Origin: an uncultured Clostridium sp.
Lineage (GTDB): Bacteria; Bacillota; Clostridia; Oscillospirales; CAG-272
Reading direction: 5' to 3'
NCBI GenBank assembly: GCA_964567085.1
Contig: CAZMKU010000001.1
Span: 1 to 53,862, forward strand
Length of the DNA: 53,862 nucleotides
Shown here: positions 1 through 53,862 of the stretch, piece after piece
Position numbering within the stretch: the stretch's first letter is position 1
How the letters are laid out: each line of letters opens with the position of its first letter
Notes under the pieces: model-generated
What the model saw: only the letters and a program-made list of their open reading frames with translations
Told to the model about the DNA's origin: nothing
The model's database searches: none
Program-made: the position numbers and the translations under genes

Positions 1-1186
1 CCGTCGCCAAGCCGATCTGATTTCCGTAGGAGGAATAACCTGCCGCCGCAGTTGTAACGATCTTTCTCTGGGGAAGCTTACCCTTAAGTGTTTCAGACAC
101 GGGAACGGTAGGATCTGCCGCACCCGTAACTCTCATAGCCGCATAAACGTAGGATCTTCCCGAGAGAGGATCTCGGATAGCGCCGCCGATACAGGTCGCC
201 GCTCCGCCGAAGGGCTCGATCTCCGTGGGGTGGTTGTGGGTCTCGTTCTTGAAGAGCAAGAGCCAATCCTCTTTTTCTCCGCCAAAATCAACCTTTATCT
301 TAACCGTACAAGCGTTGATCTCCTCGGATTCGTCGATTTTAGGAAGACAACCAATGCTCTTCAAATATTTCGTCGCAACAGTTGCGATGTCCATAAGATT
401 TATAGGCTTTGTTCTGCCAAGCTCAGCGCGAACGTTTACGTAATCCTCGTAAGCTCGAGCGAGGAGGTCGTCCTCAAATTCTACCGAATCAATGGTTGTA
501 AGGAATGTAGTATGACGGCAGTGGTCCGACCAATACGTATCGATCATCTTGATCTCGGTAATGGTGGGATCGCGGCCCTCATCAATAAAATATTTCTGAC
601 AGAATTTTATATCGTCAAGATCCATCGCAAGACCGTTTGATTTAACAAATTCAGCAAGACCGTCCTCGTCAAAAGAAGTAAAGCCATCGAGTACCTTTAC
701 GCTCTGGGGAATATCGTATTCCGCCTTAAGTGTTTCAAATCTATCGAGCGTCGCCTCGCGGGATTCAACGGGGTTGATTACATATTTCTTTATAGCCGCA
801 AGCTCGTCGGGCGTGGGATCGCCCTCGAGAATATAAACTCTTGCGGTCTTAACGAGCGGTCTTTCCTTTTGAGAGATAAGCTGAACGCACTGCGAAGCCG
901 AGTCTGCTCTCTGGTCAAACTGACCGGGAAGATACTCAACCGCAAAAACCGTATCGCCCTCGTTATATTCAAGCTCCTTTGTTACGTTATCGAGCTGGGG
1001 CTCGGAGAAAACCGTACCCACCGTGTAATCAAAAAGCTCTTTTTCTATATTTTCAACGTCGTATCTGTTGAGAAGTCTGACATTTTTAACAGACTCGATT
1101 GAAAGAAGTCCGCAGATATCGGACAGAAGCGCACGAGCCTCGTTGTCGAGTCCTTTTCTTTTTTCAACGTATATTCTGTAAACCAT
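1..1186 (-). CDS. purL: phosphoribosylformylglycinamidine (FGAM) synthase, large fused type; N-terminal part only, as the gene runs off the left edge
   Basis: It is absent from the ORF track because it has no stop in the window. Hand translation of the minus strand from the ATG at 1186 gives MVYRIYVEKRKGLDNEARALLSDICG... and stays open to base 2. It contains DTYWSDHCRHTTF and NETHNHPTEIEPFGGAATCIGGAIRDP, which are typical of FGAM synthase. It is the last gene of the pur cluster. Confidence 0.85.
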   Translation of the reverse strand, partial: MVYRIYVEKRKGLDNEARALLSDICGLLSIESVKNVRLLNRYDVENIEKELFDYTVGTVFSEPQLDNVTKELEYNEGDTVFAVEYLPGQFDQRADSASQCVQLISQKERPLVKTARVYILEGDPTPDELAAIKKYVINPVESREATLDRFETLKAEYDIPQSVKVLDGFTSFDEDGLAEFVKSNGLAMDLDDIKFCQKYFIDEGRDPTITEIKMIDTYWSDHCRHTTFLTTIDSVEFEDDLLARAYEDYVNVRAELGRTKPINLMDIATVATKYLKSIGCLPKIDESEEINACTVKIKVDFGGEKEDWLLLFKNETHNHPTEIEPFGGAATCIGGAIRDPLSGRSYVYAAMRVTGAADPTVPVSETLKGKLPQRKIVTTAAAGYSSYGNQIGLAT

Positions 1187-1196
1187 ATTTATCCTT

Positions 1197-2462
1197 TCAT
1201 TTGAGCGCCATGAGCGCACGCTTGCCAACGTCGCGACGGTAATACTGATTCTCGAAGCTTACCCTTTCAGTTCCCTCGTAAGCCTTCTTGATCGCCTGCT
1301 CAAGCGTGGGAGCCATAGCGGTTACGCCAAGCACTCTCCCGCCCGCCGTGAGAAGCTTTCCGCCCTCAAGCTTCGCGCCCGCAACGAATATCTTGTATTC
1401 GTCATTACAGGGCAGCTCTATTTCGAAGCCGCTCTCATATTTTTCGGGGTATCCCTTTGATGCGGAGATCACGCAACAAGCGAACTCGTCCGCAAATTCA
1501 ACGTCAATTTCCGAAAGCCGCTCGTCCGCAACCGCCTGCATTACAGTCAGAAGATCGGTTTTGAGAAGCGGGAGAACTACCTGTGTTTCGGGATCACCGA
1601 AGCGGCAGTTGTATTCGATCACGCGAGGACCGTCAGCCGTGAGCATAAGTCCGAAGTAAAGGCAACCCTTAAAGGTTCTTCCCTCCGCGTTCATAGCGTT
1701 TATGGTAGGCAGGAAAATTTCATTCATACACCGCTCGGCAATATCGGGAGTGTAATATGGATTTGGAGCGACCGTTCCCATACCGCCCGTATTAAGACCG
1801 AGGTCTCCGTCAAGAGCGCGCTTGTGATCCATAGACGAAACCATAGGCACAATCGTTTTTCCATCAGTAAACGCAAGCACCGAAACCTCGGGGCCCTCGA
1901 GAAATTCCTCAATAACCACACGGCTTCCGCTCTCGCCGAACTTCTTATCCTCCATCATGGAGCGAGCCGCTTCCATCGCCTCGTCGCGCGTGAGCGCGAT
2001 AATAACACCCTTGCCGAGCGCCAAGCCGTCAGCCTTGATAACCGTCGGAATGGGCGCGCTCTCAAGATAGCCCACCGCAGCGTCAACGCTGTCGAATACC
2101 TCATACGCCGCCGTGGGAATATCGTATTTCTTCATAAGGTTCTTTGAGAAAACCTTACTTCCCTCAATTATCGCGGCATTCGCTCGCGGGCCGAAGCACT
2201 TGATTCCACGCTCCTCGAGCGCGTCAACCGCGCCGAGCACGAGCGGATCGTCGGGAGCTACCACCGCAAAGTCAATTTTCTTATTGATCGCAAACCGAAC
2301 GATTCCGTCAATGTCCTTCGCGCCTATGGGAATACAAACCGCGTCTGCCGCGATCCCGCCGTTACCGGGAAGCGCGTATATGGTTTCAATATCATTATTT
2401 TCCTTTAATTTCTTTATAATAGCATGCTCACGGCCGCCGCCGCCAACAACCATAACCTTCAT
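1197..2462 (-). CDS. purD: phosphoribosylamine--glycine ligase (GAR synthetase)
   Basis: The ORF is 421 aa. It has the MKVMVVGGGGREHAI N-terminus and ATP-grasp motifs (NCRFGDPETQ). It lies in the pur operon. Confidence 0.93.
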   Translation of the reverse strand: MKVMVVGGGGREHAIIKKLKENNDIETIYALPGNGGIAADAVCIPIGAKDIDGIVRFAINKKIDFAVVAPDDPLVLGAVDALEERGIKCFGPRANAAIIEGSKVFSKNLMKKYDIPTAAYEVFDSVDAAVGYLESAPIPTVIKADGLALGKGVIIALTRDEAMEAARSMMEDKKFGESGSRVVIEEFLEGPEVSVLAFTDGKTIVPMVSSMDHKRALDGDLGLNTGGMGTVAPNPYYTPDIAERCMNEIFLPTINAMNAEGRTFKGCLYFGLMLTADGPRVIEYNCRFGDPETQVVLPLLKTDLLTVMQAVADERLSEIDVEFADEFACCVISASKGYPEKYESGFEIELPCNDEYKIFVAGAKLEGGKLLTAGGRVLGVTAMAPTLEQAIKKAYEGTERVSFENQYYRRDVGKRALMALK

Positions 2463-2482
2463 ATCAATTCTCCTCGGCTATA

Positions 2483-3094
2483 TTAAAAATCCTTCTTGCC
2501 CGTAACAATGGATTTTGCAACCATCTCGACCGCTCTCGGCAAAATAAGCCATTCGGCATTCTTCATAACGTGCTTTTGCAGGCTCTCGGGTGTATCGTCC
2601 TTGCGGATCGCCACGGACTTCTGCAAAATGATCTTTCCGCCGTCGGGTATCTCGTTCACAAAATGCACCGTCGCGCCCGTAACCTTAACCCCATAAGAGA
2701 GCGCCGCCTCGTGTACGCGAAGCCCGTAAAAGCCCTTGCCGCAAAACGCGGGGATCAGCGAGGGATGAACGTTTATGATGCGTTCGGGGAATCTCTTTAT
2801 AAAATCCTCCGACAAAATACTCATAAAGCCCGCGAGAACTATCATATCTATCTCATATTCCGCGAGAAGCTCAAGCATCTGCGCTTCAAACGTGTCGGGG
2901 TTGTCCTTTCTCGACACCACGCGAGCAGGAATTCCCGCCATAGTAGCGCGTACGAGAGCATACGCCTCCTTGGTGCTGGAAATCACCAAGGAAATCTCGC
3001 CGTGAGGAATATGTCCCTCGGCGGCATAATCAATTATCGCCTGAAGATTCGAGCCGCCGCCCGATACGAGAACCGCTATTTTTACCTTTTTCAT
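2483..3094 (-). CDS. purN: phosphoribosylglycinamide formyltransferase
   Basis: The track ORF is 2483..3100. I prefer the second ATG (3094) because GGAG lies 7 nt upstream, whereas the first ATG abuts the RBS. Motifs are KIAVLVSGGGSNLQAI and NVHPSLIP. Confidence 0.9.
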   Translation of the reverse strand: MKKVKIAVLVSGGGSNLQAIIDYAAEGHIPHGEISLVISSTKEAYALVRATMAGIPARVVSRKDNPDTFEAQMLELLAEYEIDMIVLAGFMSILSEDFIKRFPERIINVHPSLIPAFCGKGFYGLRVHEAALSYGVKVTGATVHFVNEIPDGGKIILQKSVAIRKDDTPESLQKHVMKNAEWLILPRAVEMVAKSIVTGKKDF

Positions 3095-3106
3095 TTCCAT
3101 CTCCTA

Positions 3107-4147
3107 TCAGCAGAAAATTACACCCTCGTCGCCTTCCACGACCTCACCGATAACGTAAGCGTCCTCGCCTGCTCCGCGAAGCACCCCGAGTGCCGTATCG
3201 ACGTCCGCGGCATCCACAACAACGCTCATACCTACGCCCATATTGAACGTATTGAACATATCTCTCTCGGGAATGTTGCCTTCCCTTGCGATAAGCTTGA
3301 AAATGGGGAGAATTCGCACGTTGTCTCGCTTGATCCTCGCGGAAAATCCCTCGGGAATAGTTCTCGGAATGTTCTCATAAAAGCCGCCGCCCGTGATGTG
3401 AGACACACCCTTGACCGCAACCTTCTCAAAAAGCTCAAGCATGGGCTTTACGTAGATCTTCGTAGGTGTGAGAAGCACCTCGCCAACGCTCTTACCGCCA
3501 AGCTCGGCGCGAGGGGTCTTTATATCGTTATTTTCAACGTCAAACACCTTTCGAACGAGCGAAAATCCGTTTGAATGAACACCGCTCGAGGGGAGCGCGA
3601 TAATAACGTCGCCAGCCTTGATCTTTGTATTATCAATTATCTTGCTCTTGTCAACAACGCCAACGGAGAAGCCCGCAAGATCGTACTCGTCAATAGGATA
3701 GAAGCCCGGCATCTCGGCAGTCTCGCCGCCGATGAGCGCCGCGCCTGACTGCACGCAGCCCTCGGCTACGCCCTCAACGATCTCCGCTATTCTCTCGGGA
3801 ATATTCTTTCCGCAAGCGATATAGTCAAGGAAAAGGAGGGGCTTCGCGCCGCAGCAGATAATATCGTTTACACACATTGCAACGCAGTCGATACCGATAG
3901 TGTTATGCTTGTCCATAATGAACGCGAGCTTGAGCTTCGTACCAACGCCGTCGGTTCCGCTTACAAGCACGGGACGGCTGATGCCCGTAAGATCCATTTC
4001 AAAAAGACCCCCGAAGCCTCCGATACCCGAGCAAACGCCCGGTGTTACGGTTTTCTTTATATGCTCCTTCATAAGCTCAACAGCGCGGTAGCCCGCCGTA
4101 ATATCAACGCCCGCCGCCTTGTAGCTTTCGCTAAAACTCTTTGACAT
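3107..4147 (-). CDS. purM: phosphoribosylformylglycinamidine cyclo-ligase (AIR synthetase)
   Basis: The ORF is 346 aa. Motifs are GIGGFGGLF and [11 protein letters not shown]. It lies in the pur operon. Confidence 0.93.
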
Positions 4148-4199
4148 TTCTCAATATCCTACCTTTCAATATTTCAAATCTAAAAGCTCTGCGCTTCAT

Positions 4200-5624
4200 C
4201 TATCCCTTACCGTTCCAGCAGTAGGTGCAAAGCTTACAGGGATCAACCCCGATCGCCTTTATAATACCGTCAATGGACTGAAAATCAAGCGAATCAAAAT
4301 TAAGCTCGCTTGCGATATGCTCGCGCAGCTTCTTGCCTCTCTCGGTCGTGCCGTCGCTATACTCATCAATGTGATCAAGCCCCTCCTCGCCCTCAAGCTC
4401 GAGAATGGTTCTTCTTGCGATAAGCTCAAGATCGCTCGTCTGACGCGAGAAGCTGAGGTACTTGCAGCCGTACATAATAGGAGGACACGCCGAGCGCATA
4501 TGCACCGACTTCGCTCCGTTTTCATAAAGGAAATCGACGGTTTCCTTAAGCTGTGTTCCGCGCACTATGGAGTCGTCAACGAACAGAAGATTCTTGTCGC
4601 AGATAAGCTCCTTTACGGGAATCTGCTTCATCTTGGCGATCCTCTTTCTCTCCTTTGGATTTGACGGAGTAAAGCTTCTCGGCCACGTAGGCGTATATTT
4701 TATAAACGGACGCGCGAAACGAATTCCGCTTCGGTTGGCAAAGCCTATCGCGTGAGGTGTTCCCGAATCGGGCACACCGCAAACGTAATCGATCTGAACG
4801 CCGTCCTTCAGCGACTGATCGTTCTGTGCCAATATCTCGCCGTTTTTATATCGCATAAGCTCAACGTTCACACCCTCGTACGTGGAATTCGAATATCCGT
4901 AGTACGTCCAGAGGAACGAGCATATCTTCATTTCCTTCGAGGGCTCACAAAGCCGTAGCATACTGTTGCTTGAAAGCTCAACGACCTCACCGGGGCCGAG
5001 CTCCTTTTCCGTCGCGTAGCCAAGCTTTTCAAAAGCGAAGGACTCAAAGGACACGCAGTAACCGCTGCGGCTCTTTCCCACGATAACGGGAATTCGTCCG
5101 AGCTTGTCGCGCGCCGCGATAAGATGACCGTCATCCTTGAGAATAAGTATCGACATCGAGCCGTCGATAACGTCCTGCGCGAACCTGATACCCTCGGCAA
5201 AATCCGCCTTGTGATTTATAAGCGACGCCACAAGCTCGACCGAGTTCACCTTGCCGCCCGTCATCACCGAAAAGTGACCGCCGTTACCCAAAAGATATTT
5301 ATCAATAAGCTCGTTTGAATTATTTATTCTTCCGACGACACAAATAGCATACGTGCCTATATTTGAGCGAATAAGCAACGGCTGAGGGTCGGCATCGCTT
5401 ATACAACCGATAGCCGAGCTGCCTCGCATCTCGTCGAATATCTTATCAAACTTGGTTCGAAAGGGTGAATTTTCAATATTATGAATTTCTCTCTGCAGTC
5501 CTATCTCGGGGTCGAAGGCGGCCATACCTCCCCTTCTTGTGCCGAGATGAGAATGGTAATCGGTGCCGAAGAATACGTCTGATACGGCATCGTTTTTATT
5601 GGCTACGCCGAAAAATCCTCCCAT
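4200..5624 (-). CDS. purF: amidophosphoribosyltransferase-family protein in the purF position; the N-terminal Cys nucleophile is replaced by Gly
   Basis: The ORF is 474 aa. The PRTase motif LLFVDDSIVRGTQ is present. GAGGAG lies upstream of the ATG at 5624. The N-terminus reads MGGFFGV where canonical PurF has M-C-G-[IV]. The gene sits between purE and purM. Confidence 0.8.
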   Translation of the reverse strand: MGGFFGVANKNDAVSDVFFGTDYHSHLGTRRGGMAAFDPEIGLQREIHNIENSPFRTKFDKIFDEMRGSSAIGCISDADPQPLLIRSNIGTYAICVVGRINNSNELIDKYLLGNGGHFSVMTGGKVNSVELVASLINHKADFAEGIRFAQDVIDGSMSILILKDDGHLIAARDKLGRIPVIVGKSRSGYCVSFESFAFEKLGYATEKELGPGEVVELSSNSMLRLCEPSKEMKICSFLWTYYGYSNSTYEGVNVELMRYKNGEILAQNDQSLKDGVQIDYVCGVPDSGTPHAIGFANRSGIRFARPFIKYTPTWPRSFTPSNPKERKRIAKMKQIPVKELICDKNLLFVDDSIVRGTQLKETVDFLYENGAKSVHMRSACPPIMYGCKYLSFSRQTSDLELIARRTILELEGEEGLDHIDEYSDGTTERGKKLREHIASELNFDSLDFQSIDGIIKAIGVDPCKLCTYCWNGKG

Positions 5625-5653
5625 ACGGTTTCTCCTCTTTTTTACGCGTGTGT

Positions 5654-6148
5654 TTACTTACTGTATTTCTCGGATATTTCCTTGTCCTTCAAAAGAACCC
5701 TGCTCGCGGCCTCGGCTCTCGCTTCATCGAGCTTCTCCGCAAGAGCGGGCTCGCTTATGGCAAGCATCTGAACCGCAAGAAGCGCAGCGTTCGCCGCGCC
5801 GTCGATAGCAACCGTCGCCACGGGCAACCCCTGCGGCATCTGAACCGTGGACAGAAGCGCGTCAAGACCGTCAAGAGTGCTTGACTTTACGGGAATTCCG
5901 ATTACGGGCAGAGTCGTATTCGCCGCCATAGCGCCCGCAAGATGCGCCGCCTTGCCTGCCGCCGCGATAATAACGCCAATATTATTTTCTCTCGCGCTCG
6001 CGGCAAATTCCTTTGCCTCTGCAGGCGTTCTGTGCGCGGACAGAACTCTGACGTCATAGCCCACTCCGTATTCGTCAAGGACGGAAAACGCCTTTTCAAC
6101 TACGGGAAGGTCGCTGTCACTTCCCATTACTATTCCTATTCTTTTCAT
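5654..6148 (-). CDS. purE: 5-(carboxyamino)imidazole ribonucleotide mutase (class I PurE-like)
   Basis: The ORF is 164 aa. Motifs are MKRIGIVMGSDSDLPV and AAAGKAAHLAG. AAGGAGG RBS. It is the first gene of the operon. Confidence 0.92.
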   Translation of the reverse strand: MKRIGIVMGSDSDLPVVEKAFSVLDEYGVGYDVRVLSAHRTPAEAKEFAASARENNIGVIIAAAGKAAHLAGAMAANTTLPVIGIPVKSSTLDGLDALLSTVQMPQGLPVATVAIDGAANAALLAVQMLAISEPALAEKLDEARAEAASRVLLKDKEISEKYSK

Positions 6149-6180
6149 AAGGAGCCTCCTTGAAAAAATATAAATGCTTA

Positions 6181-6216
6181 CAAAAACAAAAGGGCGCAGA
6201 CAGAGGACGCGCCTCG
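6181..6216 (-). promoter_or_regulatory. weak terminator-like hairpin plus U-run in the purE leader (possible attenuator)
   Basis: The minus strand reads AGGCGC-GUCCUCUGUCU-GCGCCC followed by UUUUGUUUUUG. It ends about 30 nt before the purE RBS. The stem is only 5-6 bp. Confidence 0.3.
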
Positions 6217-6342
6217 GTCTACGCAGTTATTCTGACAACTTTGTTATTGATCTTGATAATTTTTTTACTTCCAAAATGAGAAGAATAAAAAAGAATTCTC
6301 ATAACGCCGCTCTCCGTTTATTACAAAAAATTCGACAATATA

Positions 6343-6371
6343 ATTATACAATATTGTAAAATTAAAGTCAA
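6343..6371 (-). promoter_or_regulatory. sigma-A type promoter for the pur operon
   Basis: The minus strand reads TTGACT, a 17-nt spacer, then TATAAT. It lies about 190 nt upstream of the purE ATG. Confidence 0.6.
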
Positions 6372-6450
6372 GAGAATTGGAAATTTATTTTATTTTCTAT
6401 ATTTATCACAACTAAACCACAAATTTCGGCCCGAATTTATTAACTCTTGC

Positions 6451-7062
6451 CTAAGCCTCCCGCATCTTAATTCTGATAGTAGTTCTCTGAGATGCGAGTC
6501 CCTGAATTTCCATAAGATAATTTAAATACAGAGTCCCGTCAGCAAGAAGCTCATTCTCCACCTCGAGAGTATTTACGATAAGATTGAACGGCATATAAGG
6601 AGTGTTATAAATGCTTCTGCTTCTCCTTCCCTCCTCAAAAGTGAGCATAGTGTTCATTCTGCCCTCGCGCACCATAGTCACAAAGTCGGGATTTTCCTTA
6701 TTAAACAAAAGCTTTACGTTCGTTCCCTCAAGACCGTTGTCGGTTTCCTCGCCCTCTATATAAGACACCTCAACGTTGCCGTCGCGGTCGATCGAGAGCT
6801 CGCCCTCGCTCATCATCTCGACAAAGCTCTCGCCATCAATATCCGAATAAAGCGAATTGTTTCTGTCCGCCGATTCACCGATAGCGGACAAAATAACGTC
6901 CTTTAAAATATTCTCAAGCTCGCGCTCGTCCGAGTCAAGCCTGCTGTCAATATCATCAAGCGCCCTATCCATCTCCTTAAAGCATTCAAAAATATCCTCC
7001 ATAAGCGAGGAATCAAGCTCCTTTTGCTTGGTCACAAGGCTCAAAACTATTTTTTTCTTCAC
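6451..7062 (-). CDS. DUF1934-like (YwiB-type beta-barrel) protein
   Basis: The track ORF is 6451..7122. I prefer the GTG at 7062 (GGAGA RBS 6 nt upstream, VKKKIVLSLV...) because the longer form has no RBS and nearly abuts dinB. The acidic, beta-rich sequence is consistent with DUF1934. The family call is from memory. Confidence 0.6.
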   Translation of the reverse strand: MKKKIVLSLVTKQKELDSSLMEDIFECFKEMDRALDDIDSRLDSDERELENILKDVILSAIGESADRNNSLYSDIDGESFVEMMSEGELSIDRDGNVEVSYIEGEETDNGLEGTNVKLLFNKENPDFVTMVREGRMNTMLTFEEGRRSRSIYNTPYMPFNLIVNTLEVENELLADGTLYLNYLMEIQGLASQRTTIRIKMREA

Positions 7063-7134
7063 GGTTTTTCTCCAAAATTGTTTTATTGCATCTATTATAC
7101 ATCTAAAATGCAGAATTGTCAATAAAGCTATAAG

Positions 7135-8352
7135 CTAAAATGTCGGCTTCGCAAAGGCGTTATTCGGAAATTTCCCTCTCAGAAGCAGCGATGCGTGAAC
7201 GATACTGTCCCGCCCGAACTCGTTTCGTATCTCCTCGATCGCGCGGTCACGCCTTTCGCTCCTGTAAAGGTCTCCCATATTCGAAAAAATGTCAAGCTGA
7301 ACGGGCTCGTCGGCAGAGATAAGATTTATCGCCCTCACCGTCACCGCGCGGATATTTCTCTCCCAATTGTAGCTTTTCCCAAAAAGCTCGTACGCCACCC
7401 GCGCAATTTCGCTCGTGCTCTGCGTGGGAATGGGAAGATTTGTCTGTCGGCTTATACAGTTAAATTTGTTGTCCTTTATCGAGATCGCCACGCCGCCCGC
7501 CATTTTATCCGAGGCGTAAAGCCTGTGACCTATTTCCTGCGACAGCTCGAGCATCATAGCGTAGACCTCGCCGTCGGTCTCGAGATCCCTTATTGCCGTC
7601 ACGCCGTTTCCCACGCTCTTGTCGGGAATATCATCTCTCGGGGTAACCTTATCCATATCAAGCCCGTTGGCATTTCTGTGCATCTGCTCACCCGTCTTGC
7701 CGAACTTGTATTTAAGATACCCCACGGGCATATTCGCGAGGTCACCTATGGTGCAAACACCCATTGCCGCGAGCTTCTTGCCACTCGACCGTCCAACTCC
7801 TATCATATCCGTCGCGGGCAGATTCCAGATCCGTTCTCTGAACGTGTTACTGTCAATAACCGTTACGGCGTCGGGCTTTTTCATATCGCTCCCAAGCTTT
7901 GCGAACACCTTATTGAAGGACACGCCCACCGATATGGTAACTCCAAGCTCCTTCTTTATCCTCTCGCGTATAATGTTTGCGATCCGCTCTCCGTCGCCGA
8001 AAAGCCTTATGCTCCCCGTAACGTCAAGCCAGCATTCGTCAAGTCCCATAGGCTCGATAAGGTCGGTATAGTCGTAATATATCTCGCGAGCCCGCGCCGA
8101 TATTTTCGTATATTCATCAAAATGCGGCGGAACTATAACGAGATCCTTGCATTTCTGCTTCGCCAAAAAAACAGGCTCGGCAGTCTCGACGCCGTAAGCC
8201 TTGGCAAGATAATTCTTGGCAAGCACTATTCCCTGCCGCATCTCGACGTCGCCGCAGACTGCCACGGGGAAATCATGCAAGGCAGGGTTTAGCATACACT
8301 CAACCGACGCGTAAAAATTATTCATATCACAGTGTAGTATTACTCTCTCCAT
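7135..8352 (-). CDS. dinB: DNA polymerase IV (Y-family translesion polymerase)
   Basis: It begins MERVILHCDMNNFYASVEC at the ATG at 8352, with a GGGAGGAG RBS. The track ORF extends to 8370. The rest is a Y-family polymerase core. LexA boxes lie upstream. Confidence 0.9.
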   Translation of the reverse strand: MERVILHCDMNNFYASVECMLNPALHDFPVAVCGDVEMRQGIVLAKNYLAKAYGVETAEPVFLAKQKCKDLVIVPPHFDEYTKISARAREIYYDYTDLIEPMGLDECWLDVTGSIRLFGDGERIANIIRERIKKELGVTISVGVSFNKVFAKLGSDMKKPDAVTVIDSNTFRERIWNLPATDMIGVGRSSGKKLAAMGVCTIGDLANMPVGYLKYKFGKTGEQMHRNANGLDMDKVTPRDDIPDKSVGNGVTAIRDLETDGEVYAMMLELSQEIGHRLYASDKMAGGVAISIKDNKFNCISRQTNLPIPTQSTSEIARVAYELFGKSYNWERNIRAVTVRAINLISADEPVQLDIFSNMGDLYRSERRDRAIEEIRNEFGRDSIVHASLLLRGKFPNNAFAKPTF

Positions 8353-8364
8353 AGCTCCTCCCAA

Positions 8365-8376
8365 AAACACTTGTTC
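8365..8376. promoter_or_regulatory. third, near-consensus LexA-type box next to the dinB RBS
   Basis: AAACACTTGTTC has one mismatch to GAAC-N4-GTTC. Confidence 0.4.
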
Positions 8377-8438
8377 GATCGCTCGCCCGAAATTTTAACC
8401 GAGCGCGGCAAAACAGAACACTGCTCGATCAAAAATTA

Positions 8439-8450
8439 GAACATTTGTAT
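8439..8450. promoter_or_regulatory. second, imperfect LexA-type box
   Basis: GAACATTTGTAT has one consensus half-site and one degenerate half-site. It lies just downstream of the -10 element. Confidence 0.4.
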
Positions 8451-8461
8451 TATCTGAATAT

Positions 8462-8490
8462 ATTATACACGAACAAATGTTCTGTGTCAA
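8462..8490 (-). promoter_or_regulatory. consensus sigma-A promoter of dinB with a LexA box in the spacer
   Basis: The minus strand reads TTGACA-cagaacatttgttcgtg-TATAAT, with an exact 17-nt spacer. Confidence 0.75.
8471..8482. promoter_or_regulatory. LexA/DinR (Cheo) box, perfect GAAC-N4-GTTC
   Basis: The sequence is GAACAAATGTTC. It lies inside the dinB promoter spacer. Confidence 0.75.
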
Positions 8491-8500
8491 GAGGAAATAA

Positions 8501-8532
8501 CAAAAAAGAGGGCAAATTCTTACCCTCTTTTT
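8501..8532 (-). terminator. rho-independent terminator after the small membrane protein gene
   Basis: AGAGGG-N10-CCCTCT hairpin. It is followed by TTTTTTG on the minus strand. Confidence 0.7.
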
Positions 8533-8548
8533 ATGTTTGCCGAATAAA

Positions 8549-8857
8549 TTATTCGAAAGCAACCTCAACCTCTTCGCATTCAGGCTCTTCGAAACCACAG
8601 CAAGGCTCTTCTTCCTTGTGAAGCTTTGCCTTGATCTTTGCTACGAGAGACTTGAAGCTGATATCCTTACCCTTCTTCTTGAGCACCATAACTGCCGCAA
8701 CCGCAGCGATAGCAACAACGAGAACTACGGACAAGCAAATAACCGTTACGATAATTGCCTTTCTCTTCTTCTCCTCTGCTCTCTTCTTTGCAAAGATAAT
8801 GTCGCCGATCTTGTCAACAACCTTAGATGCAAACTGGAAAACTGCCCATTCCTTCAT
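8549..8857 (-). CDS. small single-pass membrane protein with an acidic Cys-containing tail, unknown function
   Basis: The ORF is 102 aa with an AAGGAGG RBS. It has one hydrophobic helix (IIVTVICLSVVLVVAIAAVAAVMVL) and its own terminator. Confidence 0.65.
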   Translation of the reverse strand: MKEWAVFQFASKVVDKIGDIIFAKKRAEEKKRKAIIVTVICLSVVLVVAIAAVAAVMVLKKKGKDISFKSLVAKIKAKLHKEEEPCCGFEEPECEEVEVAFE

Positions 8858-8963
8858 TTTGATTTCCTCCTTGTTTATATTTATTATAACCGATGAAAGT
8901 CAAATTCAACATTCTCTCGGAAATATATTTTTAATATTATAACCTTTGATTTTTAAATGAATT

Positions 8964-10322
8964 TTAATTTTTCAAGCTGTGTATAGGCGCAGGGATACGA
9001 CCTCCGCGGGAAATGAATTTCTTCGGGGAGTAACGGTTGATCTCCATAATAGGAGCGCGACCGAGAAGTCCGCCGTAATCAATGGAGTCGCCCACGCTCT
9101 TTCCGTACGCGGGAATAACTCTTACCGCCGTGGTCTTGGTGTTTACCACGCCAATGGAAATTTCGTCAGCAATAATACCGCAGATAACCGCCTCGTCAAC
9201 ATCACCCGGAATCGCTATCATATCAAGGCCTACCGAGCAGACCGCCGTCATCGCCTCAAGCTTTTCAAGCGTAAGCGCGCCGCGCTCGACCGCGTCTATC
9301 ATACCCGCGTCCTCGGATACGGGAATAAACGCGCCCGAAAGTCCTCCTACGTGGCTGGACGCCATAACGCCGCCCTTCTTGACCGCGTCGTTGAGCATAG
9401 CAAGACAAGCCGTCGTGCCGTGCGCGCCGCAGGATTCAAGTCCCATTTCCTCCAAAATGTGAGCCACGCTATCGCCAATAGCAGGCGTTGGAGCAAGTGA
9501 GAGGTCAACTATTCCGAACGGAACGCCGAGTCGCTCGGATGCCTCCGATGCCACGAGCTGACCGACTCTCGTTATCTTGAATGCGGTCTTCTTTATAATT
9601 TCAGCCAGAGCCGAAAGGTCGCAATCTCCCGCGCGCTTTATAGCCGAGCTTACGACACCCGGGCCCGATACGCCTACGTTAATTACGTTCTCAGGCTCGC
9701 CAACGCCGTGGAACGCGCCCGCCATAAAGGGATTATCCTCGGGGACGTTTGCGAACGCGACGAGCTTCGCGCAGCCGATAGAATCTCTGTCGCGCGTAAG
9801 ATATGCCGCGCGCTTGATCGCGCTGCCCATAAGCTGAATAGCGTCCATATTGATACCCGCCTTGGTGGTCGCCACGTTTACGGACGAGCAAACGAAATCC
9901 GTTTCCGCCAAAGCCTCGGGGATAACAGAGATCATATTGCGCGCGCCGTTCGTCATTCCCTTATGTACCAGAGCCGAGAAGCCGCCGATGAAGTTTATGC
10001 CGATCTCCTTTGCCGCGCGGTCAAGTGTTTTTGCCACCTTCATATATCCCTCGGGGGAAATTCCGCCGCCGACAAGCGATATGGGAGTTACCGAAACTCT
10101 TTTATTCACGATCGGAATACCGTATTTCTTTTCAATGTCGCATCCAACAGAAACCAAGTTCTCCGCGCTTTTCGTTATTTTATCATAGATCTTTTCACAA
10201 AGGCGATCCTCGTCCTCGCTTACGCAATCGTAAAGAGAAATGCCCATTGTGATAGTACGAATGTCAAGATTTTCCTGACGGATCATACTGATGGTTTCAA
10301 GAATATTGTTCGTATTTATCAT
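8964..10322 (-). CDS. UPF0210 / DUF711 (PFL-like) family protein
   Basis: The ORF is 452 aa. The N-terminus ...[10 protein letters not shown]... and the pairing with an upstream ACT-domain gene are characteristic of this conserved pair. Confidence 0.85.
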
Positions 10323-10334
10323 TGTCTTTCCTCG

Positions 10335-10604
10335 TCAGATGCTATGCATCGTATTGAAAATATCCTCGTGCATTACGTGAATATCAAGGCCGCGGTCACG
10401 GCCGATCGAAGAAAGCGTATCCACAAAATCAGAAAAAGGAATTTTAAGCCCGTCAATATCCGCCAGCATTATCATAGCGAAATATTCAGACAAAACGCTC
10501 TGGGAAATGTCAATGATATTCGCATCGTATTTCGCGCATTCCGTTGAGACCCTTGCGATAATACCTACCGCGTCCTTACCTGTAACCGTTATAACTGCCT
10601 TCAT
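10335..10604 (-). CDS. ACT-domain protein (UPF0237 family)
   Basis: The ORF is 89 aa and begins MKAVITVTGKDAVGIIARVS. It lies immediately upstream of the UPF0210 gene. Confidence 0.85.
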   Translation of the reverse strand: MKAVITVTGKDAVGIIARVSTECAKYDANIIDISQSVLSEYFAMIMLADIDGLKIPFSDFVDTLSSIGRDRGLDIHVMHEDIFNTMHSI

Positions 10605-10796
10605 TTTGGATACCTCTTTTGCGACTTTGGAAACAATTCTCCATTCTTGTACTTATATTATACAATACTCACGCCAAAATATCAAGTACTAATTCGTTTA
10701 TTTTTTTACAAAATATTTTGAACTTGGATTGAAAAAACTATAAATTTGTGGTACAATTAAACCGTAACGAAAAATTTGAATTCAAAAGGAGAACAA

Positions 10797-11357
10797 ATGC
10801 AACACAACACCTTTTGCGAGCATATAGTAAAGCAAAAATGCGAGGGCAAATTTCTGGTGTTCAGGATCTTGCTCATCATCTTATATGCATCTCTCGGTAT
10901 CCTGCCGTCGTCGGCAATTATTCTGTTGGCTCCCACAGGGCTGATAGTTCCCTTCCTGCTCGTCATAGCCACGGTGGTATTCGTTATTTTCAAGCTCACG
11001 TGGAGATTGACTTGCCTTGAATACGAATACCAGATATTCGACGACTCTATCATTTTTTCAAAAATATACGGCAGATCCCGCCGCAAGTCCTTGATCGAAA
11101 TGCCGATAAGGGCGTTTTCGGTGCTTGGCAAATACACCGCGGAATCCGAAAAATACTTGTCGCATCTGCTCGTTGACAAAAATCACTTGCTCATATCCTC
11201 GTTTTCTGCCGATAACATTTATTTCGGCGTGTTCGATTCCGACGGCAAAAAATGCATCGTATTTTTCGAGGCAACCGAGGCCGCAGAGACACGGCTCAAA
11301 AGACAGGGCTCGAGCGCTATGCGAGCGTACGAGCGAGAAATCAGAAATTATAATTAA
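10797..11357 (+). CDS. two-pass membrane protein of unknown function
   Basis: The track ORF is 10776..11357. I prefer the ATG at 10797 because of the AAGGAG RBS. It has two hydrophobic helices followed by a soluble C-terminal domain. Confidence 0.65.
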   Translation: MQHNTFCEHIVKQKCEGKFLVFRILLIILYASLGILPSSAIILLAPTGLIVPFLLVIATVVFVIFKLTWRLTCLEYEYQIFDDSIIFSKIYGRSRRKSLIEMPIRAFSVLGKYTAESEKYLSHLLVDKNHLLISSFSADNIYFGVFDSDGKKCIVFFEATEAAETRLKRQGSSAMRAYEREIRNYN

Positions 11358-11371
11358 AGGAATTTAAGGAT

Positions 11372-11584
11372 ATGAAGAAACAACCCGAAATAACCCTGCA
11401 CATGCAAGAAGAGCTGCTCAAGAAATTTCTCTATATTTCCGAAGCGGAGGGCAGAAGCCCCAACAACCAGTTTATATTTATGCTCAAAAACAACATTCAG
11501 TATTTCGAGCGCACGAAGGGCAAGATCTCCCCTGCCGCGCTCGCAAAAATTGATATTGGCGAATATACGGTTGACGAGGAATAA
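11372..11584 (+). CDS. small protein, possibly ribbon-helix-helix (Arc/CopG-like)
   Basis: The ORF is 70 aa. ITLHMQEELLKKFLYISEAEGRSPNNQ resembles an RHH strand-helix. It lies 14 nt after the preceding gene and is followed by a strong terminator. Confidence 0.55.
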   Translation: MKKQPEITLHMQEELLKKFLYISEAEGRSPNNQFIFMLKNNIQYFERTKGKISPAALAKIDIGEYTVDEE

Positions 11585-11615
11585 AAAAACGAGGCGCGAA
11601 GCGCCTCGTTTTTTA
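11584..11615. terminator. bidirectional rho-independent terminator between the RHH-like gene and tsf
   Basis: The sequence is AAAAAAA-CGAGGCGC-GAA-GCGCCTCG-TTTTTT. Confidence 0.85.
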
Positions 11616-11632
11616 TCGCGATATTTTAAATA

Positions 11633-12556
11633 TTACTTACCGCTCGTGAGCTTTTCGATCTCAGCTGCGAAATCCTCTTCCTTCTTCTGGATGCCTTCAC
11701 CCTTTTCGAAACGGAAGAAGCCTGTGATCTTGATAGAACCGCCGAGTTCCTTTTCTGTCTGTTCAACGTACTTAGCAACTGTGAGGCTGTCATCAATGAA
11801 GTATTCCATATCCATAAGGCAGTTCTGAGAATAGAACTTACCGATTCTGCCTACAACCATCTTTTCGATGATGTTCTGGGGCTTCTTAGCATTTGCGGGA
11901 TCGTTAGCGATCTGAGCCATAAGAATTTCCTTTTCGGATTCGATTACAGATGCGGGAACGCTTTCTCTGTTAAGGTAAGGTGTTGTGTAAGCGCCTACCT
12001 GGAGAGCGACGTTCTTTGCGAATCTGTCGAAGCCTTCCTTGTCAGCGCAGTCTGTATCGAAGGATACAACTACACCGATAGAACCTGTACCGTGGATATA
12101 TGTTGCCGTTGTGCCCTCTGCTACAGCGAAACGTCTGATTGTGATCTTTTCACCAATCTGGAAGATCATTTCCTTGAGCTTTGCGTCAACAGTCTGCTCT
12201 GCGGAGTAGTTGGAAGCGAGAAGCTCCTCAACGTTTGCAGGATTGTTAGCGATAATGCACTTAAGAAGATCCTTTACGAATGCCTGGAATGTAGCGTTCT
12301 TTGCAACGAAGTCTGTCTCGGAGTTAACTTCGATAATAGCTGTCTTGTTGCCTTCCTTAAGAACTTCAACAACACCGTCAGCTGCGATTCTTGTTTCCAT
12401 CTTGGACTGAGCCTTGAGCTCACCCTTTTCACGGAGAATCTTTACAGCCTTATCCATATCGCCGTCAGCCTCAACAAGAGCCTTCTTGCAATCCATCATA
12501 CCGATACCTGTCTTTGCGCGGAGAGCCGCAACGTCTTTAGCAGTAATGTTTGCCAT
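11633..12556 (-). CDS. tsf: translation elongation factor Ts
   Basis: The ORF is 307 aa and begins MANITAKDVAALRAKTGIGMMDCKKAL. It lies downstream of rpsB. Confidence 0.95.
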   Translation of the reverse strand: MANITAKDVAALRAKTGIGMMDCKKALVEADGDMDKAVKILREKGELKAQSKMETRIAADGVVEVLKEGNKTAIIEVNSETDFVAKNATFQAFVKDLLKCIIANNPANVEELLASNYSAEQTVDAKLKEMIFQIGEKITIRRFAVAEGTTATYIHGTGSIGVVVSFDTDCADKEGFDRFAKNVALQVGAYTTPYLNRESVPASVIESEKEILMAQIANDPANAKKPQNIIEKMVVGRIGKFYSQNCLMDMEYFIDDSLTVAKYVEQTEKELGGSIKITGFFRFEKGEGIQKKEEDFAAEIEKLTSGK

Positions 12557-12602
12557 TTTTAGTAATTCCTTTCAAATATTTGATGTAACTATTCAGTAGA
12601 AA

Positions 12603-13352
12603 TTATGCGTTTTCTGCGTCTTCAGCAGCCTCAGCCTCAGCCTTTACAGCCTCTGCCTCAACTGTTGCTTCGCCCTGCTTACCTTCAATGATCGCGTCAG
12701 CGATTACGGAGGAGATGAGCTTGATAGCGCGGATAGCGTCGTCGTTACCGGGAATTACGTAGTCAGCATCGTCAGGATCACAGTTTGTGTCAACGATAGC
12801 GATTACCGGAATACCGAGCTTCTTAGCCTCGAGAACTGCGTTTCTTTCCTTGCGGGGGTCAACGATGAAAATAGCATCGGGAAGCTTTTCCATTGTCTTG
12901 ATACCGCCAAGGTTCTTTTCAAGATCGAAAATTTCCTTCTGGAGAGAAGCAACTTCCTTCTTGGGAAGCATATCGAACGTGCCGTCCTCAGCCATCTTGT
13001 TAAGGCTGTTGAGACTTGCGATAGATCTCTTGATGGTTTTGAAGTTGGTCATCATACCGCCGGGCCAACGAACGTTAACGTAGTACTGACCGCAACGAAG
13101 AGCCTCTTCCTTGATAGCCTCTGCAGCCTGCTTCTTTGTACCAACGAAAAGAACGGTACCGTCGTTTTCAGCAAGCTCACGAACGAACATGTAAGCTTCC
13201 TCAAACTTCTTTACGGTCTTCTGAAGGTCGATAATGTAGATGCCGTTTCTTTCTGTGAAGATGTATTCCTGCATCTTGGGGTTCCATCTTCTTGTGTGAT
13301 GTCCGAAATGGACGCCAGCTTCGAGAAGCTGCTTAATTGAGATAATAGACAT
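12603..13352 (-). CDS. rpsB: 30S ribosomal protein S2
   Basis: The ORF is 249 aa and begins [27 protein letters not shown]. Confidence 0.95.
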
Positions 13353-13491
13353 TTGTATGTCCTCCTTCGGTTTTTTCCACCACAGAAGCTCCGCGTAAAG
13401 ATCGCGCCAATTTCCTCTTGACGCAACACCGAGAACGTTTTCGGCTCCTGTGTGTGTATTTTAAATTTGCGCATTTTTGCACAGCCTAAAT

Positions 13492-13520
13492 ATTATATCA
13501 TAGAGATTTAATTTTTGCAA
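13492..13520 (-). promoter_or_regulatory. sigma-A type promoter for rpsB-tsf
   Basis: The minus strand reads TTGCAA, a 17-nt spacer, then TATAAT. It lies about 140 nt upstream of rpsB. Confidence 0.6.
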
Positions 13521-13553
13521 TAGTGGACTTTACAATTTACAATATGTTTACAA

Positions 13554-13841
13554 TTATCTGCACTTTTTCTTGCATTTATCGGACAAAAAATCACAGAGCT
13601 CGCGCTCGCTTACCTTCAGGAGTATCGTATCCTCCCCTATGCACTCGATCTTGCACCACGGAATAACGTACTCCTCCTTTTTGCCGAAATGAAGGCCCCC
13701 CGAGCTTTTCGGAACAATGATAGATATGACCTGCCCGCAATCAATATCAAGCTCCAGCTCACACGGAAAGCCCAGCTTTTCTCCCGTGCATACGTTTATG
13801 ACCTCGCGCTCCCTCAGCTCCTTCGTGCTTAAAACCCTCAT
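13554..13841 (-). CDS. YlmC/YmxH-family (PRC-barrel) sporulation protein
   Basis: MRVLSTKELREREVINVCTGEKLG...VIPWCKIECIGEDTILL matches the YlmC/YmxH pattern. The ATG at 13841 has a GGGAGG RBS. The track ORF's 27-aa extension to 13922 would overlap the upstream gene. Confidence 0.85.
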   Translation of the reverse strand: MRVLSTKELREREVINVCTGEKLGFPCELELDIDCGQVISIIVPKSSGGLHFGKKEEYVIPWCKIECIGEDTILLKVSERELCDFLSDKCKKKCR

Positions 13842-13899
13842 AAAAACCTCCCAAAAGCAAAAATAAAAGACGGTACATAAATATATGACCGTCTTTATT

Positions 13900-16593
13900 T
13901 TATTTATGTTTTTTCCTGCCAATGAGTCGCAAAAGCTTTATTATAAGCTCGCAAGCAATAAACACCGCAATATACACGCCCAGCAGCGCAAAGGTCTCCT
14001 CGCACGCACCCGTATATCCGTACTCGTCAGCAAAGCTCGGGATAATAAGAGCGGTCAGTACCATTCTTATTACCGACGATAGCACGAGCGTCATCGCAGC
14101 CATATTCAACAGCTTATTTTTGCTTTTATCCTTCTCCGCGAAGCCCTTGATATCGGAAAGGGCAATTTTCTTGCCTATGCAAGTCCTCATACTGCCAAAA
14201 AAGCTGAAGGCGTACGTCACTATAACGCCGAGAGTCGTCGCAAGCGGGATCGCCGCAATATCCATAATATAACCCGAAGCGTCAAGATATACCGCGAGCG
14301 CAAAATACACCGCGGCCGCAAATAACGGGGAGACGAGCTGCGGGACGGAGGCTCGCGCAAGCTCTCCGAGATCATTCGGCTTTTTCTCGATAAACGACCT
14401 CGGCTTAAACGTAGAAAATGCCGCCACCGTAAAGAACACGAGAGCCACCGCAAGCAAAAGTATTACGGGATAGCTTATAAACAATATTCCCGACACGAAC
14501 GACGAGAACGTCATAAGAATGAGCGCAGAAACGATTGAAATAAACAGAAGAGTCATCTGCAAATAGTTGTGAGTAAAGCTTTCGGCGCACTTGACCGCCT
14601 CAAAAAAGCCCCTCAGTCCTCCGCTCTCGCCGCTTCCTCTGCCGATTATGACCTCCGCCTCGGTTCTCGCTCTCTGCGAGCAACGCTGGCTGAATTCATA
14701 GCCGTCGGCTACGGGAATTTCAAGCTCGCTCTCCCTGAATTTCGACGAGCCGTAATTGAGGTTGTCGTAGCTTACAAAAACGTCCGACGCGGAATATATC
14801 TCGCGGTATTCATCGGAAATTCCGATAGCCGCCACGGTATGTCCGTGTGCCTTGGCGTTGGAAATTGCTCTCGCAAGCTCCTCGGCGCTATATCCAATAT
14901 AAGCTTTACCGAAATCAAACGCCTCGAGCGTATTTTCAGCCAAGGAAATACGCTCGTCCGAAAATCCCGCCGCACGAAGATAAAATCTGTTATATTCATT
15001 GTCCCGAGGCAGCGCGGCCGAAACCGTAATACCCTTCCTCGAGAGAACCTCTGCGGTCTCGCAAAAGCTCTCGCAGATCCCCTCGCGAAGGCCTACGAGC
15101 CCCTCCAGGATCAGAGCTCCGTCGATCTCGGAGATCACGACATACACCGTCTCTCCTCTGCTGCCCGCGCAATTTTTATAGTCCTCGAAAAACGCCCTTA
15201 TCTGCTCGTCCGCCTCGCAAATACCGTCCCTTACGCGATAATACGGACAACGGTCAGCAAGCGAAAAATCGTCTCCTACGTACACGCGAAAGCTTCTGTC
15301 CGCCATTTCAACGCACGCGGCCTCACCGCCGTCAATGCTCGCGCCGAAATAAAGGGATTTTATCTTGACGTCCTCGGCGTCTCGGTCAAATTTTATTCTC
15401 TGCATTCCGTGAGCAAGACCGTCGAGCATTCTTCTTTCGTTGCCCTCGATATCCCCGCGCTCATTCTTTGCCTTGACATAAGAATAAATACATTCAAATA
15501 TAAAGTCCGCGGGGTCAGCCGCGCCGATATTCTCCACCGTCTCTCCGCAGAGCTGCATTGAGGACAGATATTTTTCGCCGTCGGTAATGCCCGAAATTCC
15601 GCAAACGATAACGTCAGTCACCGCGGGAAGCGCGTCGATAGCGTTGTTGTTTTTTATGATCGCGTAATCGCCGCCCTGTCCATTTTTCGCCGCTCGCTTG
15701 AGCATAGCCGCAAGCAAGATTCTGCCCGCTATGGGGGAGGAGATAAGCGTCATCGACAGGATCAAGGCAAGATACATAAGGAAAACCTCAAGAATTCCTA
15801 CGTATTTTGCGGTAAACATTCCCACGATCGCCAAGATAAGCGCAGCGACGGATATAATAAACACAAAGCCCGAAAGATATTTGTACGTGCGCCTAATGAC
15901 CGCGGGGTCTGAATTCTTCTTCAAAAGTCCGCCCGCGCGCACGCTCTCCGACATTACCGTATCGTTTCCCGTGGCGGTAACAACCGCCTTCGCGTATCCG
16001 CTCGCGACGAACGAGCCCGCGAGAAGTCTGCCCCTCCCGTCAAAGCCGTCGGGGATCACCTCATCTATGTATTTGACCTCGCCGTCAAGGCGTATCGCGG
16101 AAATCACAAGCTCCTTCGACTCAACAACGCACACGTCGGCGGGAATATAATCTCCGCGGCGCAAGATAAGCACGTCGCCCGAGACGAGATTTCTGCTGTC
16201 AACAACGTATTCCCTGCCGTCACGTAAAACGCGCGCCGTCGGATTCGAATAAGCCTCCATACGCTCGCTCTGGCGTTGAGCAGACAGATAAAGCATTCCC
16301 GAAGTTATACTTCCCGAGATAAACGTGGACAGAACGGCGACAGACAGCTGCGTACGCCCCATAAAGAACGCCGCGATTGCGATAAAGATAAGAATTGCGG
16401 CGGGGAGCATTTTCACAACGCCGAAAAAGCAGGACAAGAAATTTCTTTTCTTGCGCACAAAAAACGAGGTGTCCGCTCTTTCTTCCTCGGCGGCTCTCTC
16501 ACGCGCGCGCCTTCTCGAAAGCCCCGAGGAAATATCAGTATTCAGTTTTTCTTCAATATCTGCTATATCCTCAAAGATTTCGATTTCCTTCAT
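13900..16593 (-). CDS. P-type (E1-E2) cation ATPase homologue with degenerate catalytic motifs
   Basis: The ORF is 897 aa. It has a Cation_ATPase_N-like start (LNTDISSGLSRRRARER), an actuator-like LVSGDVLILRRGDYIPAD, and multiple TM helices at both ends. The DKTGT position reads CGISGIT and the GDGVND position reads IGISDEY. Confidence 0.8.
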   Translation of the reverse strand: MKEIEIFEDIADIEEKLNTDISSGLSRRRARERAAEEERADTSFFVRKKRNFLSCFFGVVKMLPAAILIFIAIAAFFMGRTQLSVAVLSTFISGSITSGMLYLSAQRQSERMEAYSNPTARVLRDGREYVVDSRNLVSGDVLILRRGDYIPADVCVVESKELVISAIRLDGEVKYIDEVIPDGFDGRGRLLAGSFVASGYAKAVVTATGNDTVMSESVRAGGLLKKNSDPAVIRRTYKYLSGFVFIISVAALILAIVGMFTAKYVGILEVFLMYLALILSMTLISSPIAGRILLAAMLKRAAKNGQGGDYAIIKNNNAIDALPAVTDVIVCGISGITDGEKYLSSMQLCGETVENIGAADPADFIFECIYSYVKAKNERGDIEGNERRMLDGLAHGMQRIKFDRDAEDVKIKSLYFGASIDGGEAACVEMADRSFRVYVGDDFSLADRCPYYRVRDGICEADEQIRAFFEDYKNCAGSRGETVYVVISEIDGALILEGLVGLREGICESFCETAEVLSRKGITVSAALPRDNEYNRFYLRAAGFSDERISLAENTLEAFDFGKAYIGYSAEELARAISNAKAHGHTVAAIGISDEYREIYSASDVFVSYDNLNYGSSKFRESELEIPVADGYEFSQRCSQRARTEAEVIIGRGSGESGGLRGFFEAVKCAESFTHNYLQMTLLFISIVSALILMTFSSFVSGILFISYPVILLLAVALVFFTVAAFSTFKPRSFIEKKPNDLGELARASVPQLVSPLFAAAVYFALAVYLDASGYIMDIAAIPLATTLGVIVTYAFSFFGSMRTCIGKKIALSDIKGFAEKDKSKNKLLNMAAMTLVLSSVIRMVLTALIIPSFADEYGYTGACEETFALLGVYIAVFIACELIIKLLRLIGRKKHK

Positions 16594-16616
16594 TTTAATT
16601 CCTCAAAAAAATTAAA

Positions 16617-18944
16617 TTACATACAAACAACCACAAGCTCACCGCCCGAAACGGAAAGCTTTGCGCGCGTTATGCTGTGACCGTAGTCGGAGATTATCTG
16701 CTCCGCGAGATTGTCCTCTACGTTCTTTTGAATATATCTTCTCATATTTCTCGCGCCGTACTTCTCTGAGAAGGACTTTTCGGCTATATGCATAGCCGCG
16801 GCGTGAGTATACTCAAGCTCTATTCCCTTTTCAGAGAGCGCCTCCGCAAGCTCTCCGAGCATTATCTTGGCGATCTTCGCAAAGTCGTTCTTGTCAAGTG
16901 AGCGGAAGGTGATTATCTCATCAACGCGGTTGATAAATTCGGGGCGCAGGAACTTCGAGAGCGCCTTCTCGGTCTTGCTCTCTCCCGCCGCCTTGCCGTC
17001 GCCCGAGAATCCTACCACCGCAGACGAATTTTCAGAGCCCGCGTTCGTCGTCATAACGATAACCGTATTCTCGAAATTCACGGTCTTGCCGTGCGCGTCG
17101 GTAATTCTTCCGTCGTCAAGAATCTGGAGCATAATGTTAAGCACGTCGGGGTGCGCCTTTTCAATTTCGTCGAAAAGCACCACGGAATAAGGCTTACGGC
17201 GAATCTTCTCGGTAAGCTGTCCCGCGTCGTCGTAACCAACGTAGCCGGGAGGCGAACCGATAATTCTCGACACGGAATGCTTTTCCATAAATTCCGACAT
17301 ATCAAGTCTTATAAGCGTTTCGGGGGAATCAAAAAGGTCAGCCGCGAGTCGCTTTACAAGCTCGGTCTTGCCGACACCCGTAGGCCCCGCGAAAATAAAC
17401 GAAACAGGCTTTCTCTTGTACGACACTCCCGCGCGGTTTCTCTTGACTGCGCGAGCTACCGCCATTACCGCCTCGTCCTGACCCACGACGTGAGCCTTAA
17501 GTCTTTCCGCGAGCTTGTCGATCCTTGCGTATTCATTTTCTGTAATCGACGAAGCCGGCACGCCCGTCCACAGCTCAATCACCTCTGCCAGATGCTCTGT
17601 TGTAAGTTCAATTCGCTTGCAATCTCCCTCAATTTCGCGAAGACGCGCGGAAAGCTGCATTTCACGTGACTGTATCTTCGCAATTTCCTCGTACTTTTTC
17701 TGCGCCGCGGCATCGTCGGAGGTGATATTCGCCTCGGCCTCCTCCCTCTGCGACTTAAGAGAAAGCAGCTTGTCGTGGATCTCAAGCGTTTCGTTAAGCT
17801 CGGCGCTCGAAAGCGAGAGCTTTGACGCCGCCTCGTCAAGCAGATCTATCGCCTTGTCGGGAAGATATCTGTCCGTAATATATCTTTCGGAGAGAATTAC
17901 CGCGTTGCGCAAAATTCCTTTTGGAATAACGATTCCGTGGAATTCCTCGTAATAATGACTAATGCCCGAGAGCATCTCGACCGCCTCGGCAACCGAGGGC
18001 TCGTTTACTGTAACGGGCTGGAAGCGTCGCTCAAGCGCGGAATCCTTTTCAATATATTTTCTGTATTCGTTCAGAGTCGTAGCGCCGATAATGCGGATCT
18101 CGCCGCGTGAAAGCGCGGGCTTGAGAATATTCGCCGCGTTAACGCTTCCCTCTGCCTCGCCCGTGCCCACGATATTGTGGACCTCGTCGATAACGAGAAT
18201 GGCGTTGCCAACCTCCTTGACCTCAGCGAGAAGCCCTAAAATTCTCGACTCGAACTGACCGCGGAACTGCGTTCCTGCAACGAGAGCCGTAAGGTCAACA
18301 AGATATAGCTCCTTGTCCTTCAGCTTGTACGGCACGTTGCCCTCCGCGATCCTTATAGCAAGTCCCTCGGCGATAGCCGTCTTACCTACGCCGGGCTCAC
18401 CGATAAGGCAGGGGTTGTTTTTCTGGCGGCGGCAAAGTATCTGAATAACTCTGTCGGTTTCCTTTTCTCTGCCGACGATCCTGTCAATCCTGCCTTCCTT
18501 TGCGTATCTCGTAAGATTTCTGCAATACGCGGTAAGATATTTATATTCTTTTTTAGCCTTGTCTGCCTTTGCCTTGCCCTTGCCGCTCTCGCCCTCGCTC
18601 TTTTTGTGCGGAACAATACCGCTCGCATTGGGCCCCGCCGCCTTGGGAAAGGATATTCCATTCTCACGGAAAAGCTTGGGGATATCGATAGCGGGCGCGC
18701 CGCCGTCCTCTCCCTCGTCGGATGCCATACTCTCGAGCATTCCCGACATTTCCTCCTCCATGCTGTCAAGCTGGTCGGGAGTTATTCCCATTTTACCGTA
18801 AATATCTCCAAGCATATTGTCAACGGGCATACCGAGATCTCGAGCGCACTTGATACAAAGTCCGCTCGAGGTCTTCTCCCCGTTTTCAAGCTTGGTTACA
18901 AAAACAACTGCCACTCTCTTGTGGCAATTAGAACACATTACCAT
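16617..18944 (-). CDS. ClpA/ClpC-family double AAA+ ATPase with an N-terminal C4 zinc-ribbon in place of Clp_N repeats
   Basis: The ORF is 775 aa. It has two Walker A sites ([18 protein letters not shown]), a coiled-coil middle region and a VGF loop. The N-terminus reads CSNCHKR...CIKCARD. Confidence 0.88.
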
Positions 18945-18993
18945 AAAAAATTCCTCTGAAATTCAATATATAGCTACACTCTCTTGCCAAAGC

Positions 18994-19392
18994 TCACCTC
19001 GGCAAAATATTATCAACAATTTTTAAAATAAACGACGAATCCAGCGCGTCCGTTCCCGACGCTTCAATAATCGCGAGCATCAAAAAGGATATTACGACAA
19101 CGCCGACAAGTCCGTTGAATATGCCGAGCACCGTGCCTAAAATGGCGTCAGTCTTTGCCAAGATCGGCACCTTCAGCTTTCTTATAATTTTAGCCAAAAC
19201 CGCGATAGCGATAAGAAGCAAAATATATATTATCGCAAAATAAACGTATTCAAGATCAAATATCCTGTAGATCAGAACCGATACGATAAGCGCGACGATT
19301 CCCGACACCGACAGAAGAAATCCGCGTCTGTATCCGAAAAATATCGCAAGTCCCACGTAAAGCAGGAGAAGTATATCAAAAATCAATCCCAT
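18994..19392 (-). CDS. cvpA: CvpA-family membrane protein
   Basis: The ORF is 132 aa and begins MGLIFDILLLLYVGLAIFFGYRRGF. It has four hydrophobic segments. Confidence 0.8.
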   Translation of the reverse strand: MGLIFDILLLLYVGLAIFFGYRRGFLLSVSGIVALIVSVLIYRIFDLEYVYFAIIYILLLIAIAVLAKIIRKLKVPILAKTDAILGTVLGIFNGLVGVVVISFLMLAIIEASGTDALDSSFILKIVDNILPR

Positions 19393-19426
19393 AAAAACCT
19401 CCGATGTAGCCGAAAGCCGTTAAATA

Positions 19427-20698
19427 TTACGGCCATGAATCAATAACGTACGACATATTTTGTCTGCACAGCATTATACGTCCGCTATCAAGAATAAGTA
19501 TCTCGCCGTCAGCGGCATTCATCTCGACAAGCTGAAGCTTGAGAGAGCTTATATCCAATCTGTAAACACCCTTGTCAGCCGCCAGATAAACGTATTTCGA
19601 CGATGCCGCCATATCGGAAAATTCGCCCTCGACGGTCTGCTGCATAACGACCTTCCCGCGTGAGTTTATGATATACAGCGTGTTTTTCATATTGACTCTG
19701 TCATCGGCAAACAAAAGCACGACGTACCTTTCATTTACCGCCGTAAGGCAGAGCGTTCCCGACGGATACTGATATTCGCCTACGGTCTCTCCTTTATTAT
19801 TGTACGTAAAAATATAATCCTCGCACATGACCGCGATCCTGTCGCCGCTCATATAATGGCAGCTATACGGCAGATTTCCGATCTCCGTGACGCTTGATAC
19901 GACCTCTCCGCTTTTAGTATTCAGGATAGTGAGCGTATATATGTAGTCGCCGCCCGACGCGTCAAGAGTAAGTAATGCTAAATGCTTTCCGCTCTCGCTG
20001 TATTCACAGTCGATAGCGTAATCACTGCGCATATAGGAAAATTCCCGCTTCCCGTCCTCGTCGTAGAAGGTGATCTCCGTATTGTATTTTTCACTTTTTC
20101 CGACCACGGCGAACTTACCGTCGTCCGACATATCCGCGGCACTTATAGGATATTCGCGGTTTTCAAGATAAATGTCTTCAAAGGAGTTATACAGAGTAAA
20201 TCCCCGCCCTCCGAGATCGTACACAAGGAAGGTGCTGCTCGATGATACTACGATTGGATTCGAATAGCTCATCTGCTCAATTAGGGTCTCATATCCCGCC
20301 TTATTGAACGCCTGGACCTCTCTGTCGGACGCCACGATAAATCCGCTCTTGAACTCGGCAAAGCTCTGGTTTCTCGTGGGCTGTGAATAGCTTATCTGAG
20401 CTCGCTCACCCTCGCCTATCTGACCCATAAGTCTTACCTCACGGAAGAAGTAATACATATTCATAGGCCCTATGTCCTTACCGAAAATTATAAGCATCGA
20501 GAAGAGAAACACGATACACAGAGCAATTGCGATAAAGCTCACGAAATGCGCCCTCTTTGCGCTCCTCGCGGACGCGTGTGAGGACTCAATTCCCTCTGCT
20601 GCGAGCCGTCCGTCATACTCCGACGAAAGCTTCTTTGCTATTTTATTTTCTTTGATTTTTTTTGAAAATCCCTTAAAGCTCCACGACAGCCTTAGCAT
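19427..20698 (-). CDS. membrane-anchored protein of unknown function (DUF5711-like, probable beta-propeller ectodomain)
   Basis: The ORF is 423 aa with a GGGAG RBS. It has one N-terminal TM helix (FVSFIAIALCIVFLFSMLIIF) followed by a beta-rich repetitive region. The family name is from memory. Confidence 0.7.
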   Translation of the reverse strand: MLRLSWSFKGFSKKIKENKIAKKLSSEYDGRLAAEGIESSHASARSAKRAHFVSFIAIALCIVFLFSMLIIFGKDIGPMNMYYFFREVRLMGQIGEGERAQISYSQPTRNQSFAEFKSGFIVASDREVQAFNKAGYETLIEQMSYSNPIVVSSSSTFLVYDLGGRGFTLYNSFEDIYLENREYPISAADMSDDGKFAVVGKSEKYNTEITFYDEDGKREFSYMRSDYAIDCEYSESGKHLALLTLDASGGDYIYTLTILNTKSGEVVSSVTEIGNLPYSCHYMSGDRIAVMCEDYIFTYNNKGETVGEYQYPSGTLCLTAVNERYVVLLFADDRVNMKNTLYIINSRGKVVMQQTVEGEFSDMAASSKYVYLAADKGVYRLDISSLKLQLVEMNAADGEILILDSGRIMLCRQNMSYVIDSWP

Positions 20699-20723
20699 AT
20701 TTCTCTCCCTTCCCCGAATTTTA

Positions 20724-21482
20724 TCAATAAACCACTCGATTTAAATACAAGCCCTCGGGCGGCGCGGTCTGTCCCGCCCTTGCTCGGTCACACGACGAAA
20801 TAATATCATCTATCTCGTCTGCCAAAATTTTCCCCTCGGCAACCGCGATGAGCGTTCCCGCCATAATTCTCACCATATTGTAGAGAAATCCGTCGGCGGC
20901 AACGGTAAATTCGATAATCCCGTCGCGCTCCGTAACGGTCGCATACTTTACGTCTCGCACGGTGGACACCACCTGCGAGCCCTGCGCCATAAACGAGCGA
21001 AAATCACGCTCGCCCACAAAGCATTTAGCGGCGGAATTCATCGCCTCGATCTGCTCGGGCGCAAATTTCTTTTTAAGTATGAGGCTTCTGCCGTTCTCGA
21101 ACGGAGCGCGCGCGCCGCCGTTGTACATTCTGTAGACGTATTCCTTATACCTTACGTCGTATCTCGGATGGAACGAGCTATCCACCATTTCCGCTCCGAA
21201 AACGCAAATATCATTCGGCAGATGAGCGTTGAGCGCGCGGACAATTCTATCGGGAGAAAGCGAGGTTTCAATATCACTCTCGCCCTTTTTCGAAATAGTC
21301 GCGCAGAACATATTCGCGTGAACTCCGCTATCCGTTCTGCTGCATCCCGTAATATCGCAGTCGAACGAAAAAAGCTCCCTCGCCGCGCGGGTCAATTCGC
21401 CCTGCACGCTTCTTTTGCCATTCTGCACCTGATAACCGCAAAAGTCAGTCCCGAGATATGAAAGCCTTATAAATATCTTCAT
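20724..21482 (-). CDS. truA: tRNA pseudouridine(38-40) synthase
   Basis: It begins MKIFIRLSYLGTDFCGYQVQ at the ATG at 21482 (GAGGAG RBS). RTDSGVHA catalytic motif. It has the classic position after ecfT. Confidence 0.9.
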   Translation of the reverse strand: MKIFIRLSYLGTDFCGYQVQNGKRSVQGELTRAARELFSFDCDITGCSRTDSGVHANMFCATISKKGESDIETSLSPDRIVRALNAHLPNDICVFGAEMVDSSFHPRYDVRYKEYVYRMYNGGARAPFENGRSLILKKKFAPEQIEAMNSAAKCFVGERDFRSFMAQGSQVVSTVRDVKYATVTERDGIIEFTVAADGFLYNMVRIMAGTLIAVAEGKILADEIDDIISSCDRARAGQTAPPEGLYLNRVVY

Positions 21483-21492
21483 ATCATGCTCC

Positions 21493-22320
21493 TCACATAG
21501 TATATCCCGGAGCAAAAGCATTTATAAGTATAATGCCCGCGACAAACGCCGCCATTACGGCAAGACCTATAAAATCTCCGACTCTCAGCTTCAACGCGTG
21601 AAGCTTGGTTCTTCCCGAGCCTCCGCGATAGCAGCGGCAGGTCATAGCCGTCGCGAGCTCGCCCGCGCGTCTGAATGCCGAAATGAAAAGCGGGATCAGT
21701 ACGGGAATGAGCGCCTTTGCTCGCTGTATGAGCGAGCCGTTCGTGAAATCCGCGCCTCTCGCCTTCTGCGCCGACATAATTTTACCCGTTTCCTCGATTA
21801 TCGTAGGGATAAAGCGAAGCGCTATGGTCATCATCATGGCAAATTCGTGAACGGGAACCTTGATCTTTTTCAAGGGAGAAAGCAGGCTTTCGATTCCGTC
21901 GGTAAGCTGAATGGGCGTGGTTGTGTACGTTAAAAACATACAGCTTCCGATTATCATAGAGATGATACGAATGACGATAAACGCCGCGTTATAAAGACCG
22001 TCGCTGTAAATATTGATAAACCTCCACGAGAAAAGAAGACTGCTCTCGTCACCCTTCGTCCAGAAGATATTCAATACCGCGGTAAATATCATAATAAATA
22101 TTATCGCCTTTATCGAGCGCAGCACCGTGCGAAGCGGTATACGGCTCAAAAGCACGAGCGCTATCGCGCTCGCGAAAAGGAGCGCAAAGCTGAATATATT
22201 TTTGCAAAGGAAGCTTGCAACTATATACACGATCGCGAGAATTATCTTCATTCTCGGGTCAAGTCTGTGAATAGGAGACTTCGCGGGATAATACTGACCG
22301 AAGGCTATACCGTTATTCAT
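21493..22320 (-). CDS. ecfT: ECF transporter transmembrane (T) component
   Basis: It begins MNNGIAFGQYYPAKSPIHRLDPRMKI. The ATG at 22320 forms an ATGA overlap with the ecfA2 stop, and a GGAGGTG RBS lies upstream. Confidence 0.88.
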   Translation of the reverse strand: MNNGIAFGQYYPAKSPIHRLDPRMKIILAIVYIVASFLCKNIFSFALLFASAIALVLLSRIPLRTVLRSIKAIIFIMIFTAVLNIFWTKGDESSLLFSWRFINIYSDGLYNAAFIVIRIISMIIGSCMFLTYTTTPIQLTDGIESLLSPLKKIKVPVHEFAMMMTIALRFIPTIIEETGKIMSAQKARGADFTNGSLIQRAKALIPVLIPLFISAFRRAGELATAMTCRCYRGGSGRTKLHALKLRVGDFIGLAVMAAFVAGIILINAFAPGYTM

Positions 22321-23174
22321 ACGCCACCTCCGAATATATCCATAAGACACCCTTCCGCGTCCTCGACGGTGTAAATACCCGAATCCACCTTGATTCCGCG
22401 CTCCGCGAGCAGCATCATAAGCTTGGTTATCTCGGGCACGTCAAGACCGATCGCCTCAAGCTCGTCCGCGCGCGAAAAGATCTCGTTTCGGTTGCCGCAC
22501 ATAGCGATACGCGAGCCCGACATTACGATTATGTCGTCGCAATATCTCGCCATATCCTCCATACTGTGACTGACGATAACGACAGATGCGCCCGTCGCCT
22601 CGGCATATTTTCTGATGCCCGCAAAAATGGAATTTCTGCCAATGGGGTCAAGTCCCGCCGCAGGCTCGTCGAGCACGAGCACCTCGGGCTTCATAGCCAT
22701 AACGCCCGCGATAGCGACTCTTCTCTTCTGTCCGCCCGACAGATCAAAGGGCGACTTGTCAAGCAGAGACGTATCAAGTCCCACAAAGGATGCACATTCG
22801 GCAATCCTCTTATTTATTTCATCGTCCGAGAGCCCCATATTGCGAGGGCCGAAGGCAATATCCGCTTTTACAGTTTCCTCAAAGAGCTGATATTCGGGAT
22901 ACTGCATAACAAGTCCTACGCGAAATCTTACCTTGCCGATCTCCTTCGGCTTCTCCCAGATATCCTCGCCGTCAAGCAGAATTCTGCCCCTCGTGGGCTT
23001 AATAAGGCCATTGAACATCTGCACGAGAGTTGATTTTCCCGAGCCCGTATGTCCGATGATTCCCGTTATTCTGTTTTCCTCAATAGTGATACTTACGTCG
23101 TCAAGAGCGCGCGCCTCAAAGGGCGTTTTTGCGCTGTAAACGTAAGAAACGTTTTCAACGATTATTTTAGACAT
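22317..23174 (-). CDS. ecfA2: ECF transporter ATPase component A2
   Basis: The ORF is 285 aa. It has Walker A GHTGSGKST, the signature LSGGQKRRVAIA and Walker B VLVLDEP. Confidence 0.9.
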   Translation of the reverse strand: MSKIIVENVSYVYSAKTPFEARALDDVSITIEENRITGIIGHTGSGKSTLVQMFNGLIKPTRGRILLDGEDIWEKPKEIGKVRFRVGLVMQYPEYQLFEETVKADIAFGPRNMGLSDDEINKRIAECASFVGLDTSLLDKSPFDLSGGQKRRVAIAGVMAMKPEVLVLDEPAAGLDPIGRNSIFAGIRKYAEATGASVVIVSHSMEDMARYCDDIIVMSGSRIAMCGNRNEIFSRADELEAIGLDVPEITKLMMLLAERGIKVDSGIYTVEDAEGCLMDIFGGGV

Positions 23175-23195
23175 TTCTATCCTTATTTCCTAAAT

Positions 23196-24062
23196 TTATT
23201 TCTTCTCGAGCGCCTCGGCTATGGCATCAACGGCTCCGCTCATAGTGCTGAAATCGCCGTGAATGTCAACGCCGCGCTCACGAAGTCTTACGCAAATATC
23301 CGCGCACTGCGGCAGGTCAAGTCCCGCCTCTTTTATCGTTTCCTTTTGCATAAACACCTCTCTCGGTGCTCCGTCAAGCACCACCTCGCCGTCGTTTAAC
23401 ACGATCGCGCGGTCGGCTCTCGCCGCCTCGTCCATATAGTGCGTGATCGTGATAACGGTTATTCCCTTTTCACGATTGAGCTTTTCAATAGTCGAAATAA
23501 CCTCGCGTCTGCCGACGGGATCGAGCATAGCCGTGGATTCGTCGAATATCATACACTCGGGCATCATAGCGATAATTCCCGCGATAGCAACTCTCTGCTT
23601 CTGACCGCCCGAAAGCCTGTGAGGCTCGTGTCGGGAGAACCTTGTCATTCCAACGGTTTCAAGCGCATAGTCTACTCTCCTGCGAAGCTCATCTCTGGGA
23701 AGACCGAGGTTCTCGGGGCCGAACGCAACATCCTCCTCGACGATAGTGGCAACGAGCTGATTGTCGGGATTCTGGAAAACCATTCCGACCTTCTTGCGAA
23801 GCTCGAAAACGTCGTCCTCGGTCACGTCCTCGCCCGTAATATCCACGCCGTCAATAACTATTTTCCCCTCCAGGTAATCGTAATCATCGATAACCATATT
23901 GAGCAGCTTCGCGAGCGTGGATTTGCCCGAGCCGTTATGTCCCAGGATGGCAACGTACTGACCCTTTTCAATTTCAATATTTACGTCCTTCAGAACCTTG
24001 ATCGGCAAGCCGTCGTCGTCCTTGTAGGAATAATTTAGATTTTTAATTTCAATAAATGACAT
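23196..24062 (-). CDS. ecfA1: ECF transporter ATPase component A1
   Basis: It has Walker A GHNGSGKST and the signature LSGGQKQRVAIA. The start is set at MSFIEIKNLNYSY (ATG at 24062) so that it does not overlap the upstream gene. The track ORF extends to 24128. The start is uncertain. Confidence 0.85.
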   Translation of the reverse strand: MSFIEIKNLNYSYKDDDGLPIKVLKDVNIEIEKGQYVAILGHNGSGKSTLAKLLNMVIDDYDYLEGKIVIDGVDITGEDVTEDDVFELRKKVGMVFQNPDNQLVATIVEEDVAFGPENLGLPRDELRRRVDYALETVGMTRFSRHEPHRLSGGQKQRVAIAGIIAMMPECMIFDESTAMLDPVGRREVISTIEKLNREKGITVITITHYMDEAARADRAIVLNDGEVVLDGAPREVFMQKETIKEAGLDLPQCADICVRLRERGVDIHGDFSTMSGAVDAIAEALEKK

Positions 24063-24088
24063 TTTTTTAATTCCGAATTCAATAGATT

Positions 24089-24958
24089 TTATCTTGATTT
24101 GCTCTGCCATCTCGTGCTGGCTCCGCAAGGAAGCACCAGAGATGATTGCGAAACCTTGAGTCCCAATTCTCCCGCCTCGGTATAGCCGCCGTATTTCGAC
24201 GTCACCTTGAGATCAACTATGTATCCCATAGTCATAGGCGAAAGTCCCGTTGTATAAGAGTTTACAAGGAAGAACAGAGGCTCGTCCGAGAGCACCCGTG
24301 AAACCAATGTGATAAGCTCGTCAATATTGTCCTCAAGCTTCCACACCTCGCCGTTTGGGCCGCGGCCGTATGAGGGCGGGTCCATAATAATGCCGTCGTA
24401 TTTGTTGCCGCGGCGGATCTCGCGCTCAACGAACTTCTTGCAGTCGTCAACGATGTAGCGAATAGGCGCGTCCGCAAGACCGCAAAGCTGCGCGTTCTCC
24501 TTTGCCATAGCGACCATACCCTTCGACGCGTCAACGTGAACGACCTGCGCGCCCGCCTTCGCCGCCGCCATAGTAGCGCCGCCCGTATACGCAAAAAGAT
24601 TTAACACCTTGATGGGTCTGTCCGCATTCTTGATAAGCCTCGAAAACCAATCCCAGTTTGCCGCCTGCTCGGGAAAGAGTCCCGTATGCTTAAAGCCCAT
24701 AGGCTTGATCCTGAAATTGAGGTCGCCGTAGCCAACCGTCCACTCCTGCGGCATCTTGCTCTTTACCCAGCCGCCTCCTCCGCCTGACGAACGGCGGTAA
24801 ATTCCGTCCGCTCTGCTCCAGAGGGGGTGCTGCTTTGTATTTTTCCATATTATCTGCGGATCGGGGCGCACCAATATATATTTTCCCCATCTCTCGAGTC
24901 TCTCGCCGTCGGATGCGTCAAGAAGCTCGTAATCCCGCCAATTTTCACTGTACCACAT
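24089..24958 (-). CDS. class I SAM-dependent methyltransferase (RlmI/RlmK C-terminal-like, probable rRNA methyltransferase)
   Basis: The ORF is 289 aa. It has the SAM motif VLNLFAYTGGATMAAA and the DPPSYGRG motif. Confidence 0.8.
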   Translation of the reverse strand: MWYSENWRDYELLDASDGERLERWGKYILVRPDPQIIWKNTKQHPLWSRADGIYRRSSGGGGGWVKSKMPQEWTVGYGDLNFRIKPMGFKHTGLFPEQAANWDWFSRLIKNADRPIKVLNLFAYTGGATMAAAKAGAQVVHVDASKGMVAMAKENAQLCGLADAPIRYIVDDCKKFVEREIRRGNKYDGIIMDPPSYGRGPNGEVWKLEDNIDELITLVSRVLSDEPLFFLVNSYTTGLSPMTMGYIVDLKVTSKYGGYTEAGELGLKVSQSSLVLPCGASTRWQSKSR

Positions 24959-25000
24959 TGTTTATCCTCCATTAGCGTAAGCAAAAATATGCTTATGCCG

Positions 25001-25495
25001 TTACTTTATATATTTTGAAAGCCTCGAGCAGCCCGCGTGTCCGTGGCAAATGGCTATCGCCAGCGCGTCGGCGGTATCGTCGGGCTTGGGCGGATTTTTA
25101 AGTCCCAACATCGTCGTAACCATACTGATGACCTGCTTCTTTTCTGCGCGTCCGTAGCCTACGACCGCCTGCTTTACCTGAAGCGGAGTGTACTCGAATA
25201 TTTCAAGCCCGCGAAGCTGCGCAGACATAAGTATCACTCCCCTCGCCTGCGCTACCATAATAGCCGTCTTTGAGTTTGTGTTAAAGAACAGCTCCTCGAC
25301 CGCCATCTGCTGCGGCTTGTATTTATCGATTATTTCATTCATTCCGTGATATATCTGCTCAAGACGGAGGTTCGGGTCCATTCCCGCAGGGGTCTGTATA
25401 GAACCAAAGCCAAGCGGCGTAAACCTGTTATTCGAATATTCCAAAACACCCCAGCCGACTATCGCGTATCCCGGGTCAATTCCAAGCACGATCAT
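25001..25495 (-). CDS. ruvC: crossover junction endodeoxyribonuclease RuvC
   Basis: The ORF is 164 aa and begins MIVLGIDPGYAIVGWGVL. It shows the RuvC fold pattern. Confidence 0.92.
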   Translation of the reverse strand: MIVLGIDPGYAIVGWGVLEYSNNRFTPLGFGSIQTPAGMDPNLRLEQIYHGMNEIIDKYKPQQMAVEELFFNTNSKTAIMVAQARGVILMSAQLRGLEIFEYTPLQVKQAVVGYGRAEKKQVISMVTTMLGLKNPPKPDDTADALAIAICHGHAGCSRLSKYIK

Positions 25496-25715
25496 TATAT
25501 ATCCCTTTTCTTAACCTTGTTTTAATTTTTTCGCATAATATCCCATTATCATCTATTCATTATAACATATTCTATCTTCAATGTCAAATATATATTTTGT
25601 ATTTTATTTATAAACTTTTAGAAAATTTATACCATTATCCGTTTACATTTGAGCGTATTTATGGTATAATGAATTGAATATATCAAAATCCCGAGAGCAT
25701 CAAACGGAGGCAAGA

Positions 25716-25898
25716 ATGAATATTCCGAAGCTTGCGGTGGGCGACACCGTAAAACTCAAAAAGCAGCACCCCTGCGGTTGCGACGAATTCAAGATCCTCC
25801 GCGTAGGAAGCGATATAAGGATCGTCTGTATAGGATGCGGCAGGGATATGACGATGGACAGATTGAAGCTTGAAAAAGCCATCAAAAAAATCATATAA
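25716..25898 (+). CDS. DUF951-family small protein
   Basis: The sequence is MNIPKLAVGDTVKLKKQHPCGCDEFKILRVGSDIRIVCIGCGRDM. The ATG at 25716 has a GGAGG RBS. The track ORF starts at 25674. Confidence 0.8.
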   Translation: MNIPKLAVGDTVKLKKQHPCGCDEFKILRVGSDIRIVCIGCGRDMTMDRLKLEKAIKKII

Positions 25899-25910
25899 AG
25901 GACACTGAAA

Positions 25911-28900
25911 ATGGACGCAAGCGTAAACAATACCGAATTACTTGAGCCGATGCCCGAGAGAGAAACAAAAAAGACGTTTATCGGCAAGCTCAAAAGCTTT
26001 TATAAAAAATACGACTATATGGTCTACGCGGGTCTTATCCCCGCGGCAATATTCTTCCTCGTTTACTTGGTAAGAGGAATTCACCCGTTCGGAAACAGCA
26101 CCGTGCTCGTGCTCGATATGAACGCGCAGTACGCTTACTTCTACGAATATCTGCGCGAGGCGGTGCTCGGCGGCGACCTCAGCCTTATCTATACGTGGGA
26201 GCGCGCGCTCGGCGGAGAATTTATGGGCCTTTACGCCTACTATATCGCAAGCCCGCTTTCTTATATTGTTTGTCTTTTCCCCAAGGAAAATCTGCAGGAC
26301 GCTCTGTTCGTGATTTATCTTATCAAGGCGGCTCTTTGCGGAATCACGATGAGCTATTATCTGACGAAGACCTCGAAAAAGCTTGAAAAGCTCTCGGTGG
26401 TTGTATTCTCTACCCTCTACGCGACAATGTCGTACATGATGGTACAGATGCACAACCTTATGTGGATCGACGCAGTCATCCTTCTCCCCTTGGTAGTGCT
26501 TGGAATCGAGCAGCTCATAAAATACGGAAAATACAAGCTCTATATAATCACGCTCGCGCTTACTATGATGAGCAACTATTATATAGGATATATGGTCTGC
26601 ATTTTCGTGGTTCTCTACTACTTCTACTATTTCTTCGCCTACTCGGACAGAAACAATCCCACGGGCGAGAAAAATCACTTCCGCAAATCCTTTATCCGAA
26701 TAGCTACCTATTCAATTATCGGCGTCGCTATCGCCGCCTTCATAATTTTCGGCGCTTACTATTCTCTGGGACTTGGAAAAAACGAATTCTCCAACCCCAA
26801 CTGGACGGAGATCAAGCTCAATTACGACGTAATGGATATTCTGTACAAGCTCCTGCCGGGATCTTACGATACCGTTCGCCCCGCGGGTCTGCCCTTTATC
26901 TACTGCGGCGTGCTCACGATAATTTTAGTGCCCGCGTACTTTATGTCAAAGAAGTTCTCGGGAAGAGAGAGGATCGGCTCGGCGCTCCTTATTCTTGCGC
27001 TCTCGCTCGGCTTCCTTGTAAGCACACTTGACCTTATCTGGCACGGCTTCCAGCGCCCCAACTGGCTCAACTGCCGCTTCAGCTTTATTCTGTGCTTCTT
27101 CCTTATAGTGCTGGCGTACAGAGTATTCACAAGGCTTGACGTTGTCGCGGGAAGAAACTTTATTATCTCCTCCGCCTTTATCGTGGGCTTTGTTCTCGTG
27201 CTCCAGAAGCTCGCCGAAACGCTCGAAGCCGAAAATGAATATATAGTGATCGACGAGTACGCCACCGTGCTTATGACGATCGTTTGCGTTGCGATTTATC
27301 TTATTCTCATCGCCTGCAGAAAATCGGGCAAGAACAAGGAAATAGTGACGGCGGTGCTTCTGTGCGTTATTTGCGCCGAAGCATTCATTTCGGGACTTAC
27401 CAACGTAAACGATCTTGACGACGACGTAACGTTCACAAAATACGACAAATACGCGCAGTATAATGCGCTGATGCTCCCCATCACCGATACTATAAACTAC
27501 TACGACAACGGATTTTTCAGAGCTGAGACCGTAACCCACAGAAAGCCTAACGACAACATGGCGATAAATCTCAATGGACTTACGAACTCGACCTCGTCCA
27601 TAAACGCCGACACCATTTTCTTCCTTCGAATGATGGGATATTCGTCGAAGTCCAACTGGTCGAAATACATCGGCGGCAACCCCGTCAGCGACTCGCTTCT
27701 CGGCATAAAATACATTATTTCCCCGAGAAATTACGACGATATTTACGGCGAGCCCATATATACCGCAGAGGAATTCGCGGCTCTTAACGGCATGACCGTC
27801 GAGGAGCTTATTGAAGTCACCTACGCCGACAACGCCTCGGGCGAAAAATTCCACGAGACCTCCGCGGCGGATTACGTGGTTTACAAGAACCCCTACGCGC
27901 TCTCGCTCGCATTCCTCTCCGAAGGCGCGATCGCGGACGAGCAGATGCAGGAATTCAATATTGATATTGCCGAAACAAACGCTAATTACGAAAAGCTCTA
28001 CAATGAGTACGGACACACGCTCGCCTTCACGAGAATAAACGAAATGATCTCTGAAATTCTCGGCGAGGAAACGAACGTATTTATGCCCGCCACACAGAAC
28101 GGCGAGCCCGAAATGAACGGCGTCAGTCACGCCACCTCGGGCAAGGGCACTCACGACAAGTACACCTTCACAAGCGGTGAGGGCACGCTCACGTTCAGCT
28201 ATACGGTGCCTACGAATACAAGGCTCTATCTCCAGCTCCCTGCGTACTATACGCGCGAGATGAAGATAATTTCCTCTACGACCCCCTTCGTTGACGGCAC
28301 GCTTACGGTTCAGGGCAACGAAACTAACCGAATAATCGAGCTTGGCGAGGTCATCTCCGACGAGGAGACCGCAGAATATACCTTCACGGTTCTCTTCTCC
28401 AAGGACGAGGACTATGATGAATTCTATATCAACAACAACGAGTCCTATATTTACTACGTTGACGAGGAGACCTTCGAGTCAGCGTTTACCGAGATGCAGA
28501 AGGGTCAGCTCGTGATCGACTCCGACTACAAGGATCACAACATCACGGGCACGATGGTCACCGAAAAGGACGATCAGATGGTTACGACGACCATTCCCTA
28601 CGATCGCGGCTGGAGAGTTTTCGTTGACGGCAAGGCGGTTGAGTCCTACGAGGTTGCAAACGCGCTTCTGGCGTTCAATATTGACGATGCGGGCGAGCAC
28701 GATATTAAATTCGTATATGCCCCCACGGCTCTGGTTCTCGGCACGGGAATCTCTGTTATCGCAACGATATTCTTTATTCTGATCATCGTCTTCGAAAAAC
28801 TGCTCCGCAGAAACAAGCTTGTACGATCGGTTTATCTTATAGACACGGACTACACGGGCGAGGATCTTCCCATGGACGAGATCGACACCGAGGAAATCCC

Positions 28901-29006
28901 TTGCGACAGCGGATTTTTCAGTCTTAAATACAGCTCAAGCGCCAAAAAGGCCTCTGCCCCCGAGCCCGCGAAAAAGACCGTAAACACAAAGAAAAAGAAG
29001 AAATAA
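25911..29006 (+). CDS. YfhO-family polytopic membrane protein (putative glycosyltransferase)
   Basis: The ORF is 1,031 aa. The N-terminal third has many TM helices with a YfhO-like GIHPFGNSTVLVLDMNAQY. It has a large extracytoplasmic domain, a C-terminal TM helix and a Lys-rich tail. Confidence 0.85.
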   Translation: MDASVNNTELLEPMPERETKKTFIGKLKSFYKKYDYMVYAGLIPAAIFFLVYLVRGIHPFGNSTVLVLDMNAQYAYFYEYLREAVLGGDLSLIYTWERALGGEFMGLYAYYIASPLSYIVCLFPKENLQDALFVIYLIKAALCGITMSYYLTKTSKKLEKLSVVVFSTLYATMSYMMVQMHNLMWIDAVILLPLVVLGIEQLIKYGKYKLYIITLALTMMSNYYIGYMVCIFVVLYYFYYFFAYSDRNNPTGEKNHFRKSFIRIATYSIIGVAIAAFIIFGAYYSLGLGKNEFSNPNWTEIKLNYDVMDILYKLLPGSYDTVRPAGLPFIYCGVLTIILVPAYFMSKKFSGRERIGSALLILALSLGFLVSTLDLIWHGFQRPNWLNCRFSFILCFFLIVLAYRVFTRLDVVAGRNFIISSAFIVGFVLVLQKLAETLEAENEYIVIDEYATVLMTIVCVAIYLILIACRKSGKNKEIVTAVLLCVICAEAFISGLTNVNDLDDDVTFTKYDKYAQYNALMLPITDTINYYDNGFFRAETVTHRKPNDNMAINLNGLTNSTSSINADTIFFLRMMGYSSKSNWSKYIGGNPVSDSLLGIKYIISPRNYDDIYGEPIYTAEEFAALNGMTVEELIEVTYADNASGEKFHETSAADYVVYKNPYALSLAFLSEGAIADEQMQEFNIDIAETNANYEKLYNEYGHTLAFTRINEMISEILGEETNVFMPATQNGEPEMNGVSHATSGKGTHDKYTFTSGEGTLTFSYTVPTNTRLYLQLPAYYTREMKIISSTTPFVDGTLTVQGNETNRIIELGEVISDEETAEYTFTVLFSKDEDYDEFYINNNESYIYYVDEETFESAFTEMQKGQLVIDSDYKDHNITGTMVTEKDDQMVTTTIPYDRGWRVFVDGKAVESYEVANALLAFNIDDAGEHDIKFVYAPTALVLGTGISVIATIFFILIIVFEKLLRRNKLVRSVYLIDTDYTGEDLPMDEIDTEEIPCDSGFFSLKYSSSAKKASAPEPAKKTVNTKKKKK

Positions 29007-29039
29007 CACAAATCCAAACTGAAATCAAGGGTATACAGA

Positions 29040-29666
29040 ATGTTTTACTATATTTGCGGCACACTCGCATACGCGACGCCGAGCACCGCGGTTATTGACG
29101 CGGGCGGCGTTGGATACAAAATGACAATCAGCCAGAACACCTTCGCGGCTCTGCCGCGAAGCGCCGTCGGCGCGCCCGTCACCGCCAAGCTTTATTCCTA
29201 TATGGCGGTACGCGAGGACGGAATCGAACTTTTCGGCTTTATTTCCGAGACCGAGCTTTCCTCCTTCAAGATGCTTCTGTCGGTTTCGGGTGTAGGCCCC
29301 AAGGCCGCTATTTCCATACTTTCCCTGCTCACTCCCGAGAAATTTGCTCTCGCGGTTTGCACCGAGGACAGAAAAACGATCTCCAAGGCATCGGGCATAG
29401 GCCCCAAGACCGCGGCGAGAATAATACTCGAGCTCAAGGACAAGCTTATCAAGGAGGGCAATATCGACACGACTCTCGCTGACGGGATCACACAGTCCGC
29501 TTCGCAGAATATAACTGTGAGCGGCAAGCTTGCCGAGGCTCAGGATGCCCTTATGGTGCTTGGCTACACGAGAGCCGAGGCTCAGGCGGCGCTCAAGGGA
29601 ATTGACATTGACAAATACGACCTTGAGGGAGTTATCAAGCAGGCGCTCAAGCAGCTTATGAAATAA
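29040..29666 (+). CDS. ruvA: Holliday junction DNA helicase RuvA
   Basis: The ORF is 208 aa and begins MFYYICGTL. Motifs are LLSVSGVGPKAA and ASGIGPKTAARI (HhH). Confidence 0.92.
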   Translation: MFYYICGTLAYATPSTAVIDAGGVGYKMTISQNTFAALPRSAVGAPVTAKLYSYMAVREDGIELFGFISETELSSFKMLLSVSGVGPKAAISILSLLTPEKFALAVCTEDRKTISKASGIGPKTAARIILELKDKLIKEGNIDTTLADGITQSASQNITVSGKLAEAQDALMVLGYTRAEAQAALKGIDIDKYDLEGVIKQALKQLMK

Positions 29667-29681
29667 TAAGGAGATACGCGG

Positions 29682-30740
29682 ATGATAAACGAACAGGAAT
29701 TTGATTTTGAAAACCGAATAGTATCCACAACCTACTCGCAGGAGGACAGCGAGGTTGACGTTTCCCTGCGACCCAAAACACTTGAGGACTACATGGGTCA
29801 GGACAAGGCAAAGGAAAACCTCAAGATATACATTGATGCTGCAAAGCTACGCGGCGAATCCCTCGACCACGTGCTTCTCTACGGCCCTCCCGGTCTTGGT
29901 AAAACAACGCTCTCAAACATTATCGCGACCGAAATGGGCGTAAATATAAGAGTTACCTCGGGCCCCGCGATCGAAAAGCAGGGAGACCTGGCGGCGCTCC
30001 TCACCAATCTCTCCGAGGGTGACGTTCTCTTTATCGACGAAATACACAGACTCAACCGCTCGGTCGAGGAAATTCTCTATCCCGCCATGGAGGACTACGC
30101 GCTTGATATTATTATCGGTAAGGGTCCTTCAGCGAGAAGCATCCGAATCGACCTGCCGAAATTTACTCTTATCGGCGCGACCACAAGAGCGGGTCAGCTG
30201 ACCACTCCTCTGCGCGACCGCTTCGGCGTTGTACTCAAGCTTGAGCTTTACACTCCCGAGCAGCTTGCGACCATCGTTACACGAAGCGCTTCAATTCTGG
30301 GCATTGAAATCAGCAAAAACGGCGCATACGAGATAGCCTCCCGCTCGCGCGGAACGCCCCGAATCGCCAACCGCCTTCTCAAGCGCGTTCGCGACTTCGC
30401 GCAGGTGCTCGGCAAGGACGTCATCGACGAGGAGATCGCCTCCTACGCGCTCGGCAAGCTCGACATTGACGAGCTCGGACTTGACGCGACCGACAGACGT
30501 ATGCTCGAAACCATAATCCGCTTCTACGACGGCGGCCCCGTTGGCCTCGATACTCTCGCGGCAACCATCGGCGAGGAAGCTATAACGCTCGAGGACGTTT
30601 ACGAGCCTTATCTTATGCAGATAGGCTTTCTCTCAAGAACTCCCCGAGGCAGATGCGTAACACGTCTTGCTTACGAGCACCTCGGTCTTTCACAAAGAAA
30701 GGACGACTCCCAGCTTGATATTTTCAGCGAGGATAAGTAA
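29682..30740 (+). CDS. ruvB: Holliday junction DNA helicase RuvB
   Basis: The ORF is 352 aa. Motifs are [12 protein letters not shown], Walker [10 protein letters not shown], Walker [10 protein letters not shown] and [11 protein letters not shown]. Confidence 0.95.
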
Positions 30741-30920
30741 ATAAAAAACAGAAAATCAGGGGGCACACCCTAAACGACAGTTTTACAAGAATACGGTATG
30801 TTTCGAAAGAGGTATAACTATTTTTAACCTTGGTAAAATCGCAAGCTCTACTAAATGGTTATGGTAAATACCCTAATTCTAATTTAGTTTGTGTAGCAGC
30901 AATCGGAGTTTGCGGTTTTC

Positions 30921-30950
30921 GGTGCGTGGCTTCGGTTACGCACCTTTTTT
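30921..30950 (+). terminator. strong rho-independent terminator with a UUCG tetraloop
   Basis: GGTGCGTGGC-TTCG-GTTACGCACC is followed by TTTTTT. It lies 180 nt after the ruvB stop and 21 nt before the next ATG. Confidence 0.85.
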
Positions 30951-30971
30951 ATATGCTGATAGGGGGATTAT

Positions 30972-31187
30972 ATGAGCAAGAACATTCAAAAAAGGGTAAT
31001 AGATATTAGCGGCGTCGAGCTTATGCCCGGAGAGCCTAAGATTTGTCTTGGTAACGGAAATCAAGGCTTTGGGTGTTGTTGCGACGAGTGCGACTGCTAT
31101 TTGCTTTGTTTTCCCGAATTTAAACCAAAAGGCAACGATAAAAATATTTCTATGGGTAGCTGTCTAAAGGACAATTCTAAAATTTAA
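30972..31187 (+). CDS. Cys-rich small protein of unknown function
   Basis: The ORF is 71 aa with an AGGGGGA RBS 5 nt upstream. It has a GFGCCCDECDCYLLC cluster. A terminator follows it. Confidence 0.5.
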   Translation: MSKNIQKRVIDISGVELMPGEPKICLGNGNQGFGCCCDECDCYLLCFPEFKPKGNDKNISMGSCLKDNSKI

Positions 31188-31202
31188 TACATTTCAATAG
31201 GA

Positions 31203-31240
31203 AAAGGACAGAGAATGCTTTACGTTCTCTGTCCTTTTCC
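31203..31240. terminator. bidirectional terminator between the Cys-rich ORF and the convergent ABC exporter operon
   Basis: 11-bp stem AGGACAGAGAA / TTCTCTGTCCT. It is flanked by an A-run and a T-run. Confidence 0.75.
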
Positions 31241-31315
31241 TGTCGGTAGGTAACATATTCTATGGAATTTCGAAAACTGTCCTTTAGAGTACGTTCCCTT
31301 CTCCGTTCTTTTTTA

Positions 31316-33091
31316 TTATACTTGCACAGCCTGGCTATTCCAAAGCTCGGAATAAAACCCGTCTCGGGCAAGAAGCTCATCGTGACTTCCCTTCTCGATT
31401 ACTTTGCCGTCCTTCATAACCAAAATTATGTCGGCTTCCTTGATCGTGGAAAGTCTGTGCGCCACGATAAACGAGGTTCTTCCCTTCATCATCGTAGCAA
31501 AAGCCTTCTGTATCTTCATTTCGGTTCTCGTGTCGATCGACGAGGTCGCCTCGTCGAGAATAAGCATAGGCGGCAGAGCGAGAATTACCCTCGCGATACA
31601 CAAAAGCTGCTTCTGTCCCTGCGAGAGCATGCCGCCGTCCTCACCGATCATAGTATCATATCCGTTCGGCAAGCGCTTAATAAACGAATGCGCGTGCGCC
31701 GCCTTTGCCGCCGAGATGATCTCCTCATCAGTGGCATCGGGCTTGCCCATACAGATGTTTTCTTTGATAGTTCCCACCTTTAGCCACGTATCCTGAAGCA
31801 CCATACCGTACGATGAGCGAAGCGAGCTTCTCGTAACGTCCTTTATATCGTATCCGCTCACGGAAATCTTGCCCTCGTCAACGTCATAAAACCTCATAAG
31901 CAGATTGATGACCGTGGTCTTTCCGCAGCCCGTAGGACCGACGATGGCAACCCTCTGGCTCTTTTCAATGTTAAGGTTAAAATCCTTTATAAGCTCGCGA
32001 TCCTTCGTGTAGGAAAAGCTTACGTTTTCGATCTTCACGTTTCCGTTTATATCCTCGTCCGTGAGCACCTTCGCGTCGGGCGCGTCGGGTGTCTCTGCGG
32101 GAGCGTCAATAAGCTCAAAAAGACGGGAAACACACGCCAGAGAATTCTGAAGCTCGGTAATTACGCCCGAGATCTCATTAAAGGGCTTCGTGTACTGATT
32201 TGCGTAGCCCAAAAGGCTTGAAAGCATACCGACGGTAAGCGAAGCGCCGCCCGAGCCTATGCATATAAGCGCGCCCGCAAGAGCTACCGCCGCGTAAACC
32301 AGATTATTTACAAATCTCGTCGAGGGGTTCGTAAGCGAGGAATAGAATACCGCCTTGAGCGATACGCGGCCAAGCTCATCGTTTATCTTGTCAAACCGCT
32401 CTATGACGTTCCCCTCCTGTGAAAACGCGACAACCGTCTTGTGCTCGCCGATCATCTCGTCGATAAGGGCGGTCTGCTCGCCTCTTACCTCCGCCTGCTT
32501 TTTGAAAAGAGTAAAGGTGCTCTTTGCTATAAACGCGGCAACGAACAGCGAAAGAGGTGTCATTACCACGACTATAACGGCGATTATGGGGTTTATGTAG
32601 ATCATAAAAGCCAGAGTCGCAAGAATAGTCAGCGCGCCCGTAAAGAGCTGGGAGAAGCCCATAAGAAGTCCGTCGGAGAACTGATCAACGTCGCCGATAA
32701 CACGGCTGACCGTGTCGCCGACCGAGTGGGAATCAATATAAGAGAGCGGCTGGGACTGAAGCTTCATAAAAGCCTCCCTGCGCATTCGCCTTACGATACC
32801 AAAGGTTATTTTGTTATTGCAAATATTCATTATCCATTGGAGCAAGCCCGTTACAATGGATATTATACCGATCTGAATAAGTATGCCGAAAATACCGTCA
32901 AGATCAACCGCTCCGCGACCGATCGCCATATCAATAGCGCGGCCGATAAGCACGGGGACGTATATAGTCAATGCCACTACGACCGCCGCCAAGATAAGCG
33001 ACAGGAGGAAAAGCCATTTATACGTCTCAAGGTATTTGAGCACTCTTTTCACGGTCTTGATATTCTTACCGTTTTCTTTTGTTTTCTTCAT
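31316..33091 (-). CDS. ABC exporter, fused permease/ATPase (heterodimer subunit 2)
   Basis: The ORF is 591 aa. A six-TM exporter domain is followed by an NBD with GPTGCGKTT, LSQGQKQLLCIAR and ILDEATS. Confidence 0.9.
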   Translation of the reverse strand: MKKTKENGKNIKTVKRVLKYLETYKWLFLLSLILAAVVVALTIYVPVLIGRAIDMAIGRGAVDLDGIFGILIQIGIISIVTGLLQWIMNICNNKITFGIVRRMRREAFMKLQSQPLSYIDSHSVGDTVSRVIGDVDQFSDGLLMGFSQLFTGALTILATLAFMIYINPIIAVIVVVMTPLSLFVAAFIAKSTFTLFKKQAEVRGEQTALIDEMIGEHKTVVAFSQEGNVIERFDKINDELGRVSLKAVFYSSLTNPSTRFVNNLVYAAVALAGALICIGSGGASLTVGMLSSLLGYANQYTKPFNEISGVITELQNSLACVSRLFELIDAPAETPDAPDAKVLTDEDINGNVKIENVSFSYTKDRELIKDFNLNIEKSQRVAIVGPTGCGKTTVINLLMRFYDVDEGKISVSGYDIKDVTRSSLRSSYGMVLQDTWLKVGTIKENICMGKPDATDEEIISAAKAAHAHSFIKRLPNGYDTMIGEDGGMLSQGQKQLLCIARVILALPPMLILDEATSSIDTRTEMKIQKAFATMMKGRTSFIVAHRLSTIKEADIILVMKDGKVIEKGSHDELLARDGFYSELWNSQAVQV

Positions 33092-33094
33092 AAT

Positions 33095-34822
33095 TTATGC
33101 CTTCGCCGCGTAAAACTGCGACTCAAAAATTTCCTTATAAGTCTCGCACGAGGAAAGAAGCTCGTCGTGTGTGCCGATACCCACGATCTTGCCGTCGTCA
33201 AGCACGATTATCTTATCCGCGTGGGAGATGGACGAGGTTCTCTGCGAGATAATAAACACAGCGGGGTCATAGTCGAGAGACAAAATTTCACGTCGCAGCT
33301 TCGCCTCGGTCGCAAAGTCAAGAGCAGACGCGCTATCGTCAAGAATAAGTATCGGCGCGCGTCTTATTATCGCTCTGGCGATACAAATTCTCTGCCGCTG
33401 TCCGCCCGAAAAATTCTTTCCCTTCTGGGATACGCGCGCGTCAAGTCCGCCGTCCTTTTCTCTGACGAATTCATCCGCCTGAGCAATACGAAGCGCCTCC
33501 CACATCTGCTCGTCCGTAGCGTTCTCATTTCCCCACAAAAGATTCGAGCGTATAGTTCCCTTGAAAAGCACGGATTTTTGAGGAACCGTCGAGATCATAG
33601 CGCGAAGCGCATCGGGACTGTAGCTATTCACGTTTTTTCCGAAAACACAAACCTCGCCGCGAGTTGCGGGATAGTACGCGGGAATAAGGTTTACAAGCGA
33701 GGTCTTACCGCAGCCCGTGCCGCCGATAATACCCACCGTCTGTCCGCGAAGCACCGAAAATTCAATATCAGAGAGAGCTTCGTCCGCGCCGCCTCTGTAC
33801 GTAAGGCTTACGTTTTTAAATTCAACCGCAACGCCCGTCTGCTCGCGCGCGCACGCCCCGCCCTCTTTCTTGTTGTCGGTGGCGGGAATATCGAACACCG
33901 CGCTTATTCTCTTTGCGGACGCGACCGCCTTGATGACCGTGAAAATAGTCGTCGCGAGCTTTACGAGCTCGACGAGTATCTGCGTCATATAATTATAGGA
34001 AGCAACGAGGTCGCCCTGAAGCATATTTCCCTCGTTTATCTCGGGGGCAGCAAAATAGATAAGCGCGATAATGCCGAGATTCACGCAAACGTAGGTCAGA
34101 GGATTCATAAGCGAGGATATCTTACCCGCAAGCTTTTGCGCGCTCGTATGCTCTCTGTTGGCATCGTTAAAATCCTCTGTCTGCCGCTCCTCCATATTAA
34201 ACGCGCGTATAACTCTCGCGCCCGAAAGATTTTCTCGCGTCAGCGAGGTTACTCGGTCAAGCCTTGACTGAACGCGGCGGTAGAGCGGAATGCCCGCTAA
34301 AATAATTGTGAAAACTATAATAGCAAGCACAGGAATTAAGATTGCAAATATCCACGCCGTCGTGGGATTTACGAAAAACGCCATTATCATCGCGCCGAAC
34401 ACGATTATGGGCGAGCGCAAAAACAGGCGCAGAGTCATATTAACACCCGCCTGTACCTGATTTATGTCCCCCGTCATTCTCGTTATCATCGTGGACGTGC
34501 CCAGCGAATCCGTCTCGGTATAGGAGAGCTTCGTCAGGTGCGAGAAAAGAGACTTTCTCATAGACGTTGAAGCGCCGACCGCCGCCCTTGCCGCAAAATA
34601 CTGCGCGGTCAGAGCGCAGACAAGCCCGATGATACCAAGCGCCACCAGGATCAGAATTCTCGTATATATGTAATTTTTGTCGCTATTTTTTATGCCAATA
34701 TCAATTATATCCTTGACAACGAGCGGCACGAAAAGATCAAAGCACGCCTCGAGCAGCTTGAAAAACGGCGCAAAAAAGCATTCTAATTTATATTTTTTAA
34801 GATGCTTTAATACAAATCTCAT
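33095..34822 (-). CDS. ABC exporter, fused permease/ATPase (heterodimer subunit 1)
   Basis: The NBD has GGTGCGKTS, FSGGQRQRICIAR and ILDDSAS. The start is set at the ATG at 34822 (MRFVLKHLKKYK, GGGAGA RBS). The track's upstream TTG start at 34852 would lie only 3 nt from the -10 box. Confidence 0.88.
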   Translation of the reverse strand: MRFVLKHLKKYKLECFFAPFFKLLEACFDLFVPLVVKDIIDIGIKNSDKNYIYTRILILVALGIIGLVCALTAQYFAARAAVGASTSMRKSLFSHLTKLSYTETDSLGTSTMITRMTGDINQVQAGVNMTLRLFLRSPIIVFGAMIMAFFVNPTTAWIFAILIPVLAIIVFTIILAGIPLYRRVQSRLDRVTSLTRENLSGARVIRAFNMEERQTEDFNDANREHTSAQKLAGKISSLMNPLTYVCVNLGIIALIYFAAPEINEGNMLQGDLVASYNYMTQILVELVKLATTIFTVIKAVASAKRISAVFDIPATDNKKEGGACAREQTGVAVEFKNVSLTYRGGADEALSDIEFSVLRGQTVGIIGGTGCGKTSLVNLIPAYYPATRGEVCVFGKNVNSYSPDALRAMISTVPQKSVLFKGTIRSNLLWGNENATDEQMWEALRIAQADEFVREKDGGLDARVSQKGKNFSGGQRQRICIARAIIRRAPILILDDSASALDFATEAKLRREILSLDYDPAVFIISQRTSSISHADKIIVLDDGKIVGIGTHDELLSSCETYKEIFESQFYAAKA

Positions 34823-34854
34823 ATTTTCTCCCAAAAATTTTACTTCTATCAATC

Positions 34855-34883
34855 ATTATACCATACAAAAAAATTTTTTTCAA
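34855..34883 (-). promoter_or_regulatory. sigma-A type promoter for the ABC exporter operon
   Basis: The minus strand reads TTGAAA, a 17-nt spacer, then TATAAT. Confidence 0.55.
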
Positions 34884-35012
34884 TATAAATAAAAAAATCC
34901 TCGAAATATTATTATTTTTCAATTTTAAACAAATATTCTTCATACTGCTTTAACAATACTGTGTTAAAATATGCTTAATTAGTTTTTCAATTCATTTATG
35001 GAGGATTAAAGA

Positions 35013-38000
35013 ATGTTAGAGCTAAAAAACATAAAAAAATCTTATGTTGTTGGTGACTCTACAGTCGAAGCACTTAAAGGCGTCAGCATCGAATTCAGAA
35101 AAAATGAGTTCGTTTCGATACTCGGTCCATCGGGATGCGGCAAAACCACCCTTCTCAATATTATAGGCGGTCTTGACAGATACTCCGACGGAGACCTTAT
35201 CATACGCGGTAAATCCACGAAAACCTTTAAGGATTCCGACTGGGACACCTACAGAAATCACTCGATCGGCTTTGTATTCCAAAGCTACAATCTCATACCT
35301 CACCAGACGGTTCTCGCGAACGTTGAGCTTGCGCTCACGCTCTCGGGCGTATCCAAGGCGGAGCGCCGCCGCAGAGCGACCGAAGCACTTGAAGCCGTAG
35401 GACTTGGCGACCAGCTTAACAAACGCCCCTCGCAGATGTCGGGCGGTCAGATGCAGAGAGTTGCAATCGCTCGAGCTCTTGTAAACGACCCCGATATTTT
35501 GCTCGCAGACGAGCCCACGGGCGCGCTTGACACGGCTACGAGCGTACAGATCATGGAAATTCTCAAGGAGATCTCCAAGGATAAGCTCATTATTATGGTT
35601 ACTCACAACCCCGAGCTTGCCGCAACGTATTCCACGAGAATTATCAAGGTGCTTGACGGCTTGGTGATCAACGACTCCGACCCCTACGTAAGCGAAAAGC
35701 AGGTTGAAGAGGCAGCTCCCGAGCCCGAAAAGAAAACTCACGCTCAAAAGAAGGCCGACAAAAAGGAAAAGGCAAAAACCTCGATGTCCTTCTGGACCGC
35801 TCTCTCCCTTTCCTTCAACAATCTTCGCACCAAAAAGGGTCGAACCATAATGACGTCCTTTGCGGGAAGCATCGGTATTATCGGTATCGCGCTTATCTTG
35901 GCGCTCTCGCAGGGCATCAATGAGTACATTGCAAGCGTTCAAAGAGACACCCTGTCATCCTTCCCCATAAGCATTTATGCGGAGGAAGCTGACATTTCAA
36001 GTATGCTTTCCACGATCATGGACTCGCAATCCACGGAGGACAAGGAAGCGCACGGCACGGATGCGATTTATCCCAATCTCGTTATGTCGGAGCTTGTTCA
36101 GAACATCACGTCCGCCGAGACCAAGAAAAACAATCTCAAGCCCTTCAAGTCCTTCCTTGACGACACGGAAAACAACGGCCTTGAGGGTCACGTATCCGCT
36201 ATTCAATACTCATACAATATTGATCTCAATATGTACGCCATGAACAAATACGGCAACTACAACGACACGAGCCTCGAAAACCTATTTTCGACTATGATGG
36301 GATCGGGAACGAATACGACGGGCACGACGAGCAGTATATCAAGCCTTATGGACACCTCAACGATGTTTGCGGCTTACGACGTGTGGACCGAGCTTCTCCC
36401 GGGCGAAAAGAACGCTGACGGCACGTACTCAACTCTTGTAAACGACGTGGTTAAAAGTCAATATACCGTTGTTGCGGGTGATTGGCCCTCCGCCAAGGAC
36501 GAGGTTATTCTCGTGCTCGACGAATACAACGAGATCACGGATATCACGCTCTTCTCTCTTGGCCTTATCTCCAAGCAGGATATGATCAAGACCGTCACCT
36601 TGGCTATGACGGGTCAGGAAAACACCGACCTCGGACTTTCGGAATCCTATTCCTACGAGGATATCCTGAATATTTCCTTTAAGATGGTTCTCAACTCCGA
36701 CTTCTACAGAAAAGCAGGAGACGGCACGTGGGTTGATATGAGAGAAAACACCGACGCCATCGGCGCGATTCTCAACGACGCTCTCGACGTAAAGGTTGTC
36801 GGCATCGTAAAGCCCGCCGAGAATGCAACCGCCGCTCCTATCGGCGGAACTCTTGCATATACTGCAGCGCTTACGGAATATGCTATCGCAAAGACAAACG
36901 AGTCTGCCATCGCCAAGGAGCTTTTAGCGGCAGAAAATAAAAACCTTGACATCTTCACGGGTCTTCCCTTCGTTGTTGACACCCCTGAGCTTACCGACGA
37001 GGAAAAGGCTGTATACGTAAACAATTACGTAAAGGATATAACAAGCTCCGAGAAGGCGCAGATATACAGAGATATTTACTGCACTCCATCCGACGAATAC
37101 GTTGAAACGATGTACGAGCAGTATAAAAAGGAAATTTACGGTGACGCTTTCAACACGATGTCGTCCGACGAAAAGCGCGACAAGCTTGCTCAGATGATAG
37201 TTAACAACAATCTGCTTCAGGGCATCGACTACGAAACCGCAATGTCCCTGCTTTCAAGCTATAACGACACCGAGCTTGAACTTCGCGCCAAGAAAATGAT
37301 CTCCGAGATAATAATTGAAAATTATTACGAAAGAAAGAGCGCGGAGCTTGATGCTATAATTAACCCCTCGGTTCTCTCAAATAGCCTTCAGGACTCGGCA
37401 AACGCAAGCATGTACGCTCAGCTCAAGGCGAGCATCGAGGCAGGAATCCTCTCGCAGATCCAGCTCGACACGGCCGGTCTTGAAAGTCTGAACGCGATGA
37501 TAAACGCGGGTATTCTTGAAGCAAATCATGCAAAGAAGATAGTTTATATTACAAGCGCCTACTCTACCGAAACAGGACTTGGTATGGACACGTATTTCCC
37601 CATTCTTATGCAGAAATCCGCTGACGAGATCGACGTCCTCTTCGATGCTTTGGTAGACGAGATGACTATGACCCAGTACGCGCAGATCGCACGACTCGAC
37701 CAGGCCTTGTACGACAACATTCTCGCTGAAATGTTCGATACGTATATTGCGGAAAACGCTGAAAACGAGGAGGTTCTCGTAACCATTTACAACGACTACA
37801 TTCCTGACGGAACGAGCAGCAACACCTACGAGGACAATCTGAAGAAGGTCGGCATATGCGACCTCGAGGATCCCGACGCGGTATACATTTACGCGGCAAC
37901 CTTTGAGGACAAGGAATACATCGCAGATGTCATCGCGGATTACAACGATGGCAAGAGTGAGAGTGATCAGGTCTCTTACACCGACTACGTTGCGATGCTT

Positions 38001-38435
38001 ATGTCGTCCATTACGATCATTATCAATGCAATTTCCTACGTTCTTGTCGCATTCGTTTCCATTTCGCTTATAGTTTCTTCGATTATGATAGGAATTATCA
38101 CGAACATCTCGGTTCTCGAGAGAACGAAGGAGATCGGTATTCTCCGAGCTATCGGCGCGTCCAAGCGCGACGTATCGCGCGTATTCAACGCGGAAACTAT
38201 GATAATCGGTCTGGCTGCGGGACTTTTGGGTATCGCTATGACGGTACTTCTCTGCTTCCCGATATCCTGGATCGTTCAGGCTCTCACGGGTATTCCCACG
38301 CTCAGAGCGTACGTTCCTCCGCTCGCAGGAGTAATTCTCGTTCTTATCAGCGTAGGTCTTACGCTTATCGCAGGTCTTATCCCCGCGCGCTCGGCGGCTA
38401 AGAAGGATCCCGTAATTGCTCTCAGAACAGAATAA
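35013..38435 (+). CDS. MacB/FtsX-type ABC transporter, fused ATPase-permease with a very large extracytoplasmic domain
   Basis: The ORF is 1,140 aa. The N-terminal NBD has GPSGCGKTT, MSGGQMQRVAIAR and LLADEPT. TM1 lies at about aa 277-300. The FtsX-type C-terminal TM bundle has LERTKEIGILRAIGASKRDV. Confidence 0.9.
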   Translation: MLELKNIKKSYVVGDSTVEALKGVSIEFRKNEFVSILGPSGCGKTTLLNIIGGLDRYSDGDLIIRGKSTKTFKDSDWDTYRNHSIGFVFQSYNLIPHQTVLANVELALTLSGVSKAERRRRATEALEAVGLGDQLNKRPSQMSGGQMQRVAIARALVNDPDILLADEPTGALDTATSVQIMEILKEISKDKLIIMVTHNPELAATYSTRIIKVLDGLVINDSDPYVSEKQVEEAAPEPEKKTHAQKKADKKEKAKTSMSFWTALSLSFNNLRTKKGRTIMTSFAGSIGIIGIALILALSQGINEYIASVQRDTLSSFPISIYAEEADISSMLSTIMDSQSTEDKEAHGTDAIYPNLVMSELVQNITSAETKKNNLKPFKSFLDDTENNGLEGHVSAIQYSYNIDLNMYAMNKYGNYNDTSLENLFSTMMGSGTNTTGTTSSISSLMDTSTMFAAYDVWTELLPGEKNADGTYSTLVNDVVKSQYTVVAGDWPSAKDEVILVLDEYNEITDITLFSLGLISKQDMIKTVTLAMTGQENTDLGLSESYSYEDILNISFKMVLNSDFYRKAGDGTWVDMRENTDAIGAILNDALDVKVVGIVKPAENATAAPIGGTLAYTAALTEYAIAKTNESAIAKELLAAENKNLDIFTGLPFVVDTPELTDEEKAVYVNNYVKDITSSEKAQIYRDIYCTPSDEYVETMYEQYKKEIYGDAFNTMSSDEKRDKLAQMIVNNNLLQGIDYETAMSLLSSYNDTELELRAKKMISEIIIENYYERKSAELDAIINPSVLSNSLQDSANASMYAQLKASIEAGILSQIQLDTAGLESLNAMINAGILEANHAKKIVYITSAYSTETGLGMDTYFPILMQKSADEIDVLFDALVDEMTMTQYAQIARLDQALYDNILAEMFDTYIAENAENEEVLVTIYNDYIPDGTSSNTYEDNLKKVGICDLEDPDAVYIYAATFEDKEYIADVIADYNDGKSESDQVSYTDYVAMLMSSITIIINAISYVLVAFVSISLIVSSIMIGIITNISVLERTKEIGILRAIGASKRDVSRVFNAETMIIGLAAGLLGIAMTVLLCFPISWIVQALTGIPTLRAYVPPLAGVILVLISVGLTLIAGLIPARSAAKKDPVIALRTE

Positions 38436-38457
38436 TTTAATTACACAAGCCAATAAC

Positions 38458-38497
38458 TATAGCTCCTCTGACGATGTCAGAGGAGCTATTCTTATAT
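38458..38497 (+). terminator. rho-independent terminator after the MacB-type gene
   Basis: 14-bp stem ATAGCTCCTCTGAC / GTCAGAGGAGCTAT. It is followed by a T-rich stretch. Confidence 0.7.
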
Positions 38498-38560
38498 CAT
38501 ATTCAAGCCTCATATCGCATATATTTTTTGTAATCACAAATTTATCTTACGGAAAAATAT

Positions 38561-40114
38561 ATGTCATCACGAACCAGAAATTTCTTTTTAAGCGGACTTG
38601 TGGTAACGGCGACGTCTCTGATCATGCGCGGAGTCAGTGTTGCCTTCAACATTTACGTATCAAGCGTGGCAGGAGCGGAAGCTATGGGATTATTTTCCCT
38701 TATTACGAGCGTGTACGGCTTCTTTATCACTATTGCCTGCTCGTCAATAAACCTGGGCACTACACGTCTTATTTCTGAAGCTCTCGGCGAAGGCAATCAC
38801 AAGCTTTTACGCGACAGTATAAAGATCTGCATTCGCCACTCACTTATCACGGGTCTCATTTCCTCCCTGATCTTGTACTCCCTCTCAGGACTTATCGGCA
38901 CGCATCTTCTGTACGATGAACGCTGCATAATTTCCCTCAAGGCCGTCTCCTTTTCGCTTTTGCCGATCTCGCTGACGTCATGCCTATCGGGATATTTTAC
39001 GGCGGTACGACGAGTCAAGGTCAACGCGGTTTTCCAGATAGTTACGCAAGGCTTTAAAATCTTCACCACCGCCGCTCTGCTCTCGAATTTCTTGCAGTTC
39101 GGCGCGGAATACGCTTGTCTGTGTCTGGTTTTGGGCTCAGTCGTATCCGAGCTCATATCTCTCGGAGTCAATATTATTCTTTATTTTATCGACAAATCAA
39201 AGCATATGCCAAGGCTCGAAGCTCAAAACGGAGAAAAGGCATCCGAGGGAATCGTCAAAAAAATCTGCAAGATCACCCTGCCAGTCACCTTCAGCGCGTG
39301 CATTCGTTCGCTTTTCAACACGCTTCAGCACATTCTCATACCGCGCGGACTCAAGCTTTCGGGAAGCTCGTGGGCAGCGGCGCTTTCATCATACGGAATC
39401 CTTCACAGTATGGTACTCCCGCTCATTCTTTTCCCCTCTGCCTTCATTTATTCCTTCGCAAGTCTGCTTATTCCCGAGGTTGCAGAATGCCGTGTAAGAG
39501 GCGACCATGAGCGTCTGCGTCGCATCACAAGGCGCATAATATCACTCGCGATGTTCTTTGCGATCGGTGTCTCGGGAGTAATGCTTATGCTATCAAACGA
39601 GATCGGTGAGGCGCTTTACAAAAATCAGGAGGCATCGTTCTATATCAGAATTTTAGCGCCGCTCATCCCGATAATGTACATCGACGGCGCGACCGACGCT
39701 ATTCTGAAGGGTATGGGCAAGCAGATATATTCAATGAACGTGAATATCGCCGACGCGGCTCTGTCCTGTGTTCTGGTCTTCTTCTTAGTCCCGCGTCTCG
39801 GACTTTACGGATACATTATCTCAATATACGCCACGGAAACTCTAAACACCACCCTGAGCCTTATCGGAATGTTCACCGCCACCAAAACAAGACCTAAAAT
39901 TTTTCACCAATTACTGTCTCCCATACTGTGTATTACGCTGACGGGCATTATTTCCTCGTTTATTCTGTCAAACATAAACCACCCGTTCTCGCCCGCCGTC
40001 GAGCTTTGTCTCCATATTGCTCTGATAGCTATGATCTACGTTATAGCACTGCTCGTAACGAGGACGATCGGCAAGGAGGAAAACGAGGTCATATATTATT
40101 CGTTCAAAAAATAG
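38561..40114 (+). CDS. MOP-superfamily flippase, SpoVB-like (stage V sporulation protein B / polysaccharide biosynthesis protein family)
   Basis: The ORF is 517 aa with about 14 predicted TM segments. The N-terminus (FLSGLVVTATSLIMRGVSVAFNIYVSSVAGAEAMGLF) resembles SpoVB/MurJ-type proteins. Confidence 0.8.
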   Translation: MSSRTRNFFLSGLVVTATSLIMRGVSVAFNIYVSSVAGAEAMGLFSLITSVYGFFITIACSSINLGTTRLISEALGEGNHKLLRDSIKICIRHSLITGLISSLILYSLSGLIGTHLLYDERCIISLKAVSFSLLPISLTSCLSGYFTAVRRVKVNAVFQIVTQGFKIFTTAALLSNFLQFGAEYACLCLVLGSVVSELISLGVNIILYFIDKSKHMPRLEAQNGEKASEGIVKKICKITLPVTFSACIRSLFNTLQHILIPRGLKLSGSSWAAALSSYGILHSMVLPLILFPSAFIYSFASLLIPEVAECRVRGDHERLRRITRRIISLAMFFAIGVSGVMLMLSNEIGEALYKNQEASFYIRILAPLIPIMYIDGATDAILKGMGKQIYSMNVNIADAALSCVLVFFLVPRLGLYGYIISIYATETLNTTLSLIGMFTATKTRPKIFHQLLSPILCITLTGIISSFILSNINHPFSPAVELCLHIALIAMIYVIALLVTRTIGKEENEVIYYSFKK

Positions 40115-40183
40115 AAGGCTATTGAGGCGGATTATGAGAGGTCGTCGTAGCGCGCGCATAATGAATTGCCTGAAACAATACAA

Positions 40184-40231
40184 AAGCACTTATGACAAAC
40201 GATTTGTTCGTTATCATAAGTGCTTTTTTAT
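40184..40231. terminator. bidirectional terminator between the SpoVB-like gene and the convergent surface-protein operon
   Basis: 12-bp stem AAGCACTTATGA / TCATAAGTGCTT. TTTTATT follows on the plus strand and TTTGTATT on the minus strand. Confidence 0.8.
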
Positions 40232-40266
40232 TATGGCGCTTGCTATGGTAGCAATAGCTTTTAATT

Positions 40267-41538
40267 TTAATGCTTTCTCTTCTTAATAGTAACAGCTCCT
40301 GCGAGAACGATAGAAACCATTATCGCCGCGCCGGCCGAGAGAGTGCTTCCGCAGCCTGACTTGCCCTCAAGCTTGGGAATAACCTGCTGTGCCTCAACCA
40401 TAACGCCGCAAACCGAGCATTTCTTGCCGTCTGTCAAGCCGTCGGCATCCGCTGTTGCTTCAACTCCGCTTACGACCTGAAGCTCACCGTGAGACGCGGG
40501 AATTGTCTGCTGCGCAACGATCCAAGCGTCGCATACAGAGCACTGCTTACCGTCGGTAAGACCGTCGGTCGTGCAAGTAGCGGCGATACCGTTTACGTCA
40601 ACAGAGGTGTGATCAATCATAGGAATTTCGGTCTGTTCAACTATCCAGGCATCACACACCGAGCACTGTTCTCCGTCTGTCAAGCCCGTAGCCGAGCAAG
40701 TAGCCGCGTATCCCGCAACGTCTTCCGCGTGATGCTCGATCATAGGTATCTCAACTCTATCGTACAACACCTCGGAACAAACAGAGCAGATCGTTGCGCC
40801 AAGATATCCTGCCTCGGAGCAGCTTGTCTGCTTGTCATCCTCTCTTACGGGAGTATGACCCGCGGGAGCGTCACCCGTCTTATCAACAGTCGCCAAGCAA
40901 TCCGCGCAAGTATAATGGTTAACACCGTATTCATCGCAGGTAGGTTCAGTCTTGCCCGTAAGCTCGTAATTATGATTTACAAAAACGTTCTGCGCAAGGG
41001 ACTCTGCTATTGCCTGCTTATTTGCGCTCGTCAAGAGCTCCTTGGGGCGTATAGAATTCTCCTGAGCCTTCAGTACATGAATAGTTCCAAGAGTAAATCT
41101 GATCTCCTTGCAGGTCGCTTCATTGACAATGAACTTGATCGTAGCCTTTCCCGTGCCTGTGGTTGTACTGTCATTGGAAGCGGATACGCGATTAAAGGTG
41201 ATCTCACCGTCGGTTACCACCGACACGTTCAAGTCGCCCATCAGCTTATTTTCAACTACCAGCTCACCCTTACCGTTTAAAACGGGAGTGAGCAGCTCGG
41301 GGTCGTATATAATATTTGTCTGAAAAGAATCAAGACCGGGATTTGAGATAATCGAAACAGTCAACTCAATCTCATCGCCAGACTCAACGTATAAAAGTCC
41401 GTCTTTAGAAATAGCAGTGGAAGAAGAGACTCCCACTGCTATTTCTAACTGACCTTCGTCGGCAGAAATATTAATTACTGCCGCCAGTGAGATTAAGAGA
41501 ACCGCAACGAAAACTGTAAGTATTCGTCTGAGCTTCAC
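40267..41538 (-). CDS. membrane-anchored surface protein: signal peptide, cohesin-like domain, five Cys/His mini-modules, C-terminal TM anchor
   Basis: The ORF is 423 aa. A GTG start has a GAGGTG RBS 5 nt upstream. The cohesin-like pattern is GDEIELTVSIISNPGLDSFQTNIIYDPELL. Repeats include ATCTTDGLTDGKQCSVCDAWIV. The tail is AAIMVSIVLAGAVTIKKRKH. Confidence 0.85.
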   Translation of the reverse strand: MKLRRILTVFVAVLLISLAAVINISADEGQLEIAVGVSSSTAISKDGLLYVESGDEIELTVSIISNPGLDSFQTNIIYDPELLTPVLNGKGELVVENKLMGDLNVSVVTDGEITFNRVSASNDSTTTGTGKATIKFIVNEATCKEIRFTLGTIHVLKAQENSIRPKELLTSANKQAIAESLAQNVFVNHNYELTGKTEPTCDEYGVNHYTCADCLATVDKTGDAPAGHTPVREDDKQTSCSEAGYLGATICSVCSEVLYDRVEIPMIEHHAEDVAGYAATCSATGLTDGEQCSVCDAWIVEQTEIPMIDHTSVDVNGIAATCTTDGLTDGKQCSVCDAWIVAQQTIPASHGELQVVSGVEATADADGLTDGKKCSVCGVMVEAQQVIPKLEGKSGCGSTLSAGAAIMVSIVLAGAVTIKKRKH

Positions 41539-41560
41539 TTTATCACCTCGTCATATTTAA

Positions 41561-44500
41561 TTAATTACCGGCAATTGCCTCGTACAATGCGCTATTGAAA
41601 ACGTCATCAACGTTTACCAAGCTCTTAAGGATCTCGTAGTCAACAACTGTGATGCTACCGTCCTTGTCAAGGTCAAGCACAACGTCGTATGTTTCATCAA
41701 GCTTACCGTTGATCATCTGCTTAATAGCGAGAAGCTCTGCGCCGTTAACAGCGCCGTCCTTGATGTAATCACCGAGAACCTTGGATGTGAATGTCAAAGC
41801 TTCTGCATCGAAGGAAGCGAACTTTGTGATGTCAACGATATCAGCATCCTCAACAAGCCATACGTTCTGCTTCGTGCCGAATGTGAAGGAAGCCGCGCCA
41901 ACGTTAGCGTCATCCTTAACCATGAAGTAAACTGTTGCAAGAACTGCGCCTTCTGCATCCTCACCAACTGTATTTACGAATGTGTAAGCTACGTCGGAAT
42001 TCTGAGGAACACCTGCGGAGATGCTAACCACGCCTTCGTTAGAAACAACGGACTCAATAACGAGGTTATCAATACCTGTTGTCATATCAGAGCCGAAGTA
42101 TACAACGTTATTGTTGAACGAGAAGGAGACGTCAAGCTGGCTGAAGTGGAAGTCCTTGTTGCCGTAAACGAGAACGTCAACCGCGATCCATGTGCCGTTA
42201 GCTGTTTCCTTTCTGTCAGACTTTGTAAAGCCTGTGAACTTGCCATCCTCGTCGAATGTGGGATATACTACGCTGTAGTCAAGCTCAAATTCGATACCGC
42301 CTGCCAAGGGTGTGTTAACAACGATCGTTTCATCGCAGTGAGGACACTTGTACGTGTCAACACCGTACGTTGTGGGAGTAGCATCAACGGAGTCAACAAG
42401 GTTGCCCATGATAGCTGCCTTGTGCTCTTCCTCTGTCCAAGGACCTCTTACTACTTCCATAGCAAGCTGAGTGTTACAGTCAACACATGTGTTGATGTGA
42501 ATTTCGCTTGTCTGGCATGTTGCGTTTGTAATCTGCTCGTCGAATCTGTGAACGAAATCAATGTCCTTATCGCATACTACGCAGTGACGGTCGTTGTCAA
42601 GAACGTCAGCCGCGCACTTGTCTGTGTCAAGGAACTTGTCGCCTGCAGCGTTGAAGTGACCTGTTGCGAGAATTACTTCGCCCTCAACGAGTGTGCTCTC
42701 GTCGCCGCATCTGTCACAGATCTTGTCGGAATACTTACCGTCAGTTGTGCACGTTGCGTCAACGCCCGTGCCGTTTTCAACTACGTTGTGTCCGAGAGGA
42801 GCGATATATTCTTCAAGAGCGAACGTATCAGCACCGTTACATGCTGTGCATACGGAGTACTTGAAGCTGGGAGTTGTACATGTAGCGGGCGCCGTCTGGA
42901 GCGTTACTACCGTACCCTCGTGATTTGTTGCGGGAATAAGTGCTGCCGCAGCTGCTTCTGCGATCTCTACCGTTGTAGAGCAGCAAGCCTTATATGTGTA
43001 GCCTGCCGTACCTGCCTCGTGGCACGTAGGAGCTACGGGCTTAACGGTTACTACCGTGCAAGGAACGCAGGAGAGAACCTCCCAAGTACCGTCGGGAGTG
43101 TGACCGAGGTCACAATCTGTGCAGTACTCGTGATATGTCCAACCCTCAATACCCAAGCTTTCGCAAGAGGGAGCCTGAGCGTCAGCTCTCATATTATGAG
43201 AAGCCTTGATATCAGAACCGATCTTTTCGCCTTCGTACGTGGAATCGATATATTCTGTGTAGCTGCAAATGTTACATACGTAACCGCCAACCGTACCTGT
43301 CTGGCAGATGTTGGATACGTGTTCAACGTATGTCCAGTTGTCTGTAGAAACGTTCTTGTCCGTGTATGCTGCAACGTAAACGAGCTCGCCGTCTTCAATC
43401 GCAATATAACCGTGACCCTTTGTCGTATCGTATTCTACTGTGTATGTGTATGTCTTACCGCAGTCTGCGCACTTCTTAGCGTATACGCCTGAAACGTTAC
43501 CGCAGTTAGCCTGTGTTACAACGGATGTGTAACCTGCGCTGAGGTCGTGAGAGGATTCGGATTCGGAATCGATCTCTACGAATGAGCCGTCAACAACGTA
43601 GTCGTCGCTACAGTCGGAGCAGATCATTTCCGTGTAACCTGCGTTTACACAGTTCATTTCGTGAACTACGGGCTGGTAGTTGTGAGCAAGAGCGATCGTG
43701 TCACCAACCTTCTTGTCAGCATATTCAGCTACAAGAACTTCTTCTGTGTTACAGATCAAGCAGATGTAACCACCTACCGTGCCTTCAACACACTTGTTAT
43801 CAACGTGAGCAACGTATGTCCACGTACCGTCAACGGAAGCGTTCTTGTCTTCGCCGTGAGCGGAAACGTAAACGAGCTGGTTGTCAACAACCTCAAGAGT
43901 ACCGTGACCCTTTGTTGTATCGTATGTTACTTCATCAGTAAATGCCTTTGTTTCGCAGTGTTCACACATCTTTACGTAAACGCCTGCGGGAGTGTTACAG
44001 CTTGCAACTGTTGTTGCAGACCAGTAACCAACGAAGGAGTGAGCCTCAGCAAGAGCCGTGTTGATTGCCACTCTGGAGCCTTCTACCTCGTACGTATCCT
44101 GGCAGTCAGCACAAACCATGTTTGTGTAACCCTCGGATGTACATGTCATTACGTGTACGTCTTCCTCGTAAGCGTGAGAAGCAGCGATCTCAGCGCCAAC
44201 CTTCTGGTCTGCGTATGCTTCTTCGATAACTTCTTCTGCCTTACAAATTTCGCAGATGTAACCGCCAACCGTACCTGTCTGGCAGATGTTGGATACGTGT
44301 TCAACGTATGTCCAGTTTTCCGTGGAAACGTTCTTGTCTTCGCCGTGAGCGAAAGTGTAAACGAGCTGGTGGTCGGTAACCTCAATAATACCGTGACCCT
44401 TCGTTATATCGTATTCAACCTCTTCCGTGTAATCTGTCGTGTCACAGTTGTCACACTTCTTTACGTAAACGCCCTTAAGGTTTGCACAGCTTGCAGTCGT

Positions 44501-47257
44501 TTCCGCATACAAGTAAGAGCCTGTGAAGGAGTGACCCGTTGTAGGAATAATTTCCTTTTCAACGTATTCGCATCCATCGTTTACACAAGTCCAGCCGTTA
44601 TAACCGTCAGCCGTACACGTGGGATCTACGTGAACGTCGGTTTCTTCATTGAAGCTATGACCTGTAGCCTTTGTTGTTTCTGTTATTGTATCACCACAGC
44701 CCTCAACGCTACATACGAGAGTTGTGATACCGTCTTCCGTACATGTAGCCGTCGTGCCTGTAGCAACGTGAGTATGAGCAACCGTGGGAACAACCGTGGA
44801 GGACTGCTCACCACCGCATCTTGTGCACTCGTAGTATTCCGTACCCGTTGCGATACAGCTGGGAATATCCTCGAATACCTTTTCTACGTTATGACCAAGC
44901 GCTTCGATAATAACGTCCGCGCCGATCTGTACGCCGCAACCTTCAGTTGTACAATAGTATCTTCCAATACCCGTCGCCGTGCAACTGGGTTCTACGTCAA
45001 CCTTGTATTCACCTGCGCCGTCATTGGAGTGACCCGTTGCAGCAACAGACTGTGTTCTTATCTGCTTATCACATTCCGTACAGTAGATCACAGCTACGCC
45101 CTCGTTTGTACACGTGGGCTCTGTTGTAGTTACGGGGTCATCTTCTGTATGGCCTACAGCCTGGAGGACTTGAGTTTCAATAACGTGAGTACAATCATCG
45201 TATCCGCATACCCACTGAGCAGAGCCGTCTGCTTCACAGGTAGGATCCTGCTTTGTTGTGGGCTCCTCGAGCTTGAGATGCTCGCGCTTTGTTACAGTAA
45301 TCGTAAGAACGTCGGGATACGTTGTATTGAATTCGGATTCTGTCATCCAGATATCCGTGGGAGTACCGTCAAGAGTATATGCAGAGTATTCTGCAGCAGT
45401 CTTACCGTTGGGAATAACCATGATCACTACTTCGCACTCTGTGCATGTAGCAAATGCCCAGCCGTTTGCAAAGCATGTAGCTGCAGAGGACTTAACGATG
45501 GAGAATGTACCGCAGTGCTTCGTGGAGGCGATCTCACCAACCTCGATGTGATCGTCAACAACCGCGTCGCACCACTTACAAATGGACTTGCGGATTTCGG
45601 GAGACATGCAGTTTGCCTCGCTAACGAGAACTGTTTCTTCCTTAGCTACGCAAGGAACAACGGAAAGCACGGAACCGGGCTTCACGTAATCGCAGCCGTC
45701 AACCTCACAGATGCTGTTAGCCTTGTAGCCAACCGTCTGACACGTGGGAGCGATCTCTTCCGTGTTGTACTGGTGACCTGCAGCGGGAATTTCCTCGGGC
45801 TCAACCACAACGATGCCGCACTCCGTACACTTTGTGCCGGACGTATAACCAACCGTCGTACACGTGGGGAACGTAGCCGCCTGAACACCCTTATGATAAC
45901 CCAAAGCGCTGTGAGCCGCTACCAGCTCAGCGTTGGAAATCGTTTCCTGAGGAACCGTTACCGTGTCACAGTCCACACACTTCTGACCTGCTGTAAGACC
46001 GTCAGCCTTACATGTGGGATCAACCGCGGGAAGAGCAGTAATACCCGTGTGAGCCGTCGCCGCCTCAGACTCCGTTACCGTGTTAGAGCAGAACTTACAG
46101 GTCTTAACCGTAACGATCGTCTCTACGCAATCTTCAATCGTAGAAGCCACGCTGGTGATCTCGTGATCGTGACCCTGCGTCGTGTAAACCGTGTGCTCGC
46201 AGCCTGCGTGCTGGCACTCGGAGATCATATTGTTTTCAACTCCGCAAGCATAGTTGAGAAGTCTTACGGGCGCGGACATATTGTGATCCTCTGTTGCATA
46301 TACAACGTGATCACAGCCATCGTTCTGACAAACGGACTTCATATTGTCCTCAACCGTGCAGCCCATACCTTCGATTCTTACGAACTCGGACATATTGTGA
46401 CCCGTAGCATCAACCACTAGAGTTGTGAGGTCACCGATTCTGCCCGCGTTACCCTGAGTATTAGCTTCGCTGAAGTTGTTGCCGCACATCGTACAAACGT
46501 GATATTCCTGCATACCCGTTTCAAGGCAAGTGGGAGCCACCGCGGGAACTACGTATGTAATGTGCTGACGTGTAGCCTTGATAGTTACGTTTTCCTGAAC
46601 CGCCGTACAAGCAATGCCGGACTCGTGAACAGCCACGCACTTGAACGTAACCTGACCTGCAGCGTTACACTTGGGCGCAACGTAAGTATCGTCGAATACA
46701 GGCTGGTAGTTATGATACGTCTCGTGCCACTCAACGCTTTCAACGTGACCGCAAGCGAGACACTCTCTGCTCATATCAAGGTCTGTACACTGATAGTCAG
46801 TCGTTACAGTCCATTCTGTGAACTTATGACCAAGAGCCGGGAGCGCGAACGCCTCAGAGCCGCCCTCAACTACGTTGCCTTCCGTATCGGCAACAGCGTC
46901 ACAAGCCGCAGACTTGCATACCTTGTAAGCAGCGTTACCTGCTGTTGTACATGTAGGTGCCACCGCGGGAACGTCCTCCCATACGTGGTCGCCTGCCTCG
47001 GGGCCAACGATGGAATCGCTGAGAATATGAACCTCATCGCATCCCTCAACCTGGCACTCGAAGTAAGTATAGCCGTTCTTGCCGTTCACATGGTCAGGTG
47101 CAACCACGTGAGGCTCGCCGCTAAAATCGCATACGTGCGAATCAGAAGCTGTATCGTCGCTTCCTGTCGCGAATGCGGGAACGTAAACAACACTAAGAGT
47201 CATCATCAACGCAAGGATCAATGCGAGAGTTCTCTTAGAAAAAATTATACGTTTCAT
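41561..47257 (-). CDS. giant secreted protein: more than 35 Cys/His mini-modules plus a C-terminal cohesin-like domain and dockerin-like repeats
   Basis: The ORF is 1,898 aa with a signal peptide ending ...VPAFA|TG. Recurrent PTCxxxG...CxxC...GH modules fill most of it. The C-terminus has DLDKDGSITVVDYEILKSLV (an EF-hand-like dockerin segment) preceded by GDYIKDGAVNGAELLAIKQMI. Confidence 0.9.
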   Translation of the reverse strand: MKRIIFSKRTLALILALMMTLSVVYVPAFATGSDDTASDSHVCDFSGEPHVVAPDHVNGKNGYTYFECQVEGCDEVHILSDSIVGPEAGDHVWEDVPAVAPTCTTAGNAAYKVCKSAACDAVADTEGNVVEGGSEAFALPALGHKFTEWTVTTDYQCTDLDMSRECLACGHVESVEWHETYHNYQPVFDDTYVAPKCNAAGQVTFKCVAVHESGIACTAVQENVTIKATRQHITYVVPAVAPTCLETGMQEYHVCTMCGNNFSEANTQGNAGRIGDLTTLVVDATGHNMSEFVRIEGMGCTVEDNMKSVCQNDGCDHVVYATEDHNMSAPVRLLNYACGVENNMISECQHAGCEHTVYTTQGHDHEITSVASTIEDCVETIVTVKTCKFCSNTVTESEAATAHTGITALPAVDPTCKADGLTAGQKCVDCDTVTVPQETISNAELVAAHSALGYHKGVQAATFPTCTTVGYTSGTKCTECGIVVVEPEEIPAAGHQYNTEEIAPTCQTVGYKANSICEVDGCDYVKPGSVLSVVPCVAKEETVLVSEANCMSPEIRKSICKWCDAVVDDHIEVGEIASTKHCGTFSIVKSSAATCFANGWAFATCTECEVVIMVIPNGKTAAEYSAYTLDGTPTDIWMTESEFNTTYPDVLTITVTKREHLKLEEPTTKQDPTCEADGSAQWVCGYDDCTHVIETQVLQAVGHTEDDPVTTTEPTCTNEGVAVIYCTECDKQIRTQSVAATGHSNDGAGEYKVDVEPSCTATGIGRYYCTTEGCGVQIGADVIIEALGHNVEKVFEDIPSCIATGTEYYECTRCGGEQSSTVVPTVAHTHVATGTTATCTEDGITTLVCSVEGCGDTITETTKATGHSFNEETDVHVDPTCTADGYNGWTCVNDGCEYVEKEIIPTTGHSFTGSYLYAETTASCANLKGVYVKKCDNCDTTDYTEEVEYDITKGHGIIEVTDHQLVYTFAHGEDKNVSTENWTYVEHVSNICQTGTVGGYICEICKAEEVIEEAYADQKVGAEIAASHAYEEDVHVMTCTSEGYTNMVCADCQDTYEVEGSRVAINTALAEAHSFVGYWSATTVASCNTPAGVYVKMCEHCETKAFTDEVTYDTTKGHGTLEVVDNQLVYVSAHGEDKNASVDGTWTYVAHVDNKCVEGTVGGYICLICNTEEVLVAEYADKKVGDTIALAHNYQPVVHEMNCVNAGYTEMICSDCSDDYVVDGSFVEIDSESESSHDLSAGYTSVVTQANCGNVSGVYAKKCADCGKTYTYTVEYDTTKGHGYIAIEDGELVYVAAYTDKNVSTDNWTYVEHVSNICQTGTVGGYVCNICSYTEYIDSTYEGEKIGSDIKASHNMRADAQAPSCESLGIEGWTYHEYCTDCDLGHTPDGTWEVLSCVPCTVVTVKPVAPTCHEAGTAGYTYKACCSTTVEIAEAAAAALIPATNHEGTVVTLQTAPATCTTPSFKYSVCTACNGADTFALEEYIAPLGHNVVENGTGVDATCTTDGKYSDKICDRCGDESTLVEGEVILATGHFNAAGDKFLDTDKCAADVLDNDRHCVVCDKDIDFVHRFDEQITNATCQTSEIHINTCVDCNTQLAMEVVRGPWTEEEHKAAIMGNLVDSVDATPTTYGVDTYKCPHCDETIVVNTPLAGGIEFELDYSVVYPTFDEDGKFTGFTKSDRKETANGTWIAVDVLVYGNKDFHFSQLDVSFSFNNNVVYFGSDMTTGIDNLVIESVVSNEGVVSISAGVPQNSDVAYTFVNTVGEDAEGAVLATVYFMVKDDANVGAASFTFGTKQNVWLVEDADIVDITKFASFDAEALTFTSKVLGDYIKDGAVNGAELLAIKQMINGKLDETYDVVLDLDKDGSITVVDYEILKSLVNVDDVFNSALYEAIAGN
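43100..44530 (-). repeat. intragenic tandem triplication (unit about 486-492 bp, 163 aa) inside the giant protein gene
   Basis: An identical 60-bp segment (gtaaccgccaaccgtacctgtctggcagatgttggatacgtgttcaacgtatgtccagtt) occurs at 43280-43339 and 44258-44317. A diverged middle copy starts at 43766. The protein repeats share ...YD[IT]TKGHG...NWTYVEHVSNICQTGTVGGY... Confidence 0.85.
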
Positions 47258-47878
47258 CCTTATTTTTCCTCCAAAAATAATTTAGTATTTGAGCAAAAAA
47301 GTACAAATAGAGACAATTTGGACATAGTTACCCATACTTATTTGACTCATTATAACATATAAAAATGCCTTTGTCAATAGATTTGGAAATTTTTAAGCAA
47401 AAATTTTACTATTTTTTTATTAAAAATTTTCATATGCCGACAAAGGTATTCAACGACGCCTCAAGAGGCGAAAAGAGCCGTTTTTCGCCTCTCCGCCGCC
47501 CCGAAATCAGCGAAACCCTTCATTTTTTAAATATATGCGCGCGCACGTAAAGAATTGACGGGAAGCAGAGGTGTTTTTGAACCGTCCTTGCCCTCGCGAG
47601 CAGCAAAATTTACCCCGAAGCAGCGCTCGATCAAGCCCGCGCGCGAGCTTAATGAAATTTAATCATAAATTAAAGGTTTATTTTTAAACCTATTGTTTAT
47701 ACAATTTCCCCGCTTGATTATTTTTTCAAAAGCAGGTATATTCCCAGAAAAAATCACAAATAATAGCAATACAGACCAAAGCTTGTTCCTTGCAAAAACG
47801 CGCGAGGAGCAGGAAATGCTCTACTGACGGGCCGCGATCGCGGCTCTTACAATAAAACGGAAAAAGGATGTTATATAT

Positions 47879-48424
47879 ATGAAAGCTACAGGAATAGTCA
47901 GAAGGATAGACGATCTCGGACGCGTCGTTATCCCCAAGGAGATCAGAAGAACCATGAGGATCCGCGAGGGCGACCCTCTTGAAATTTTTACAGACCGCGA
48001 CGGAGAAGTAATTTTCAAAAAATACTCACCCATCGGCGAGCTCGGAGCGTTTTCAGCTCAATACGCCGAGACTCTGCACAAGACCTGCGACCTGTCGGTC
48101 ATCATCTGCGACCGCGACAGCGTAGTTGCCTCCGCGGGCGTATCCAAAAAGGAATACAATGATCGCTCGCTCTCGGATGAGCTTGATGCGATAGCGGACG
48201 GCAGAAGCCTATACGTCCACCGCACGGGCGACGAGAGGATACCGCCCCTGCGCGACGGCGGCAGCCACCACGTCAGCTGCGCTATGCCCATCATCTGCGA
48301 GGGCGATATCGTGGGCATCGTGGCGTCGCTCACACAGGGCGGAGCCGACAGAACTCCCGAGGCGGTGGAGACAAAGCTCATTCAGACCGCGGCGAGCTTC
48401 CTCGGCAAGCAGATGGAGAGCTAA
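47879..48424 (+). CDS. spoVT: stage V sporulation protein T (AbrB-type N-terminal domain plus GAF-like C-terminal domain)
   Basis: The ORF is 181 aa. MKATGIVRRIDDLGRVVIPKEIRRTMRIREGDPLEIFTDRDGEVIFKKYSP is nearly identical to the B. subtilis SpoVT N-terminus as I remember it. The C-terminus ends ...ETKLIQTAASFLGKQME. Confidence 0.92.
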   Translation: MKATGIVRRIDDLGRVVIPKEIRRTMRIREGDPLEIFTDRDGEVIFKKYSPIGELGAFSAQYAETLHKTCDLSVIICDRDSVVASAGVSKKEYNDRSLSDELDAIADGRSLYVHRTGDERIPPLRDGGSHHVSCAMPIICEGDIVGIVASLTQGGADRTPEAVETKLIQTAASFLGKQMES

Positions 48425-48920
48425 AGCGCGTGACGTCCCCGTCGGACGGTAACGCGTCGAGTCGGCAAAGCCGACGTATCGGCAGAAAAAGGCAAGGACA
48501 AAAATAAATGCGCGTTATCCTTAAAGGAGAACGCGCTAAAACCAAGGTTGCCATATGGACAGGTGAAGTTATCTTCGATAGTGAAGCTCACTTGGTGAGT
48601 GAGGTTTCGCCTGACGGCGAAGTTATGGGCAAGCTTAACTTCACTTGTGCGTAGCGTATACTAACGGGGGGAGCAAGAGCCTCCCCTGTATAAAGAGAGG
48701 TGGCTCGCATAGCGAGACGGAGGTAATGTAGCCTTCGGCAATGATATTGTGCCTACGGCGCGGTGGGCAAACATCACATCATTTTGCGCTGACAGCGCAA
48801 CACATCACTGCGCGCAAGCACAACATCATTATGAGCGAAGCGAATAACATCACTTCTTTACCATCCGAAAACAAAATATGGTATAACACACTATACCTTG
48901 CAGGGCAAGGAGGTGTGCAA
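48425..48920 (+). ncRNA. candidate large structured non-coding RNA or structured spoVT 3' extension (family not recognised)
   Basis: There is no credible ORF. GC is about 50% by hand count, against roughly 25-30% in other spacers. At least 12 short GC-rich hairpins are present, plus a 9-bp long-range helix (48563-48571 with 48636-48644) enclosing three hairpins. It ends at the terminator at 48919-48953. The strand is assumed from spoVT read-through. Confidence 0.4.
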
Positions 48921-48953
48921 AAAGGACGAGAAAAATCTCGTCCTTTTGATTTT
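48919..48953. terminator. bidirectional rho-independent terminator
   Basis: GGACGAG-AAAAAT-CTCGTCC is flanked by AAAAA and TTTTGATTTT. It can serve both the plus-strand spoVT/ncRNA unit and the convergent lipoprotein gene. Confidence 0.8.
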
Positions 48954-49037
48954 AATATAGAACCGCTATATGGTAGGCGCCCAAAGAGCCCCCTTCGTGA
49001 TGCTTCGATTGAAGCATCACGAAAGAACAGATGACTT

Positions 49038-52000
49038 TTATGACGCGGTATGATAATACTCCATCATAATAGCTGCGCCGCCATAATAAAGCGTAATGTA
49101 ATCTCCCGTGTAGAATGCCTCACCGGGACGTGTGCCGCTCGCATCAACGTAGCATCCTGTTTTACCGTCCGTATATGCCGTGCTACCCGTGCTGGTCTGG
49201 AATACGGGAGCGCCCGAAGCGGCATAAGCGTCAACATAGGGATTCTGGAAGGTCGTTCCCGCATAGTTCTTGTAATGCGATACCATGCCCGTCGTGTTCG
49301 TTTCGCCCACACGCGTAAAGGATGCGTTAGTATACGTGCCATTCAAGCTTGTTCCGTCGCCGCCCATACTTACCATGATCATATTTACGGCTTCGACGCC
49401 TTGTATCTTATCCGTCGAAATAAATCCGTGGGGGCCATTCTGACCATTCTGACCGCTGATAAGCGCGCTCATAGCCTTTATATTAGCCGCAAGCTGAGTC
49501 TGACCAACCGCTACGAACCAAGCCTCCTGACCCGTTACGTAAGTATAGATCTCACTCTTGGTGTCCGCAATTACTCTTACGCCGTTCGTCTTGTTATAAT
49601 TCTCTTGGCAATTAGGAGCCTGCACGAGCATTACGGGGCCGCCGCACTTAGCAAGAAGCGAATCGGTAATATTTACTACCTGATCGGGAATATAGCTCCA
49701 CGTATCTTGATTTTTGCCGCCCATCGTTGACTGCAGCTCATTCTCGCTCCAAAGCAAGAGGTGTCCCTGCCATGCGTTGTAGAACTTGACCTTATTGAGA
49801 TTAAGCGTTGTTCCCGCAAATTCAAGAACCAAGGAGGTCATGAACGCGTCAACGTTAACGTTGGTCATATTACAGGTAAGCTCACCCGTCTTATAGCAGC
49901 AAAGACCTCTCATATGTCTTTCGCTTGCAGTCTGGTCGTTGGAGTTGGGGTCGTTATCTCTTGTTGCAAGATCGTTAACATTAAATACGTACTCATCAAA
50001 GGGGTTCGAGTCACCCGCAAGTCCGCGAGCGTTAATGTCAGCCTCTGCAGCATATGTAAGCCTTACCTTGATAAGCGAAGCAGACGAAAATTCGTCGTCG
50101 TTGCCCGCAATACCCTTGGGAGTTACGCAAGGAAGGTTATAGGAATAGATGCTGAAGTAGTTACCGTAGATCTCAAACTTCTTTTCATCGGGAGTAAGCT
50201 CGCGGTGGAATATGCCGAGATGATCGTAGAGGCCCTGCTGTGTTACGCCGTTATTATCCTGATATGTATAAATATACTCGGAGGGAATATCGCTTGTCGT
50301 AACGTCAAGATTACAGTGAAGAACGACACTTGCAAGAGTCGTAGGTCTTGTTACACCGTACTTCTTGAGGAACTTATCAACAGCCTGAACCTGATTGATC
50401 GCGCCCTCGTCACCGTAGAAGCCGTTCGTACAATCGCGGGCGGTGTTCGTAATAACATTCAATTCCCAAGCGTTGTAAATATTATAGCCGTCAACTACGG
50501 TTACGGTGTGCGACTTCGTTACGCTCGCCTTGTCCACGTAGCTTGTGCTGTCCGCAGGCCAGATCTCAAGTCTGAACGTCTTGCCGATCGCCTTGTCAGT
50601 GAAATCGTAAGAGTTCATCGCGGAATCAAACGCTACCATTTCGGTAAGAGCGCTGCCCGTAAGCTCGGTCTCGGAGCCGTCGCCGTTTACAAGATAAACC
50701 TTGGACGACGTAGCAATATTTTTACCGTCGACGTCAACGATATTATCGTTTTCGTCAAGCTGAATAACGTTAAGATAGAAGTAGTAGGGGTTATCGTCGC
50801 CTACGCGGTATGCGCTGGTGCTGTCCTTGTAGTTCTTCGCATAGCTTTCTCTTGCCACGAGCTCGTCGGGAAGAAGCGTGCCGAAGATAAGACCCGAAAG
50901 CGTTGCCGCCTCCTTAACCTCGATCTCCATGCTTCCTTCCTTGTTAAGATAGGAAACCACAAGAGTTACCTTCTTCGCGGAGGAGGTATCAACCGTACCA
51001 ACCACGAGATTGGGATTATTTCTGTTTACGTAAGTATACGTGCCGTCCTCGTAAGTAACCTTAACGGAGATGTCGGACGTGTCAAGCTTCTTACCTACGG
51101 TAACGATACTCAGGACGCCGCCAACGATCTCAACCTTCTCAACGCCTCTTACGTGGATATTTACACTTGTATCCAAGGTTACGGCGCCATCCGCGAACAC
51201 GAAGGAAATAGCCTTCCAGCCCGAGGTGGTAGTGTCAACATTTTTAGGAGTTACGGTCAGACGGGCATCCGTGAAGGGGATAAGATAAACGGCGCCGTTA
51301 TCATAATATACCGAAAGCTTCATAGTTGAATAGTCAACCACGTCGCCCTGATTTACCAACGCGGGAACCGTGTTATTGAGCGCGGAGATGCGCACCGCAT
51401 TGATAACCGTAAGATCTACAGAAGCCGAGCAGCCCTCGTAGGTAACCGTAAACTTACCGCTCTGAGCGTTCGTCTGCTCCGTCTTAACGGAAACGCCAAC
51501 AAGCCCGCTCGCCTTCTTCTGTTCCTTATCACCGTTGGAATAAGTGATGTTAAGAGTAAGGTTGGAGGAATCGGCGTCGTATCCGTTACGAAGGTCGGTA
51601 TCAACGCTGCCTCCGAGAATCGCAATATTCGTTACTACACGAACGTAGTACGTTGCCGTTGCTTCAACGCCCATGCAGCTGACCGTAAGGGTCTTGTAGC
51701 CCTCCTCGGACGTGTCGTAAGGAAGAACCTGAACGTCGCTGTCGTGCGCTACGCGAAGCTCTTCATTCGTGCCGTCGGAGTAAGCCACGATAACCTTGAG
51801 CTTCGAAAGGTCGAGCTTGCCGCCTCTGTCGGCTATAAGGCCCGAGACGCCGTTCAAAATAAGGTAGGACGCGGGAAGAACGGAAACCTCTACGGTCGCG
51901 CTCTTCGTTATGTCACCGTCAGTATAAGTAACTGTGAGAGTCGTCGCACCCGCAACGCTCGTGTCAAGCGCGGATACCTCGTAATTTGTGATCTTCTCAG

Positions 52001-53642
52001 CTTCGCCGTTACTGTATATAGCATATACGGCCAGGCTGCCAAGGTCGTACGTACCGTCAATAACCACGTGATCCTTCCAGCTTCTGATCTCGATGCTCTC
52101 AAGCTCGAGAGGCTCTGCGGAAATTACGTAGTTCTGGGAAAGTGTACCGTACTCGCCGCTGTAGGATACAACGAGAGTCTTATTGCCCTCAACGGTTATG
52201 TCAATATCGTCAACGTTAGTCGTGATACCGTCCGTGAGAAGAACCTCTGTTTCAGCGGTGTTGTTATAAACGCCGTAAACCTTCATACCGCTGATATCAA
52301 TAGCTTCGCCCACAGGAACAACCTTTGCAACGCCCTCAACACGAAGGCTTGTGATCTCACAAACCTTTACTGTGTATTCAAGAGTCTTGTTGAGGTAAGT
52401 AATAGTGAGCTTCTGCTCGCCTGCAACGTTACCGTCAATGCTGCCGATAACAAGGTCAGCCGCGTCAAGATGCACTACCGTGCCGCCCGTGAAGGTAGCA
52501 CTTGCGCTGATGCCGCTAAGGTCAAGAGATTCACCCTTGAGAATTTCCGTCTTGATAGCGCCGCCGTGAACGATAACGAGAGACTCAACGGCTACGACCT
52601 CAACCTCAACGGTCGTCTCAAGTCCGCCATATGCTACGGTAAGAGTCTTCTTTCCGACCGTGGACGTATCAAGCGTGCCAAGAGAAAGGTCGGCTGCGCT
52701 CAGGGTCTTTTCCGAGCCGTCGCTATACGAAGCGACCGCGGTGATCGAGGGAGCTGTGTAAGCGACGTCGATCAGAGCCTTTTCGGGATAAGAGCCCTTA
52801 TTCACTTCGACGGAAAGCACGCCGACTACGGTTACCTTGTAATCAATAGTCTCACCCGCAAACGAAATTGTAAGAGTCTTGTCGCCATAGGTCGTCGTAT
52901 CAAGAGCGCCGAGAGTAAGCTCGGACGCGCCGAGATGCTCCTCGTGATCGTCATTATAAACAACGATAACCTGAAGCGCGGACGTATCGAGAGCCTCGCC
53001 TACGCCAACCTTCTTGGATATCGTCTCCGCATTTACGTGCATAGACTTAATGCCGATAACCTCGTATTCCGCGCTTGCTGTAAGCGTGGGATCGTCAGTA
53101 TAGGTTACGGTAAAGGTCTTCTTGCCCTCGCTCGTTACGTCAACGCCCGTATAGGTGTATTCCTCGGAGTCAAGAACGCCGGTATTGCCGTTGCTGTACG
53201 TAGCCTCGATCTGAAGGCTCGACATATTGGGAGCAATACCGAGATAGTAGGATTCGCTGACAGAACCCGCTACTATCTTGATTGCGGTTACGTATGCATT
53301 GGCATCGGGGTCGATTACGGTTACGCTAACCTTTGCGGATTTGCCGCCGTAGGTAACTGTTACCGACTTTGAGCCCGCAGTCGTCGTGTCGAGCGAGCTT
53401 ACGGTTACGCCGTCTGCGATACCAACCTCTTTGGTAGTACCGTCCTCAAAGGTAGCCTTTACCTTGATTCCCGAAAAATCGGGGGTTTCACCCAAATTAA
53501 CCTGGGTGGGGATACTTCCGCTCACAACCTCGATAGCCGTTACGCCTGTCACCACAGGATCGTCGCTGCTGTCGGGACAAGCCGTAAGACATAACAGCGT
53601 TGCGAGCGCGATCATCATAAAAATAATTAATTTTCTTTTCAT
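49038..53642 (-). CDS. large surface lipoprotein: about 11 bacterial Ig-like repeats plus a C-terminal domain of about 600 aa of unknown function
   Basis: The start is set at MKRKLIIFMMIALATLLCLTAC (lipobox LTAC, AAGGAG RBS 6 nt upstream of the ATG at 53642). The track ORF extends to 53708. Repeats of about 80 aa end in ...K[TS]LTVTY......V.V. The C-terminal part is Asn/Thr/Gly-rich. Confidence 0.88.
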   Translation of the reverse strand: MKRKLIIFMMIALATLLCLTACPDSSDDPVVTGVTAIEVVSGSIPTQVNLGETPDFSGIKVKATFEDGTTKEVGIADGVTVSSLDTTTAGSKSVTVTYGGKSAKVSVTVIDPDANAYVTAIKIVAGSVSESYYLGIAPNMSSLQIEATYSNGNTGVLDSEEYTYTGVDVTSEGKKTFTVTYTDDPTLTASAEYEVIGIKSMHVNAETISKKVGVGEALDTSALQVIVVYNDDHEEHLGASELTLGALDTTTYGDKTLTISFAGETIDYKVTVVGVLSVEVNKGSYPEKALIDVAYTAPSITAVASYSDGSEKTLSAADLSLGTLDTSTVGKKTLTVAYGGLETTVEVEVVAVESLVIVHGGAIKTEILKGESLDLSGISASATFTGGTVVHLDAADLVIGSIDGNVAGEQKLTITYLNKTLEYTVKVCEITSLRVEGVAKVVPVGEAIDISGMKVYGVYNNTAETEVLLTDGITTNVDDIDITVEGNKTLVVSYSGEYGTLSQNYVISAEPLELESIEIRSWKDHVVIDGTYDLGSLAVYAIYSNGEAEKITNYEVSALDTSVAGATTLTVTYTDGDITKSATVEVSVLPASYLILNGVSGLIADRGGKLDLSKLKVIVAYSDGTNEELRVAHDSDVQVLPYDTSEEGYKTLTVSCMGVEATATYYVRVVTNIAILGGSVDTDLRNGYDADSSNLTLNITYSNGDKEQKKASGLVGVSVKTEQTNAQSGKFTVTYEGCSASVDLTVINAVRISALNNTVPALVNQGDVVDYSTMKLSVYYDNGAVYLIPFTDARLTVTPKNVDTTTSGWKAISFVFADGAVTLDTSVNIHVRGVEKVEIVGGVLSIVTVGKKLDTSDISVKVTYEDGTYTYVNRNNPNLVVGTVDTSSAKKVTLVVSYLNKEGSMEIEVKEAATLSGLIFGTLLPDELVARESYAKNYKDSTSAYRVGDDNPYYFYLNVIQLDENDNIVDVDGKNIATSSKVYLVNGDGSETELTGSALTEMVAFDSAMNSYDFTDKAIGKTFRLEIWPADSTSYVDKASVTKSHTVTVVDGYNIYNAWELNVITNTARDCTNGFYGDEGAINQVQAVDKFLKKYGVTRPTTLASVVLHCNLDVTTSDIPSEYIYTYQDNNGVTQQGLYDHLGIFHRELTPDEKKFEIYGNYFSIYSYNLPCVTPKGIAGNDDEFSSASLIKVRLTYAAEADINARGLAGDSNPFDEYVFNVNDLATRDNDPNSNDQTASERHMRGLCCYKTGELTCNMTNVNVDAFMTSLVLEFAGTTLNLNKVKFYNAWQGHLLLWSENELQSTMGGKNQDTWSYIPDQVVNITDSLLAKCGGPVMLVQAPNCQENYNKTNGVRVIADTKSEIYTYVTGQEAWFVAVGQTQLAANIKAMSALISGQNGQNGPHGFISTDKIQGVEAVNMIMVSMGGDGTSLNGTYTNASFTRVGETNTTGMVSHYKNYAGTTFQNPYVDAYAASGAPVFQTSTGSTAYTDGKTGCYVDASGTRPGEAFYTGDYITLYYGGAAIMMEYYHTAS

Positions 53643-53750
53643 TTGTTTCTCCTTAAAAACAGAACATTTCAATGAAAAATGGTGTTTTAATATAATTTTG
53701 ACATTCAATTATATATTAAATTTACAAATATTCAGTTAATAAGTATTCAA

Positions 53751-53862
53751 TTTCAGTATTATTATTGGTTTTCAGTATTCAGTATTGGTATTCAGTATTG
53801 GTATTCAGTATTCAGTATTCAGTATTCAGTATTCAGTATTCAGTATTCAGTATTCAGTATTC
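53751..53862. repeat. heptanucleotide microsatellite (GTATTCA)n with a few TATTGGT variants, truncated by the window edge
   Basis: A perfect run covers 53801-53862, almost 9 units. Imperfect units reach back to about 53751. It begins about 110 nt upstream of the lipoprotein start codon. Confidence 0.95.

Follow-up and report, generated by a model that had tools for sequence, protein, structure and literature searches.

A two-gene operon of an uncultured Clostridium sp. that probably encodes a non-cellulosomal cohesin-dockerin surface fibre of His-Cys3 modules

Two neighbouring genes on a contig of an uncultured Clostridium sp. had been read, from the sequence alone, as an operon for a giant array of Cys/His modules with cohesin-like and dockerin-like ends and for a membrane-anchored cohesin-like partner. 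We analyzed the locus within a window of 53,862 nucleotides, which is the whole stretch of DNA under study. Both open reading frames are present on the minus strand at the positions given earlier. The features are listed in the direction of transcription.

47349..47377, minus strand: sigma-70-type promoter (TTGACA-17-TATAAT with extended TG), some 90 nt 5' of the giant gene
47268..47272, minus strand: ribosome binding site GGAGG of the giant gene, 10 nt 5' of the ATG at 47257, read from the sequence
41561..47257, minus strand: giant gene, 1,898 aa (signal peptide, module array, cohesin-fold domain, dockerin)
47168..47257, minus strand: Sec signal peptide, residues 1-30, AFA then T, read from the translation; N-terminus kept in orthologues
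42311..47167, minus strand: His-Cys3 module array, residues 31-1649, about 30-35 units (regular expression, HMM, profile match)
43058..44533, minus strand: three-copy super-repeat, residues 909-1400, about 164 aa or three modules per copy
41774..42310, minus strand: Cys-free beta-sandwich with predicted cohesin fold, residues 1650-1828, 179 aa (AlphaFold2 and Foldseek)
41615..41773, minus strand: type-I dockerin, residues 1829-1881 (Pfam Dockerin_1; sequence matches to PDB dockerins and X-dockerins)
41544..41549, minus strand: ribosome binding site GAGGTG of the small gene, within the 22-nt intergenic gap
40267..41538, minus strand: small gene, 423 aa (signal peptide, cohesin, five-module stalk, GCGS motif, TM helix, KKRKH tail)
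41068..41454, minus strand: cohesin domain, about residues 29-157 (Pfam near cutoff, PF00963 in orthologues, Foldseek)
40369..40974, minus strand: stalk, residues 189-390, five modules of which one is degenerate (regular expression; the HMM finds 5)
40270..40356, minus strand: conserved G-C-G-S motif, hydrophobic helix and basic tail, residues 395-423
40177..40232, no strand assigned: putative bidirectional terminator, hairpin with 22-nt arms and A-rich/T-rich flanks, between the convergent small gene and MurJ-like gene

As first described, the small gene begins 22 nt past the giant gene with its own GAGGTG ribosome binding site and a GTG start codon. The promoter upstream of the giant gene agrees with the consensus at 12 of 12 positions and was the sole perfect site in a scan of positions 40000..48000. 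The AT-rich terminator hairpin, whose arms are 91% complementary and enclose a 12-nt loop, was picked up by an inverted-repeat search and not by a GC-based terminator scan. The open reading frames, the short gap with its ribosome binding site, the perfect promoter and the terminator together indicate that both genes form one operon. In all seven loci of this lineage, the cassette is flanked by a SpoVT homologue and a gene for a MATE/MurJ-like (SpoVB/YabM-like) flippase. In Firmicutes, spoVT generally lies beside a yabM-type flippase gene, as on the B. subtilis map. It is into this block that the cassette appears to have been inserted. An adjoining gene for a 1,556-aa Big_3 protein was rejected as a member of the system because it is not kept beside the cassette in relatives.

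The expected co-occurrence of the two genes in relatives was found throughout. All ten other loci examined contained the cassette, so that the pair is adjacent in 11 loci with the window included, and these represent four genomic contexts. Gene order and the short gap were the same in the window and six orthologous loci (7/7 of the lineage, with identical synteny). Four further loci belong to distant relatives and lie in three unrelated neighbourhoods, with gaps of 17-35 nt and a matching architecture. This conserved pairing marks the two genes, as judged by comparative sequence analysis, as a functional unit. Across orthologues of the giant protein, identity reaches 61-81% in the dockerin and 54-67% in the cohesin-fold domain, the best-conserved parts, against 40-53% in the array. 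The named homologues belong to Oscillospiraceae, Ruminococcaceae and Acutalibacteraceae. Within the 54-kb window, no second dockerin or module gene was found beyond the pair.

The giant protein starts with the Sec-type signal peptide MKRIIFSKRTLALILALMMTLSVVYVPAFA, cut before T as assigned by eye, in line with the first description. It contains 105 Cys and 64 His, most of the chain being occupied by the module array. A regular expression (C-x8-13-C-x2-4-C) identified 30 regular modules and the module HMM 27, and the Cys content sets a ceiling of 35 (105 Cys / 3); the array therefore comprises about 30-35 units rather than the more than 35 proposed initially. The final Cys is residue 1641, leaving a Cys-free tail that is real but 257 aa long instead of roughly 330 aa. 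A homology search with the 259-aa tail as query, apparently confined to subjects up to about 1.75 times its length, returned no match. Within the array, the super-repeat copies are about 50% identical to one another, and orthologues hold one or two copies. A search with TRF revealed no DNA-level tandem repeats in the giant gene, and recent slippage or expansion of the array was rejected for this reason. No head domain was recognisable on the rod. Pfam and NCBIfam searches detected no catalytic or CAZyme family in either protein, as had been stated, no CBM and nothing beyond cohesin and dockerin; the NCBIfam scan was empty for both.

The repeated unit of both proteins follows the pattern H-x10-14-C-x8-13-C-x2-4-C. 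Among 4,012 modules taken from 240 homologues, about 97% have a His 11-15 residues ahead of the first Cys, which places the conserved His before the Cys triad in the module phase. The Cys/His pattern of the sequence-only reading was thus retained, but with a corrected phase, as the His had been placed after the triad. The module profile gave E-values of 1e-127 on the giant and 2e-53 on the small open reading frame and no score on any other open reading frame of the window. Counted by representative proteins, the module family has at least 34,803 members, with up to 72 modules per protein.

The module had not been recognised as a named domain family, and indeed neither Pfam nor NCBIfam contains a model for it. 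The same unit was, however, described in 2025 in the IgA protease of Thomasclavelia ramosa, to which three papers are devoted (PMC12237041, PMC12415215, PMC12402451). Our module matched residues 854-980 of 9qa6_A, the ZBD region of this protease, with E = 1.1e-4 in phmmer and E = 7.3e-6 in the profile search, and the two share motifs such as AATCTTAGNSAYYTCDGC. On the basis of AlphaFold models, the IgA protease unit was described as a putative zinc-binding element with a possibly novel 'periscope' fold, and the models show the region as an elongated stalk built from three-stranded sheets that are stapled by Zn (PMC12237041, PMC12415215). PMC12402451 names the same region C-terminal beta-sheet domains. 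The ZBD fold is known from AlphaFold predictions alone, with no experimental structure, and Zn binding is likewise predicted (PMC12237041, PMC12415215). The sequence match, four Cys/His ligands and three predicted strands assign our module to the ZBD/CTD2-CTD4 type of unit. It probably binds one Zn2+ through one His and three Cys. Of the two options offered before, metal binding or disulfide stabilisation, the former is favoured by the odd number of Cys per module and the position-conserved His, and we infer that the metal is zinc.

The C-terminal part of the giant protein was modelled with AlphaFold2 (C-terminal 405 aa, seven-sequence alignment). The sandwich was predicted with pLDDT values of 75-92, and about 40 of its best 50 Foldseek matches in the PDB were cohesins, with target TM-scores of 0.6-0.72; the top single match was a CLIPPER adhesin domain. 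At the sequence level, Pfam Cohesin did not match residues 1650-1828 at E <= 1, no PDB cohesin was matched by a seven-sequence profile, and hhalign with the family of the small protein yielded a probability of 6.6%. The giant protein of another locus, L010, could be aligned with residues 1707-1891 (E = 6e-12) and itself reaches 21.0 bits on Pfam Cohesin, providing a weak, single and transitive sequence link to cohesins. Taken together, fold likeness and this link assign a predicted cohesin fold to the sandwich, in agreement with the proposed cohesin-type domain; a direct sequence-profile similarity was not seen.

The dockerin at the very C-terminal end was substantiated by a Pfam Dockerin_1 (PF00404) match to residues 1829-1881 (25.4 bits, cutoff 22.9) and by precomputed PF00404 matches in orthologues. 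A type-I dockerin is expected to have two duplicated segments, each made up of an EF-hand-like Ca2+ loop (D-x-[DN]-x-D-G-x-x-[DNT]-x-x-D) and a helix behind it. Of the two segments proposed previously, segment 2, DLDKDGSITVVD, is canonical, whereas segment 1, DYIKDGAVNGAE, has a degenerate first Ca2+ loop with Ile at loop position 3 in the window copy; a canonical segment 1 is retained in two orthologues (DVNNDG, DANDDG). Model confidence was low for the dockerin (pLDDT 33-44) and the last modules, and the model was therefore not used for dockerin structure.

The cohesin-like domain ascribed to the small protein was corroborated by several lines of evidence. The window copy reached 23.7 bits on Pfam Cohesin (PF00963; residues 52-147), just short of the cutoff of 24.1, and its counterparts in distant cassettes scored above it (43.9, 28.9 and 40.9 bits). 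Precomputed PF00963 matches exist in most orthologues. Foldseek searches with the structure model returned mostly cohesins, e.g. 6kgc_A with an rmsd of 2.4 A over 120 columns and a target TM-score of 0.60. These matches place the model with the nine-stranded jelly-roll beta-sandwich typical of cohesins. It is followed by the five modules already noted, all found by the HMM, of which four are complete and one is degenerate. AlphaFold2 predicted this stalk with pLDDT values of 80-89 and three short strands per module. The C-terminal TM helix and the KKRKH tail were both seen, and together with the GCGS motif they would serve as a membrane anchor or, possibly, a sorting signal. LPXTG or NPXTG does not precede the helix, the motif position being occupied by GCGS. 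Sortase models covered only helix and tail with sub-cutoff scores (Rumino_NPXTG, 15.3 against 23.5; LPXTG_anchor, 13.1 against 15.9), and the small protein was rejected as a sortase substrate for want of the motif.

Several features of the cassette recall the anchoring of cellulosomes and amylosomes, for which R. flavefaciens ScaE, the R. bromii amylosome and TM-anchored single-cohesin proteins of R. difficilis and related species served as comparators (PMC13463774, PMC4611034). TM-anchored single-cohesin scaffoldins are already known in Ruminococcus, as are cohesins visible only by structure in ruminococci (PMC13463774). Shared traits are clustered genes, a surface-anchored protein with one cohesin that is poorly seen by sequence models and clear in structure prediction, a secreted partner ending in a predicted two-segment Ca-type dockerin, and the combination of cohesin and dockerin in this partner, as in an adaptor scaffoldin. 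In contrast to these systems, the cassette is a minimal one of two genes and lacks a glycoside hydrolase, CBM or other enzyme; as cargo it has a rod of Cys/His modules some 1,600 residues in length, and its linkers are His-Cys3 units instead of X, FN3 or Thr/Pro-rich segments. A cellulosome, which had been discounted from the start, was rejected here as well, as neither protein carries an enzyme or CBM, no dockerin-bearing CAZyme occurs in the pair and the window contains no other dockerin gene.

The rod itself resembles ZBD1/ZBD2 (CTD2/CTD4) of the T. ramosa IgA protease (PDB 9QA6) in its profile match (E = 7e-6), three-stranded sheets, Cys/His sites between successive units and the suggested function as a stalk or 'periscope' at a Gram-positive surface. 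The protease differs in having 5 units, mostly with 2 His + 2 Cys, that act as a spacer under a catalytic head and in carrying a sortase-type signal, whereas the cassette has about 30-35 units, mostly with 1 His + 3 Cys, that account for almost all of the protein, attachment being proposed to occur by cohesin and dockerin. With periscope proteins (SasG/Aap G5-E, Sgo_0707 SHIRT; PMC8201768, PMC9704523) the giant protein shares a long rod of tandem small beta domains and a length that varies by copy number, species-level relatives having 1, 2 or 3 super-repeats. In periscope proteins the DNA repeats are near-identical and vary in number between strains, the N-terminus carries a functional head and anchoring is by LPXTG. 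In the cassette, by contrast, TRF found no near-identical tandem DNA repeats, super-repeat copies are about 50% identical, no head domain was seen and anchoring would be non-covalent.

On balance, the cassette is probably an operon complete in itself and expressed during vegetative growth, whose products form a cohesin-dockerin surface fibre of a non-cellulosomal kind. The small protein would be exported by the Sec pathway and held in the membrane by its C-terminal helix, with the N-terminus outside and the basic tail inside, so that its five-module stalk would lift the single cohesin off the membrane. Once exported, the giant protein would extend as a rod in which about 30-35 small beta modules of three strands follow one another, a single Zn2+ probably stapling each of them, and which terminates in the cohesin-fold domain and a predicted calcium-dependent type-I dockerin. 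A published length of about 110 A for three subdomains of this kind would give the rod a length of the order of 100 nm. Its dockerin may plug into the cohesin of the small protein, and the rod would therefore be tethered by its C-terminus with the N-terminus pointing outward. The cohesin-fold domain of the giant protein could provide a second docking site for another dockerin protein or a further rod. By analogy with periscope-type stalk proteins, a spacer, adhesive or coat fibre is the most likely role.

The identity of the cohesin that receives the dockerin is the point at which a different arrangement deserves most consideration. The giant protein's own cohesin-fold domain could be an alternative partner, forming a closed clasp within one molecule or chains and bundles between molecules, or the cohesin might be encoded elsewhere; the small protein would then capture other dockerin proteins, the genes being adjacent through co-regulation in a larger network. 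Within the giant protein the cohesin-fold domain adjoins the dockerin and both are best conserved, the two cohesin-type domains of the cassette are unrelated in sequence, which suggests different specificities, and ruminococcal genomes may encode dozens of dockerin proteins (PMC13463774). We nevertheless consider this arrangement unlikely: direct partnership is the simplest explanation for adjacency in 11 loci and four contexts, the giant protein would have no visible attachment to the cell if the small protein were absent, and the pair accounts for all dockerin and module genes of the 54-kb window.

That the modules are disulfide-stabilised or redox-active, and the array a cystine-knotted extracellular fibre, appears more doubtful still. 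An extracytoplasmic protein with 105 Cys invites this explanation, and DsbD-type and thioredoxin-type genes are located about 6 kb from one distant cassette. However, an odd number of three Cys per module, together with a His kept at fixed distance in about 97% of modules, is characteristic of a tetrahedral metal site, models of the homologous part of the IgA protease have Cys/His sites and no disulfides (PMC12237041), and the hosts are apparently anaerobic gut-type Clostridia. Least credible, to the point of being very improbable, is a spore-surface appendage, which is suggested by the position between spoVT and the SpoVB/YabM-like flippase gene in 7/7 loci of the lineage. Both proteins carry Sec signal peptides and the small one a membrane anchor, and we know of no coat or exosporium proteins made in the mother cell with such signal peptides and anchors. 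Moreover, the promoter is a perfect vegetative sigma-70 consensus, distant cassettes occur in non-sporulation contexts, and the flanking genes represent a general Firmicutes arrangement into which the cassette looks inserted.

To our knowledge, cohesin-dockerin systems have been studied almost wholly as enzyme-assembly machines, and here the link seems to serve only to mount a structural fibre. Being short, modular and devoid of other domains, the cassette is a clean experimental system for solving the fold, testing zinc at extracellular Cys/His sites in an anaerobe, determining stiffness and length per module, and characterising what may be a new cohesin-dockerin specificity pair for protein engineering. 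Tentatively, and with less confidence than in the fibre itself, we suggest that a very large class of extracellular zinc-stapled rod domains in Clostridia, unannotated in databases, has the His-Cys3 unit as its repeat. The cassette would be the minimal 'pure' form of this class, a non-covalent appendage, pilus-like in function, consisting of a rod, a cohesin-dockerin plug and a membrane socket, and nothing else. Tens of thousands of protein clusters of gut-type Clostridia contain the module, yet Pfam and NCBIfam lack a model for it and its fold is known from prediction only; an HMM for it would improve the annotation of giant 'hypothetical' surface proteins in gut metagenomes. If this suggestion is true, assembly of the fibre would require Zn2+, about 30-35 ions for each chain, as well as Ca2+ outside the cell, and the surface architecture of these bacteria would be tied to metal availability in the gut.

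Both genes of the cassette were found on the minus strand exactly where the sequence-only reading had placed them:

41561..47257, minus strand: giant gene, encoding a protein of 1,898 aa, ATG start
40267..41538, minus strand: small gene, encoding a protein of 423 aa, GTG start

Confirmed as well were the 22 nt between the giant stop codon and the small-gene GTG, a gap that contains GAGGTG. The sole 12/12 promoter site in the 8-kb region scanned (TTGACA-17-TATAAT with extended TG) is located ~90 nt 5′ of the giant gene and is followed by a GGAGG RBS. Approximately 35 nt beyond the small-gene stop codon, a hairpin with 22-nt arms and A and T runs on its flanks lies between the operon and the convergent downstream gene. 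Promoter, RBSs, short gap and hairpin together mark a single transcription unit with vegetative-type signals.

The giant protein begins with a Sec-type signal peptide (…VYVPAFA, followed by T) and contains 105 Cys and 64 His residues. From there up to residue 1649 it consists almost entirely of C-x8-13-C-x2-4-C units. A regular expression detected 30 regular modules and a strict HMM derived from CxxC-type units 27, while the number of Cys residues divided by three sets a ceiling of 35, making the initial count of more than 35 a slight overestimate. Residues 909–1400 (window 43058..44533, minus strand) comprise three copies of a three-module super-repeat of ~164 aa with ~50% identity. No tandem repeat was found in this region at the DNA level, indicating that the underlying duplications are old. 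Three copies are present in the window giant, two in four relatives and one full copy in four others, and this copy number accounts for much of the length range of the giants (1,593–1,903 aa). The Cys-free tail comprises 257 aa (last Cys at residue 1641) instead of the ~330 aa first estimated. The dockerin proposed at its end was borne out, as Pfam Dockerin_1 matched residues 1829–1881 with 25.4 bits (curated cutoff 22.9) and PDB sequence searches retrieved dockerins and one X-dockerin. The second Ca2+-loop segment (DLDKDGSITVVD) is canonical. In the first segment (DYIKDGAVNGAE), the position-3 Asn/Asp is gone in the window copy and most orthologues and kept in two orthologues.

The cohesin-type sandwich that had been suspected ahead of the dockerin stood at the level of fold and not at that of sequence profiles. 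Residues 1650–1828 did not match Pfam Cohesin, their profile did not find cohesins among PDB sequences, and a profile-profile comparison with the small protein revealed no similarity. The AlphaFold2 model of this region was confident (pLDDT 75–92), and in a Foldseek search of the PDB cohesins made up ~40 of the top 50 matches with target TM-scores of up to 0.72. A weak transitive sequence link comes from the giant of a distant cassette (L010), which aligns to window giant residues 1707–1891 (E = 6e-12) and carries a Pfam Cohesin match of 21.0 bits immediately ahead of a 39-bit dockerin. Since the fold matches and the sequence-profile searches do not, we call residues 1650–1828 a predicted cohesin-fold domain and do not assign it to the cohesin family by sequence. 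Cohesins visible only through structure are documented in ruminococci (PMC13463774).

The small protein starts with a signal peptide (…VINISA, followed by DE). Its cohesin, likewise anticipated, scored 23.7 bits in Pfam (cutoff 24.1); relatives exceed the cutoff, and Foldseek with the protein model retrieved cohesins, e.g. 6kgc_A (rmsd 2.4 Å). A short helical linker connects the cohesin to a stalk with three short strands per module (pLDDT 80–89), in which four of the five modules counted before are complete and the fifth is degenerate. The C-terminus exhibits a conserved G-C-G-S motif and the hydrophobic helix and KKRKH tail noted earlier. LPXTG and NPXTG motifs are absent from the protein, and sortase-signal models matched helix and tail only, below cutoff. 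In 8/8 orthologues, G-C-[GKS]-[SGT]-[AT] marks the helix start, followed by the basic tail (window 40270..40356, minus strand, residues 395–423). In this arrangement of motif, helix and tail the C-terminus resembles a sorting signal; none of the NCBIfam CTERM or sortase models scored above cutoff. The motif is missing in more distant relatives, and PKTG-type signals form the C-terminus of other module proteins.

Ligand statistics of 4,012 modules from 240 homologues located a His 11–15 residues before the first Cys in ~97% of cases. The unit is H-x10-14-C-x8-13-C-x2-4-C, and the conserved His belongs ahead of the Cys triad instead of behind it as first phased. The odd Cys count and the position-fixed His argue for a tetrahedral metal site, probably occupied by Zn, rather than for disulfides. 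Pfam and NCBIfam contain no model for the module, whose members gave only sub-cutoff partial matches to unrelated zinc-knuckle families. The module, initially unrecognised, has nevertheless been described (PMC12237041, PMC12415215), as it matches residues 854–980 of the Thomasclavelia ramosa IgA protease (PDB sequence 9qa6_A). The corresponding region was modelled with AlphaFold as ZBD1/ZBD2, three-stranded sheets with Zn sites at the sheet interfaces, one of them formed by 3 Cys and 1 His; three subdomains span ~110 Å in this model (PMC12237041). As CTD2/CTD4 it was termed "an uncharacterized periscope domain fold" (PMC12415215); in both papers the fold rests on AlphaFold models, with no experimental density or metal data.

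When 1.84 billion representative proteins were searched exhaustively with the module profile, 34,803 passed a threshold of E <= 1e-3 and 17,429 one of E <= 1e-10. The largest arrays reach 72 matched units, and the longest proteins ~7,200 aa, so an array of ~35 units is not extreme. The module co-occurs in relatives with LRR, F5/8-C, FN3, SLH, Big, cohesin and dockerin domains, as is typical of elements that act as spacers or stalks in surface proteins. One 915-aa protein from this search (P0329) combines an N-terminal Pfam cohesin (42 bits), a module array and a C-terminal dockerin (38 bits), so the module is also a spacer of adaptor-type cohesin-dockerin proteins elsewhere. A single distant locus (L008) carries DsbD_TM and thioredoxin/redoxin-type genes (17131..18536), ~6 kb downstream from its cassette. 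Systems of this type deliver reducing equivalents to the outside and could in this way hold the Cys residues of extracytoplasmic proteins in reduced form for metal binding.

The window shares its gene order (SpoVT-like, giant, small, MATE/MurJ-like flippase, fused ABC-FtsX) with six orthologous loci. Across these loci the pair is 43–56% identical compared with 74–85% for the flanking genes. Within the giant, conservation is 61–81% in the dockerin, 54–67% in the cohesin-fold domain and 40–53% in the array. Only two GTDB species representatives in this lineage carry the pair, both uncultured "Eubacteriales bacterium" MAGs. Each gene for a more distant cohesin-module-TM protein (28–36% identity) has, 17–35 nt upstream, a gene for a protein of 1,512–1,574 aa that starts with a signal peptide, carries modules and ends in two dockerin-type segments. 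The neighbourhoods of these distant cassettes are of three unrelated kinds (aromatic amino-acid genes with barnase/barstar; sfsA with thrS; PFK with DUF4838). That the pair travels together through different contexts provides strong evidence for a functional partnership. No other ORF with a module or dockerin segment was found in the window.

The cassette is flanked by genes for a MATE/MurJ-like (YabM/SpoVB-type) flippase (38561..40114, plus strand) and a SpoVT homologue (47879..48424, plus strand). Because these two genes adjoin each other in other Firmicutes, as on the B. subtilis map, the cassette gives the impression of having been inserted into a conserved block. The 1,140-aa ABC-FtsX fusion (35013..38435, plus strand) comprises an ABC ATPase domain (residues 21–169) and a C-terminal FtsX permease domain (residues 1013–1133), separated by ~800 unannotated residues; it adjoins the cassette in 7/7 loci of this lineage and not in distant relatives. 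At 49038..53708 (minus strand), a 1,556-aa protein is encoded whose N-terminus looks like a signal or lipoprotein sequence; it contains six or more Big_3 domains, and its C-terminal part, several hundred residues long, matches no Pfam family. Its gene is not kept beside the cassette in related loci. Other envelope-related genes in the window encode a DUF5711 protein (19427..20698, minus strand) and a 1,031-aa YfhO-family membrane protein (25911..29006, plus strand).

In the mechanism that we consider probable, and whose key steps we infer, the small protein would be a membrane socket presenting a single cohesin on its five-module stalk, and the giant a rod whose C-terminal dockerin plugs into it. 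With the plug at the C-terminus, the N-terminus of the giant would point outward. Scaled from the published ~110 Å per three units, the rod would measure ~100 nm or more and the stalk ~15–20 nm. The rod, presumably rigid, may serve as spacer, adhesive or coat fibre, and the cohesin-fold domain of the giant may offer a second docking site. The dockerin presumably chooses the cohesin of the small protein; it is rather unlikely that its partner is instead the cohesin-fold domain of the giant itself or a cohesin from another locus. Modules held by disulfides are more doubtful still, as the odd number of Cys residues and the conservation of the His speak against them. The spoVT and flippase flanks suggest a spore appendage, yet this is very improbable: the proteins carry signal peptides, the promoter is of the sigma-70 type, and the distant cassettes sit in unrelated contexts.

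The socket-and-rod pair would work in the manner of the anchoring pairs of cellulosomes and amylosomes, and TM-anchored single-cohesin scaffoldins are already known (PMC13463774). A cellulosome was rejected: its defining enzyme or CBM cargo is absent from the cassette, which should thus not be filed as one. The repeat is that of the T. ramosa IgA protease (ZBD/CTD2-4), except that the units form nearly the whole giant and mostly present 1 His and 3 Cys, compared with 2 and 2 in the protease. With periscope proteins the giant shares a variable-length rod, but not their near-identical DNA repeats, head domain or covalent anchoring. The sequence-only reading of a cohesin-dockerin display of a Cys/His repeat fibre thus described a real system and was mostly correct. 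As neither the cohesin-dockerin logic nor the module is seen here for the first time, the cassette is not a new category; the minimal combination of rod, plug and socket appears to be undescribed, as does the extent of the unannotated module family. The cassette lends itself well to experimental work on an extracellular fold that is uncharacterised, very common and predicted to bind metal.

Follow-up and report, generated by a model that had tools for sequence, protein, structure and literature searches.

REP/BIME, pneumococcal BOX, and neisserial Correia elements are intergenic, self-folding, MITE-like repeats that are cotranscribed with neighboring genes and can stabilize or terminate the transcripts. 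In eukaryotes, foldback transposons carry terminal inverted repeats made up of tandem subrepeats. The textbook fold-back R·R-Y triplex has a layout of its own, in which a loop joins a pyrimidine strand to a purine strand and a linker then leads to a purine tail that repeats the purine strand in mirror image. In the Gut-1 RNA motif, which comes from uncultured gut bacteria, three or four mini-hairpins stand in tandem with a conserved GUGAAAU/GUGAUAU-type word between them. In the 2010 paper it was an orphan motif of the "human gut only," which Weinberg et al. rated as certainly an RNA (PMC2864571). Our search of the literature for follow-ups of Gut-1, hairpin-array RNAs, and clostridial MITEs found that 2010 paper only.

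How does the present locus compare with these systems? The window, that is, the whole 53,862-nt stretch of uncultured Clostridium DNA that was analyzed, contains a 613-nt spacer between spoVT and a convergent gene. We consider it likely that three kinds of dispersed, self-folding repeat modules from rumen and gut Clostridia and phages are joined in this spacer as a chimera: an A-type ladder (48508-48655), a core two-hairpin repeat (48672-48734), and a B-type ladder (48727-49000). In that order, the chimera would consist of an A-type element ending after its first 3' rung, a decayed core, and a B-type element that lacks most of its 5' arm and retains its 3' arm, 3' domain, and terminator. Two of the three modules in the window are truncated, and the third is decayed. 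The features are as follows.

48427-48456 (nested) and 48461-48475, plus strand: two hairpins specific to this locus, immediately behind the spoVT stop codon
48508-48536, plus strand: "hairpin 0," GCGCGUU..AACGCGC, the 5' boundary of the A-type element, aligned with L149-L151 and L153
48547-48625, plus strand: A-type 5' arm, a Gut-1-like array with a degraded first hairpin and then four 8-mers
48626-48655, plus strand: A-type center, the sole surviving 3' rung UAACUUCAC (48636-48644), and half of the next hairpin
48672-48734, plus strand: decayed core repeat, AAAG-CCUCCC-loop-GGGAGG-UG-hairpin-ACGGAGGGAUUGU (covariance model R1)
48727-48770, plus strand: B-type 5'-arm remnant with hairpin GCCUUCGGC, rung AUGAUAUU (48741-48748), a hairpin at 48749-48761, and center GGUGGGCAA
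48771-48855, plus strand: B-type 3' arm with four ACAUCAY rungs (48771, 48802, 48823, and 48847), a mini-hairpin after each
48856-48915, plus strand: conserved B-type 3' domain with hairpins at 48866-48885, 48880-48897, and 48896-48910 (alignment A4)
48919-48953, no strand assigned: intrinsic terminator of the B-type element, a 12-bp stem and T-run
48954-49023, no strand assigned: tail conserved with B-type homologues to about 49000, then a perfect 13-bp hairpin at 48994-49023

This is the most structured spacer in the window, with z scores of about -10 to -11.5. Among the 12 spacers compared, it reaches -11.5 and the runners-up -6.5 and -6.4; the segment 48425-48960 has a folding energy of -206 kcal/mol versus -152 ± 5.7 for dinucleotide shuffles (z = -9.6), and its minus strand scores -9.8 against such shuffles. 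The GC content of 0.49 is coding-like, versus 0.19 to 0.43 in the other true spacers of the window. An apparent exception in GC, at 31784-32440, is actually occupied by a 591-aa ABC transporter ORF on the minus strand. The sequence-only reading, which had singled out the spacer for its unusual GC and its hairpins, described the DNA accurately: the region is noncoding and extraordinarily structured, every helix that was listed lies where it had been placed, at 48427-48456, 48461-48475, 48510-48536, 48668-48686, 48704-48716, 48784-48800, 48880-48897, and 48896-48910, as does a 9-bp long-range pair (48563-48571 with 48636-48644), and the motif ACATCA[CT][AT] is found at the four B-type 3' rungs and nowhere else in the window.

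The same reading had placed the spacer within a likely read-through transcript of spoVT, and the terminator scan agrees. From the spoVT stop (48424) to 48920 the consensus scan finds no terminator, the first good one being that at 48919-48953. The hairpins of 48427-48475 are not terminators, because neither has a U-tract after it, and the scan called none there. No metagenome contig covers 48435-48515. The block is probably transcribed as the spoVT 3' untranslated region (UTR). A search for RNA-seq runs containing this stretch found none.

What is a ladder? A complete one has a 5' arm in which the same 8-mer, GUGAAGUU in the A type or RUGAUGUU in the B type, occurs four times, with a hairpin of 9 to 16 nt after each copy. 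A short center comes next, followed by a 3' arm in which the complementary 8-mer (AACUUCAC or AACAUCAY) likewise occurs four times, each time with its hairpin, and then an intrinsic terminator. In all five rung types, the exact reverse complement of each rung lies on the other arm, usually in a 4 + 4 arrangement, and the arms are in this sense terminal inverted repeats. In a single strand, the 8-mers of the two arms would form four nested rungs, and the hairpins would project from both sides, which would make the ladder fold a stack of four-way junctions. The nested rungs are recovered by RNAalifold from ladder copies, and they may pair in vivo as well. Identity between copies is 96 to 99% in the rungs, 89% in the 5' hairpins, and only 57% in the 3' hairpins. 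The complete A- and B-type copies examined all end with a terminator-like hairpin and U-run, as read from the sequence. At these loci and likewise in the flanks of the Gut-1 seed, the full unit is a foldback of 170 to 330 nt. The strand of the ladder is not told apart by folding energy, G-U counts, or GNRA/UNCG loops.

The A-type module of the window represents the 5' half of such a ladder and shares 85 to 88% identity with copies that follow 10 or more unrelated genes; the upstream genes of these copies include those for a lipoprotein-like protein, RsmF, YbjN, a GFO/IDH oxidoreductase, MecA, and NifU. Its 8-mers are GUGAAGUU (48563), GUGAAGCU (48581), GUGAGGUU (48599), and GCGAAGUU (48617), with a mini-hairpin after each. 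These GUGAAGUU-type words recur at an exact 18-nt period, which the sequence-only reading missed. The first hairpin is degraded relative to that of the homologues (alignment A3). By BLAST, homology to complete A-type elements ends at 48655-48662; past this break point, the complete elements have AACUUCAC three further times, and the window copy is without these three 3' rungs and the terminator. The hairpins themselves are conserved. In an alignment of homologues, compensatory and wobble changes are seen in hairpin 0, hp1, hp3, and the 3'-arm hairpins; in hairpin 0, for example, C-G is replaced by U-A (GCGUGUU..AACACGC).

The Rfam model of the Gut-1 RNA motif corresponds to the 5' arm of the ladder. 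The spacer had earlier been assigned to no known RNA family; its 5' module turns out to be homologous to sequences at or near the Rfam threshold for Gut-1. The window copy lies below the gathering score of 50 for Gut-1 (RF01706), with 48539-48610 scoring 17.1 bits (E = 1.9). Its A-type homologues score 51.3 (L150), 46.4, 44.2, 43.6, and 43.3 bits, the B-type 5' arms score 30 to 34 bits, and phage copies score 27 to 48 bits. Rfam searches, run at gathering scores for the whole window and at E ≤ 10 for the region, gave only chance-level matches apart from this weak one to Gut-1. The anatomy of Gut-1 can be recognized in the window as tandem hairpins between four linker-like words, the first hairpin being the degraded one. 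In addition, the flanks of the published Gut-1 seed alignment themselves show the ladder, with GUGAUAUU four times answered by AAUAUCAC four times (PMC2864571). The differences are 4-fold. (i) The Rfam model is 77 nt long and covers the 5' arm only, whereas the ladder adds a complementary 3' arm. (ii) The bacterial A- and B-type copies examined carry a terminator. (iii) The word here is GUGAAGUU or RUGAUGUU, in a window copy that is truncated. (iv) The carriers here are rumen Clostridia and phages, as opposed to the human gut only. A Gut-1 element may be a rod of stacked four-way junctions, a mobile RNA or single-stranded DNA (ssDNA) shared by Clostridia and phages.

At the other end of the spacer, 48727-49000 corresponds to the 3' two-thirds of a B-type ladder, with its own terminator, and is 80 to 88% identical to L154-L159. 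In L154, L156, and L158, the B-type 5' arm opens with ~70 nt that have no counterpart in the window (alignment A4). Metagenome contigs over 48846-48950 are 90 to 97% identical to it. The consensus scan places a terminator-like site at 48920-48947, with a 12-bp stem that is preceded by an A-tract and followed by a T-tract, and because of these two tracts, 48919-48953 should be usable in both directions. It is conserved in L154 with a compensatory A-U to G-C change. Probably, it ends both the spoVT read-through transcript and that of the convergent 1556-aa gene, whose stop codon (49038) adjoins the hairpin at 48994-49023. A promoter-like site, TGCACA-18-TATAGT, would give minus-strand starts near 48885. 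At the spoVT locus, the block would probably act only as a very stable 3'-end structure combined with a shared bidirectional terminator, in the manner of REP, BOX, and Correia-type repeats, and it could affect the stability of the RNA.

Between the two ladders lies the decayed core repeat. Covariance model R1, built from 69 phage and bacterial core copies, has its sole match in the window here (34.8 bits; E, about 3e-8), near the low end of the 20 to 80 bits spanned by the family. This match has two noncanonical pairs in stem 1. The copy reads CCUCCC/GAGAGG, with one C.A mismatch, and its tail is GGAGGUA where the family rule gives GGAGGGA; it has neither the perfect stem 1 nor the mirrored tail. 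The family as a whole numbers 72 to 85 copies in 26 gut and rumen phage contigs, reaching as many as 12 per 10 kb in phage DNA, and five copies were found in 507 kb of bacterial loci. Matches in database collections were to unannotated human-fecal phage contigs only. The repeat has no Rfam entry, and none was found described in the literature searched.

In the core, the tail and stem 1 vary together, the tail being a mirror image of the stem's purine strand. With a C-G closing pair, the tail has a G in 41 of 41 copies, and with an inverted G-C closing pair, a U in 16 of 16; where the seventh pair is U-A, the tail has an A in 34 of 36 copies, and where that pair is C-G, a G in all 19. Independent variants obey the same rule (GGGGGC with UGGGGGA; GGGAGAGC with UGAGAGGG). 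Without a triple helix, covariation of this mirror-image kind would be difficult to account for, and the 3' tail may fold into a purine-motif triple helix with stem 1. From pyrimidine strand through loop, purine strand, and linker to mirror-image purine tail, the layout is that of a purine-motif triplex or H-DNA; it differs in that the case for the core is built on sequence statistics and the window copy breaks the mirror rule. Energy and loop statistics favor the G-rich strand of the core, possibly as an effect of composition. That the family includes two new architectures, Gut-1 as the 5' arm of a foldback and the core as an intramolecular triplex, is a tentative proposal.

How widely are these modules dispersed? 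Near-identical copies occur in many unrelated contexts, behind at least 10 genes for the A type and, for the B type, in 3 contexts among the copies examined, all behind other genes. Short metagenome contigs of high depth, whose own flanks are unlike one another, cover 48563-48655 and 48764-48950 separately. The upstream gene is codirectional in 9 of the 10 elements for which it is known. The 54-kb window has one ladder locus, phage contigs have 2 to 5 ladder arrays per 10 to 20 kb, and in the 507 kb of bacterial loci, arrays are found solely in loci fetched by homology to the spacer. With so few ladders and cores, the elements are sparse in bacteria, unlike REPs. Phage L094 carries two ladder copies that are mutually inverted, at a place where the flanking reading frames all run in one direction. 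Among the viral contigs scanned, the exact A-type pattern was absent. A loose GTGAAGTT array pattern returned 42 viral loci, nearly all of them unrelated iterons or coding repeats, with L094, L116, L120, and L085 as the only relevant ones; of 120 viral loci with an ACATCAY array pattern, none was genuine past the hairpin filter. A single metagenome scan found one short contig, L149, and collections of cultured phages and plasmids contained no match to the window block. The elements showed no target-site duplication, empty site, or transposase, nor any consistent duplication at the boundaries examined, so it is from the diversity of contexts alone that the elements would be taken as mobile. A 48-nt indel flanked by ATAAG distinguishes L161 and L162.

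Like REP, BOX, and Correia elements, these repeats are short, noncoding, and hairpin forming, are modular with a variable number of subunits, and occupy many unrelated intergenic sites, often at the 3' ends of genes, in either orientation and with truncated or chimeric copies. They differ in having no sequence similarity to those elements and a low density in bacteria. Within a ladder arm, moreover, the words are identical and the hairpins differ, the reverse of REP arrays. With eukaryotic foldback transposons they share inverted arms of short tandem units, by which the whole element snaps back, although the domain of life and the size scale are different and the elements here are known from sequence. 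Type III toxin-antitoxin and CRISPR arrays were rejected: the units of 16 to 22 nt are not identical repeats of 28 to 45 nt, the hairpins differ between units, and the neighbors are spoVT and a lipoprotein gene, not toxin or cas genes. Nut-like boxA/boxB, SECIS, k-turns, attC sites, and toxin-decoy RNAs were rejected on anatomy, by sequence inspection.

Could the ladders instead be genuine functional RNAs, with the hybrid in the window a working member? In such a model, four single-stranded RUGAWRUU words spaced by hairpins would form a multivalent platform for an oligomeric protein or RNA, in a molecule that is either free-standing or derived from a 3' UTR. The rating of Gut-1 as certainly RNA by Weinberg et al. 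(PMC2864571) favors this, as do the almost invariant 8-mers and 5' arm while the 3' hairpins drift, the constant number of about four words per arm, and the single arrays of phage L116, which have no complementary partner and sit directly upstream of ribosome-binding sites in gene-sense orientation. Furthermore, the upstream gene of the L153 copy is divergent, so this copy needs a promoter of its own. Set against these points, conservation among the A-type copies begins at hairpin 0, with no conserved promoter upstream of it, and the window copy, at 17 bits and with a degraded first hairpin, retains just one of the four A-type 3' rungs and little of the B-type 5' arm. We regard the model as unlikely for this locus. 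The near-invariant 5' arm and rungs nonetheless point to a sequence-specific function, which a model of purely selfish or stabilizing repeats does not explain, and the invariant words may be a four-fold binding platform.

It is considerably less probable that the arrays act as double-stranded DNA, with the 8-mers as sites for a DNA-binding protein in the manner of iterons, centromere-like arrays, operators, or transposase ends. Short identical words four times per arm, inverted, would suit such a role, many arrays are in phages, the orientation of whole elements can flip, and the same scan also picked up phage iterons with GGGTGAAGT that are unrelated. However, the word spacing of 16 to 22 nt is not helically phased. 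The spacers are differing palindromes kept by compensatory and G-U changes, which duplex binding does not need, and the orientation bias relative to the upstream gene and the attached terminator also speak against it.

The original proposal of one large, ~500-nt structured RNA specific to spoVT or to sporulation has very little left in its favor beyond the high structure z score and the lack of an internal terminator. At the spoVT loci of 80 related genomes, blastn, nhmmer, and tblastx found nothing similar to the spacer, either as DNA or in translation, which rules out a conserved spoVT 3' UTR; the spacers there are mostly shorter than 200 nt. The parts are three modules conserved separately in unrelated contexts, with truncated ladders and a decayed core. 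ROOL, GOLLD, OLE, HEARO, and raiA are likewise large, structured, and noncoding and are often found in phages or in gut and rumen Firmicutes, but the spacer is a concatenation of small repeats with no single conserved fold, and none of their models matched the whole window at gathering scores or 48300-49150 at E ≤ 10. A dedicated sporulation RNA is probably not behind the block. For this genome the result is deflationary, since nothing found favors a sporulation-specific large RNA after spoVT.

Least probable of all is that the spacer encodes a small protein or a decayed gene: the 97-aa ORF at 48741-49034 exists, and was not, as had been stated, the only one, since a 48-aa ORF (48508-48654) with a plausible AAGGA 9 nt upstream was called by the gene caller, has 26 similar "proteins" in the protein database, and contains an 18-nt period equal to six codons, but its ATG is TAG in L149, a 1-nt loop indel shifts the frame, and in a 27-sequence alignment only 31 residues over the array are conserved, with N termini, starts, upstream frames, and C-terminal ends all variable. 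Pfam matched none of the four ORFs searched, and tblastx against relatives was empty. Neither ORF should be called a gene; the spacer is better annotated as repeat-derived, Gut-1-like noncoding sequence with a shared terminator.

For Gut-1, an orphan motif for 16 years, the ladders indicate hosts among the Clostridia of rumen and gut and the phages of these bacteria, and a full-length architecture in the form of a foldback ladder, which in bacterial copies includes a terminator. They also bring typical positions, which in bacteria are just downstream of a codirectional gene and on phage contigs are upstream of genes or between them, along with variants suited to covariation analysis and structure determination. 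The core adds an abundant repeat absent from Rfam and from the literature searched. Lastly, several contigs begin or end inside repeats, and ladder and core repeats break short-read assemblies.

The block of about 613 nt that follows spoVT is enclosed by two convergent genes:

47879-48424, plus strand: spoVT, whose product has an AbrB/MazE-type domain and a SpoVT_C domain
49038-53708, minus strand: lipoprotein-like gene (1556 aa), convergent to spoVT across the spacer

A sequence-only reading had proposed one large structured RNA here, and the helices and motifs that it listed are all present where it placed them. Its ACATCA[CT][AT] word was confirmed and is absent from the rest of the 53.9-kb window, and the GC contrast holds as well (0.49 in this spacer versus 0.43 or less in other true spacers). 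Folded against dinucleotide shuffles, the plus strand of 48425-48960 reaches -206 versus -152 +/- 5.7 kcal/mol (z = -9.6), and the minus strand gives z = -9.8. Among 12 spacers compared, the one after spoVT is the most structured (z = -11.5, the next being -6.5 and -6.4). The -6.5 at 40115-40266 is explained by an ordinary bidirectional terminator hairpin, AAAAGCACUUAUGA...UCAUAAGUGCUUUUUU, between convergent genes. A candidate GC-rich spacer at 31784-32440 was rejected as coding, since it holds a minus-strand 591-aa ABC-transporter ORF. The spacer upstream of spoVT (47258-47878) is also unusually structured (z = -6.4; 47380-47880, z = -4.9), and a perfect TTGACA-17-TATAAT with a TG extension at 47377-47349 (minus strand) faces the 1898-aa gene there. 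Giant secreted or lipoprotein-like proteins flank the locus on both sides, one of 1898 aa (41561-47257, minus strand) that is full of Cys-rich repeats and the 1556-aa protein at 49038-53708 (minus strand). As had been claimed, nothing terminator-like follows the spoVT stop until a hairpin at 48920-48947. An A-tract and a T-tract flank this hairpin on opposite sides, so it can end both convergent transcripts.

Is the block tied to spoVT? That part of the proposal failed: spoVT loci were retrieved from related uncultured Clostridia (80 loci, 56-81% identity at the protein level), and none showed nucleotide or translated similarity to the spacer; the stretch after spoVT is shorter than 200 nt in most of them. 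The block is not a spoVT feature. When assembled contigs from bovine and gut metagenomes were aligned onto the region, many short, high-depth contigs (85-97% identity) covered 48563-48655 and 48764-48950 separately, with flanks that differ from the window, while 48435-48540 was covered by almost nothing. Separate coverage with unlike flanks is the pattern typical of repeats that many contexts share. Several fetched contigs (L161, L162, L152, L149, and L164) begin or end inside repeats, which evidently break assemblies.

The first module (48508-48655) is an A-type ladder, a foldback element in which short words of the 5' arm would pair with complementary words of the 3' arm as rungs. The sequence-only reading missed its GUGAAGUU-type words, which recur at 48563, 48581, 48599, and 48617 with an exact 18-nt period. 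Because gene callers predict small ORFs over A-type sequence, a spurious 48-aa "protein" could serve as the query; it yielded 26 relatives, whose DNA was then retrieved, and one further copy came from a metagenome contig. These homologues are 85-88% identical to the window in DNA, from 48510 to about 48655-48662, and lie just 3' of unrelated genes (a lipoprotein-like ORF, RsmF, YbjN, a GFO/IDH oxidoreductase, MecA, and NifU). In a complete copy, a short linker joins hairpin 0 to a further hairpin; then come about four units of GUGAAGUU with a mini-hairpin, a centre, four units of AACUUCAC with a mini-hairpin, and a UAACAGAAAAAGAG...CUCUUUUU intrinsic terminator. For six copies, RNAalifold predicts a nested fold in which the words of the 5' arm pair in succession with those of the 3' arm, giving a ladder whose 8-9-bp rungs are flanked by hairpins on either side. 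The 9-bp long-range helix noted earlier as enclosing three hairpins is real, and the ladder architecture identifies it as the sole surviving rung of this element.

A-type copies score 51.3, 46.4, 44.2, 43.6, and 43.3 bits against the Rfam motif Gut-1 (gathering score, 50). The flanks of the published Gut-1 seed alignment, GUGAUAUU four times answered by AAUAUCAC four times with an outer stem closing, have the same design in other words (PMC2864571); that paper calls Gut-1 a likely RNA of human gut sequences and says no more. The sequence-only reading had matched the block to no RNA family, and in Rfam nothing reaches gathering scores, but a weak Gut-1 match does appear (17 bits, 48539-48610), the rest being noise. 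The score is this low because the window copy ends after the first 3' rung (48636-48644), has two mismatches in its first hairpin, and has two mutated words.

Does the A-type element encode a protein? The 48-aa ORF was rejected as a gene, L149 having TAG in place of ATG and a 1-nt hairpin-loop deletion that shifts the frame. In a 27-sequence alignment, its conservation is limited to 31 residues overlying the array, and start sites, upstream frame, and C-terminal ends all vary. Pfam has no match in module 1, which on these alignments is judged non-coding. The hairpins, unlike the reading frame, are maintained: hairpin 0 shows a compensatory C-G to U-A change; of six copies, three have UUUCGC/GCGAAA in place of UUUUGC/GCAAAA in the third 3'-arm hairpin; and on the plus strand G-U replaces several pairs. 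Sequence identity between A-type copies is 96-99% in rungs, 98% in the centre, 89% in 5'-arm hairpins, and only 57% in 3'-arm hairpins, so the elements are not decaying uniformly.

Some A-type copies show further rearrangements. In L152 (1-310), a block of about 60 nt (GAAGCGAAGCAUGAGCUUUGGGGGUUCGCGGUGCAACUUCAC...AACUUCAC) lies on both sides of the 5' arm, so a tandem arrangement of ladder parts is possible. L161 and L162 are otherwise near-identical 3' of the element and differ by a 48-nt insertion between ATAAG copies (about 215-265 in L162). The insert resembles a reverse-complemented B-type rung-plus-hairpin unit and could mark either an indel of a small module or the footprint of mobility. 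Large convergent genes without a Pfam hit face A-type elements in L150 (>1175 aa), L152 (>1908 aa), and L151 (467 aa), which may be coincidence or positional preference.

The third module (48727-49000) is a second, B-type ladder. With its 97-aa ORF as query, three distinct loci were retrieved, which match the window at 80-88% identity between 48727 and about 49000. A complete B-type element comprises a hairpin 0 of its own, a 5' arm of RUGAUGUU words (30-34 bits against Gut-1), a centre (AAUGGGCAA), a 3' arm with four ACAUCAY words, a conserved 3' domain, a terminator, and about 50 more conserved nt. The four ACAUCA motifs described earlier, each with its palindrome, are thus present as the 3' arm of this ladder. 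In the window, the first 70 nt or so are missing, and one degenerate 5' word is left (AUGAUAUU, 48741-48748). A promoter-like TGCACA-18-TATAGT lies just inside the terminator (48919-48890, minus strand), and every B-type homologue keeps its -10 part; an active site would give an antisense transcript reading GUGAUGUU plus a hairpin four times.

Between the ladders lies a core repeat (48672-48734), of which 48675-48729 matched the phage contig L116 by BLAST. A pattern from this pair found 26 viral loci, a relaxed one found 72 copies, and a covariance model built from 69 of these detects 85 copies in viral loci; in 507 kb of bacterial loci it detects five. The window has exactly one match (34.8 bits, two non-canonical pairs), and Rfam has none for the repeat. 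The consensus is AAAG-[C/G]CUCCC[U/C]-loop-[A/G]GGGAG[G/C]-UG-hairpin-(A)C[G/U]GAGGG[A/G]UUGU, and nearly all copies differ in the sequence of their second hairpin. Relative to long ORFs, the repeat is found in either orientation, at up to 12 copies per 10 kb (phage contig L144), and it adjoins a ladder in the window, L116, L120/L085, and L158.

The 3' tail of the core mirrors, rather than complements, the purine strand of stem 1 and covaries with it at three or more positions (loci include L124, L144, L147, L138, L136, L129, and L145). Counting copies regardless of relatedness, a C-G closing pair goes with tail G in 41/41 and G-C with U in 16/16, and a seventh pair of U-A goes with A in 34/36 and C-G with G in 19/19. 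Lower-scoring variants keep the rule (AGGGGGC with UGGGGGA; GGGAGAGC with UGAGAGGG), and some sub-families break it at one position. No Watson-Crick pairing that explains the covariation could be constructed. We take the layout to be that of a fold-back purine-motif triplex (G*G-C, A*A-U, and U/T opposite an inverted pair), a structure better documented for DNA than for RNA. The pattern points to a possible intramolecular triplex, or else to a mirror repeat like that of H-DNA. In the window, stem 1 and tail both deviate from the rule, so this copy looks decayed.

The block thus reads, 5' to 3' on the plus strand:

two private hairpins
A-type element, as far as the first rung of its 3' arm
16-nt joint, with a G-run that pairs with core CCUCCCC
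decayed core
B-type element, from the last word of its 5' arm to its terminator and tail inclusive

The helix reported at 48668-48686 exists as that joint-to-core pairing, in competition with the core's own stem. The 5' words (GUGAAGUU) could pair with the 3' words (AACAUCAC) only around a central A.A mismatch, a pairing that is absent from the minimum-energy fold. The simplest history would be two adjacent or recombined elements with internal loss. The module junctions occur in none of the other sequences compared; L001, from the same organism, spans part of the block only.

What, then, might the block do? It is non-coding, repeat-derived, hairpin-constrained, and terminator-bearing. Probably it is transcribed as the spoVT 3' UTR and would work, if at all, as a stable 3' structure and shared terminator, a role likened to that of REP, BOX, and Correia repeats. 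That the hybrid is instead a working member of an RNA family, its four identical words binding a putative partner, seems unlikely. Still less likely are duplex-DNA binding sites formed by the words, a large dedicated RNA despite the strong folding, and a small protein despite the predicted ORFs. As a relative of a known orphan family, the window instance is broken and scores low, which makes the locus itself ordinary. The family-level picture of ladders and core is absent from Rfam and from the literature searched. It takes in the complete ladder architecture, the occurrence in rumen and phage sequences, the bias in position, and the mirror-covarying core.

When IMG/VR was scanned with a loose pattern, most hits were unrelated iterons or coding repeats, but true ladders or half-ladders also turned up on phage contigs. 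L094 has two 4 + 4 GUGAAGUU/AACUUCAC elements with centres reverse-complementary to each other, and the reading frames on their flanks run one way, so element orientation can flip. L116 has five arrays of four different words; those studied more closely are intergenic, sit immediately upstream of ribosome-binding sites, and read RUGA... in the gene sense. L120 and L085 carry a UCGAUAU/AUAUCGA ladder with a core copy before it. Across complete elements, each of five different words has its exact reverse complement on the opposite arm, usually 4 versus 4, and the upstream gene is co-directional in nine of the ten bacterial elements with a called upstream gene. Matches to GP20-b RNA (RF03003) lie on two phage contigs that also bear ladder or core repeats, L094 (4684-4743, plus strand, 52.3 bits, between its two ladders) and L129 (1184-1243, minus strand, 32.0 bits). 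Long GGGTGAAGT(C/T) arrays without hairpins, beside CGATAGAGACGAT arrays, in the unrelated phage contigs L083 (6490-6590 and 7965-8140), L108, and L093 look like iterons or an origin and form a false-positive class for GTGAAGT-based searches.
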